DNA of 64,000 nucleotides from Balanoglossus misakiensis (taxonomy: Eukaryota; Animalia; Hemichordata): NCBI GenBank assembly GCA_040954595.2, contig CM082584.2, positions 8,141,919 through 8,205,918 of the forward strand, written 5' to 3'. A program made the translations under genes and the position numbers. The notes beneath the pieces were generated by a model. That model was not told where the DNA came from. It did not search any database and worked only from the letters and a program-made list of their open reading frames with translations. Of the stretch, positions 1 through 64,000 are shown one piece after another (position 1 is the stretch's first letter; every line of letters starts with the position of its first letter).

Positions 1-85
1 ATAAACAGCATGTGCTGTATCATGTGTTTGGTAATAAATCGTTGACCATACTATTAATTTCTAGTCAGCTATGGGGTACTAAAGA

Positions 86-230
86 GGGAAATCCCTATCA
101 CCGCACCATTTCTTCGGTAAACAACCCCGTTTCTGAGAAATTGACGTCGATTTCGTCAAATTTACGCACGTATGACAGCATGATATCGCCGCCAAAAGCA
201 ACCGTGGACCTCGTCCCATGTTCGGTAAGT
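86..230 (+). promoter_or_regulatory. Putative promoter or non-coding first exon: NF-kB site, STAT site, CRE-like site and splice donor
   Basis: GGGAAATCCC at 86-95, TTCTGAGAA at 131-139, TGACGTCG at 142-149, gtaagt donor at 225-230, in a CpG-rich patch. Confidence 0.35.
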
Positions 231-3200
231 AGGTTCAAGTATTTTTTCATACAGCATGTACTTTAAAAATGTGGACTTCGGCCTGCCGCACTACCTTGTC
301 CTTGTGTAGTGTAGTGTGGGCTGGGCTCAACAACTTGTCGATTCATGACTACGTGTATACACGACACCCGGGCACGATGGATTTAATCTATCCAAGGGCA
401 GTAGTTGTTCGGCGCAACCCAATCATGGCAACGCGACTGTTCGTCGTGTACAGCTAATGCGAAGCCGTCCTTGTAAAGCGTCCGAGCCATCGCTGCTACG
501 ATTGCATAACCAATGCATATAACGGGACCTAATTTAAATAGCTGATTAGAAAGGTCACGGGGTCATCTGGTTATATAACTGTAGATTACATAATATTATA
601 AAGCAGGCAATTGTGTTGTCTTTGGCGAATTTGAATTACACCACGTGAGACATGCAGTTTGTGGGCAGACGCTGGGTTAATCTTCTCATAGATGTTGTTG
701 ATGTAAACAACAAGAAGATGCCGAACATGGTTCTGCTTTATTATAAGGTCAAAGGTCAATGTGAATAGGGACTAAAGATTGGCTTATCTTGTCACAATCA
801 TCAGGATTAGTTTCACATGGGGTTGGGCCTAGATGTGAACCCAGCATAAATGGAAATGCAAGCATTTATGTTAGATCGGCAGTCAGAAATCTCACATTTT
901 ATTCCTATATTCATGAAAAAATCATATGGATATAAATTCACTCACATAATTTCCATACATTGTAACATCCCAAAGGTTGCCACTGCCTGCCACCTTTCTT
1001 GAAAGCGGTACATTAAAATTTTAAAAAAAATTACACGCCTGGCATCAGTGACCCAGGACATTGTACCCATCACTCTTGTGAAGACATGAACGTACATGTA
1101 TGTACGTATGGTTCGGGTGGTACAATAGTCAATGTTGACCCCTTTTCTCCCACTCAGTGCATAAGGTTACGTGAGTGTATAAATCAGGGCTTGGCTTGTT
1201 ACCTTGAAGTGCTGGGTAATATATTATTAGCCGCGCCATGGACGTCCATGGTCGCGCCAATTCCGAAGTCCAACACAACATTAACAGTGATTGTTTTGGA
1301 GTGAAGAGTCAATCTCCACGTACCTGGCCCAGGGGTGTTGTGTAGCCCCGTTGTCAAATAAAGGGCAACAAATTGAAAAGCAGCGCGTGAAAGTCCTTGC
1401 CAGTGACCAGACGATACACAGTATATAGCATGATGTAAATGTATCTAGTGTTGTTACTTCGTAAATCATTTTTTTATCGTCATGTACTGGTAAAGTGACA
1501 ACTCTCTCAAACACGGACAGTGTAGTAATATCAACAAGCTCTGACTCCTACTCAGACAGACTCGTACGTAACTTGTAAGCTGTGTTAACCCTTTCACCCC
1601 AAGAGTGGGTGTGGACTGGACCATAGTGGTGAAAGAATTAAGACATCCTTTTGGAAGTATTACAGTAGCTGTTTGTCATATTTATCATATATAAAATCAA
1701 ACTGCATTTTACCACAGAAGAGACAGAAAATAAAACAATCTGGAGAAGAAGAAAAAAGTGTACTTTTTAATATGCTGTGTCTTCTTTTTTGTTAACAGCC
1801 ATTGATTATCAATCAAATGCATGACGACGGTTTCTAAGGGAGACGTTTAATTATCCCCTTTGGGATTAGCAGAGGGGCTGGCTTTTCCCAAAGGATCTAT
1901 TATTTAGGCGCTACCCACAGGGGAAATATGCTGGCCCCAATTGGCTCTGGCATAAACGGCGGCGTGTTAGCTACTGTTATTAATTGTTGCTGCACATCTG
2001 CTAAATTAATGTAGCAGTTGTGACAAAATTTCGTGCGTGGGAAATTTTATCGCTTAGGAAAATTTCCCGTTTTACAGTACCTGATGAAAAAAAGACTTAC
2101 CTGTACGTGTACAAGCATTCTGCCTATGACTCCCGGGCTATTGTTAAATTCTTAGTGTACTAAGTGCGAGTGAAATCGGGACTTCCCCATCACTTCACCT
2201 GATCTCCCCTCTCGACATGGTGAATTAACCTGATATGGGGACACGGGAGTGTTCGCCAGGCCACATGATGCAGTGCTAATACCTTGAAGCGAAAGTCACC
2301 GAAAAAACACAATGCTTGAAGTTAAACAAAAGTCAAAACGAAGGACCTGATGGTCGCCGTACAACTTGCCTTTTCACTTGCGGCAAACACTTAATGTACA
2401 TTCAGAGACAAAAAAACAGTAGAAACCCACATGTACTTCTTTTGTGGGGGTCTCTCTTTGAGAAGGAGGGAGTTCATTGCCTGGGTTTTGAAATAAAATG
2501 ACCTAAAGCGTTGTTGATTGTTAATGCGTACTCTGCAGAAGGTGTACCCCTATGGCAGTGTGCTGTACAAAGCGTTAGCGAACCAGGTTTTTTTTTTTTT
2601 TTTTAACAACTGCATCCTGTATTGTCCTTCATGCAAACTTCGATCGGGGCTTTTGTGTTTTTAATGTGGCGTACCAATATGTTGTATGGGTGCGATTTGA
2701 ATTTGTGGTTTTCTGTCGTCAGCCTCAGCGTGCCTTCTGTGGTTCAATTTTTTATTTTTAACCACTGCCAGCGTACGAAGTACACTGCAGTCTCCAGGCA
2801 AAGATACGGGTACGTAGTATTATACTTATGCTTTATTTCTCGCCAGTACTAGTAGAAATATCAGTTACAAATTTAGTTGGATTTATTTTGAATGAAAAGA
2901 ACGGAAAAATATTGTTGGGGACAAAAGCTATATTCAGCATATGAGAAAAATTCATGGAATGTTCGATCCGCTTTTTCATGATTTTTAAAAAAATGCATAG
3001 TTAAAGTATAGTTACATTTTCAAAATGGTTGCCTTTGAAGATTATACCGGTAACATAGAGTTTAAAGAGATGTTGCAACATAATAATTCACTCGTTATGG
3101 AGCGTTATATGACTTTAAACATTAATTTGCATATTGTGATGTCAGTCTGCACAATATTATTACTAGACAAAGACTGGATTGATTATTTGTATAGTGTTAC

Positions 3201-4375
3201 GTACATGTATCTCGTTAATCCGTGTTAAACCTGTAAATTGCTTCTTTCAGTTACACAATTGATTGAGAATATACAGGTACATGTACAGGTCCTTTGGGAC
3301 ATCAGTGACATTAAAAACTGCCAGGATAAAAGCTAGGTCATCGGTTGAGAGAAATGGCTGTAAGGTGATCTGGAACAAGCTGACCACAGTTGAACGGTTG
3401 ATGGGTTGTGTATAAAAGTGCAAACAAATTCAACTTCTTGTTTGTATGGGCATGCTTTGCTTAGCTCTGCATTTCAAGGACATTGAGTTTATGTCTAATC
3501 CGACTGTTTACTTTTGAGTTGTAATAATACCCCTAACTGTGATATCATCGGTCAGAAATCCGTTGTTTGCATTCATCTTTAAAAACATTTTGACGGTGAT
3601 CACCTTTGTTGTTGGCAAAATCTCAAATTTGACTCCGAAGATTCCAAACGCGTGGGTTACATGTACGAATGCATCAGCAGGACCCCTTAGCGCGTGGGTT
3701 GTAGGCGAGAGTGGGCTGTGCATACCTGAATGCATAATTACCCGATACGTGTAATTCACCAGCAAGGTTAGTGTAGAAATAATCTCCTCAGATACAACAC
3801 TGAATAGGGGTATTATCTGAACTTCAACTGTTACACTGAAAGATGCACTTATCGTTGTACTATCATGGCTGCTGCGGGGCTGTTAGTTTTCCAAAGGCCG
3901 GGCTTAAAGCTCCATTAGCTGCAAATTTTCAGGATGTTTTCTGTATTTTTATTTCGTGTATCAATGTTGCACTTTCTTGTTTGAATTCCTGAATCATGAC
4001 GAAAATCCCAGTATTTGGCCTATCGACACACATTATGTATAGTCAACATGTTATTATGTAAAACTTGAATTCAAGTCCGGACCAGAATTCATTTGTCAAC
4101 AATAACATTGGTTGTTACACACAGGCTGTGCTTACCAGTGGAATACTGATTTTATTAGCATGTTGTTTGGAGTAGAACAAGAAACATGATTTCACCAGAT
4201 ATTGCAAGATGCAAGACCAGGGGAAAGTTCTGGAAACCTGGTGTGCGCATTTTGAAAACCTTCGTTCAATTGGTCGAAGCGTAACATCACGATAACTTTC
4301 TTTATAGTTTCTGTGACATTGATATTGTGAATGTCATTGTGCCCTATCGTGTACTTTTCAGGGTCAGTTTAAATA

Positions 4376-4390
4376 TTCCTGGAAATCCCC
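4376..4390. promoter_or_regulatory. Overlapping STAT (TTCCTGGAA) and NF-kB (GGAAATCCCC) motif
   Basis: Direct consensus match; the minus strand reads GGGGATTTCC. Confidence 0.4.
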
Positions 4391-7300
4391 GTGAATCATT
4401 TGCATTGATCCATGGGTTGCCATGTGTGCATCTTGCAAAATTGAAAGGACCCTGTTACTCTATTTTGTGCGGTTTGTGCGGGTCGATCGTCAGCAGTGTA
4501 ACGGTGCCTGTGCGTGTGTGCCCTGTTCCGTTCGGGCCTCTATTATTAATCCTTATGTCAGTTTTTCTCGCGTGTTGCAAACCATTATCTGGAGGCTATA
4601 TTTCGAGATCCCAGCGGCTTTGTGATAATTGACTGCCGGGAGTGTGCCACCTCCCTTTGTGTACTCGTGGACTCGTACATGCAGCTTGCCTTTGCTGCCT
4701 CGTTACAAATCGGATGTTCGATCGAGTGACAAAGTGTCTTTTGACTTCGGTGATTGTTTGCGTGCGACAGTGAGGTTTGTTCCCAGTTTATTGGGCTGAA
4801 CGTCTGTTGTCTGTGCCGAATTTTACGCGTGCTTAATGCTTCACTGTGATAGGTTGATAAGAACTACAAAAGTGTTGCAGACTTTGAAGTGAATAAAGTC
4901 AAAACTTATCCGCTTATTATTCCAACCTGAACCAACATTTGCTGCAAAGAAATCCACTGTACATGTATCAACAGCCAGCTACCAAACGTACGAAAGTGGA
5001 ACATAAAACATCCACGTTTTAATGAGGAGTGAAATGTCGGCGGTTCTGCATGTTTCTCTTTTCAACAAAAGGCGGTAAAACCTATTTTGAGGTTAAACGT
5101 TTTTCGTTCCAGCGCAGCTAAATCGGTCGAATTAAATGCGAAGGACGTATGCACAAGGCTGTTCAGTTTGCATGTACAGAAATGTTGTATTCTGTGTTTA
5201 TCTCCCAAACATGTGTTTTCTAAAATTATAGCTAAACTGGTGTGTTATATTTAGTCTGTGTCTGGCTGAACACTTTTCAGTTTCTCACTGTTCAATTGTG
5301 TCAACCAGGTTTGACTGATCCAGTGTTTGTTAGAAAATGTACATACCTTGGCTGCTTGTATTTCGTTGGTATTAAATTTCTTGTTTGTTTCCAATCCTTG
5401 GCATTAAATTTCGCTGTTTGTTTTTGTTCTGCCTTTTGGTGGAGAAACCTGTTGAATGAGTATGTGTGTGTCTTCCAAGATGTATAGCGCCCTCAGTGGT
5501 GAAACATAGCAAATCAGCAAGGTACACGCTCATCATAAATGTACATTTCAATTGAGGAACTTTAGAAACTAGCGTCGATTTCCAAGGTCTGTGTATCCAC
5601 AGCACTACTCGAGTGTCCAACCTCATCACGTTCCTTGTCACGTGCAGAGAGAAAAAATAACGTGCGGAAGAAAACAATCGCGGACAATACAATATCATGG
5701 CAATATGAGACTTGACATCAGATACTTCCTCCAATGTTTTCTCCGATCACAATAATGGCAAGCGACGTTGATCCAGTACATGTACTTGCCAGTTATAAGC
5801 ACTCAAGACAATAATCTGACGTACATGTACAGGTAGCGCCAAATAGAATTTTTTTTACGTTCAGCAAAGGGGCGATATTGGGCGATAACCATGTACTATC
5901 AGTCAATGTCAATGTAGTTTGGCACAGTGTGTTGTACATGTACATTAGTAAAATGCTGCATTCTCGAGTTTGTAATGAAAAAGACATACATCAGGAATGA
6001 ACGCCTGTTTTCGAAAGCCCGCCATATGGCAGAACTCCTTTGGGAAATAATGCATTGGAAAATTGAATTATACAATCTTGTGAAATATGGCAGTGTATTT
6101 GCAATTGTGATGATACCCAACAAAACAAGATTATTAGATTGGAAATTATCCTAATTCCTCCTTTCTGTTATTTTCAAGTGCACTAAGGCGATCCCATCCC
6201 AGAAGATTCAACTTGCATGTGTCTGTTGCTATCAGACTCCAAGTCCACACACGTCAATACGTTTTTCAATGTTTTTTTCAGCAGATATTCAATTCCTGCC
6301 GTGAAAATTATTTGAGAACCTCTCGGCATATAAGGTACCACATACACGAAGGGAGTCTGGTCCCTCGCCCCTTTTGCAAACATGTTCACTTTGTGTATAT
6401 ACATTGTCATTGACATATTGAATTTTTTATGGGGGAAAAAGCAATCATTTTTATGATGGTTTTTTTACTGTACTCTAGAGTTACAGACGAGCGATCGATT
6501 GCGTGGTTGCGATTGGCCTGACCTGAAAGCTCTGTTTATCATAAAACTTTATGAATGTTGTGAGAATACATATCGAAATCTGCTAGGACAACAATACAAT
6601 ATGTCAATTGTCATCAGAATTTTTAGTGTACCAATACCATGAAAACTCCCTGGCATCTGTGATATTTGTTAATAAAAAATTACAGGAACCATATGACAAA
6701 TGTCAGATCAATGATTTGTGAAGTGTTTCTCATTAGATGAAGTGTTAGTGCGATCTTTACATTTTCTGTTCTGTTCTTGGATGTCTGTGATGGTAGTGTA
6801 TCAGTGTACAGATTGCGATTGCGGTTACATTGCGATTTTTAATCAGATTGAGTGTCTCTGTCCTATTGGCAACCAATTTTTCTGCAGATATTCCGAGAGG
6901 CATTCCAATCAGGAATGCTCCTGTTTGTCAGTCCTAGTCACGTTTTTCTTCCTTCAACTTTTCTAGTGACCGACGACAAGAAAGTGCATCTTTTTGAATC
7001 CTTGGTTGGTACAGACAGCCTAATATGTCCAGTTATGTGCCAAGCTCAATTTGCAAGACACTATACTCTTTTCAAGTTCATAATTTTTTAATGCAGTTAG
7101 ATTATTCATGTTGACATTTCTAACCCATCAATTTCAGAAACCGGTGACGAAAATCATTAAACGTGAATTTTTTTTTCGCCACAACTATTATCTTGTTTAT
7201 TTGTAAACGATTTTCTATTACCACCAAGGATCCTGTTTATCATCAGAGAGAAAACAAACTCAAATTGAGATTTATTACCAGTGGTAACACTCAATCTTTG

Positions 7301-8303
7301 CTTGCAGGCAAGCTCTGAATATTTCAGCACTGTACAGCAGTGACTGGATAAATTGGGACTAATTGGGGTGTCCTTATTTCATATCATGTTCCCACTCTAT
7401 AAGCTACTTTGCAAGATGGATTGGTTGTTTTGAAAATATACAAATCCTGAAATCCCCGACAGCTTGTCCATTTAATCTGAAATCTCTGCACCGCTGTATA
7501 AATAAAATACGCCGAAATAGCAGTAGTTTACATTTCGTTTTCAACATGAACAGTAAACTGAATCGTGTCATACTTGTGTAGAATGCTCCCTGAACCAGCT
7601 GTAGCATGACTACAGTCGTAAAACAGCAATAACATCACACTCACGCACGCACGCACAAATTTTGACCAATTTGTTAAAATCATTTCCATGTTTGCGCCCC
7701 CAAATGGGTCAGGGTTGGATCATGAGAGAATTAAAAAAAAAAAAAAAAACCTTTAGATGATTACTTTTTTCATAAATTTATGTTATAAATGATGAAAGAT
7801 TTATTTATACATGTATAGTAATATTGTTATTAAAGATGTGAGGTGATTTATCATACAACTTATAACATGTACATACATGTTGACTTGATTTAGGTGACTT
7901 TTTCCCTCAGAATATACGGTATGTATATCCTAGAAATGAATTATCAGTCAATCATTTAACTTTTAAAAGAGGCAAAAAGTCTTGTTTTCATATTATGAAT
8001 TAATCACGTAAACGTTATCTATATTAATAGTGAAACGTACTGATGCATACGTTAATTGAACCAATTTTGTAACAGTGAATTCCAATTGCCTTCATTGCTC
8101 ACAACACTGTAACTGCATTGTGGTGTGGACTCGATCATGCATGTCTGTGGCGATGGCGCGACTCGCCCAAGTCGACTTTGCTGTCAGGGTTTGCATTGTG
8201 CGACTGCATGTTCTATAGTGAAATCAATTAAACGATTACAGCTTCTATACATACATTGAAAGCTGCCATTATTAGGATACCTCTCTAATCAGGACACCTC
8301 TCT

Positions 8304-8500
8304 GTTAAAGGGACAAAGTCTCTCACTCGCTGCCCCTTTAATAATGTTTGATGCAAGACACCGTTTATGTTAATCATAATGTACATGATTGTATATGTGG
8401 TGAATGAACGTTCAACCACACACAACTTCCATCCCGCTTGTATGATATGAGAGTAAAATCTCGCCCAAAATGAGTAAATGGTAGAGACAAATTATTCATT
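8304..8500 (+). repeat. Dispersed repeat family, copy 1 (TTAA-AGGGAC terminus, probable non-autonomous DNA transposon end)
   Basis: About 200 bp alignable to 12121-12315 (inverted) and 22558-22755. Confidence 0.75.
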
Positions 8501-9170
8501 TTGGCGATTTTTTTCACTCTCCAGTCTCCTGTCCCATTAAGTTACGTGTATATACATGTACATCACATAGAAAAGAGTGTGTCGTGACCTGATCTTTGCA
8601 TTCTGTTCTATATTTCATCCATGCACGATATGCCATACCGGTCTAATGGGCTTTGCTGTATGGGAGAAGAGAATAGCATATGTATGCAATTTATACAATA
8701 TGCTACATACGTTTACTTTACAATGTCGTTAAACTTACAATATTTTATATGAACACTTCATAATTTGAGTATATTCTGTCCAAGGAACATACCTACACGC
8801 TGTTGGCTATTGAAATTTCAAAATGAAGGTATACTTGTACATGTATATCGCGCTTTCCAGAAGAAAGTACACGTTGTGTAGTAACGTTTTTTTATTTGCA
8901 TTTTTTACAGTGGTGCTAATGGGCATTTACGCATGAGAAGGGGCCATTGTATTTCTGTTGCAAGATGTGCTATTGAGATGACTGCTACACTTCTACAGAC
9001 AATGAAGAAAAGGGTACGTCTTCGCTGATGTGATATTTTTCCCTCTCGAAGCGTTCCGCGCCCTTGAAAGGAACTGTAATCATCAGCTGTAGTCATCCAT
9101 GAGGCTCTGCACATATCCTGTCAAGTGCAAAGTAGAGTTTTCAGTTGATGAGTTCTCAGAAGAGCTGATG

Positions 9171-9383
9171 TACTGTAGAACACTTTATTTTCGCGAGCAA
9201 TAAATTTTCGCCAAATACGCGAGAGCCAAAATATCATGAAAATAAGAAGTCGCATAATTTTTTTTTTGAAGATAGCGATGCAGTGAATGAAATAAGAGAA
9301 CACGAAAATTAGTACTCGTGAAACAGTGGCTTCTCTCGATATCGTGAAAATTTCAACTTGCGAAAATAAAGTGTTTTACAGTA
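9171..9383. mobile_element. MITE with terminal inverted repeats and TA flanks (Tc1/mariner-like, non-autonomous)
   Basis: TACTGTAGAACACTTTATTTTCGC ... GCGAAAATAAAGTGTTTTACAGTA, a 23/24 inverted match. Related termini at 2057-2079 and from 10500. Confidence 0.8.
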
Positions 9384-12120
9384 TTAAAATGGGCAGATTT
9401 CCAGCAGATCGCTCATTATTCAGACGCAGTGTCTTGGAAAAACTTCAACCGTAGGACTGGAGTAATTGTGTGTGTGTGTGTTCCAGTTTACCCAACATTG
9501 CGTGATGAAAATTTTCTCAGAAAGGGTCGTCATGTTTTCTCTTGTATCCATGTTTTGATTTATTGTTGATTTTAGCCGTTTACAGGGTCAGTTTACTGGA
9601 AATCATCTGAAGAAAACAGTTTTATGAATTGAAAACAAAACAAAACAAAACACTTGACAAGATCAAGTATGACGTCAGAAGATTGAAAAATGATAATCAA
9701 GTTAGCGATGGGTACAGTGGACTTGTCCAGTCCCGCAAAGTCTATTGTACCCAGTGAAAACTTTTACGCCATTAGAGTAACTATAAAGTGGCATTGGAAA
9801 GGTTATCAGCCCTGTCGATTGCAGAAGTTGACTGTGGTTTCGATGATGTGCCAGTTTGGCAAGGGTACGTATCTATCAAGTTACAGTAAAGCGAGACGTA
9901 CTCTACGTGATAGATACAACAAATTACTGTGTGGGACTGATGCGCGAGGCAACATTTTGCGACCCAGAATTTTTTTAAGTTCGACATGTCATCACAGGGC
10001 CAGACTAGACTTTTCGTCGAATGTCTCTTTTGGGTTTAGAGACAATGCAGCTATCAATATTGCTGATGTATTAAAGTGGTAGCGGCTCTAAATTTGTTTT
10101 TGTTTTTTTCTCAGAAATTTTGTTCTTTGCATCAGGTGATGTAACCTCTCCTACTCCTCAAAATATTCACCCTGCCAATATATTTATGAACAGTTCAATA
10201 GATACTAATTGTCAACGTGCTAAGGGCGGCTGCAATTGATAGACTTGTTTTGCCCTGAGCACATAAAAAGATAATAATTGTGATGTCTTACATTGCGCGT
10301 ATCGATTGTGCACTCTGAGCGCTTTAAAATTATTACCCCTGGTCACTGGACCGAATTTAATTCCACCCATCTCCCCGCTGCGACACTGATTACAGCCGTT
10401 CAGCAGAGCTAAACGCACTTACTCCGTTTAGTTGGGTACTTACTCCTGGACGGGGAAAAGCAATGAGAAGTCCAAGGTCCAGTGACTCCATCTTCAGGCT
10501 ACTGTAAAACGGGAAATTTTCACGACAGGAAATTTTCATGATATTGAAAGAGGCAACTGTTACGCGACAGACTTTTTTATTTTTTGCGTATTTTTTTGGC
10601 TATTACGTAGTTCGCGAAAATTTATCGTTTGGTTCAGTGCATAGACCCTCATCCCCACCCCACCCCGACCCCCAAATCTACAGTTCTGAAACTCAACTGG
10701 TACAATGTACATACCGATACACATTGCAGTAAATTGATTATTTGCTTGTGACTAAAACCAGACCATTGATATATCCAACCTACATTGTACAGTGACCCTC
10801 AGATGTGCAGATCTTCAATCTGACATTTAGTTTTATGGCTAAGACGGCTAGTCTGTGTGTTTTTCTGCAGACGCATCTATATAGAGCCACTTAGAGTGGA
10901 TTTCACTGCATCCAGAACCCAAGAAGTGTTCTACTGCACTTTTGTTAGTAGTTAACAACCAGAATCGTCCTCCGGTGATAGATTTTGCAATCTTTCGTCT
11001 CAACTCGCCCCAGTTTTCCGTCATCGTTCGCAACTCCCTACCTTGCAGGAACCAGGTTAGTGCACACTCGTTGTAGGTACAAATCTGTCTCACTGTATCA
11101 ATTGAAGGCACTGGTTTGTTGCTTTGAATTTACATGCATGTCATTCTTCCATCCCATGTTCCTTGTAATCAACATCACTGTAGTACAACAGGGGAAAGCT
11201 GCCAGGCCGCGCGATCCGCTCTTTCCATCATCCGTCGTCATGGTATCGTCACACCCACCGTCCGTCTGCATATAAAAAACATGTACTGTGACCAGAGGGT
11301 TTTAGAAACCACCAGAGTATGCTTCTAACTTCGAAGTCACTATAACGTTCCGTTGACTCAACAAACTCACTGGGGATGCAAGACGAATTTCCATCTTACA
11401 CGTGAAAGGTACAAAGATGACGTACGCCGAGAATTTCTAGACATTCCCGTATCGACCCATAAGCTTTCAAAAAGTCGTGTTCGCTAGAGGGCACACAACT
11501 CGAATGGTGAATTTTTAACTTTTTAGATTCTTGCTCACATGTTCTGTCAAATCAGTCGAATGACTGTTCGTTGAAATATAATATTCATGCGCGATATACT
11601 GTTTGTAGATGTGCATGGGGTCAGTATGGATTCCGTCAGGGAAAGCTATTTGGGAATTTTAAAAATAACATACGGACTTAGGGAAAAGTAAAAATACATG
11701 TACCAGGTATCAGACAAAGAGCCTTGACATTTCTGAAAGGTTGTTATTTAAAGGAAGCGAATTAACATTTATATTGGGGATAGATTAGCTAGATAGATTC
11801 TGGCTGTTAGTAGATATACCTAGTACTTAATGTTTTCTTTTCTGCAAGCGAATATACGCTTTCTCAGAAGTAATCATGTTTTCTGTGTGCATGGTCTGTC
11901 ACTTTGTAAGCAGTATATTTTTTTCTATGGCCTCCAGGGTTGCGCCATTACTTTCTTTCTGCAATATACAACAGCAGAGACGGCGGTGAGTTTTTTAACA
12001 GGCTTCACAGATTGAGTGAAACTGAAAGTTGGGAGTCACGGGAGGGTTATAATAATCCACGGAGTATCCGGATCTGGAAGTATAACTCCATCCTGCTCGT
12101 AGATACGAGAGTGAAACATA

Positions 12121-12315
12121 TGAATAATCGGTCTCTACCATTTATTCATTTTGGGCGAGATTTTTACTCTCATATCCTACAAGCGGGGTGGAAGTTGTTT
12201 GTGGTTGAACGTTCATTCACTACATATACGCATGTACATTAACATAAACGGTGTCTTGTATCAAACATAATTAATGGGAAAAAGGGCAGCGAGAGAGAGA
12301 CTTTGTCCCTTTAAC
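12121..12315 (-). repeat. Dispersed repeat family, copy 2 (inverted)
   Basis: Reverse complement of aaagggacaaagtctctc...gagagtaaaatctcgcccaaaatga...ggtagagac. Confidence 0.75.
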
Positions 12316-15300
12316 ACTATGCAATTAACCTGCCTCATAGAATAGAACAAGAAACCACTGTATGATACACAAAATCGCAACGCTGAAAAAAAATTGCCAA
12401 AAGTTACAGATAGTGGACCTATTAGGTAGAGAGAATTGAGTGTGGATCTCAAACTGGCTGACCATAGCCTGTGCTAAGTACGGTACATGTACATTGTATA
12501 TCAGGTTAAATGTGGTTGTAAAATTTCAGTTACTTTTTTGTTTAGCGCATGCGAGGATATATACGAGTCTATAAATTTTCAGTATGAAAGAGGTAAGCCT
12601 GGGTTTGCTGTACAGTATATGTCACCAAGTACCAGCAACTCTTACTGGTAGAAGATGAGATAGTCGTTTATGGAATAAACATACCACACTGATACCACGG
12701 CTAGGCAACATTAACAATATGATACATGTGCATTGTAGGGGCATATTACGCCCTAGAGTGTTGCAGTTTTGCCAGAGCACTTTTTAATTTTTGTGTTTTT
12801 CCTGTTCGAAGGGGAACGGGCAATTTTTATACACCTTTGAAAGCAGACATGACGGTTACCTATGTAGCTTGTGCTGTGTTTTGAGAATGGTGCTGATGAC
12901 CACCATGCTTTGTGCTAATTTTGCTAATCTGCTGAGAGCCGGTTTTATCCAGAATGCCTTCGTCCTGCAGAAACCTACTTTTGCAGCCAAAGGATACAAT
13001 ATAGCCTTTCAGATTGCGTGAAATTGATTTTTCTCGTGAAATATAAAATAGCCTTACTGTAACTGCAGGGTTACTGTCGCCCTAAGTCGCTGTGTATTTC
13101 TATGTTCCTGTTCTTGCAAGGAAGGGTGATGGTGGAGAGATAGGTAATTAATTTCAGTTTTATTTCATTTTCTGATTGTTCGATGCTCTTTGTAAATATA
13201 AGGCTATAGTTTCATGTCAAAAATTGGGGCGGGGCCAATAGTACGTCTTGAGAAATTAAGAGTCTTTATTTTTCACGTCTGGTTTGGCGATAGGCGAAAA
13301 CATGTCATTAAGCTAGTATGTGATTGTTAAGGGCACTGACAATGCGATTTTATTCAACCGTTGAATTTCATTTCGTTTGAGCTACGTGCAAAATTGCACG
13401 ACAGAGTATAGTAGAAGTAGTGGGTTACCAGCAATTTTCAATCCAGTCCCAAAGTAAGAGACAAATTCAGTGTAGTAGTGTGTGTGTGTGCATCCTTGAC
13501 TGCAATAGTCATCAATCTATCTGTACACCCATTGTATACATATAATTGCCATAGCATACAAATTGAAGAAATAGCATTATCGGTGTGATACCCTGATCGG
13601 CAATTTGAAGTGGATGTTATCAGCGTTAATGACCAATTTCAAATACGCGGTTATTTTACCTTTTATCAGCATTTGCAAATCTTTATCCACACATTTCATC
13701 GGCAAATTGATACGTCCTCCATCACAGAAATTGAAATCATTTTCTGTTTCGCGCGCTATCTGCGATCACCATCATTTAATTGTGCATGCCACCATGCGTC
13801 CCTGGCGTGTGTCATAGGTCATGGACATGTTGCAATGACAGTGTATGACAGTGCTGTGAGGGGGGGGGGGGATGTTACAAGGTCAATGTCGGATAAAAAA
13901 AATTAAATCCCTTTTTGTTTGGGGGTTGGCTGATGTCCCCAAAATGTTTCCTTGAATAAAGTAGTTTATTAAAGAAAATTCAAAACGTCAATACTGACAA
14001 GTAGTAAAGTTATTTTTTGTCAAAGCCCGTAGCCCACCCATGCAATTCGAAATAACACTGAAATAATGCATTAACATTATCTTTAAACTAAGAATGATTT
14101 TTTTTAATCTGATGTTGAACTTTTGACATCACTCAAATGATCAAGGTTATAAAGACATTCATTTTCTTAATCCAGTGCACCTTTGCTTATAGGTCATTGA
14201 CAAATGTTCAGATATTTTCTTGGAAATGTTATCTTTTTTTTCGCCCAGGGCTGGAAGTTTTAACCCTTACCTCCAGGCAGGGATTGTTTTTCTCACACTA
14301 TTTTGCATTTGGGTGAAATAGCTTGTCAATGAGCTGAATACTGGGAAAATGGAGTGAAAGAGAGTTGTGGCTCCCTGCAGAGACCCTTCAAGTAACCATG
14401 GTTTGTTCCGAGTGTATTAGCCTGCACGAATGTAGAGACACACACATACACACACATTTTATTTCCACAGTTGACTGATATGTATAACAGGGTTCATTCA
14501 CTTCTTGAAATCTCCTAAGGGGGAATATTTGAAAGTACTTAAAATTGGAAAAAAAAAATATTTGTGTACTCTTTGAGAATGAAAGAATGACACTGAAGAA
14601 AAAAAATGACAAAACAACTCCTGAAACATGGAATTTTTCAGCCAAAACTCTTCTGAAAAAACTTCAAGATTGTCGATACTGATGTAAATTCCTACAAATC
14701 TTTGTAAACAGCTAATGGAGCTTTAAACTTGCTGTTCAAAGTCTGTATAATAAGCTGGGGGCGTCTCACACTCATTGCGACAGAAATGCACGATTGAAGA
14801 CTTGTGTCTTCGGTCTTTCGTTTTGTTCCGAGATTTTTTGGCACTCAACACGTTGTAGCTGTCCCCTTCTTCTGGGAAAACTCTTTCTTTATGAGGATTT
14901 TCATTTCTGTCTCCGAGAACTAGGAAGTGGGAATTCGTTCCCTGGAAGCATGGTGATTTATCGTCAGATACTGTCAGTGTCCTTGATTAGTGGTGTCATT
15001 GAGTGGGACGAACATTGAAACCTTCCTTTTAGATTTGACCTGTTAAACACACCAGGAGAGACATAAAAGCATGGTTCTTTGACAGAAGTAACGTGTGTAG
15101 GTCTGGAAATTGATTGCATTATAGTCATTCGTCTTGGAGCGCTAAACCGTGTAGAATCAGCATTTATATCAGATTGCCACGAGTTTTGGACGCTTCTAGA
15201 ATAATTTGAGGGCCTGGAAACCCTGGGTGCTGGGGGAAGGAGTAGGCGCACGGCCCTCGATTTTCTGTTTTGTCAGTGTCACCAGGAGCCAGTGCTCTTG

Positions 15301-17937
15301 TATCGAAGGACGCGAAATGCATCTGCGAGAATATTTGCTACAGTGGTGGAGTGGATTGTGCTGGGGGCTCGCAGCTGCATCTGTATCGTGTGGCAACAAT
15401 TTTGTTTTTTGCAGAAATCGTGCTGTGTTTCATGGCGATCCCCCCCCCCCCCCCCCCCATCAAGAGATGTTGTTGTTCGTCACCGTGGAAAAGAAACAAA
15501 TGCCACATACAGTATGATTAGAAACAGCCATTTGAAAAATAAAAACCAACAACCTGGTGTAGGGAATCGTGTAGCACGCATTAAAAATATGGTGCGATTT
15601 CTGCACTGTGCTTTGTAACGTTTTTGATGTGCAGTGAAACATTTATGTACCGTGTTAAATTTCTGGCCGCAATGAAATTTGATGGCAACAAACATATACT
15701 CAGAGATAACAGGAAAGGTAATGTAATATGCATTGTTGATCAGTATTCTGTGGCAGATCCTACGCAGCGATTGTGCGTGTAATTCTGTGTGTATTTCTGT
15801 CATTCTACGTGATTTATGTATATTTCATACATTCATCATGATGCATCTTCCCTTATCTAATTATACCACTATTATTTTTCTGATAATTAAAACATGGTCT
15901 TCTGTAAACATCTCAGTGCGATCTGGGAAAACTTCCGTACTGTAAAATTGGAAAAAAAATTCCACAAAGTCCTCAAGCCCACCGTACTGGCATTGTATGA
16001 TTTGTTTCTCTCAAGGGGGATATACGTTTTGATTAATTAACACACAAATCTAGGCCCTAGGCTTATTCTTATTCACTTAATATTACCGTATTCTACCATA
16101 AAAGCCAATAGGGCTCTGAGAAGGTAGGCATCACAAAGTCGTCTTGTAAAATTCATGATATACACTGATGCAGACTGTAAAACTTTTGTAAAAAAATGAT
16201 GACTTTTTCCTAGTAAACAGGTAAATCTCAGTAAATCATTTCTTGTTGGGCTAGAAGACAAACCAGCTTTCACAGAGGGCAAATATGACAAACAGCACTG
16301 GAGAAAAAAAACATAGCACAGGGACTTCGACAAAATGGCCGCCATATAGAGGTGGCCACTAACACAGGTTTAACAATGTAACAAATTTCAACCAGGGTAA
16401 AGAATATGAAAGAAATTTTATCTAGAATAAAAAAATGTGTAACAGGGTCAAAATATGTATGACAAAGTTTAACATGTGTGAGAATATTCTTGAAATCTTT
16501 TAAAATTAATTGAAATTGAAGAAAAAGCTATGAAGCATTATGGGTGCTGGACTGATATGAGGACACCCATGCAATCAGAACAAAGGTTACAAAAGTGTCT
16601 GACAATGGTATTACCAGCAGATCCACGATGTACATGTACTGGTATATTTTGACAGATACATGTACCCCTCTGCATATACCAGCACATGTATCTATATCAT
16701 TCTCCCTTCTTGTATTTGTTTATGAAGTGAACGTGATAGGAATAAGCTTTTAATAGTTTTCCATCTCGGAAAATATCTAGTCTGAAAAAATAATGATCAC
16801 CATGACTCAGCTTTCACTATCTTGTCAACGGACTCACTCCTGGCACTCTGTCACTCACCCACTCACTCACTGCCTGATTTGGGACAGGCTTTCTGTGCCA
16901 CAAATCAACAGACGTACATGTACCATACCGTATAGTGTGGTCACTTTGGTTATTTTGAGTTGACCAGTACCACCCACACAGGGCCGAGACCTCATTGTGA
17001 CGTACCGGTCAGTGGGTGCAGTGGAAACTACATACATCAATAGATACATGTATCAACAGCGGTCAGCCTCAGGTTCACTTGAAAACCTCACAGTTTATGT
17101 CCCACTTCCAGTGAAGTCCACTTTCATCTTCTATCAATCAACTCTGTTTCATTAGTCGTGGTTGGATGAACCCTGACCTGTGTGAAATCTGACGGTGGCT
17201 GTCCCGATTGAACTTGTAGAAAAGCTGACACTGCTTTTTCTCAAAGTTTCAGTCGAGCTTACCGGAGGTTCTTTGCAGTACAACGTTTATTTGTGGGCGT
17301 TTTAGAGGTGACAGAGTGCCGTGCCTCAGATAAATTGCATGAAAAGAGTGGAAATTGAGGCGTTGGTGTAATTTACAGATCTGACAGCAATTATACCTGT
17401 GGAATATTTGAACACGTGGGCAACATACATTTTTTTCCAATAGGTTCCCGGCACTTATTAGAAGTTAGGTGTAGCCGTCTGATTATATATTGTTGCTGCA
17501 GCTACAGACCTAACACATCATGTCATATTCCATATTCACTGAAATAACAAACCAAATCAGTCAGTTTCAACTCTATAATCCCAGTTTCGAGATGTCATGA
17601 TAGTTACAACTTCCATGGGTTGAAATTGAATATGACTTAATACAAGTCTTAGAAAAGTAATGACGTAGGACGCGCTGTCGTCACCTCTAAATAAAAAATA
17701 TGACCATTTTTTCACTTCCTGTTACAAACTGAAAAAGAAACCCCTCACCTAAATCTCTTAGCTTCAGAGTTTGACTTGCTCCTTCAGTCCATTGACAAGA
17801 TAGTGAATGGAATTGAGAAAATGTAATATTTTGTTGAAACTAGGCAATAACTACATGCACACAAGAAGACCAGACTTCAGTATTACCTACTGGTAATGGC
17901 TGCCAATTTGCGTTAGTCATTTCTTGTGAACAAATAT

Positions 17938-17964
17938 TTCTGGGAATTTTTAGTCTTCCAGGAA
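17938..17964. promoter_or_regulatory. Tandem STAT/GAS sites (TTCTGGGAA, 9 bp spacer, TTCCAGGAA)
   Basis: Two full TTCYNRGAA matches 18 bp apart. Confidence 0.45.
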
Positions 17965-19255
17965 TTGTATTAATCATTACTTAGCATATTAAACATTATT
18001 GGTGACATTCACACATCATTGTTCATGTACTGTTGTTGTAATTACATGTTAGTTACGTTGAAAAACTCTATCACCGTCAAAGTTTCTGTAAAACAGGCTG
18101 CGCGATGGTCTTCAGCTATTTGGCGAACTTGTTTGACATCAGGTGACAGGCGAGTAAATTGTTGTTCCAGATAACTTGGTAAGTCCCTATGTTACATGGT
18201 GTGAGTGTGTGTGGGTGGTCGTTGTGTGTGGACGCTAAGCTTAGCGCGTGGTTGTAGTAAAGTTTTCTTCCTCGTCAGTTGGCCGTAGTACGGTAGAAGG
18301 AAACAGCTGTAGATTTGCGGCAGATATGAAGGCAAACTTTTAAGGTACCGGTACATAAAAGTAGTATAACCTTGATCATTATTGTTTACCTTTTGTGTTC
18401 AGAACGTACTGATTAAAGTGAAAACAGTTCACTGTGTAGTTTTGAGTATACAGAGAATGTCGTCAACTTTTAGTGTTTTGGAGAAAAAAACTAAATAAAT
18501 TTTTACACTACCAAAGTATTTACTGTGTAAACATGATAGCAATTTCTGTACAAAATTCTTTATTATTAGAAGAAAAAATTAGGTGACTCATAAAAAACTT
18601 AAAATTACCCGAGCTTGTGATTGTCCTTATGTCCCATAGATATGTTACTATACTCACTATACATACCAGTACTATTTTGATCTTGCAGTAACATGCTATC
18701 TGTAGTAAGTCCGCCATATTTTTATACGTTTTCAAAATCCCATACAACTGTATCCCCTTGTCAAACTGTGGATATGTACAATCAGAAAAAAGATACACAA
18801 AATTGAGTGATTGACAGAAATTGGGGTAGTAAAAATTATTATTTTTCTATAGCGCTTCAACTGACAAAACACCTCAAGAAACTTCTATTTCATATCTCCC
18901 ACATTGAGAATAATTTACAGTACATTGTATTATATTTGCACCCTCAAGAAATCTTTAAGTTGAAACCAATATTGGCATTTTAGGAACCTCAGTGCAAATT
19001 TGAAATTGTAGTCGCGAAAGAATCATTATAGTGAATAAAATGTGTGACTCAATATTTCTAGCTACAGGGTACAATGTCGGTGATTCATATGTTGGGAGAG
19101 TTTGGTTCCGAGGAAACCTGAGTGCCCCGGGATTGTCGGAAAAGCTCCCTCTAGGAAGGTCACGCTGACACTGGATGTACCGCACAAGAAGAGTAAACGA
19201 CCTTTCATTCCTGTTTCGTTGAATTTGGGTCCCACCAGCCCAAGTTTTTTAAGTT

Positions 19256-19348
19256 TTAACCCTTTCACCACCATGGTTTGGTCCAAACCCATTGTTTCAT
19301 ACGGTAAACCTGGACCTCTGTAGAGGGAACTGGGAGTGAAAGGGTTAA
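19256..19348. mobile_element. TTAA-flanked mini-MITE (piggyBac-like CCC...GGG termini)
   Basis: TTAA CCCTTTCAC ... GTGAAAGGG TTAA. Related copies at 1585-1641 and, inverted, at 61929-62022. Confidence 0.7.
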
Positions 19349-22300
19349 AAGCAAAGAAGTGAAAGCCTACATGTAACTGGGATTGTGGGTGAGGGGGTGG
19401 GTGGGGGTGTACCAAGTCTAAAAGATTCAATTGATGCATTATTGAAAGCAGAGGTGTAACGCACAGCTGACCTTTTGTTTTCCTTTTGGTTTCCAGTAAA
19501 TAGGTCTGATCAGTGCCAATAATACAGACAAAAAATTAGTGGTAACTATTATGCCCCCCCCCCCCCCCCACCCCTCCAAATCGTGTCCTTCAACTTTTCG
19601 TATACATACACAAGACATATCCTAATCATTGTGTGTTCAAAAGTCCTTGTTGGTCTAACATGACGAGGTAAAATATGCACAGTCTGACTTTCTGTCAACC
19701 ATGTCATGAAGATCATTAATACATCCACGTAAATGGAACGCATGGCTTTTGTTCATAATGGATCTTTGCTAAAGTCCAACACATATGGTTTGGTTTCGGC
19801 AGATCGGTTTTGTCACAGGGAAATACCCCAGTTGATCATGTTTTTATAAAGAAATCGCGTGCGTATCGATTTCCGTGTTTCTGTTCTTGTATCAATTGAC
19901 GCCATGGCAGTAACGAGTGAGTCGGATGAACACCCCCCCCCCCCCCCATCTTGCAGTAATGATTGACTATATTCAACAAAAACGTCCATATCTGGCATAG
20001 ATCGTACAATTTGAAGCAAGGGTACATATTCTGTTTATTCTATTTTTCTCCAATCATTTCATCCTACAGTTTTGTCACATGTGGCGATATCTCTCAGTGG
20101 GGTTTAATGTGGTTTTTTTTTTATAACAGTGGGTTCTTCTTCAAATTTCTATTCATGGCCACGTCTGAAAGAAAAAAAATTGATGCATGATTATCCCTAC
20201 TTTTTTCGCTACTGTTATCCTAGTGGTACGTGACTGCTGGCATATTGTGCCCCGTGTTCTGTGAGGATCCATGTAGTTCAAGGCTAAGGTTTTTTTAAAA
20301 TGAAAGAAAAACGATACCCCGACCCGGAGGCTCTAATTCTGTGGAGTGTAATGAAAGCGACTGACTTCACTCAGAACTGCTGGAGAAGGTTCTTTGTAAT
20401 AGGTAACCATGGTAATGGGTCAACAAGCTCTACTTCTTTCTAAAAATGCAGGGTGTAAGTTGAGTTGTGACAACCAATCATTGAGCATATTTCAGTCAGT
20501 TTAACAATATGACTTACTTAATCCTTAGGAAGAAACAACCTAAGCCAAAGTCCTTTAAATAGGACATTTCACATAAATAAAACATGTACTCATCACTTCT
20601 GTGAAAATGGTCATTAGGAAGCCCATAAATTATCTATAAAGATGTACTTTATCCAATTAATGATCAATTATGCTGTACTGGAGACTGTTTAAACGTCATA
20701 TAAGATACAGAGTAGACTTAATATTGGAAGATGGATAAGGTTCTCTGTAGAATATGGAACAAGACCATTTGGCATTTGGCTGTGTGTAAATTACACGTGG
20801 CATTTCAAAAACAAAACTCTTGAAAGAAATAAAGGGAGACGCATACTGGCTCTGCAGTGTATAACCTAGTGTTTTGTTTGGCCCCGTGGTCGACGTCTGT
20901 GGGACTGATAATTGGGCTCTCTCCATTCTACTGTCTGTTCATCTGGAGCCAGCACTCAGTCACATATTTATTTTTGAAAAACTTTGTGCAATGACAATGT
21001 ACTAAGAGGCCCATATAAACATATATTTCTTTTGTGATATATTTAAAAGACTTGCCATAATGTAGGCGATGGGTGGCCATTTGTTTGTTTCCATGCAGTG
21101 CCCCTTACCCATGCCAAAACTTTGAATAAGGAAATGTGCTGTGATGTACCATATTTCTGCACAGCTTTTGTTGCTGTAAAGTGTGGTTGCTAGGTTGCTA
21201 TATTGTTCCATGTTTTTCAGGTTTAGCACTGTTCTTCCAAGCATGCTTGTAGTGATTCTGGATGGCAAGGTTATTGTTCAATGATGCGCACATACTGAAC
21301 AGCCGTGCACACATCAATTTACATGTATGTCATATGTTCCAATATGGCCGCCTTGGCAACCATTCCATTGTACATTTTTTGATGCCCAGAACTATATATG
21401 CACTTTCCTCATGCTTCATATGAGTTCGTTCATACTGGTAGTATGCATAGTACAGTACTGTACTATGAGGCATGCGTGTACAGGTACAGTAGTTGACTGA
21501 TTTCACTCCAACGCGATTTCCTTTCATAGAGAACTTTTTAATAAGAAATGAAATTCAACCTGACAGTTAGTGTGATTTCAATCATGTGTGGTTTTGAATT
21601 GTATAATTCTCATGTCGCAGCCAATATATGATACAGCCATTCCAGGAAATCATTGTGTGCCCTATTTTCAATTAGGCCACCGATATACATGATGTAGATC
21701 ATTTCCTTCTTCGGTCAGTGATCGTTAATGGCTCTGTAAAGTGGGAAATTAATTAATTCTGGTTAAGGTTGATCTAGGTGTCAAAGTATTTGAACCCAGA
21801 TAAACACAGCTAGGAAACTCGCTTTGGATGGAGTATGTATCACATCATATGTAGACTTTCTTGACAAGAATATGTTCAGGGGTTCTGTTCAGATTTTACA
21901 GTCATATACTAGTAAGCAAGTTTGTTATTGTGACCATTTGACTTTAAATATATAGAAGCGAAAGATCAGTTATGGCTGTGATGTTGAGTTATAGACTGAA
22001 CCCGATTCATTCAAAAATTAAACTCTAATTACTGAGTGATGGCCAAAAATTATATACATTTGCGCTCAAAATGACATAGTGTATGTATTTTACTGTATAG
22101 AAAGAGCAGAAAGTGATGTTGCCCTACAACTGGTAGTACGACACCTTTGCTTTGCAGGGGGTAACAGTAATGCAGGTAAACATGAATACCTGTAACTATA
22201 CCTCACAATGACAGCCATAGTGTACTTGTTATCTGTTCGCACGGCAATTATCGTCGAAACCGATGCAAGACGATACCACCTTTGGCAATGCTTCCGTTTG

Positions 22301-22557
22301 CAGAAACTTGAGATTCAAACCGATCCCTTTCGATGGAGGAGTACTTGATCATGCAGACAATGTGAGATTATCTCCCTCCCGCCCCCTCCACCGTCAGAGA
22401 TGGGACCCTCGCACTTAATCTGCATTTTTTTTAGACAAGAAATGAGACAATACCCTAAAGACTCGCCGTGACGTCAACAGCAACGAATCAGTTTCCTCTG
22501 AAATTTTGAGGAATGGGCCCCTACGGCTTCCCAGCAGACTGATATGTCGTTTGTTGG

Positions 22558-22755
22558 TTTAAAGGGACAAAGTCTCTCTCTCGCGCGGCCCTTTTTCCAT
22601 TAATTATGTTTGATTCAAGACACTATTAAAATGTTATTCTACATGTGGATATATAATAAACAACGTTCGACCAGACACAAGTTCCATCCCGTTTGTAGAA
22701 TATGAGAGTAAAAATCTCGCCAAAATGAATAAATGGTAAACACCGATTATTCGGT
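22558..22755 (+). repeat. Dispersed repeat family, copy 3
   Basis: Same terminus and internal atatgagagtaaaaatctcgccaaaatgaataaatggta block. Confidence 0.75.
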
Positions 22756-23456
22756 TGATTTTTGTCTCCACTGTACGCCATTTACCTGCGGACCACCATT
22801 TTATATGCCATGTCAAAGATATTAAAGATGGAGGATGCGTCGTTTTCCCTGAACTCGATATTTGTTTTCGTCTTATTAAAATCAAATCAGAGAACCTGTG
22901 TACATGTATGCATGTTCAGATCGATGACTGCATGCCTGCACACAGTTTCATCAATTGCCTTTAATGTATGCAGGCAGGCAGGCAACGATCAGCTCCCACA
23001 CGCGCCTACAATATATGGACTGAAGGCAGAGCAAGTGTAATCAGAAAAGCTTTTGTGAAAGATCACTGACCCTTCAGCTTGGAAGGAACTCCACCACTAC
23101 ATTAAATAAGAGGAAGTAAAAACAACCGGCAATCATCTTTAAAAGGGATGGCGATATCGTCTTTCTTGTCTGAGCTAACCTAAAAAGCTCATGAGGTGAA
23201 ATTATTTGTATCATTGGCATGCTTTTGCTTCCGAACTAAAATGTCACTTCACATAATTGTACTAGAATAGTTCAAGCAGTCTGCGTGTGTATGTAGTTTT
23301 CTCCTGTGCAGGTTTGGTGATTTATCTGTTGAGTCTTTCAGACAGTCACTCTCTTTGTAATCCTGAGACTGTAGGAATTAGAATATATACATGTACAGGC
23401 AATATTCCAAAGTACATTAGTCCATAGTCGGAGAGGGTTAAAAACCTTTTTTAATG

Positions 23457-23794
23457 TTAAGGTAGCGCACGCCTTGAAAATCGATCTTAAATTAAAACTG
23501 TTTCACATCTCTTGCTCAAAATAAACCTAATAGATTATCCTATCTCATATAAATTGAGCATTAAAATCTGTGGCTGCCTTGCGAAATTTTACATGAATTG
23601 TCTCAAATTTGAAATTCAAAATGGCTGCCAATCTGGGTGTTAACGCGAAGGAGAAATTTTAAAGTAGTGATTTTTATGAAAAGAAGACAGTTAACAGCCT
23701 GTTTTCTTCTTCATTTTCCTCACACAGCAAAGAATTGAAAGGTTTTGAGGACTATCGTTTTTTTCTTTCTTTCTCTGAGCACTTACTACCTTAA
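23457..23794. mobile_element. Degenerate TTAA-flanked MITE (GGTAG...CTACC termini, Kolobok-like)
   Basis: TTAA|GGTAG at the left and CTACC|TTAA at the right; only a short inverted match survives. Confidence 0.4.
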
Positions 23795-25208
23795 GTGGAT
23801 GACGTGTGTGCACTCGTTTTAGATACTTGCATAATGAGGATAATATAACATTTTTAAAATGATATTTTCTTGATAAGCAAAATAAGAAATGGTGAAAATA
23901 AACAGCCTGGCTGATAGAAATTGAGAGACGACACAGCCATCCATATTCAGTAAAGAACATGTCTGCGTGACAATTGTCCGAGTGCTCACTGCATGCTAAC
24001 AACAACAGCTATAACTCGCGCATTCTAAATTAATAGAAAATTTCACATCGCACTATACGTTACACCTTGATTGACATCATCAGCCTACTCAGAAAAGCAT
24101 AAAAGTTTCAGATGTAGAGCTCAATACTGCGGTTGCCATGGTTATGTAGGTTACGTGAAAGTGCATGATGACGTATTGATCTGATCAGATGGGGGTTGTT
24201 GGCGGTAGGCGTGTATTGATCACATTGTCGGAGACTGTCGGCCTGTAGAGAGACAGTTTTATACACACCCCATGAGGCTTCATACACTGTGCGTGCCGTA
24301 CACCATATAGCGAAGTCGAGCTGTTGCCATGCCGGTTGCCTGAACCAGGTAGGGAGGAATGTTTTGTACTGCGTTGTCGCTGACATCAATCCGTAATTCC
24401 TTCCTTCCTTCCTCCCCACCCGCAACCCCCCACCCAACTGACCTCCCCTTCCTGCTGGTGCCTATAGACCGTTTCCTGTATTTGATGTGAGGATTGATTT
24501 TGAGAGAGAAACGACGTCAATTCTGTGTAACATTGAGAACAAGGGAGATCTGATTACTTCACGTACATGTACATGTACAGTTCCTAACTGAGAATCGGGG
24601 AGGAACCTACCCTGCCCCACCTCGTTCCGAGTAGAAGAGTCCAATCAGCCCATTGAAAATACAAGGAACAAACCAAGTTTAGAGGGAGGTTAAGTGTGTT
24701 TTGAGTTTGAATGCAACGATTCAAATCCCACTGCATTGTTATTTGCTGATTTCTGAGTAATGCTTTGTATCTCTCGGACGGCATTGTTTGTCACGGCTGT
24801 TTGTTTGTCTTGAGCGCATCACTGAGTCTTCCCAAAGAGACCCTTGAGGGAAAAAAAAAGCATCCTTTTGTCCAAAACAAGATCCTGCCACTCGCTTTTA
24901 ATTATGCTTCAGCGGACTTGTTTTTCTCAGTAAATCTGTTGCTGAGTGCACTTTCGTGTCACGAGTTTCGACTCTAAGTAAACACGGAGTGTCTTCATTT
25001 GTGATGGACACGTGACGGACAGCGAGGGGTTGCACCTCTCTCATTAATTGTGTCCTCTCTCTGCACAAGATTCACCCGTTTTTTTATTGTACTTGACTGT
25101 TTCGCTTTCTCAGCCATTCAGTTTTTTTTTTTCAGATGGCAGTTTTGTTATCATCTTTAATTGGGTTTGCTTTTCATCTGTATCTAGTCTATGACTGTCT
25201 TGCCATTT

Positions 25209-25394
25209 ATGTAGTAAAACCTTTATAAACCGAACACCAAAGAGGCTAAAGAAATTTTTCAGTTTGTAGAGGTGTCCGGTTTATTGAGGTTCCTTTTAAC
25301 ATGTGGTTTTATGTCCAAAGGACAGGAAAATGTGTTTAGTGTAGATATAGGTTTCCAGATTAGACAGGGTTCGGTTTACACTGGTTTGACTGTA
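25209..25394. mobile_element. Degenerate pogo/Tigger-like MITE
   Basis: tgtagtaaaacctttataaaccgaac ... gttcggtttacactggtttgactgta imperfect inverted ends, with internal gaggtgtccggttta-type subrepeats. Confidence 0.5.
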
Positions 25395-26077
25395 TCACCA
25401 TCCATCAATCAGTATGTGCTTATAATTCTCTGTAACTATCACGCCTGAAGAAGTAGGTCTCTGCTGACATGTTAGTCTCCTTGCATTGCACTCAGATATT
25501 GACTGATTGTATTTAATCGATACATCGTACATCAGCTTCACAGTAAAGAGTCTTGGTTTAACCCGCATTTTGTAGTTTTTTTCCGCGGTGCTTCTGCGTG
25601 CCCGATAAATGCTAAATTCCATCTTCCAGTTTGGCTACAGTTGGAACATGCGTGTGAGACGAGCCACGCGCTTCAAAGTATAAGGATATAAAATAATATA
25701 GGCCGGGATGATGATGTTCAGTCGGCTGTTATGTTTGCACAGAACTTAAGTACGTACTTCATGTGAAAGTACTGTGTAAATGAAAATTTATAGTTTGCTG
25801 GGCCACTTTGCACAGGTTGTCCGCTGGGCGGCGCTGAAAATATAAATGTCTGTCATCTCAATAAAATGTCATCAGGTTGCCAGTTGAAGATTACGAATAA
25901 TGTCGAGGTAGTTGAAGTAGTGCGATAACTGTGTAAAGAATAAAGACCCTTTTGATCATCTTCTGTCAGCAGTATTATGTGCTGAATGGAAGGTTCAGTT
26001 AATTTTTTGTCCACACAAAATAAATCTGCCATCATTCGGTAGTTGCAAGGTGTCTAGCCCTATCGAAAACCTTTCTT

Positions 26078-26255
26078 ATATAGATATCTATAGAATTCAA
26101 TGGCTGACAGAATTTCTCCTGAATTTTATAGAATTTCTATGAATGTCCATAGGTATCTATGTACCGGTAGTTGTTGATCCTTTTTTGGTTGAAAGTCTAT
26201 GTTAAAATCTATAGAATGTTATTGAAATCTATAGAATTCTATAGAAATCTATAGG
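26078..26255. repeat. Degenerate TCTATAGAA minisatellite / low-complexity tract
   Basis: Repeated palindromic tctataga units. Confidence 0.6.
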
Positions 26256-29200
26256 ACGATTTTTGACAGTTATAATGTAATACAGCTGAAAGGTTGTTAG
26301 AGAGATTACACCATGATGCCGACAGAGGATAGATTTTGCTGTCATAAAATTTCATCGATTCTCTCAGAGTTTTGATCCCATAAAATAAAATCATATGATA
26401 AAACAAATACTGCCGTACAACGTACATTAAAATTCCCTTGACAATTAAGAGCAACCTGTTGCACAAAATCGGATATATGAAATGTGTCGTGCAGATCATT
26501 TTAAGCAGGGTTAAAACTTCCGACAAAGTATTAACCGTCTTTCCCAAGAGAGAATCTTCAAGGAGAGTGTAATGGCACAACCCTCGCACAGAAAGGCAAT
26601 TAATAGGTTAGATTTTAGGTGTTAAGACTCCTCAATACTGTCGCTTTGGACATCATTAGAGTCGGTGTGCCCGTCTTCGTTTCAATATGGAGAGTTTGGC
26701 CTCGAGGCTAATAGATTCTTTAGCAAGTGAACCCGTCTGTTGAACTGTGTAATATCTGGTGTGAATGCCAATAGAAGTGGCAGAGATTGAAAATACGGCC
26801 CATTGATATATTTTGTTTGTAAGAATCTACTCATCACGGGATCTCAGTGACACCTGTGACCGGGTGCAATGGCATGTAATTACCCATGGCATTATATCAA
26901 TGTCTGGTCCTTTCCTGCTTTCTCGGCTCTGCTCGCCGCGCAAAAATAATGCAGACAGTAGTTGAAGTTCGGAAACATATTTTTGTGACTTGTTTGTGCA
27001 GGTGGGTGGGGGGGGGGGGTGAATGACAGATAATTTACCACACAATGACTGCTCCTACCAAATGTCATAGATTGTCTCGGATAATAGCAAAGAATTGACA
27101 TTTTTGTGGAAGTCTGTCTCGGAGACGCATACTACCGGTACCTTTATAAGTGACAATTTTTTTGTATGCGGTATTCCTTCCTTCCCCCTAAAAAAATGCT
27201 GTAACTGTACACTTGCATCAAAACCAGGCTTCCAGCAAGGCAATTATGTACATGTGCCTAATTGTCATATTCTGTCGTCATGGGTCGTTCGAAATCAGCG
27301 ATCAGTGAAATACTACTCAGATGACACCATTTCAGTTGGTGAAAGGTTATCTGTTCCGCGACGTGGGGGGAAATCGTGCGGCGCAAGAAAGTGATATGCC
27401 AGTATATTCTCAACATTTCGCGTGTATCAACTTATGTGTGGGTGTATATATGCACACATCTTCGGTTTCACTTTCAAAATAATTTATCATGCACTAGGTT
27501 GGGTCTGATATGGAAATTGGTGAAATTAAAATTGATAATAATTGTATTTCAACCTGGTGCTTTGACCGTACTATCAAAACACGGATAATCGTTTTTGCAC
27601 GGAACGAAACCCAGAAAAACTTTGTACTTATTGTGCAAATAGAAACCTTAGATTGTGTTACCAGGGTTCAAATGTGAATGAATTGGAACTTCTCCAACGA
27701 CACAAACATGGAGTTGTTATGAAACTTTAGTGGTGTTAATGTTCTGTGGATAATCCATGGCACCAAAACGCCTGTTTAATTGATGTCATTCCAAATTTCA
27801 TTCACCTTGGCACCGTTACCACTGGTGCATGTTGTTGTAGACCTGACCAGAAAAAAATATTATCTTTTTTCCGGTAATAACAGCAAAAAAAACTTTTGCA
27901 TTTTTGGCTCACAGAGATGAGCATGGAACTACCAACTGTGAAGTGTGCGCCACGCTTCAAATATTTTGAGAAGTGTAAGTTTCGCTTCAGATGTTCTTGA
28001 CATTAAAATGCTCAACCATTACTGATAGCCAGGCACGGAAATGAAAGTTGAAGCGTGTATTATACATGTTAATGTAGGTGTGTCAATGGAGAACACCCAC
28101 TCACCCAGAGTTTCTGAAAGTCTTGGCCTTTTTTTCCCATTGTCCATGTTCATCATACTGACACAAGCACATAAATTCTCAGCAAAGTACACATCCCCTT
28201 GAAAACCTGCGCATTGCAGCTTTTTTCTTGGTCGATTATGTACTGCACTTGAAAAACCGGTATCAGTTATTTGTGGTCTCACACTGATCAATTTCCTACA
28301 CCGACCCAGCCTATGGCTCCTTCCAACCAGATCCCAAAGCAATCAGGTTTGTATTTCATGAGTTATTGATTTGTGACCATATCCTTATATCCACATTTTC
28401 ATCTCATTTGCATTATTTTGATGGTGACTCAATCATATCTACCCGTACATTCCAGAATACCCAAGCATTTTGACAAATAATCCTCTGAAGTCACAGAAAT
28501 GTGGCGAAAGTCTAGCTTAATACCAGTACTCACTCCTAGCATAAGTTTGAGTGTGATTGATTATACGAGGAGCCCCAGATTACAACCTGGCTTGCTGGTG
28601 TTTTTTACCAAACAGTCCTCGCAGAACTATGTCCCTTAGGCTCATACAACCCATTACCTTAATTTTGAAATTTCAATCAAGAAACAAGTTTTACTGCGTT
28701 GTGCATATTTTGACTTGTCAATGAGCCTCACTGGAAACCGCATAGTTATGACCATCTATTTAGCCAGCTTATCACCGTGTTACGTTGTGATTTGAACATT
28801 CAATTTGATCCTCATGGCAACAGTCAAGATCGTCTCGTTTGGAAGGAAGTTGCCATGGCAGTGTTATTGATTTGAAGTTGTTTTCACGGCGATGATCGCA
28901 CCGTGACATGGCGCTGACATGATGAAACGCATGCTTTCTCGTGTGTAACAGTGTTCTCTCTCAACGTTGAACTTAATTGACCGAATTACAAATACAAATA
29001 GACTTTGTAGGTCATAGACCAGCATATACCAGCATAATCTGAAGCAATGAGACATATGTTACAGGGCTACGTTCAGTCCAGGGTGTCTGTTTTCACACCT
29101 CACTATCTGCCCGGTTTATCAGTGGAAAACTGGTGCATGTAAGCAACAAACAGTCTGGTTCATTTCCAAGATTGATGATGCCATAAAATACCTTATGTTT

Positions 29201-31169
29201 TTCCCAGTGACAAGCCAATCAGAGCCAGCGGTGCAACAGGCGAGCCGTCATCAAAAAGTTTGACACACACAGGGTCTGTTCCCTGGCAACCTCTGGGTGC
29301 GTCCACGGTTACCCGTAACGTTGAACGCTATCGTTCTATCAACTTCCCCACCATGTCAATCGCTGAATGTCAGTATTTGTCAGTTCATGTACATCATACC
29401 ATTTTGCTAACCGTATCAACAGCACCAAAATCTCCATTGCTCTGATTTCTAGGAATATAAAATAGGGCATTTAATTTGTGTGCGTGAGTGAAAAAAGTGA
29501 AGACGGATATTAAATGAAGACAGTTATACTTTATGGCCTCAGATGTCGTGCTTGTCATGCAATATTAGTTCTTACAGCTCCCGTGTGCACAACCAGGAGC
29601 TGATGTTATACGGACGTTTGTCTGTCTGTCGGTCGGTATTTGTGTGATTATAACAGACAAACTGTTGATTTCATTGAAATTTTATGGATTGACAGTTAGT
29701 GTGTCGCTAACGGTGACCCAAGAGATTTCACTCTCGAGCGAAATGATGAAAATTGAAAGAAAGGAACCCAAAATATGCCTCGTGTGAATTTCTTTCTTCC
29801 CTCGACCTGTTTTCCGTCAAACCAATTACTTCCGATGTGTGGGAAGCTGTACAAGTTCTCCTGGCATTATTCTGTGAAAATGAAAAAAAAAATCTGTCAT
29901 CGGGTAAAACACTGATCTTGACTTTAGAGAAGACATATTTTATTCTGTGGTGTAGGAAATCTCTTTTGATGAGAGTGAATCGTTTTTTTTCACGACATAT
30001 GTGTCTCCACTTTCAAGGTCTGATGAGAATGAATTGTCTCGTTTTTGCTCTTTTTGACGTGCGCATCTTCCCTTCCAAGGCTGCGCAAGCCAATTCAGCG
30101 ATAGAGAGAAAGAAAACGGCAGTTAATGGAAGGAACAGGATTTGTGATTTTTCGTTGAAACGACCAGGCATTCGTGCCAGAAATTAGAAACCTCGGTTGT
30201 GTTTGGCGCATTTCGAAAGAATAAAAAAGAAATGTTTTAATTTTTAATCGTGCACACCTGTGGTTGTCGGTGTCTATGTGCAGTGAAGAGAATACAAATG
30301 GAATGGTCGCGTCTCCATCTGATGTTGTTTGTGAAAGGAACGAGGAGTTAATTCTTATAGATCGAGATACAAAACTGAAGCTGTTGAGAGAGAGAAAAAA
30401 AGTTTCTCACAAAAGATTGTAAAAAAAAACGTGAGAGTGGCGCAGGCAATAACGATGAAAGCTGACTCTGTGCTAGATACATATACGCCACCTTGGATAA
30501 TTCATGTGGGTGACCTGTTGCCATGGTTTCTGTGAAAAATAGCTTCGAGCACTGTTGGCATAAGAGAGGTGTATGTTTGTGTGTTGGTTGGTTGGTTGAA
30601 AAATTAATAGTCGACCCCCACTCGCGGAGGCAACAGTTGGTGTGCTGTGTTCAGATCTATTCGTCCGTTCTCGACGGTGGAGTCGAGTCGTGTCTGAAAA
30701 ATGGCAGGCAGGTACAATATGTATTTCGGGTACATCCTTCAGATTGTCATTCTGTCTTGTTCTCTGTATCTTTTCGCCGTTTCATTATGCGTATGTCATG
30801 TTTAGAAAATAAGAGCTCATCCAATTTCATTGCATCTCCGTCTAATTCATATTACTACTTTTTTTTTCACTTTGAGGTGTTTTTTATGTTGATGTGTTAA
30901 GCTAGTGCTATGAAAGATGTGTTTGCTGTTAGTACCTTTAAAAGCTACTGACGTATTCATTCTTACATCATGGCTGCATTTGAAGATGTTTTCGACTTTT
31001 ATGCGCATTGTTTGTTAATGCCGAGCGTTTTTCTCTTATTATTTTTATATCCAGATATCGCCAGCTTAACTCAAGATAGCACAAGTTGTCCGATGAAGCC
31101 TTAAATCCGAAGACTTGATTATTTTGTGCGGTGGTTTTTTTGCATTTAATTTTTTTTCTGGGAGAGAAA

Positions 31170-31269
31170 ATGTTTCGGTCGAGCCAAGGAACAAGGCCAG
31201 CAGCTGCCAGACTGAATTGTTTCCTGTTGTTGGCCTTGGTTACTACAGTACATGGATTATCCCTGCAGG
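31170..31269 (+). CDS. Receptor A exon 1: start codon and signal peptide (MFRSSQGTRPAAARLNCFLLLALVTTVHGLSLQ)
   Basis: ATG at 31170 in aaaATG context, basic n-region, hydrophobic core and VHG-LS cleavage-like site. Ends at a strong G|gtgagt donor in phase 1, matching the Ig exon. Likely acceptor for its UTR part at 31054. Confidence 0.75.
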
Positions 31270-34200
31270 GTGAGTGAAAATTTGATTTCTGCCCGTAGCT
31301 CGCTTTGTGCGCGGAAGTTGGAGATTTCAAGGATGGTGGAGTAGGAAAGGAAATATGTACAACTCACACTGTGTTAAATTAATCCTGTTAATGTTGTATG
31401 TCGACCAGATGCATGCATTGTTCCCTCTCCTTGCCAGCCAGCATCTGAAGTATCTTTTGACGTCATTCGAAGATTTCAGACTTCTCCTTTAAGTATTTTT
31501 TTTCCCACCGTGCGGAGATTATCCTTTTCCCATGGCTGAGTGGAGAACAGTGCTTCCATCGTAAAATTTTCCAAGCCATGAAAAATTGTTTCGCAATTTT
31601 TCTTTCTTAGATAAACCTTTTGCCCAAAACGGAGTGAGTTTACATAAATAGAAATGCAAAGTAACATTGTCGTAACATTCATTTTTCCGGCTATATTTTT
31701 TGCAAACTAGATAAATTTACACAATGTCATGTATGTCTGTTAGTCTACAGAATAGGTGTTCACCAATAGTTGAGAAAGAAGAAAATTTTTGTCTGAGATA
31801 ACTATTATTTGAAATTAGAAATGTTAGCAAATATGAGTAAATTTGATTCTCTCTTGATTTTATCCGGCACTCATTTACTGAACAGGAAATAATGATTCTG
31901 AGTGGCTGTATATTTCAAAGGCACGATCCAACGATGTGAAATTGGACGATCTGGTGTTTGAGTTTGTTTCAGCAAATGAACAACTTTTTGCCAGTAAAAA
32001 AACAGCAAAGGGTTGTCAGGAATAATTTTCTCAAGTGGCACTCATAGCCAAAGGTTTTCGACCTTGAAAATTGATGAATTGGCTATACATGTATGAGCTG
32101 AAAAGATCACTGACAATCACTGGTGTACCTCATCAGTGCATGAAATCATTCGCACTAATGAGCTATATTCAACAGGAGACGAGATCAAGTTTCAGAATTT
32201 TGGGCGAGCAGTCACGGCGCATACTTTTGAAATTAATTCGTGCAGCCATACATTTCGCATGGAATGGTTAATGGGCCCATGAAAAATTATGGGAATTATC
32301 TCCCATGTAAGAGTTTAATAATTTCGGATGGGGTCGGGGCGAGTGTATACACGGATAGAAAATGACTGTACCAGCGTGATATAAATCTGTGTTGCGTGGT
32401 TCATTAGGTCTGTTTATGCAACAACACATTTACCGTGGACAATTATACTGTACTCCCCAATTGAAAGTGTAAGCTTATGATTTCCTGGGGCTTTCCTCAA
32501 TTTTTACTGAAAATGTTCCTTGGTGTTTTTTGATGTTAATATAGCCAAAAAAAATAATGTTTCTTCTGCTATACCTGAATTGACTGACATGAAGACTGAG
32601 GAAGAGATAAAAAGCAAGAATCGCAACCCACGGAAGTTTCCTCTCCTTTATTCAAGATGAAAGTCATATATGTAAGACGTGCGTGTTGTGTAAAGCTGAA
32701 TAGTTCAAATGATTTCATCATCCATAAAGGTTTTGTTTTCGTTAAAACATTGCCCCCGAATCTCAACAGCTGCTCAGAAAACCTCCATTGTGCATAGAAA
32801 TACCAAACATGAAATGTTCTTATTCTTGTGTTGTTTTATCCGCACTTTCTGAATTCTATGGCCACCATTATCAAAGATTGATTTCTTTTCACTCACTTGG
32901 CAATGGCCTCTTTTGATATCACTCTATTGCAGCATGTTGCTTGGGTATCATTATTGATTTCTGATTTCTATGCCCATTGCGCTGAAATCCATTTTTTCGT
33001 GGAAGTTTGAATGAGACTTTTTCAAGTTCTACAGTTCAATCTTATCTTCCTTGAAGTTTTACAAGCCAGAAACTTGATAATGATCGCGCAGGTGCGAGGT
33101 ACATTTTGTATATTGTATTATACAAATAAATTTCAGGTAAATGTATGTGTATAGTTGTATTGTACATTGAAGTCAAAGTCAAAAAAGAAATTGATAAAAA
33201 GAAATAAGTAGAAGTGTTTCCAGGGTGAGACAAGTTTACAAAAACATTTCAGTTAGCACTGCGATGCTATATGTGTCATTTAGCGTTTTGTGGAAAAACT
33301 GGAAATAAAAGTGGACTTTTTGTTCCTTACAGCACCGTCAAGACTGGTTGCGGAAAGTGGCACCAGGGTGACTATACTGTGCGAGATAAAACACAGGGTG
33401 AATGACTCCCTCTCGCCCGAGCACACGGCCAGCGACCTGCTCTGGTATCGCTCTGGCTCTCGGTTGCCACCTGACGTCTACACCGCGGCCAACGACACGA
33501 CGTCGGAACTCTCGCTCGACAGCGCGGACGTCGAAGATAGCGGCAATTACTCCTGCGTGCTGAGGGGCTCGCTGGAGGAGAATGTCGCCGTGGCAACCAC
33601 TGTCCTGCAGGTCGGAAGTAAGTGTTCAGTGAGTCTCTTGTGGGTGAGATATAACAGAAACGCACGATACTTGTATGAGGTCTTAAGGGTATCAGTTGAA
33701 GGTTCACTATCTGACATTTTCGACTATTTTTAAAGTATTTTTCTGTGTATCAACCTAAGTTTCTTGTATGGCTCTGTGGGACAGGGTTATACTGTTAATC
33801 TAGAGTGGAGTCTGCCCACTTGATTTATAGACTGACTGGCCCCTGCACATTTCAAACCCTACAGATTATTTCATCTTGTCAGAAAATGACAAGAATGTCT
33901 ACGACTCACAGACAGGAAATTTGTCTCCTTCGTATACCGGTACTTCTTTGTCTTCATACCGCACCTAATGTTGCAAATACTATTTTATGGATTCACAAAA
34001 CTGAGATGCAAAATGTATCAAGCAAGATGTACTGTACATGTGGTCTTTGAAGCCAGCGTGTATAATCTTCATAGAGGGGGGAGAGGGGGAGGGAGGATGA
34101 GGGAGAGAGAGAGTGTGTGTGTGTGTATGTGTGTGTCATAGTTTCTTGGAATATAGTGAGTTATAATAATTGTTTTAGTGTGCCCATCATTTCTATCTCC

Positions 34201-37200
34201 ACTGAGTGAAAAGAGGAAATGAAAGAAAATTTGTATTAGGAAATATGCTACATACATACGTGTATATGAGCATTGATGAGAAATTCTGGATAAGAGGCAA
34301 GCTAATGAAACTGGAAAAATCAGCAATGTTGGCTCTAAGTGCACGTTAAAGCAAGCATAAGTCACAAAACAGCCTCTAACTAACAGCAGACTTCACTGAC
34401 TTGAATGTGTAATTTTTTCCCTGTTTCAGCAAATCCTGACTTTGCTAACTTCTCCTGTGTCTGTTACAATATGGGAGACATGTGGTGTACGTGGAATCCG
34501 GTCGACAGCTATTTGCCGACGACCTACGAATTCACCTGGAGACTGCAGTAAGTGCTCTGTCAGTTGTCCATCAGGAAATGAGTCTAATTTCCAGTACAAC
34601 TTTCTTGTTGGTAGTGGCGCCTGACTTCTTAGAGTGAGACGAACGTTGCGTGCACGCCAAGCTAATATTGTGCGACTAAGATTTAGTATTAACCTAGGAA
34701 TCATACAATTGACATTATTATTTTTTTACAAAAATTCCCAACAAGCTCAGTGGCTTTACCAAGAAATTAGATGATTTAAAATAACTTCAGGGATGTAGAC
34801 TGTAGAATTAAATTTGCTTCCCGCAAAGAAAAATATTGAAAATTGTGGTCTGTAATATTCCAAATTGTGATCTTTTTAAGCATACCGGTATATTCCTCAC
34901 AACTTGTGCTCAGGGCAGTTTACATTTTTCTGGTAATCCTCATCACTCAACCTCGGTTGATAGAATTCAAGTTCCCCCGAGGGAATAGTCTGATATAACT
35001 TCTGTGGCTCACCTATACATCCATCAGTGAATGAGGGTTAAATATACATGTACATCGTGGCCCATCACTGTAGGGCATCACTAGAGCTAAACACACACAT
35101 CAGCGATCACTGTCATGCCGGGTACCGGCATGCCATTGGAAGACGACGTAGAAACTGGAAAATAACGTGTGTAGCTGACAGTCAGCAGAAACAGCCGAAA
35201 CGTTTCCAAGGCGACGGTATTTCTGAAAATTTGTGTTCAATTAAAAAATTGAACTGAAAGTGAAGGGGTCGTCGCGCCACGTTTGCTTGTTTATAAACAT
35301 TACAGTTCATCCACAAATCACTGAAATCAGATAATTCTTAGAATGAACAAAGCAGCCGACTGTAGTGTCGACTAGGCATGACAGCAACTGAAGATCCTAG
35401 TTGGTCGTGGCGACTGCAGTGGGGGGTTGCGCTGGTATGGGAGGATTATTCTCATCAAGGGGGACACACCCACCTGGCCTTCCCTTTAAAGCCAAATTTC
35501 TTCATTTCTCTCTCTCTCAACAGTTATGACTCACAATGGAGTGCCTGTCCGGACAAGGAGGAGAAAGGCCCCAACTCCTGTTTCTTTGATTTCTACGAAA
35601 ACCTGGGCTCGTTGCACCGGATGAGGGTGGTGGCCACCAACGCCCTGGGACAGAGCCGCCAAGAAATCTGGTTCAATCCGGATACACAAAGTAAGCACTG
35701 GTTGGTTGGCATCTTTCGATCTGTCCTCGGGAAGGTAGATCACAAGGGTCAGGGAGAATAGGCAGAGTAAAATTGTGCCACCCTAGGATTATGGGAATTT
35801 TGGGATGACGGCTCGCTTATTCTGAGCTCTGACTCCCTTTGCTCGACAAATTGGCACCATTAAGTGTCCTAATAGATACTCATGTATCACTTAAGACATG
35901 TTCCTTAAACCCTAAATTGACTTGTAAAGCAGATAACCGTAATCCTTGACGCAAAGGTTTGTAAGACTTGACCGTCTGTTCGAATTTCTCAAAAGTACTC
36001 TTAATGGCCCTTGTGCTTGAGGCACACCAGGGGGCCAGTGTTTTCTCCATCCAGCCATCCATACATGTACATACATTTGCAAACAAGGAATATTTGAATC
36101 AGATCAACTCTACAAACACCATCCACAGTGTTGTTTCTTGCCTGCATGTTGACCATACGTCTGCTTCTTCAATGGGAAGAATCTGAGGAGTTATAGTGCG
36201 CCATGGAGTATAGAAGTGTTATTATTTTAGCATAAAAACCGAACGCTGATGACATCACTGTTTCCAAAGGGACTCATTATCATCAGGAAGCTGTGATGTC
36301 TGGAGTGGCTTCAACAGAAAGCTCAACGAGACATACATGTATGATGCAGGATTCTCTTGAGAGTCACTAACATGCAACCACTGTCCTTGGATGATTGCCA
36401 TAGTTACGTCAGCTAGGCAATCAGTCATGTGTCATTCGTATCATGTGATATACATGCATAAACTGAAATGCCAGATACTAGTACGTATCACACCATTTCA
36501 CCAAGTTTATGCATTTTCCCTCTTCAAGATTTATCTTAATAATTTACTGATTCTGGCTACGTGGGTCTCGCAGAGTTTGGGAAATGGTCTTTTTAGGGTG
36601 TCGATCATTTTTCACTCCATGCACCGGTGATTTTCCATGTTTGGACCAAAATTTCTCCGTGCATCATCGGGCTTAATAAACACCACTGAACGACCACTTG
36701 TGTACTAACAGCTGTGACAGCCATGTCATGTGGGAACAAAATAACATTTTACTTTTTTTTTTAAAATTGCTTACAGGTAAACTGTTAAATCTTCGTGATG
36801 ATACACAGTTTTTTCACCCAATTTTACACCATTCTTTGCCAATTTGTTCGTTTTTGCCAGCAATACCGTATCCGCCAGAAAAAATTCGGGTCAATCCCAA
36901 AAGTGCGTACGCCATCCAAGTGAAATGGGACCCGCCGACCGACTGGTACGCCACCATCTTTTTCCTTCAGTATAAGCTGGAGTACCGCAGCGAGTGGGAG
37001 CCGGGAAAATGGTCCAAGGTACAGATCACGCATTTGCTTTTTCTTTAAATTCACCGTTGTATGTAGTCATGTGTTTTGTGTCGATCCTCTTTTCAGCGGT
37101 ACCCTTTCCGCCCGAAAACGTGACCGTCGCGCCCCTCGGGGCTTACTCCGTCTTGGCGACGTGGCAACCACCCGGCGATTGGTTCTCGTCGTACTTTCGA

Positions 37201-40200
37201 CTTCAGTATAAAATAGAGTATTGTAGTGAATGGGAGTCGGACTGGGTTGAGGTATCTGAGCTTTTTTTCTCGTGTGTGGGTGTGTTAGGCGTTTTTTGAA
37301 TGCACGGTGGAAGTCAGATATGCAGTTTGGGATGTTTTGTTTTAACACCATGGTGAATTAAACTGATATTAGTGAGTGTTTGTGTGAGCTAATTCCAGTT
37401 GCTTGTTGTTGTCATGGCAACAGCACAGTCCTTCGTCATCTCCATGACAGTAGTGGACAAACATTCGGTGATATTTTGGATTTTGTTGCGTTCGAAAACA
37501 CCGGACTGTTAGAATAAAAAAAAACACTCAGTCTGAGAAATTTGTGTAAATACTTGCATAGAGTGAAACATTACCATTACAATGTGAAATGAAATCTGAA
37601 AATGAAAGTTTTCTCTCTCAACATTCAAGAGTCCAATTCACGTTTGACATTCAATGTCATGTGAACTAAATTTGGCGTAGCTGGACACTTAAACATAATC
37701 GCTGTATTTTGAACGTGAACACTTACTAATGTCAGTATCCCGTGTGACCCTAACTAATGACCAGTTTGATAGTTGACTGTCGCTAAAAATTGGCTGTGTT
37801 GCTGCTGCTCACACGTCATACATGTAGTATCTGCATTGTGTAGTTGCTTGATTTTGTAGGGCGTCCGTCGTTACTCACAATTCAAAACTCCTGTTATCCT
37901 ATTAAGTCCAATTTGCATTTGAGCGTAGTGATGTTTTCTCCAGTTCCCTGATGATAATAACAGCTTTTTTTTTTCTTGTTTGTGTGTTGAGGGCCATCGT
38001 CCCTGCATGTTTTTTTCATGACACTGGCACTAATTCCCAGTTGCCAGTGACGTATTCAGAGTGGTCACCATGGTAACCAAAGACTAAGTGTGCGAAAACT
38101 CGAACAATGTCATGAATATTTGACGCCAATGGCATGTGCGACAGAGGAATTGGTTTCTGTGCGTGACGTATGCCGTGTTTGCATGCATTTTATTTTGCAA
38201 AGGAGTTTACGATTATCGTCAGAGTGATGAGACAGGGAAAACGTTTTCATGAAATGCTCAAAATTTTGATAGTTTCGAAAATGTTCTCTGAAATTTATTG
38301 GTTGCAGAAACTGAAATTGAGCTGTATTGAAGGTAAAGTTGTTAATTCCCCACTTTTTTTTTTTTTTTTTTTTTGCTGACGGCACGACAGCTTTGATTTT
38401 GACATTTTTGAGAGTGGAGGTTACCCACGCTCACTGCCCCCGCGGGTGACTCTACACAACTGTCTAATCTGCGGCCATGAACTCTGGATAGTCCAACATA
38501 TGTCCTAGTTCATCAGAAATGCATTTGTATTTCTGGTGTTGGTGATTCCATCCTTGATATTTAAGTTGGAGACATTGCTGTCCAAGTCTGAATCTGATTC
38601 CGCTCACTGCTGCTGAATCAGAAAATTACATTGTGTAATCTGTACCATGTTTTGTGAAAATGTGTAATCCTAATTTCATAAATCCAGGAAACATTTCTGG
38701 GTCACCCCTTGATCATTTACTTTTGCTGTGGAAAGATATGACAGTTATTACCATAATTCAATGCTCCAAAAAATAATTAGATATAATCTCAAAATCAGTT
38801 GATAATGTGAATGTCGCATCAAACGATGCATTATCCTCTGGCACGTTTCTGTTTTCTCACTAATCACATTTTTTTACCCCATGTACCGGTACACTCCTCC
38901 CAATTAAACCTTAGTTTAGTTTATTTGCCCGGCTGCATGTTGTTTTTGTGGTGTGTGTTAATTTTATAAACTACAATTGTGTACTCCCAATTCTCACTAC
39001 CTTAAATAGGTTTTTACTACTTAGGTGAGTGATGAAAATCTCGTATGGTTGACACAATATCAAGATGGCAAATTTTTGCAATTCTGAAGCTTTGCAGCTG
39101 AAAAAATTATATAACCAAATTGAATGAGTTCCATATTCTAACTACAAAGAGAAATTAGTGACCAAAGGAATTCAGTTAACATATCATTTCTTCGAAATCT
39201 TACTTCAGTGAGTTGTCAACCTTTTTACCCACAATGCAATGTGATCTGACCCCCTAAGTAAAAACCTCTCTATGGTAACAGGAATTGATTTCACTTCTGC
39301 ATGTATTTGTTATTTTCATAGACATTTTGTGACAAAATATTTATCTTAAGCATGTGTGTGCCCCATTGTTTATTTTTTTTACAAACCTGACTCCTTTGCC
39401 TCTGTCTCATTCTCTAATTGCTTTTTCATTCTGCATTTTGCTTCTTCCATGCTCTCAGATACATACATATGACTTTCATAATTTTGCCATTTTGAAACAA
39501 TGCTGTTATGCTGAGGTTTTTGCTTTACTTTGCATAGTTACCCTCTGTGTCAGCTGTATTGTCTCTATGTTTTTGAATCAGGATCATCTGAAATGTCCTT
39601 GTTATTTAAGTTGGGCCATCTTCTATGTGGAGAATGAAAATGGGTGATAAAAATCTATAATGTCCTCTGACCTCTTGGGGTCGTTCATGCTGTCTGGTGC
39701 TATGTTTGTCATTGTTTTCATGTCCACAATATTTTGCCTTAGTTGTTTTGCCTGTAGGAACATGTCTCGCTGCTTCTTTATCATGTTTAGTTTCTGTTTG
39801 TACCGGGTAATGTGTACAGTCATGTACCTTTAGGAAGACACACGATCATGTCATTGGTCTTTCTGGTTTGCCGATACATACAAATGGGAAACGTTTGATT
39901 GTCATTCATCTTCTGTATATCTTTTCTTGAATTTTAATGGCCGAACCCGGTTCATTTTACCTCTCAATACTAGCATTATCTCCACACAATTTACCCCTGT
40001 TCATACTGAAGTGGCTATCTGTGGATAGCAGGCAAAGTTGGCTATTTGAAAATCAACACTTCCCAATTTCAAAGCCAGATGCTTATACATGAAAATCGCT
40101 CTAGTCTCACACTTTCTTCACCACTTTTTTCTTCTCTCCATTGTCCCCCCTCTTCCTCCTCTGACACTCGCTATCTGCTGCTGGGCTCGCAGGAAATCGC

Positions 40201-43200
40201 CAACATCAAAAAACAGACGTCCTACACCATCAGCGGGTTGCACCCGTTCACTCGCTACACTGTGCGCATCGCTGCTATGCCGGCTGCTAGCCACGGAGAC
40301 TATTGGAGCGTCTGGGCTGCAGCCAGCGGACACACCCTGGAGTCAGGTACAGAAATGCCATATACGCTCATATATCCCACCGGCCCCTTAAAAAAACGTT
40401 TCCATTTTTTTTTCTTTCTTTTATTTCATTTCTGCATGATGTTCAGCTTCGTATTGATAAACAGCAACATTATCGTGTAATCGGACTCGAACCGTACACC
40501 GTGTACTTTGTCCGGGTGTCTTGTAAACCCACCGGCACGGACGGCTACTGGAGTGATTGGTCAGATGTCGTTTCGGGGAGAACTAAAGCCAAAGGTATCT
40601 GGGGATGAAAAAGTGTGATGTTTTGCGCACAGGTTTTTTTTTAGAAATTCTCTCTCTGTCTCCCTCTGGTACCAACGGGGAGAATGACTAACCCCACACT
40701 GGATATAGTAGTCGTTCTCTCAATTTAGTGTGTTAGGACAGTGAATTGAGTCGAATGACAAATTTCAGTTGTTCAGCTTATATCACTGTCTACGATTGCT
40801 TGACTGTAGACTAGACAAGCACAGTTGTGTGATTTCAGTGAGATGCTTGTTTGAAAAACTGGGATGGGTAGGTCTTGGATGGTCAAATTGTAGGCATCCA
40901 AATATTCATTTAAGGCAGTGAGTGAGTGATTTCATTGTGTTATCAATTGGTCCAGGGGCATCATACGGTTTACATCAAACTCTGTAGACCTCAGAGGATT
41001 TCGTTTGGTTGTAGCTCGACTCAGTCATAAAACGCAACATTTTACAGTTTTAATATCACATTTATGGATATTTTTTTTCACTCTAGCTCCTGATGAAGGT
41101 GTACGGCTGTTTATCAGTGGAGAGATCATGAAACTACCATCAAGGGATGTGACAATATCATGGATGGTAGGTTGTTAGAATGGCTCACTGTGTTTGTGTG
41201 TGCCTGTATGTGTGTGTGCACACGTGTATTTGTGTGAATTTCTCTACATGCAACAGAAATAAATATTTCACTGTTTTGAAGAATACAGTGCATGAAAATG
41301 TAATTTTCGAAAAAAAACTCATGGATATTAATGTGTGTAATGTACGGTATAATTCTGTCCATATTTCAGCTACCAGAGAGGAGGCAAAGGAATGGAATTA
41401 TCCAAGGTTTCAATATTTCGTGGATCGAAGAAGGAAATCCTACAAATATTCAATCTATCAATATCCCAGACGGAAATCAATCGTTGTTCACAATGAAAGG
41501 TAATACCAATTGCTAGTTATTAATTGCGAGCATTGAAAGACAAGCTGAATGTAATTAAACAACTTGCATTTGTTTAATTCTCTCATTGCAAATGTTCCAT
41601 CAGTTTGATTTTCATAATGTTGTAAAAAGCCACCACCATTTTGGACGTGTGGTCCTCTTGCCATCGTACATGTACGTGAATGTGGTTCAAAGTTTCTTTC
41701 GCAAGGAATTGTGATATCATTTGACATTATTAATAATATACTGATAATTAAATATCTGATCACCTGCAGATCTGGATCTGTTCAGATCCTACCATGTCAC
41801 CGTGACTGCATATAACAGCGTTGGATCATCGCCAGTGTCTGTGATTCGTATTGTGGATAAGACCACAGGTGAGTTTGATCGTCGGAGAAAACTATCGTAT
41901 CACCCATCCAAAACCACGACTCCTTACTCCTTTTTTTTATCCGGTGTCTATCATTCTGTCACTGTCTCTCATGTCCTCTTTCCTGTATTGTCGCAGCACC
42001 CGGAGAACCACGGATCACGGAAGTGAAAGCCATCTCCAACAGCAGCATCGCGGTCACCTGGGAGGCACCTCAGAATCCCAACGGTGTCATCATGAACTAC
42101 GTGCTGGCGTACGTTGACAGTGATGGCAGCAGCAGCAGAAGCGGCAGACAGTGGTAGGTCACATTACAGTTGTGTCTCTCAGATTTTGTTGGCCGGCTGT
42201 GAACTTGTCTTGTGCGTGAAACCATGAACGCCATTTCACAAACTCTCTCTCTTAAATGGACGACAAAGTCCTTAACTTTTGACATTATTTTGGTTTAATA
42301 TTACATGTCTTTTGGTGGGCTGTTTAATATGCAGTGAGCATCTGTTAAAAACTCAACTCACACTCTGTACTGTACTGTACATGAGTGTTGACCAAAAATT
42401 GAATGTTGGAAGTATTTACGTGTCAGTGGGTCATTTTGCCTGCTTTAGTGAGTATATGACAACATAAGGTAAAACCAGATTGCAGATTGTGTCTTTCAAT
42501 ACATACTGTAACTTGAGATGACAGGTGTTTTTTATATAATACTCAAATACATACCATACTTTTGAATTTGAAAATCTTTTCTTTGTTTTGACGTCTGTTA
42601 ACATTTCTGATTGGTGCTCGTTCTGTGTTCCGCAGGAAGAGAGTTGAGTTTGACAACACAGTCAATCGCTATGTCGCCAAGGATCTACACGAGTATGTCC
42701 AGTACGAGTTCCGCATTCAAGCAAAGAATATTGTAGGATACGGTGGCTTCTCCAAAACGGTCACCGAATATACCATGGAAGGAGGTGATTATAATTATTG
42801 GGCTCAGTTTGAATTCAGTTGTATTTATAAGAGGTTTCTCTATGTTATTAGCCTTAAAAGGTTCTGGAATTTGAAACCAGCTCTATAGGGGAAAAAATTG
42901 AATTTCCTTCTAGAGTGTCCTGCAAATTTTACTGAATTTCTAGTACGTTATGAAATGTTCATTACCTGTGCAGTAATCATAAAATCTTGATTCTTGTGAA
43001 GAATTTTGACAAAGAGTTTCACCGTATAACTTTGGAAAAATCACTGAAAAATTGGCATCGTGGAATTGTGAATTATTTCATGCAAATGAACCCTAAAATA
43101 AGGCAGCTGGCCCCTCTGTTGTTGTGATTGGTTCATTATAGAAGGAGATAAAAGCTTCTTTGTATGTCGTTCTTCCAACAGTTCCCAGCAGTGCGCCCGT

Positions 43201-46200
43201 CAACCTCACACTGCAGACTCTTCCCAACGCTCCCTCCAGCCTGCTGGCCAGTTGGAAAGCTCCGTGCCTGGAAGACAGGAACGGCATCATCCGGCAATAC
43301 AACTTGGCCTTTTGTACCTACCATCCCAACGTGAATGGAGACAGCGGCAATAAGCGGATAGGTTGCCAAGGTAACGTGACGGAATGAGTCGGGCGTTATA
43401 CGTGCTAATTGACGTATTTTGGCGACGTTGACAGTTTTCAAGCTTTCTCCTATAGTCATGACAGCATTCAATTTTAGCTGCTGGATTTGACATCATGTAT
43501 TATTAAGATCGGTGGCCTATTGTATGTGTGTGGGCAATTTACGTCACGCACATGTATATATTATAGTTCAATTTGTTCAATATTCTGTAGTGAATATAAA
43601 AACAGAGTAAGTAGTGAGTGGTTGCTTGCAACTGCCAGGCCCCTTATGAATGATGCAAATTTGTATTTGTATACATTGACAATGTGTTTAACTCAGAATT
43701 GGTAAGCTAATCTTTTCCTGCAAAGACAGGGAGACATCTTTGTTCTCTGTTTCATATACCGGTACCGTATATATATATACCCGTATACAGGCCAAATGTA
43801 TTAACTCATCCTGGACTTTTTGTGAAAGTTTATGAGCACATGTCAACTGCAGGCTGCTCTCTCTCTCTCTCTCTGTGTACTTAGGTGTCTATCGGTACCA
43901 AACACATAACTGGGTGATGCGTCATTCTAAACATTAATAGATGTCCTCCCCTAAATACCGCCCTCTCTTGTTCCGTCTTCCACAGCAAAAGACGTAACCA
44001 AGGCGACGTACACGGTCCCCGATCCACAGACTCTGAAATCGAGCCGGGAACTGCTGCATTACGAAATCACCGGTCTGAAAGCCAACACAGGTTATGCGGT
44101 GTCGGTGTCAGCGCTGACCACGGCAGGGGAAGGACCGGCCACTGAGTTCGTTCTGCAGAAAACAAGTATCGGAGGTCAGTGGAATGTAACTCTTACCCAA
44201 TTTGTTTTTCTATGTATTTATTTGTTCATCTTACTTGTAAAGAACTTGTAAATTTGTCAATTCTGATGTAATCTTGTACACTCCTTTGAAATTGTATATG
44301 CCAGGATTGTATTGTATTGTATTATATTGTATTGTATTGTATTGTGTTGTGTTGTGTTGTGTTGTGTTGTGTTGTGTTGTGTTGTGTTGTGTTGTATTGT
44401 ATTGTATTGTATTGTATTGTGTTATGTTGTGTTGTATTGTATTGTATTGTAAATGTGTATTGTATTGCATTGTTGTATTGTGTTGGTGCATTGTGTTGTT
44501 GTGGTAAATTGTATTAAATATGACCACCACTACCGTATAATGATTGCTCCAAGAAGCCTCCAGAAGACTATAAAGCAAAGAAATTTTACTGGAAGCTCTC
44601 ACTTTCTCTTTTTCTTGCCATCCAGCTCCGACAGGACGCCCTCTCTCCATCAGAGTGCCGAAGATACAACCGTCCACGCTGACTTTGACGTGGGCCATGG
44701 ACAATGAGTCGGACGTCCTGATCAGCCACTACATGGTGGGCGCGAGGCCGCTCAACCACACCGACTGCGGCATGAAGTTCATGAACGTGACTGAAACCGC
44801 GGTCACCATCCCGAACCTGTGCGGTTACGAGACCTACGAGCTCACCATCAAGGCCTGCAGTAATGCGGTCATAGACGACCCTTGTGGCAAAGATTCCGCG
44901 CCTGTGTACAGCACCACTGAGGCAGGAGGTGAGTTCTACCAATTTCAAAGATTTTTTTTTTCTTCAATCGGACCGATTTTGAGAATTGTAGATGGCAAGT
45001 GGCCATTTAAAAAAAAAAATGTGCAAAAGCAAGTCAATACTTGAATTATCTCTAAAATCCGTACTACATTTACACGGAAGTATGGCCCAGGTGATTTGTC
45101 CATTATTTTTTTCTTTTCCAAAACATGTTTGTGTGGCCTTGGGATTCAGGAATCAATTAGTCTCTTTGTGTGCATTGATTTCCCATGTGATAAACCTGGT
45201 TTCTTGTAAATTCCCAAAACATCATTCATCCTTCTCAGAATATTGCATCACCGCTCCCCTTGTTTGTGAAAGTCATAGAGGTCACAGTGACCCTGAGGCT
45301 AAATTTAACGTACGTGGCATATGGTGTAGAACATGTGACATTATGTATGTGTTGTTGTTGCGTAAGGCCATACAATGAGACTCTGTGTTTTTGCATCCGT
45401 CCAACTTGAACATGTAGGTGGAGATAAGCAGTTGAAAAGTAGTCGTAAAACTGGTACTCCACCACATAATGTATTTGATTGACACTTTTCATATGGTTTT
45501 TAAATTGATGTAGAAATATTATCATTTTGACTGTGTAATAAATAATACATGTATAAGGTGTGTCGAGTATTCTTGATGTACAGATGAAGCAAATTTTCTC
45601 TCAACTGTCATGAACTGTGGCTATAGAATTCCATAGAATCTCTTCATAAGGTTTGTCTTGTCCATAGAAAATGTTCCTGAGAGCCCTGGTGTTTTAAATG
45701 ATGAAAAAAGCATCTAGACCCTGTCTAACACAATGTTTGTGTGTTGTTGTTTTTCCCTCGTTTGATTCTAGTTCCCAGTCAACCAATGGCTGTAAAGGCA
45801 GCTCAGGTCACTGATTCGACCATTGAAGTTGTGTGGGAACCCCCAGAAAGGTACGTGAAAACCAGAAACAGCTATCAGAATCAATATCCAAACACCGCTT
45901 GAAAGACTATGATGATATTTAAAAACAGAAAAAATGGAAATTTGCATTTTATTCCGAATGCTTGACAGGTGAGAGTGCTTCTAATATGCTAATGCAGTCC
46001 ACCATCTGTCACGTTTTCAGGCTGAACAGCCCGGAGGATGGCATGACGTACTCCGTCGAGTGCCTGACGGAGCGCAACAAGTCCATGAGCGAAGTCGCGG
46101 TGGTCAGGTCGACGGAGGCCATCGTCCGCATGCTCTGTGACAAGAGTATTGACAGCGAAGCGGTGCAGGTCAGGTGCCAAGTGCGGGCCATCAGCGCCAG

Positions 46201-49200
46201 GCAAGAGAAGAGCCTGGCCACCTCCACCAATTACGTTCTGATTTGCTACGACGAACCAGGTGATTATCTTTACTAAAGAAAAAAAAAACCCTGATATGTT
46301 CCCCCCGTCTGGAGAGTTGGAATCGTCCGCTGCAGGTTCGCTGCGGGTGATTCCATTCAGGGATGGGGAGGGATGATTTGTCACTCATGATGGACTCTGT
46401 GTGTGGTAGAAAGGACAGAAAGTGTTCATGTTCATAAACACTTTGAATATGCCAATGCGGTCAGCAGACATCTGTCCTATTTCATATTTTTCATAGAGTC
46501 GAAACCTTCCCTAAACAAAGGCTTGTGAGGGTATTCTTACTAGTTACACTTTCAAAACTGAAAAAACAAGTCTTGCTGAAACTGCTCACATTTCACGCCT
46601 CTTTGCACTGTACTCACACACTCATTCACAGCCACAACCCGCCACTTTTTGCCGATCGAACCATGACCACCGCCATACCACACCTACGACTGTATAATTA
46701 TACAAATCTGGAACTACACACACTCCCACACACACACACAGTCACAAACAGCCATGAACTGAGACCAGTGGCATACTTACAGCTGAGAGAGTCTCTACAA
46801 CTAAAAACATGGTGCTCAAAGCAAAAACTGCCACAATGTGATACGTTTAATTCCTTCACCACAAGACTATGATGTACTACACTTCTTAACACTTTTTTCC
46901 CTCAGTCGATTCTTTCTAATGCGGTCTCTGATTTCGCCGAAATTCATCCTTCCTTGCCAATAATCTTCAGATCAGGTATCAGAACGATAATCTGGTCACC
47001 TTGTTCATGTGTTGGGTGAAGGACGAAACATTTATTCATGTGACCTTTTTTTTACAAAATAGAACTTTCAATGATATAATGTGACTGTATATTTGATGTC
47101 ACGAATTTTGGGATTTTTGTTCTCTATGTTGAAGCTCTTGGCATTTTGGTTAAAAAAGTTTATATAGTTAAGCTGGAAAAATAGATGTTTGATAAGCTTT
47201 GTATTCTATTAGTTGTTGTAGTGAGTTGTTTTTTATGTGAAAAATAGTATGGAATACGTTTCAGTGAATGTACGGTACATTGTATGTGCTCCACCATTAG
47301 TCATACTCAAGTCACCATAGCCATATTTTTTGCTTTTGATATATTTTTATGATGGTTTCAGCAATAAAGACAACATTTAATTGGCCCTTTCTCAGCAAAG
47401 CATCAGAGTTTGTGGAAATGTGGATACGGATGGGTTTGCATAATAAGAAAGAAACAATTACATGCTTTGCACCAATTTTTCATCCGTTTGCTCATGCCAA
47501 TTTCTGTCTGTCTGTCTTTTGGTCTGTACATGTATGTCCATAGTATCTCTCTGTTTGGGTGGTGCATCTCAAAAACAACTAAACAGATTAAAGTCGAATT
47601 TGATATCTGATACTGCACCGAATCTCACGACATTTGCAAATTTTTCAATCTTTAATATTAAACCCATGTGAGCGTATTCATTTCATGTCTAGTTTATTCA
47701 TGTTTCAGTGCTAGCTAGGAAGAGGGGTTCGACAGCTTCCTTGGGATTTCACGGTTCATGCGTTACTAAGTGCTTGCAGAAACGATTAGCGCTTTTTTTT
47801 TCTGTCAAGTTATATTGTGTGAGAGAGACAGTCCTGCCTTGGGGAGAGATTTTCCAGACAGAAGAGAAAGTTCTGGCGTGCGTGCGTGCACTGCAGTTTA
47901 ACTTGTCAAGGTCGCAACTGTATCTTGGTTGTCTGGAACGAGTGGGCTGCAGTAGTAACTGATTAAGAATTCAGTGCGCCGGGATCACTTTCACAGGCGA
48001 AACCCAAACCCATCTGGTTTTCTGCTCACGGGAAATTTCAGTAGCTACCTGTGGGAGTTATACAGCCTTGCTTTGGCTGATCTGGGCGTCATATCTCCTG
48101 TTATCCTCGCTGAAGTGATTTTAGCGTCTGGTGTAGTCTTGAGTTTCAGACAAGAGAATAACAGAACTAGGTCAGTTTTTTTTTTAGAGAGAATTGGCGG
48201 TGACTATATACCAGTAATACCTGCTTGTTTGTTTCTCTGTGCTTCGCCATTTTGTTGGAACATGTAATTTTGCTGTTCAAGGAAAACCCATCATGACAGG
48301 ATAGTGACTCTGCTTTTAATTGGTTGTCCGGGGAACAAACGAAGCTCTCTCTATGCAATTATGGAATTTTGACGCAATTGAAAATAAGAGAAAGCAACGC
48401 CAGGTCTGGCATACCTCTGGCTCAGTCACATATTACGACATGGCCCAAATATTCCAGCACGCACACTGACGGGATTGGCTCCATAAATTACATTCCACTC
48501 ATGACCCCTGATCCCTGCCACTTCCCGTTGTAACCGAGCAGGCAGGATATGGGTCACGTCAAATTTTCTTTTTGATTTCCCACAATCCTTTGTGTTTTGT
48601 TTATTTTACAAGAAGTGGGCTGGTTCCGTTCCCTCAGGGTCTACAGAGGTTACAGGTCACGGAAGGAATGGGGATAGGATGCTGGGATATGAGTAGCTAG
48701 CCTCTCATGAACATCTAGTGTAATTGTGTTGTAATTGTCTTTCAATTAGAATACTTCACGTGTGTGTCTCGATCTCTGTTCTGATAGATCTGACTTACAG
48801 ATAAAACATTTCTTATTTTCCGACTTTTGCAGTGTGGCCATACGTGGTGATTGTCTTAACTGTCATGGTTGCCATAGCAATCCTTGCATTCGTCTCCTAC
48901 AAGTGCTACATGTGCCTCAAGAGAAGTGGTGCTTTCGACAAAGTCAGCTACATCCAGCCCATCTGGGAAGTGAAGGTAAACATCTGTTTTTTCTTTTAAG
49001 CATGTTACGCAGAACGTAAACGGGAAAACTTCACGCACTCGTTTTTTTCCCCATAGGATTACATTGATATTTGCTAGAAAACAAACTTATACTGTTGTCC
49101 TTTTCATGGAATTTTACACATAGCTTAGTGCAGTAAATATATTTTCATTTGTCAAATAAAATCGTGTGGTCACCACACTCTATTTTTAGATAAATTTCAT

Positions 49201-50799
49201 TAAGATATATTTGCCTATAGCCAAACCATACCATTGGTGAAAAATGCTGAGTCAGCAGTTTTCTTCTTTTACCGACTAAATTCATCAAGATAGGCATCAT
49301 ATAATTCAGCAGGGTACTATAATAATGGAATCAATTTTGTATAAATTTCAGTTCTTGACAAGTCAAGTATTAGCTTGTTTCCTTCTGAAAATTAAAGGAA
49401 ATAGGCAGCATCTGGATATTCTGGAAGTGAAATTTTTGGGGGTTTGAAAGATTCTGGGGGGAGATAGTAGGGAAAAAGGCCATGAAAAACTCCTCGATGT
49501 ACGGTATATGCAGATGGATGTGTCACTTTTGTGTGTGTTTGTCGATAGGTTCCAATGCAGGTCAATGTGTACTTGGGGGAGAAGGAAGAGTATGATGAGA
49601 TGTGGCACCAGAGGTTTGAAGAGAAACAAGAGAAGACGACCGTGGACAGTGCGAGCGTGCATTCCACCGACCCGGGCGTGGTGGTTGACAGCGCCCGGCC
49701 CCTGCTGACGCTCGCCGGCCAGAGCTTCAGCATGTCCGAGCCGGGCGGGGAGGGCGTCGGCGGCGGCGGGGAGAGGAAAGGCGCCAGGCGGCCCAAGAGC
49801 GAGGGGGACGAACCCTCGGAGACGACCCCCGTGCTGAGGGGCGGCGGCGCGCCCAGCCAGGACGGGAGCCGGAACAGGCTGAGCTCGGCCGACGAATACC
49901 AGCTGATGGCCGAAGTCGACGGCCGCAGGGTGCTGGGCCCGCCGGGGTCGCTGTCCTCCCAGACGTCGGGGGACAGGGCGGAGTACTCGGAGCTGTCGGA
50001 CGCCGACGGGCTGGTGGGGTTCAAGGCCAAGGACGACGGGGGAAAGACTGCCAAGGGGGTGCAGGAGAAGAGAGCCCTGAAGCTGAACTTGTTGGTGCCC
50101 CTGCAGGAGGGGGTCACCTTCCACCCGGACGCGGACGTCACCAGCATCAGTGTGTTTCACGCCGACGTCGATACCGGACGCCCGGACCTGGCTGCCGACT
50201 GCGCCCACGGCAGCATGGTGGGAGAGAACTCAGATAAGCGGGGAGGCGAACCCGGTGCCGACAGTATTCGCCCGTGCCAGTCGGCCGGTGATGATGCCAG
50301 CACGCGCAGAGAGAGCGCGGCGACGAAGAATGACAGCGCAAACCAAACACAAGAATATCAACCGGTTGGCACTTTCGAGCCAGGCGGGAATTACAGCTTG
50401 GACCACGACGAAGGGGTCTGCACGAGCGGACACTCGGAAGAATCGGGGATTATATTCGACATGAGTGACTCGGAAGATCTGGAGAATACGATCCCCTTGC
50501 TCAACGGCATCCCCCGGCCAATGTCGCCGTCACTGGGCCTCTTTGATCAGACGGCGGGATCATCCCCACCAAAAGACGCTAGTGTCTCCCACGAAGGACT
50601 ACAAAAATTCCCCCTGGAGGCGAACGGCAGTTTCTTTCTCCTGCAGGACAGCGACGTGGAGCAGGACGAGGCGGACCTTTCCACAGAAATTGACTGTATG
50701 GTTCTGTCCGCACAGCCGGTCCCGGACGACAAATATGTGTCGAACAGTCAGGACGCTTACAAGAGCCTCAACTCTGATCTGAGACAGACTACGGTCTGA
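31170..50799 (+). CDS. Receptor A: gp130/LIFR/Domeless-like class I cytokine receptor, whole multi-exon gene model (18 coding exons per isoform, about 1326-1329 aa)
   Basis: Exons listed separately join in frame at GT-AG junctions with consistent phases. The product has a signal peptide, Ig domain, CHR with C-x9/10-CxW and four Cys, WSDWS motif, five FN3 domains, one TM helix and a Tyr-motif-rich tail. Confidence 0.9.
33333..33617 (+). CDS. Receptor A exon 2: Ig-like domain D1
   Basis: ttacag| acceptor and |gtaagt donor, phase 1-1. Contains VTILC, LLWYR and LSLDSADVEDSGNYSC Ig signatures. Confidence 0.9.
34430..34547 (+). CDS. Receptor A exon 3: CHR D2, N-half (NPDFANFSCVCYNMGDMWCTWNPVDSYLPTTYEFTWRL)
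   Basis: tttcag| and |gtaagt, phase 1-2. The NFSC...CTW pattern is typical of gp130-family D2. Confidence 0.9.
35524..35690 (+). CDS. Receptor A exon 4: CHR D2, C-half (WSACPD...NSCFF...RVVATNALG)
   Basis: Acceptor after a pyrimidine tract, |gtaagc donor, phase 2-1. Has the second Cys pair and VxAxNALG motif. Confidence 0.9.
36861..37018 (+). CDS. Receptor A exon 5a: CHR D3 N-half, variant a (IPYPPEKIRV...WDPPTDW...LQYKLEYRSEWEPGKWSK)
   Basis: gccag| and |gtacag, 158 nt, phase 1-0, FN3 first half. Confidence 0.85.
37097..37251 (+). CDS. Receptor A exon 5b: CHR D3 N-half, variant b (VPFPPENVTV...WQPPGDW...LQYKIEYCSEWESDWVE)
   Basis: tttcag| and |gtatct, 155 nt, phase 1-0. Clear duplicate of exon 5a, 78 nt downstream. 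Confidence 0.85.
40193..40346 (+). CDS. Receptor A exon 6a: CHR D3 C-half, variant a (YTISGLHPFTRYTVRIAAMP...DYWSVWA)
   Basis: cgcag| and |gtacag, 154 nt, phase 0-1, degenerate WSxWS (WSVWA). Confidence 0.8.
40447..40594 (+). CDS. Receptor A exon 6b: CHR D3 C-half, variant b (YRVIGLEPYTVYFVRVSCKP...GYWSDWS)
   Basis: ttcag| and |gtatct, 148 nt, phase 0-1, canonical GYWSDWS. Confidence 0.9.
41087..41166 (+). CDS. Receptor A exon 7: FN3 D4, part 1
   Basis: ctctag| and |gtaggt, phase 1-0, APDEGVRLF...RDVTISWM. Confidence 0.8.
41370..41499 (+). CDS. Receptor A exon 8: FN3 D4, part 2
   Basis: tttcag| and |gtaata, phase 0-1, LPERRQRNGIIQGFNISW. Confidence 0.85.
41770..41868 (+). CDS. Receptor A exon 9: FN3 D4, part 3
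   Basis: ctgcag| and |gtgagt, phase 1-1, YHVTVTAYNSVGSSP. Confidence 0.85.
41997..42153 (+). CDS. Receptor A exon 10: FN3 D5, N-half
   Basis: tcgcag| and |gtaggt, phase 1-2, APGEPRI...VTWEAPQNPNGVIMNYVL. Confidence 0.85.
42636..42784 (+). CDS. Receptor A exon 11: FN3 D5, C-half
   Basis: ccgcag| and |gtgatt, phase 2-1, DLHEYVQYEFRIQAKNIVGYGGFS. Confidence 0.85.
43182..43370 (+). CDS. Receptor A exon 12: FN3 D6, N-half
   Basis: caacag| and |gtaacg, phase 1-1, VPSSAPVNL...SWKAPCLEDRNGIIRQY. Homologous to receptor B exon 63732-63914. Confidence 0.9.
43986..44174 (+). CDS. Receptor A exon 13: FN3 D6, C-half
   Basis: ccacag| and |gtcagt, 189 nt, YEITGLKANTGYAVSVSALTTAGEGP. Same length as the receptor B counterpart. 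Confidence 0.9.
44306..44502. repeat. (TTGTA/TTGTG)n pentanucleotide microsatellite in receptor A intron 13
   Basis: Direct tandem repeats visible in the sequence. Confidence 0.95.
44626..44928 (+). CDS. Receptor A exon 14: FN3 D7
   Basis: atccag| and |gtgagt, phase 1-1, NLCGYETYELTIKAC...DPCG. Confidence 0.9.
45772..45850 (+). CDS. Receptor A exon 15: FN3 D8, N-part
   Basis: ttctag| and |gtacgt, 79 nt, phase 1-2, VPSQP...IEVVWEPPE. The paralog exon is also 79 nt. Confidence 0.85.
46021..46259 (+). CDS. Receptor A exon 16: FN3 D8, C-part
   Basis: tttcag| and |gtgatt, 239 nt, phase 2-1. The paralog exon is also 239 nt with the same four Cys. Confidence 0.85.
48833..48975 (+). CDS. Receptor A exon 17: transmembrane and juxtamembrane (VWPYVVIVLTVMVAIAILAFVSYKCYMCLKRSGAFDKVSYIQPIWEVK)
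   Basis: ttgcag| and |gtaaac, 143 nt, phase 1-0. About 22 hydrophobic residues followed by basic residues. Confidence 0.9.
49549..50799 (+). CDS. Receptor A exon 18: cytoplasmic tail to stop
   Basis: gatag| acceptor (an in-frame alternative lies at 49560), in frame with the 414-aa ORF. Disordered acidic/Ser-rich sequence with YDEM, YQLM, YSEL, YQPV, YSLD, YVSN and YKSL. Confidence 0.85.
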   Translation, partial: VPMQVNVYLGEKEEYDEMWHQRFEEKQEKTTVDSASVHSTDPGVVVDSARPLLTLAGQSFSMSEPGGEGVGGGGERKGARRPKSEGDEPSETTPVLRGGGAPSQDGSRNRLSSADEYQLMAEVDGRRVLGPPGSLSSQTSGDRAEYSELSDADGLVGFKAKDDGGKTAKGVQEKRALKLNLLVPLQEGVTFHPDADVTSISVFHADVDTGRPDLAADCAHGSMVGENSDKRGGEPGADSIRPCQSAGDDASTRRESAATKNDSANQTQEYQPVGTFEPGGNYSLDHDEGVCTSGHSEESGIIFDMSDSEDLENTIPLLNGIPRPMSPSLGLFDQTAGSSPPKDASVSHEGLQKFPLEANGSFFLLQDSDVEQDEADLSTEIDCMVLSAQPVPDDKYVSNSQDAYKSLNSDLRQTTV

Positions 50800-53700
50800 A
50801 ATGACTAGAATGCAGCCTTAATTCTGTTCAGCCCACTGCTGGGGGAGATGTTTCACAAACGTCACCCAACTTACAAAGATGTGTGTACCAAAAATGGCCT
50901 TCCAGTAAACTTTATACTGTGAAATATACCATGAACGGTATTACAGACTTTATTACATCGATCATCACTCAAACTGTGAATTTATTAAAAGTTTTGATAT
51001 TGAATATTTTTCAAGTTATATTTTGTACAAAGAACCTTGAGGGAGTTGCCAGACGGTAAAATTTATTTATTTGTAAAAGAATGGGAAAAAAACATATTTC
51101 AGAAGGATTTTTCAGGATTGTGCTACAGAGGGATGTTCGTTGACTGAAGGGCATTATTTCATTCCTCCAGAGTTCAGGACTCTATTGCGCTCTATACCGT
51201 AAGTGGACACCAGAGATTTGGGGTTTCATTTCAGATTCATAGGTTATGATAATCGACCACACACATTAGGAGAATAGGTTTTGTGATTGAAAGCATTTAC
51301 AGCCCATGTCTCACCCTTTTTTATATAAAATAAGGAATTCAGTCATTTCCTTATTTACAGAAGCCACTCTTAGCTGAAGCTTAAGAAGTTGAAAAATACA
51401 GTTTATGACAGATAGCTCCACCTTGTCGCAAAGGTGGAATCTGTTAGACATTGTATAACATACAATTTGTACAGTGTGTTAGTTTCTAGGCCATTCTAAC
51501 TAGAGTGCGCTGTGTATGAAAGTGTGCCTGAAACTCTGCAATGTATTGTAAATAGCGCCATCACACATGACAGGGTCTATGTAATATTAAAGCAGTCGTA
51601 ACAAATCAGCTCCTCGTGGTCACGTGTATCCTAACGCACTGTGTGTGTAGTGACTGACATAATTCTATGTAAAGCGCGCCCTCACAATTGTGATGGGGAA
51701 AGAGCATGCCCCCCAGTGCATGGAGACATCCAAATTTTGGTTGGCAACCTTTTGTAGATTATGCTAGTTGAAGAACGTCATCAATCACCTTGATTGGCAC
51801 AACTGTACATAAGTGCAACGTTGGGCTGCACTTAAAAAATTGAAGGCTGCTCTTTAAATATTGATCTGAATCATGAAATATTCAATGACACTTTTTTGCC
51901 TGACTACAGGTAAGGAAAGTTTGTTAATGAACTTGCCAAAAGAATCATCAGGAATAATACGAGTCAGAACTTTTCTTGTGTAAAGGTTTTAAAGAAAAAA
52001 ATCTGATAAATGTCTGTATTTATTTCTCTTTCTTATTTTGACAGAGAAGCTTTTCTATCTTTTTTTCTATTTCTGAGCAATAGGCAACAGTAATGAAATT
52101 GTATATATTGTGTCAACTCAAAATTTGAAGCATACATGTATTGTATTAGAATGTACACTTGATAATGTGCTTTGTCCGTAGCACAGCATAACTATGTTAC
52201 AAGAGAAATTTATGTTCCACATAACGTTCCTGCCAAAGTTAGAAGTTCGAGGGTACAAAACATACAATTTAATCATTTTTGCCTACTGTAATCAGATCCT
52301 TTCAACTCAGAAACACTTTTATCATTTGCCGGTATCACTGACTTTGTTTTTTATAAAGTGTATTAAGTTATTTGCCATCCTCAGACAGTGTGCACAGGTG
52401 TTTTTTTTCACGTTTTTGTATTTTTATTGCAAAGTACATGAACATTGCCACAGTCTGTGAAGTGATAGTTATTGGTGTAGGTTTTATATCATATTCAGAA
52501 TTTGGGTAGGTAGATGTAGATGCTCCAAGGAATTCAAAACAATACTGTAAGCTGATACACAGCTGCAGCTGACCATTTAACTGCAGTGATTAATCAATTG
52601 TGATTAATTAATTAGGCAGAGTGAGAGTCAGAAACCCGCCGAATGTGCTACCGAAAAATCAGATTTTTTTTCGACACACAGAGTGACAAACAGACAACAG
52701 CAGCTTCGGGGGGGGGGGGGGCATTCTTGTTCAGATAAAACAGACTTTTCATCACTTAGCTAATTCATTTCATAATTTATTCTATTTTCTAACAATTTGT
52801 GTCCATCAAGATGTGTTCGTAGAATCTTCACGTTTTTCCACCATAAATAATATAAAGACTGATTTCCATTTCAATCTCCTCTATCAATTCACCCTGGTCT
52901 TTAGGGAAAATTTGTAATTTAATGGTGAACATTGTATATTTGTCTCTATTTTTGAACATACAGTGATGGTGTTATTATATGTATATTTTTGAGAAAAATA
53001 CTTTTTTTTCAAGAATTTTTTCGTATTGATTCATAATTCATCACTTTTGTCAGTCTTTGGGAGTGTAGAGTATCAGTCACATTGATCACATGACTAATTT
53101 AATATGTAATTTTAATGCTGAACATTTTTACATTGAAATCTTTGGTGTGAAATATTGAATCACTCTTACTAGCAGACCCCCTATCTCATCCTCCTTTCAT
53201 CAAATGCACGGATGGAGTCCTTTCATATAAAAAGCAACAACAAAACACATTGCATGAGGTTTAGTGTTGGCTAAAGTGAAATAAGCTTTAATTCATTCAG
53301 GATCTATACAGCGCACAATTGACATTTTTCCTCAGATTTGACTTTCCATTTTTAGCACTTTATATTTTCTTACTACATGTATAATTATCTGTAATGGCTA
53401 CATTGTAGTGTTGTCAAAACCTTCAACAGGGAGCAATCAAATATCAAATCTATTTGATACGTTTGATTATTAAAAGTAAATGGTCCATCACATGAGGTGA
53501 ATTGAATACCAGAAATGAAATATGATTACACTTGGACTGTTTGTACAAGAAAGAGAGTTACAAAACATTTTACATATCAATGTTCCACTAAGGTCAAAGG
53601 GTCAACGTAGATTAAGTCATTTAAGGGTGGCATGTTTTGCATGTACTAGAGAACTGGCTTCATTTTTAGTTCACTGAACGCAAAAAAAATATCTTGAAGA

Positions 53701-55447
53701 ATTCACAGTACGGCTGGTTCCCATGGATTGTTAGTTGTTTGTATTCTGCATATAAATATAATAATTCTGATCTGCACACTCAAACACTTCTGTCCCCTTC
53801 CCCCCCCCCCCCCCACCATTTCATACTTGACGTCTATTTTGCAACAACTTGTTCTCCTCAGAATGTGTACTGTGTACATACAATTTATAGCCTTTGCAAA
53901 TTTAGAATAGATTAGCTGTATGACCTGCTGATTTTAAATAATTATATAACTCTGATTGTAACATTTTTCATGTTGATATGAAATGTACTATAATTGTGAA
54001 TTTCATGTGAGTTGTTCAGGTATTCACAGAATTTCTAGAAATTATTGCCGGATGTATACATTTCTATTACAGGTACATATCAGACATTTTTCTGGAATAT
54101 TCCAATTTACATGCAATGAACACAGATCCATGGACAGTATTCTAACTTGCAGTTTGCAAATTATGATCACAGGTGTAGCCATATTGAAATGTTGGTGCAG
54201 AGGTGAAATATATTAGAAAAACACAACTTAGGTCCTCGCATTTTTGATGACAAGTTGAGCGTCCAGTGTTGCATTGCGAAACCCCCCTGTGCCTTGTATT
54301 AGTTCTTTCTATTCCTTTGTGTGTAGGGTTGGAACCATTTGAAAAGAGGGGGAATGCAGGTGTACGATTCATTTTCCATCGTATGTGAGAATTTGTAGCA
54401 AAGTGGGACATCAAGCCTAATTACAATCTAATGTTTCTACATATTTTGCTGTAAAGACTGGTTAATTGACAAATAAATATTTATGTATATCACTGTTGAA
54501 CTTGTATAGTTTAAATTTTGTGAAATGCTGAATTCTAAAATTGTCCCCATAAGTCCTTTTAGTACAGTGCGAGCTAAAGGCCTCAAAAATTTATAGATGA
54601 TTAACTATGAGGATCTGAAAGAGATAAAACCACATTTTATTGATTTGTTTACTGGCCGACTGATTTTGCACTCTGATTTTGGCACCTCACCAATTGGCAT
54701 GGGTCAAAAATCAGTCTGTACAAGAGATGTGACCTTTATGCAGACATTTATAGTGCAACTAAACTTGTATAGTTTTAAATTCGTACAATGTCATAAATTT
54801 TACTATGATTTTAACAATATCATTTAAATTATTATAGAGACTATATATAAATCTTTGACATTACTATCTGCACTGCTCTTTGTATTTTTGGAATGGGAGT
54901 TTGAGGAATTGAATTTTACAGAAAGATGTAATTGTCTAATATAGTTATGGGCCATCGGACAGGTTCGTGAAACTGTTGGATATCATTCAAATCACAGGTA
55001 TTGAAGTCAAAGAAATATTAAATTAATATGTTATGTGAATCTGACACAGATTATGACATGAAATTTATAGTAAAATAACTTGGACCAAACTTTCGTTTTA
55101 AGCGTATATAGTGTTTTTCCTTTGTGATGAGACACGTACATGTACAAAAATAGCAACTGACTGCATCCAGCTATCACTTCAGTTTCGTAGAAAAATAGTG
55201 TCACACCATTGTAATTTGTAAACAAGATAACCTTTCAACCTCAGATCAGGCGATTTTAACGTCTGCCAAACAATGGTACACTTCAAAATGACCCCCTAGG
55301 AGAGTCAAATCTTAGTTAACCTGCATAGAAACAAGTGTAAGGTAAGCTAAGGTCCAGTTAAAAAGGTTTTGATTTATCACATCTGTAAAAGAACAAGTTA
55401 GGGGACTTCAGAATAGCTAAATTCTTTCAACGTTGCTGGTGTTCAAA

Positions 55448-57667
55448 ATGGCTGCGGCATCTGAAGCTAAAATTCTCAATGAAATCAGTGAGGATTTCCT
55501 GTGTTGCACCATCTGTCTGGAGCAGTTCAAGTCACCCAAAGTTCTACCGTGTCTGCACACATTCTGTGAGCAGTGCTTGGTCACTCTGGTTGAAAAGACG
55601 GGATCTCTGAAATGCCCCGAGTGCCGACAGCAGTGCCAGCTCCCAGACGGCGGAGTGCCAGAGATCAAGTCCAGCTTCTTCATGACCAATCTGATCGACA
55701 TATTCGGGCAACTGCTGGCGGCGAAGACGGGGTCTTCGGAGAGCTGCGTGTGTGAGGGTTGCCATGACAACACGGCCTCCACCAGGTGCGTAGACTGCAG
55801 GCAATACCTGTGCGACAGCTGTACCAAGGTGCATAGAAACATAGCAGCTACGCAGACCCATAAACTTATGGCCATTGATGAATACAAGACCATGATACAA
55901 TCTAGGGGTCTGGCAGCGCTGCAAACTGTAGAATATTGCAGTGTCCACACCAAGAATGAATTAGAGTTCTACTGTGAAACCTGTCGGGTGCCTGTCTGCA
56001 CTAACTGCACCATAGTCAAACACCGCGTACAAGAACACGTACACACAGACTTGAAAGACACAGCAGATGAGTGCCGTAGAGACCTGAAAGCCATGGCTGA
56101 CAAACTGAAAGCGAAAGAACAGGAAGTTGAAAAGAACAAAAGCCTAGCCAAGCAGATACACCGTGATCTAGCAGAGCAGTGTAAGAAAGAAGTAAAGGAG
56201 GTGAGAATGGCAGCAGATGAAATCATCAACAAAATAAAGAGAGAGGAGCAGAGACTGGTAGATGAGTTGAACAAAGCCTATGAAATGAAAATGAAAGGTG
56301 CAGCTGGGGACATTGATGAGCTGGAACTAAAACATGGTAATATTAAGAGTGCATATGGTTACGTAGATACGCTGATGCATCATGGGAGTGCCACTCATCT
56401 TCTGTCTACAAAGGCCGATGCAGAACACCGCATCAGTCAACTTATTTCCATGGAAACCAAACCGCAAGGAGTGCACGAGAAAATAGACTTTGTCCCAAAA
56501 GAGAAGTTCAGCGAGCATGGCATTGTGGGCAAATTAGTTTATGACGTGCGTGCTGAAACGTGTACGGTTGAAAACATCCCAAAACGACACCTGAAAGGTG
56601 ACTCTGCAGACCTCCTCATCACAACCAAAGATTCAACAGGTAAACAAGTCATTCCTGCTCAGCCAATTAAAGCCAGCATGAGAAAACCTGACGCAACCCA
56701 GGAAGATGTTAAGGTCTCAGATAACGGCGATGGCACGCATAGTGTGAGGGTGAATGGACAAATTGATGGTGAATACAAGGTAACCATGACTATTGGAGGT
56801 CAGCCCATCCAGGGGTCACCAGTCCTCATACCCGTCATCAGAGGATTGGTGAAGACAATTGGCAGCAAAGGAAGTGGTGAGGGACAGTACAATGAACCCT
56901 GGAGTGTGGCCATTAACAAAAACAGAGACATTGTCACAACTGATCCTAACAATAATAGATTACAGGTAACCACCATAGATGGCAGAGTGAAGAAAACCAT
57001 AAAACCAAAACAATTGAAAAACCCTTTCACCCCATTCAATATATCCATATCAAAGGATAATACATACTATAGTGTAAATAAAACCGATACATGTATGGAA
57101 GTAGTTGTCACTGATGAGAATGGACACGTCATCAGATGCTTTGGACAGAATGAGCTGAAAGATCCATATGGGATATCTATCAGCCCTGTCAATGGTAATG
57201 TCTATGTGATAGACAAGGGTGAGCATTGTGTCAGGATTTTTACTCAACATGGCGAGTACATCCGGTCATTTGGATCAGAGGGTAAAGGTCAGGGAGAATT
57301 TAATTGGCCTTATCACATAGTTGTGGAAAGCAATGGAATGGTGTTTGTTACGGAACATAATAACCACCGCATCCAAGTTTTCAATGCAGATGACAAGTAT
57401 TTGTATTCATTTGGTAGCCATGGTGAAGGGGATGGGGAGCTAAAAGACCCAACAGGAATAGCAACTGACGACAGACATGTCTATGTCAGTAGCAGTGCTA
57501 GTAATTGCATACTGAAGTTTGAGATCAGTGGTCGCTTTGTCTGTCGCATTGACAGTGCTGAGGATAGGCTGAATTGTCCCATTGGCATCGCCCTGACAGA
57601 TGACGTACCTTGCAGGGTGGTGGTAGCTGATAAGAATAACCACTGCATTAAAGTGTTTGTGCAGTAA
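55448..57667 (+). CDS. Intronless TRIM-NHL E3 ligase (TRIM2/TRIM3-like architecture: RING, two B-boxes, coiled coil, filamin, NHL repeats), 739 aa
   Basis: Single long ORF from aaaATGG. CTICLE..LPCLHTFC..CPEC RING, C/H B-boxes, VSDNGDGTHSV filamin repeat, and repeated FGS.G.G.GEF..P.GI NHL motifs. Confidence 0.95.
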   Translation: MAAASEAKILNEISEDFLCCTICLEQFKSPKVLPCLHTFCEQCLVTLVEKTGSLKCPECRQQCQLPDGGVPEIKSSFFMTNLIDIFGQLLAAKTGSSESCVCEGCHDNTASTRCVDCRQYLCDSCTKVHRNIAATQTHKLMAIDEYKTMIQSRGLAALQTVEYCSVHTKNELEFYCETCRVPVCTNCTIVKHRVQEHVHTDLKDTADECRRDLKAMADKLKAKEQEVEKNKSLAKQIHRDLAEQCKKEVKEVRMAADEIINKIKREEQRLVDELNKAYEMKMKGAAGDIDELELKHGNIKSAYGYVDTLMHHGSATHLLSTKADAEHRISQLISMETKPQGVHEKIDFVPKEKFSEHGIVGKLVYDVRAETCTVENIPKRHLKGDSADLLITTKDSTGKQVIPAQPIKASMRKPDATQEDVKVSDNGDGTHSVRVNGQIDGEYKVTMTIGGQPIQGSPVLIPVIRGLVKTIGSKGSGEGQYNEPWSVAINKNRDIVTTDPNNNRLQVTTIDGRVKKTIKPKQLKNPFTPFNISISKDNTYYSVNKTDTCMEVVVTDENGHVIRCFGQNELKDPYGISISPVNGNVYVIDKGEHCVRIFTQHGEYIRSFGSEGKGQGEFNWPYHIVVESNGMVFVTEHNNHRIQVFNADDKYLYSFGSHGEGDGELKDPTGIATDDRHVYVSSSASNCILKFEISGRFVCRIDSAEDRLNCPIGIALTDDVPCRVVVADKNNHCIKVFVQ

Positions 57668-59813
57668 AAGCAGTTAAGGTCAATAGCACATATTCTAGTG
57701 CATATGTAGCTGTACTAGTTCGGAGTGAAAACAAAAGAATGTATGGCTGGCTATAAGGGACTGGACTAATGACACATGTAAACTTTCCAAACCCACACAA
57801 ACTGTATATCTGTGAAGTTATGGATCAGATGCTTCTTGATCTGTGAGATGAATTCAAAGTTTGCTCAAAAACTCATGTGATATAACATTAGCAGGAACCA
57901 CCCATGTGAAAGGAATATTTTCTGTAGTGCGCTATACCAGAACTGCAGGTTCAAGACAAGCAGTCTGACTGCTAATTATGCTTGATTTCTCTGTATATAA
58001 ATCTGTGTTAAGAAAGTTAAAACCAGCGAAGTTAGTTTTGTTTTGAGTTTGAAATTTAGGCTTTACTTGGTGAATTGGGATTTTTTTTCAATTGAGAGAC
58101 AGCAAAGTCAAAAGTGTAAATTATTGCAGTGAAAGATTTTGGATTTTATCAACTTTCTGAAAAGAAAAAAATATAGGGTTTTCAACATCTTATACATGTA
58201 TGTGTAGAGTGCAGTACTGTATTTGCTATATATGGTGGTGGTAGAATATTTTCTCTGAAGTTTTCTCTCTTCATGAAGTAATAAAATATAGATGATTACT
58301 CAATATTTCTGATTCCTTGATGCATCAGTAATTCCTGTCATCAGATGTGTATGTGAGAGTCAGAGAGCTACTATTGTTCAGATAACTCAGACAAAACATG
58401 AACATGCTGTCAAAAAATTGACAGATTTACTTTGGTTATACTTGTACATGTCACACCAGTAACACAAACGAAGACCCACGCAAAGTCTACCGCAAAAATG
58501 ACCACAAGTCTCCTATTTTGTTTTCCATTTCATGATCTTTTATTTATTTTTGAAGCAAAGCTTTCTTGAAAATAATTACAGTACCACTCCTGGTAAGACT
58601 TGGTCACAATTTTCACGGCAGTTCTCGTCAAATTGGGAAAAAAAACACTGAGATGCTGTCAAACAGCCTCTGACTGTAAACTCGGCCAAAATGTAACCCA
58701 TATTATGAACTCTGTATTGATCCTTTGCATCCTGACCTTTTGGTGACCTATGACATCACTCCACTCTTCAGATCACATATCCAATATGGACAATTATCTT
58801 TAACCAATCACAAAAAATTGTTAAATAGTGTACATTTCACATGTGTCAGAAAACAATTCTCCCATGATCAATTAAAAAGCACGATCTCTAAATCTGGCAT
58901 ACATTTAAAATCACCTTCCATAGGCAATTGGTTTGATCCTGTACGCAAACGTCAACATAAAAAAAAACATTTGGCTCATTGCATAAACCACTGAAAGTAA
59001 TTACAAACATTCATTTAGTTGAACAATTAGTCAACACACAAGACTGTGCATATACTGTCACAATTCAAAATACCCCAAATATCCATTTGAAGCCTTGATT
59101 GTAAATAAAAGTAAATGACATTGACAGGTACTCTGAGTATAAATCTCTCCAACAAATCTGACCATGATCATTGTATCTCATTCAAAGTGTTGATCACTCA
59201 ACCCTCCAAGCAGTAAAGGTACATGCATGTATATTACAATTAGAAATTTTCCAAACGGAAATTTGTTAAGTATGGAACTGTGTTATCCCCCTATTCCCTG
59301 AATTCAATGTGTTTCTAACTTCATCTGTGCATGAAGATATACCAAGCATGCCATCAACTACTGAGTACAGTCTACCAGTACACGTGTACTGCATATTTCA
59401 AAAATATGTTTCTATGGTATTCTGCTTGTACAACTTTTGCCACCAAAACTCACAACAGTTGCAACACAGTGGTATTCAGACAATATATCCTAATCTACAA
59501 TGTCTATTGTATGTACTATATACTTTGGTGGGAAATGTTGGCAAGATTACATTGGCAAGCAAGACATGACAGGAATTTCTCAACATTTACAATGAACACA
59601 GGCCAGACGTTATACAACATGAATAATTTATTATTGACCTTTTGGTACATTTAGATCTTGGGCTGTCATTTATGACTAATATGTACAGTATATTCGTCTT
59701 TCATTGACTGATGACCTGGTATTTTACATATTGCATGTCTGACACCTGGCTAGGATGTACATGTACATTATGTATGCCAGGTGCACACTCACTGTTTCTT
59801 TTCACACTTGGTC

Positions 59814-61493
59814 TCAGACATAGCCATCCTTGACGGCTGTCGAGACCAGTGGATCTGATTCGGTTGATTCGTAATCATCATCGTCATCTTCAACGTCATT
59901 TTCATCATCGGCCGAATCACTCGCATCGTTGAAGCAAAGCAATTCATCCAGATCGGCGGCCCCAGATGGGACAGTGTCATTTGAGTTCTGCAGGTTCACT
60001 AGGTCCGGTGTCGTTGAACTATCCGCCCGTGTCTCGCTCTGCGATGCGCCACAACCTGGCTGTACAACGTAGTCATCACTTGGCAACAGCCGTGACGACC
60101 CGCCGTCAATCACACTGCCGGGCGAGTCGGACTGTTCTGTGTCTAGTTCTGGCTCGCTGACTGTCCCACTGTGAGAGACACTCTCTAAAGGAAAGTAACC
60201 ACTAGTTTCACGTGTGAGGGCAGCGTTTTGAGTGGCAGAATTCCGTCCTGTTTTTCCACTTGGTGGTGGCTCAATTGATAGGTATCCATCACCAGCAGCC
60301 TTTCCGCCATCCTGTATCTTAGCAACTGCTGTGGAATTGAAAGAGTCAGATGAAGTGGCATTTACATCATCCTGTTTTCTAGCAACTGCTGCAGGATTTA
60401 CATAATCGCTAGAGGCCTGACTATTACTTGACGGACCAGAGTTTTCTTGGAGCCTGTTAATGTCATCAACATAGTCTGCAGTGTCATTTTCACTTCTAAC
60501 AGGTTCCAAGACACCGGCATCCCTTACTGGGGCTACGCGGTCGTCACTCTCAGTGTTCTGACCTGGCTGGGCTGCCACACCCACAGCAATGTAATCACTT
60601 ATGTCCCCGGAGCCTGCAGCCATTGTGGTTTCTCCTTGCGCTGGATTCTGCAGATCGTGCATCCCGGCATTTGTCCCGGCCTGGTGGTCTGCCAGGATTG
60701 TGTAGTCGTTCACAGAGGATCCCGAATTGATGGCACTGTTGGAGTTATCGTCAGCGCCTGGATCCGTTTGGATAATTCCGCCTAAGATGTCGTCGTCATG
60801 GCTGGGCTGGCTCTCTTCGCCCTGCTTGGTCACCTGGCAGTAGCTGCTGGACGAGTTCTCGTCACCGGGTGGGGTCGCCGTCACCACCTCTGATCCCAGC
60901 GACGGTACGTCCACATTCCCATCTCCTGGGTCCCCGAATACAAGTCTCTGAAAGTCGTCACCGAACAAATTCAGAACCGGGTTGCTGTCCCAATCGTCTG
61001 AGATCGCCGGCAGAAACGTGACGTCGGGTTCCAGAGCGCCCCCGTCACCGGCGGCGGGAAAGCCTCCGACGGCGCCAAACTGCGCCGCCCCGCTGTCCGC
61101 CATGAAGCTGTATTCGCCGACGTCGGACTCGGTCAAGGCTCCCGATGTCGGTGGCAGCGCCGCTGTGTCGCCCACCTCGGCCAACTTTGTGTAGTCTTCC
61201 GGGTCTGTGGAGGCGGACAAACTCCCCTGGACCCGCCCCTCTGCCTGTCCGCTCCGCTCGCTGTTCAAAGTGCCCATTTCTATGGCAACATCGCCGTTTC
61301 GCCCAGCCCGGCCCTCTCTCCCCGCGTCTGTCTCTACGGAGGGCGCATTCATGGCGTTGTTGACCTCCACGCCGTGGTCCGAGGAATGGAAGCTGACCTT
61401 GTCGGTGTCACTTTCATTGGTCTGGGTTTTAAAGGCGTCATAATGTTCATATTCATCACCAAATAATACAACCAGACCATTTGCAGACTCAGC
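59814..61493 (-). CDS. Receptor B cytoplasmic tail exon (559 aa, ending AVKDGYV*)
   Basis: ttacag| acceptor in frame with the 518-aa ORF. Tyr motifs YTKL, YSFM, YCQV, YTIL, YIAV, YVNP, YLSI, YFPL and YVVQ. Confidence 0.85.
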   Translation of the reverse strand, partial: AESANGLVVLFGDEYEHYDAFKTQTNESDTDKVSFHSSDHGVEVNNAMNAPSVETDAGREGRAGRNGDVAIEMGTLNSERSGQAEGRVQGSLSASTDPEDYTKLAEVGDTAALPPTSGALTESDVGEYSFMADSGAAQFGAVGGFPAAGDGGALEPDVTFLPAISDDWDSNPVLNLFGDDFQRLVFGDPGDGNVDVPSLGSEVVTATPPGDENSSSSYCQVTKQGEESQPSHDDDILGGIIQTDPGADDNSNSAINSGSSVNDYTILADHQAGTNAGMHDLQNPAQGETTMAAGSGDISDYIAVGVAAQPGQNTESDDRVAPVRDAGVLEPVRSENDTADYVDDINRLQENSGPSSNSQASSDYVNPAAVARKQDDVNATSSDSFNSTAVAKIQDGGKAAGDGYLSIEPPPSGKTGRNSATQNAALTRETSGYFPLESVSHSGTVSEPELDTEQSDSPGSVIDGGSSRLLPSDDYVVQPGCGASQSETRADSSTTPDLVNLQNSNDTVPSGAADLDELLCFNDASDSADDENDVEDDDDDYESTESDPLVSTAVKDGYV

Positions 61494-63914
61494 CTGTAAG
61501 GTAACAAGAACGACACGTCACATTTCAATCCAGAAATTTAAAATGCCAAAACTAAATAAGAACACAATTCCACTTGTTCGATCACTTTATGTGACAATAA
61601 TAACCAAAGAAGTACAGAGCAAGTACAGGAGTGGGGTCCCACCTAGGGCTATGATCAAAACAATTGTCTTACCGGTACCATCCAAGCCTTGTATGGTTCA
61701 GCTACTCTACTCAATGCTCCATACTTCTCAAGGCATTTGTACAGTCGGAAGATGCCATATCCCATCAAGAAAATCAGGATAATCCCAGCAAATGTAGAAA
61801 CAATTGGTATCCAAACTGAAAAGTGGAAAAAAAAGAATAGATATTATCAAGAGCGATCAACTTCAGCTTGTTCATATCATCATTAGTTCTATTCAAATAT
61901 CCTGCATAAAGATCCAGCCTACACTGTATTAACCCCTTCGCCCCCCATTTCCCAGTGTAGAGGTCCGACATCATCATAGAAAACAATATATTTGGACCAA
62001 ACCATGGCGGTGGACGGGTTATAAATATTGCTCAGCGACTGACACTCACCGTCGGCACCATAACACATCAGGGGTTCAACATCTGCCGGGGTCACGGGGC
62101 CTGGTCTGTCCCGCGCCGCCACGTTGAACGCCTGGACCCGACACTGGGCTCGGACGTCCCCACCTCCCTCAGACGCCTCGCAGTCAATCCCCACTTTCGC
62201 CTCTGTCTCCTTGGAGACCACGCTGTTGTTATAACCTCCTGCCGTGCACAGCACCAGGTACTGCAAACTCTCCAGTGGTCCGTTTGGTCTGAAACGCAAA
62301 CCAGTCAACAGCATGGGGTCAGTAGGATTTTATTTTGCTCATGTCAAAATCAGTGCATAAATCTGTTACAATTTTATCTAACTTTACCTCCTGTACTTGA
62401 ATAGTGGTTGGAAAATGTTCAACATAGACCAGTTGGCAGGTCCAATATTTCTTGTTTTCTCAGTAAACTGTACAGTCTTGTAATATAGCTACCATTCATC
62501 TGTTAGCTTACCTGTGAGGTTGCTCCCAGTTGACAATGACTGCAGATTCACTGCTTGCTTTGATTTTCACATCCAACGGGGCACTGGGTGCTGGATCAAA
62601 ACAACAAGTATGTAGTCACATGAGACAAGTGGCAAAATCAGGATTCACCATTGTTTACACATCAGTGCAAGATCAAAGGTTTCTTGGGCGAGACTGCTCT
62701 GTGGAAATCCACAGAGGGGCAATTTACTTGACAAATACACAGAAGTATTATGAACTTACAGCCAATCTTGGTGGTACCGTACACGGGCTCGGACCCAGGG
62801 CCGCACGGATCCGCCACGAGGGCGTCGCTGCAGGCCCTGACGACAACCACGTACGTCTCATAGCCGCACAGACCGACCACCTGCATTTCCAGGCTGCTGG
62901 TCTCCGCGCGGACAGAGTCGCAGTACTCCGTGTTATTCCGCGGCACTGCCTCCACACGGAACGACGCGACCACGACGCCGTCCGGTGTCTGTGGGTACGT
63001 CCAGCTGACGGTCATCTCAGAATCAGTGACGGAAGACGGTGAAATGTTCACGTCTTTTGGAGCCTCAGAAGGGGCTGTGGAGCAAATGAGATTATTATCA
63101 GACTAGATTAGCACAGGGACACAAACAATGTTCTTCCGTGGTGTGGATCATGCACAAAGTCTCAGTTCGGGTCCGCTTTCAGTGGAGATGAACAAATTTT
63201 TACCAAAATCAAACAAAAGTGGATAAAAACTCCACTGACCTCCAATACTTGTTTTCTGCAGAACAAACTCAGTGGCCGGTCCTTCCCCGGCCGTGGTCAG
63301 CGCTGACACCGACGCCGCATAACCTGTGTTGGCTTTCAGACCGGTGATTTCGTAATCCATCGGGTCTGTTCTACTCGCCAGTGACTCCGGATCGGGCAGT
63401 GTGTAGTTGACAGTCATGGAGTCAGCTCCTGATTTAATGGAGCAGAACAAATATTTCTCATCTTTGATAAAAGCAGCATCACATTTTAATACACCAACAC
63501 TAAAATCTAAACTGTTGTTGGAATTTCAGAACTTTCCGAGATTCTCTGGTGATTTTGTTTTAGAAATCGTCTAATTGTTACGCATTTATTTGACTTATTT
63601 TTGTTATAGAAAAATGTGCAGAACATCTCGTCAGCCTTTAATGAGAGATATCCTACAATGATTTTTTTCCAACCCTATACTGCAATTTCATACAGTTTAT
63701 GGTTTAGCGTTTACTAAAGATATCAACTCACCCTGACAGACAATCAGCGAGTCATTTGTGGCTTCACTCAACTGTACAGGACAAACCGTCAGCTTGTACA
63801 CACGGATGATACCATTCCGGGATTCCAAACAGGGGGGTTTCCAATTTGCTGCAAGTACGGTGGGCTGCGTTGGAACAGCTTCTAGAGTTAAGTTGCTAGG
63901 TGGATCCGATGGTG
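59814..63914 (-). CDS. Receptor B: paralogous gp130/Domeless-like receptor, 3' part only (FN3 D6-D8, TM, tail; 5' exons beyond the window)
   Basis: Seven exons with the same phases as receptor A exons 12-18, four of identical length (189, 79, 239 and 143 nt), and alignable protein sequence. Confidence 0.9.
61673..61815 (-). CDS. Receptor B transmembrane exon (VWIPIVSTFAGIILIFLMGYGIFRLYKCLEKYGALSRVAEPYKAWMVP)
   Basis: tttcag| and |gtaaga, 143 nt, phase 1-0, hydrophobic helix. Confidence 0.9.
61929..62022. mobile_element. Inverted, diverged copy of the 19256-19348 mini-MITE, in a receptor B intron
   Basis: tttggaccaaaccatgg(c)ggtg is the reverse complement of caccaccatggtttggtccaaa. Left end is TTAA-CCC. 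Confidence 0.6.
62050..62288 (-). CDS. Receptor B FN3 D8, C-part exon
   Basis: tttcag| and |gtgagt, 239 nt, RPNGPLESLQYLVLC...CRVQAFN...MCY. Confidence 0.85.
62512..62590 (-). CDS. Receptor B FN3 D8, N-part exon
   Basis: atccag| and |gtaagc, 79 nt, PSAPLDV...VIVNWEQPH. Confidence 0.85.
62760..63074 (-). CDS. Receptor B FN3 D7 exon
   Basis: ccacag| and |gtaagt, phase 1-1, GLCGYETYVVVVRACSDALVADPCG. Confidence 0.9.
63240..63428 (-). CDS. Receptor B FN3 D6, C-half exon
   Basis: aatcag| and |gtcagt, 189 nt, YEITGLKANTGYAASVSALTTAGEGPATEFVLQKTSIG. Confidence 0.9.
63732..63914 (-). CDS. Receptor B FN3 D6, N-half exon (PSDPPSNLTL...NWKPPCLESRNGIIRVY...VCQ)
   Basis: cataag| and |gtgagt on the minus strand, phase 1-1, homologous to A exon 12. 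Confidence 0.85.
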
Positions 63915-64000
63915 CTTATGGGTAAAAAAAAGCGTAAAATGTTTGATTATTTTCATGATTCAAAGTACGTATTTGTTCTCTGGAAGTGTATCAGAATACT

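Follow-up and report, generated by a model that had tools for sequence, protein, structure and literature searches.

Tandem mutually exclusive exons (MXEs) that encode half of the third extracellular domain are known from FGFR1-3 (IIIb/IIIc) and from egl-15 of C. elegans (5A/5B). The FGFRs are kinase receptors, in which one such pair swaps the C-terminal half of an immunoglobulin (Ig) domain. In FGFR2, the choice between IIIb and IIIc alters which ligands are bound, and its regulation acts through UGCAUG (PMC2880598, in part). Drosophila Dscam1 carries four exon clusters of 12, 48, 33 and 2 (PMC4165533, in part), and a V-ATPase subunit gene has two exon clusters under tissue-specific control (PMC3585155, in part). 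For OGDH exons 4a/4b and comparable pairs with a short intron, the branch point has been described as lying less than about 50 nt from the donor upstream, together with a long pyrimidine tract and an AG-free zone (PMC7969005, in part).

In a 64,000-nt stretch of the Balanoglossus misakiensis genome (the window, meaning this whole stretch), we detected the receptor gene listed in Table 1. Judged from its sequence, it encodes a gp130-like receptor of acorn worms (enteropneusts), and a quick whole-protein tree places it as sister to a Ptychodera flava gene. A PDB sequence search with the receptor placed gp130 on top (E 2e-31), and Foldseek ranked a titin-filament chain first and gp130-family complexes at ranks 2-6. 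Class I receptors are defined by a cytokine-binding module of two FN3 domains, with D2 cysteines and a C-x-W motif (PMC7378365, in part). Across an alignment of 34 proteins, the D2 residues C125, C135, W137 and C174 do not vary and C163 hardly does, and window exons 3-4 carry the equivalent conserved cysteines and C-x-W. Further class I features present are the Ig-like D1, the extra FN3 domains, the single membrane pass and gp130 as best match. Automatic names (sidekick homolog, PTPRF-like, uncharacterized) mask these genes. The D3 exons of another receptor named in the sequence-only reading, receptor B, fall past the window end.

Table 1. Features of the gp130-like receptor gene, in window positions
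Feature	Position	Strand	Remarks
Probable exon 1, signal peptide, phase 1 donor	31170..31269	+	sole ATG..GT candidate with hydrophobic core, 15000-33300
Exon 2, Ig-like D1	33333..33617	+	Pfam ig E 9.5e-8; Lep_receptor_Ig E 4e-5
Exon 3, D2 N-half (C..C-x-W, cytokine-binding module)	34430..34547	+	weak LIFR_D4/TSLPR_D1 matches
Exon 4, D2 C-half; phase 1 donor joins 5a or 5b	35524..35690	+	
Exon 5a, D3 strands A-B-C, version a	36861..37018	+	65% identity to Ptychodera 5a, 73% to Glandiceps
5a-5b intron, 78 nt	37019..37096	+	candidate branch points (-28 to -50), 29-51 nt from 5a donor; motif scan
Exon 5b, D3 strands A-B-C, version b	37097..37251	+	65% to Ptychodera 5b
Inter-cluster intron, 2,941 nt	37252..40192	+	4 ACTAAY, 4 TGCATG; weak candidate pairing elements 37272-37297, 38863-38891
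Exon 6a, D3 strands C'-E-F-G, WSxWA	40193..40346	+	65% to Ptychodera, 73% to Glandiceps
6a-6b intron, 100 nt	40347..40446	+	AG-free 94 nt before acceptor; long pyrimidine tract; TGCATG at 40433
Exon 6b, D3 strands C'-E-F-G, WSxWS	40447..40594	+	66% to Ptychodera, 67% to Glandiceps
Exons 7-16, more FN3 domains	41087..46259	+	e7 41087-41166 ... e16 46021-46259
Exon 17, transmembrane segment	48833..48975	+	orthologue model: helix at equivalent place
Exon 18, intracellular tail, 416 aa, without YxxQ	49549..50799	+	orthologue tail predicted disordered

The sequence-only reading had placed the two halves of D3 on two duplicated exon pairs, and the anatomy it gave was confirmed on re-checking: exons of 158, 155, 154 and 148 nt, spacers of 78 and 100 nt, AG/GT ends, and phases 1-0 and 0-1. 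In an exon model comprising e2-e18, the frame runs through to the terminal stop (1,293-1,296 codons) in all four joins that take one exon of each pair. Nine of the ten other joins stop early, including all four single-exon joins as well as 5a+5b and 6a+6b, for which the model reproduced the predicted stops after ...RYPFRPKT and ...ASY, respectively. Skipping all four exons preserves the frame (1,192 codons) at the cost of D3, a case absent from the earlier account. A six-frame HMM scan of the window found exactly two strong copies of each D3 half (E 6e-27 to 3e-23), the next best (5e-5) being other FN3 exons. Protein identity is 25/51 between 5a and 5b and 20/48 between 6a and 6b; the DNA identities, 96/155 and 80/143 aligned bases, lie far below that of a haplotype duplicate. 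The exons are homologous neighbours of equal phase and similar length that encode the same structural region, the properties by which MXE clusters are recognized (PMC5740500, in part). Very probably, two MXE pairs build a single D3 domain, with splicing picking one exon from each, and it is quite likely that at least three receptor forms are made from the window gene. The expectation that every D3 version would contain WSxWS held for the canonical 6b and failed for 6a, which reads WSxWA.

RefSeq models of relatives list the same swaps. These isoforms are RefSeq XP_ predictions, a class of variants that normally rests on transcript alignments. The three members of the Ptychodera orthologue cluster are 5a+6a (X1), 5a+6b (X2) and 5b+6b (X3); the five of a Ptychodera paralogue (XP_070571800-4) comprise all four combinations and one truncated 5b+6b; and those of Glandiceps LOC144436643 are 5a+6a, 5a+6b and 5a with a shortened 6b, 5b being found in none of these three isoforms. 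The predicted maximum of four forms is thus listed for the paralogue, and three of the four for the orthologue, from whose isoforms 5b+6a is missing. In the Saccoglossus model XP_077868244, 6a and 6b are joined in frame via a 7-residue linker (double inclusion), probably a model error; it is the single case of hidden tandem half-domains among 54 cytokine-receptor-type proteins. Identity to Ptychodera is 63-65% for the alternative exons and 47-82% (median 62.5%) for 14 constitutive exons. All four alternative exons are therefore as conserved as constitutive ones, which argues that they are neither decayed copies nor an assembly artefact. When exon 5a was the sole query, a word-based search of proteins gave no match.

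The 6b exons from three families form one clade (96/96), and a within-species origin was rejected for window 6a+6b (p-AU 1e-5) and for window 5a+5b (p-AU 0.021). The 5b clade has support of 61/87, so that an exon-5 duplication older than the window-Ptychodera split is weakly supported. A single D3 is listed in eight other enteropneust clusters (P0006, P0007, P0022-P0025, P0030 and P0092) and likewise in four echinoderm clusters.

The four alternative donors differ from the rest of the gene: +4A or +5G occurs in 0/4 of them vs 14/14 constitutive donors (Fisher p 3e-4, a pattern noticed post hoc). A motif scan of the 6a-6b intron put a candidate distant branch point at 44-45 nt from the donor of 6a. 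Among five motifs tested, the STAR/Quaking-type ACTAAY is enriched near the alternative exons (7 in 4.8 kb vs 6 in 46 kb, p 6e-5; 5/1000 shuffles), TGCATG is marginally so (6 vs 1 in constitutive introns, p 0.011; p 0.06 vs upstream DNA; 89/1000 shuffles in the long intron), and TGGTG and GTGTG showed no enrichment. Scans for RNA pairing gave 4/24 probe-intron tests at 0/40 and, under a stricter model, 2/30 at 0/100; with 1000 shuffles, the 6a and 6b donors paired with two different partners (21 and 4/1000). Among controls, 2/33 sites reach k<=1 of 60 with similar scores, compared with 0/27 real tiles, and pairing of the 6a/6b donors is no more than a lead. The idea of a bistable switch through 37348-37377 (-14 to -18 kcal/mol) was dropped.

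Structure modelling was run on the a+a and b+b forms of the Ptychodera orthologue, leaving out the mixed forms, and both are predicted as intact FN3 domains (D3 pLDDT 82-96 and 87-96). When aligned to gp130, the site-2b residues are divided between exon 5 (E235/L236/I239) and exon 6 (D276/R281/T285), and V252 of site 2a falls within the B-C loop of exon 5 (contact residues from bioRxiv 10.1101/2022.06.30.496838, in part; mouse-human numbering offset +2, inferred from six matching letters). By this alignment, D3 appears mostly to provide a receptor-receptor "stem" surface, divided between exons 5 and 6, which makes the choice of partner at least as likely an outcome as the choice of ligand. The earlier proposal that the exons hold ligand loops changing specificity could apply to the B-C loop in exon 5 and is tempered by the gp130 data, in which only one of ten shared ligand contacts lies within D3 in the part of that source considered. 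It is somewhat more likely than not that binding partners differ between the splice forms. The likening of 6a to CNTFR and EBI3, which we take to be alpha-type chains, and of 6b to a signalling chain was unsupported, both exons matching gp130 best.

D3 is split over two duplicated exon pairs, and we consider it reasonably probable that splicing gives up to four versions of it, predicted to differ on surfaces for partner receptors and, less, for ligand. One exon would be chosen per pair, with exclusivity likely enforced by the candidate branch points, which lie no more than about 50 nt from the donor upstream, and nonsense-mediated decay likely clearing transcripts that double or half inclusion puts out of frame. 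Regulation of the choice by tissue is likely, because the alternative donors are weak and ACTAAY is enriched nearby. The version chosen would likely alter the receptor chain, from the expanded set of acorn-worm paralogues, with which the protein pairs, and secondarily its ligand affinity via the B-C and F-G loops.

An origin of the second copies as dead duplicates, or through an artefact of assembly, is strongly disfavoured and very improbable: all four exons are open with intact splice sites, each is nearer to another species' orthologue than to its neighbour, and relatives' models use both copies. It is possible, if rather doubtful, that the choices at the two clusters are coupled or lopsided, so that two or three forms are made and 5b+6a is rare, which is compatible with the favoured explanation. 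Besides the orthologue isoforms lacking 5b+6a, the first 7 donor bases are identical in 5a and 6a and in 5b and 6b, and the region after the 5b donor forms a weak duplex with that after the 6a donor (21/1000 shuffles); against coupling, control splice sites give similar duplex scores, 5a+6b occurs in Ptychodera and Glandiceps, and all four forms are listed for the Ptychodera paralogue. Strict a-a/b-b coupling, prompted by the matching donors, was rejected as a rule, as 5a+6b is listed in three genes.

The splicing could also be real and the versions bind the same partners, differing in folding, surface delivery or signal strength (WSxWA vs WSxWS), or being tissue-tuned equivalents. Fixed a-vs-b differences are few (one exon-5 and one exon-6 position across all four genes, six and six among closer orthologues), so there is little support for a common a/b specificity; exon 6a reads WSxWA in the window and again in the Ptychodera and Glandiceps orthologues; gp130 contacts ligand mostly through D2 (same bioRxiv source, in part); and MXEs tend to modulate function instead of changing it greatly (PMC5740500, in part). 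We nevertheless regard this as unlikely, given that the versions are just 42-49% identical, each retains about 65% identity between species, and they are distinguished by, among others, a conserved F/R swap where the B-C loop ends. A further reading, to which we give a similarly small chance, has the protein gp130-like outside and yet no JAK/STAT signalling chain, acting as a co-receptor, decoy or adaptor-coupled receptor, with the D3 swap tuning that role. STAT3-type docking sites are YxxQ motifs and Box1 is a proline motif. No YxxQ was found in the window tail, nor in any long tail among the relatives examined, and exon 17 and residues 1-60 of exon 18 contain neither PxP nor PxxP of the Box1 kind. 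Given the lack of YxxQ, we file the gene as gp130-like rather than as a JAK/STAT signalling chain, and its description as a JAK/STAT cytokine receptor is best taken as provisional. On the other side, the tail holds eight tyrosines, with Y-D-x-x and terminal Y-V/F/I-x-x motifs that recur in relatives, a W-x(3-4)-P stretch follows the membrane segment, and PxP near the membrane occurs in some relatives.

Vertebrates diversify class I cytokine signalling mainly via gene duplication and shared chains. Our results suggest that a sister lineage of chordates would also vary the binding domain by splicing, FGFR-style, with two switches side by side in a single domain. The four defined ectodomains offer a handle on what invertebrate gp130-like receptors bind and on the rules by which they pair, and the gene is a test case for splice forms split among later gene duplicates. 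Single-form paralogues carry 5b+6b in one Saccoglossus, 5a+6a in three Glandiceps and 5a+6b in one Ptychodera gene. As a tentative extension, an ancient 2x2 switch may rebuild the D3 stem, each form with its own partner chain or ligand, and later duplicates may each have fixed one form; if true, acorn worms own a combinatorial cytokine-receptor repertoire in which splice forms turned into genes. The sequence-only reading knew of no description of such splicing for a JAK/STAT cytokine receptor, and in the literature searched we found no report of it, nor of duplicated D3 exons in gp130 (IL6ST) or Domeless; supplements of MXE surveys (e.g. the PMC5740500 datasets), outside that search, could include a cytokine receptor.

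The gene resembles gp130 (IL6ST) and Domeless in its Ig-like D1, D2-D3 with WSxWS, further FN3 domains and one membrane pass, and differs in having more membrane-proximal FN3 domains, no YxxQ and no clear Box1. The 6a-6b intron resembles the short-intron pair of OGDH 4a/4b, whose branch points were mapped experimentally, whereas those here are predicted. In the V-ATPase subunit gene the clusters (exons 4 and 7) are non-adjacent, unlike those of the acorn-worm gene. The likeness to Dscam1 drawn by the sequence-only reading holds in that several clusters combine and diversify an ectodomain; the scale differs, with at most four forms here and both clusters within one domain, and the docking-selector pairing seen was not significant. 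By analogy, FGFR IIIb/IIIc comes nearer as a model than Dscam does, with the difference that here two adjacent pairs swap both halves of an FN3 domain and the change in binding is predicted.

The double exon switch in D3 of the acorn-worm gp130-like receptor family is real and conserved. The sequence-only reading had placed two alternative exons for each half of this domain, as mutually exclusive pairs giving up to four versions, and we reproduced all four exons with their AG/GT ends, lengths and spacers (78 nt between 5a and 5b, 100 nt between 6a and 6b). Using an 18-exon model of the gene, we found 1,293-1,296 open codons in each of the four joins that take one exon of each pair and an early stop in nine of the ten other joins tried. 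Omission of all four alternative exons (35690>41087) keeps the frame and loses D3, which would give a D3-less receptor; no such form is present among the relatives' listed isoforms. Sibling exons share 25 of 51 (5a/5b) and 20 of 48 (6a/6b) protein positions, and no third copy of either half was found within the window.

Alternative D3 exons and neighbouring genes in the window
Feature	Position	Length (nt)	Strand	Description
Exon 5a	36861-37018	158	+	N-half of D3
Exon 5b	37097-37251	155	+	N-half of D3
Exon 6a	40193-40346	154	+	C-half of D3
Exon 6b	40447-40594	148	+	C-half of D3
TRIM-type gene	55421-57667		+	single exon, located between both receptor genes; domains RING, B-box, filamin, NHL
Second same-family receptor, 3' part	59814-63915		-	FN3 exons and tail exon; tail-to-tail with first receptor

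Pfam detected an Ig domain in exon 2 and fn3 in 5a, 5b, 6a and 6b as well as in five exons downstream. Only one protein, from Ptychodera flava, matched the intracellular exon (E 7e-37); its D2-D3 region as query retrieved six clusters of database proteins, from Ptychodera, Saccoglossus and Glandiceps only. A quick tree built on constitutive sequence only (25 rows) placed the gene as sister to Ptychodera gene 1 (SH-aLRT 100), both enclosed in an 11-row acorn-worm clade (98). The top PDB match of this Ptychodera orthologue is gp130, spanning D1-D5/6 (E 2e-31), and gp130 D3 is the best match for 6a and for 6b separately. Because YxxQ is absent from the receptor's tail and PxP is absent near the membrane, we name it gp130-like only and assign no JAK/STAT coupling.

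The alternative exons also held up as conserved in related species, being 63-65% identical to Ptychodera gene 1, within the range of the 14 constitutive exons (47-82%). In exon trees, the 6b exons from all three families form one clade (support 96/96), the 6a exons of four genes group together (80/94) and the 5b exons of four genes do so at only 61/87. AU tests rejected clades of the window's 6a+6b (p 1e-5), the window's 5a+5b (p 0.021) and the first and second exon 6 of Saccoglossus (p 0.048), and did not reject 5a+5b clades in Ptychodera gene 1 (0.063) and its paralogue gene 2 (0.28) or the 6a+6b clade in gene 2 (0.053). Trees and tests thus indicate that the exon 6 duplication predates the split of the three families, and that of exon 5 is at least older than the window-Ptychodera split.

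The relatives' isoforms (16 clusters looked up) are predicted models, not reads. All three members for Ptychodera gene 1 carry one exon of each pair (5a+6a, 5a+6b and 5b+6b), as do the five for gene 2 (XP_070571800-4; 5a+6b, 5b+6b, 5a+6a, 5b+6a and an N-truncated 5b+6b) and the three for Glandiceps LOC144436643 (5a+6a, 5a+6b and 5a with a 6b eight residues shorter). The truncated model (P0019, gene 2 X5) starts just upstream of 5b and lacks the signal peptide, D1 and D2. Two of the four Saccoglossus members are unrelated short peptides and were left out; one of the others has the first exon 6, and one has both exon-6 copies with a 7-residue linker between them. A single D3 is predicted in each of eight other acorn-worm clusters and four echinoderm clusters (five proteins), the two Antedon forms differing at the N-terminus only. 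Mutually exclusive splicing of the switch is well supported, if indirectly. Paralogues with a single form group with different copies in the exon trees (Saccoglossus gene 2 is b+b, Ptychodera gene 3 is a+b and Glandiceps genes 2-4 are a+a), which hints that splice forms may be partitioned among paralogues; single-form genes may also hold unannotated second copies.

At 78 and 100 nt, the introns within the two pairs are shorter than any other of the 18 gaps examined in the gene (next, 128 nt). Candidate branch points lie 29-51 nt from the upstream donor in the 5a-5b intron and 44-45 nt from it, before a long pyrimidine tract, in the 6a-6b intron, which has weaker candidates at -19 and -24 too. 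Judged from sequence, those of both introns would lie near the steric limit of ~50 nt cited in PMC5740500 and PMC7969005. Double or half inclusions, being frameshifted, would go to NMD. Donors are weak at all four alternative exons; the first seven intron bases are identical after 5a and 6a (37019-37025, 40347-40353) and after 5b and 6b (37252-37258, 40595-40601). ACTAAY, a STAR/Quaking-type site, is about ten-fold enriched around the exon clusters, and TGCATG lies 14 nt upstream of the 6b acceptor. The STAR protein ASD-2 switches let-2 exons, according to PMC4165533. Long-range RNA pairing is at most a lead.

In AlphaFold2 models of the Ptychodera forms (D3 pLDDT 82-96 for a+a, 87-96 for b+b), exon 5 forms strands A to C with the loop between B and C, and exon 6 forms C'-G with the F-G loop and WSxWS motif. 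bioRxiv 10.1101/2022.06.30.496838 places the gp130 ligand site mainly in D2, with V252 added by D3, and describes a larger stem-stem contact of D3 with the partner chain via E235, L236, I239, D276, R281 and T285; in IL-6R-alpha, D3 supplies 64% of the ligand interface. By alignment, exon 5 holds the positions matching V252 and the stem residues E235, L236 and I239, and exon 6 holds those matching D276, R281 and T285. At the V252 position, 5a has I and 5b has Y in the window gene and Ptychodera gene 1, give or take 2 residues because the alignment is gapped there; two positions further on, an F/R swap is fixed between a and b in all genes compared. The two switches together would remake one composite stem surface of D3, which would account for both halves being variable, and we infer a functional consequence.

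In the second receptor, the tail exon encodes 566 aa, including 14 tyrosines and a single YxxQ motif, and the D3 exons of this gene lie past the window end. Gp130-like receptors are tandemly expanded in acorn worms: a 28.8-Mb Glandiceps contig carries at least six paralogues (clusters or members P0005, P0006, P0007, P0024, P0030 and P0092), and in Ptychodera a pair of paralogues has consecutive accessions on a single contig. In one Glandiceps paralogue, the isoforms P0014, P0016 and P0017 carry alternative tails of just 31-62 residues. On another Ptychodera contig, P0022 is a partial protein of 367 aa that nearly copies gene 1 (identical at 329/353 positions, 5a+6b form) and ends past D4 without a membrane segment, possibly a soluble form or a fragment.

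Searches of CC-licensed PubMed Central and bioRxiv listed no paper on a cytokine receptor whose D3 exons are used in a mutually exclusive way. PMC13203501 handles Saccoglossus IL6R-like proteins phylogenetically, its available text holding no passage on such splicing, and the word 'cytokine' is absent from the main text of PMC5740500. Two adjacent exon pairs dividing one cytokine-binding domain appear undescribed, and the mechanism class itself is already known from FGFR IIIb/IIIc.
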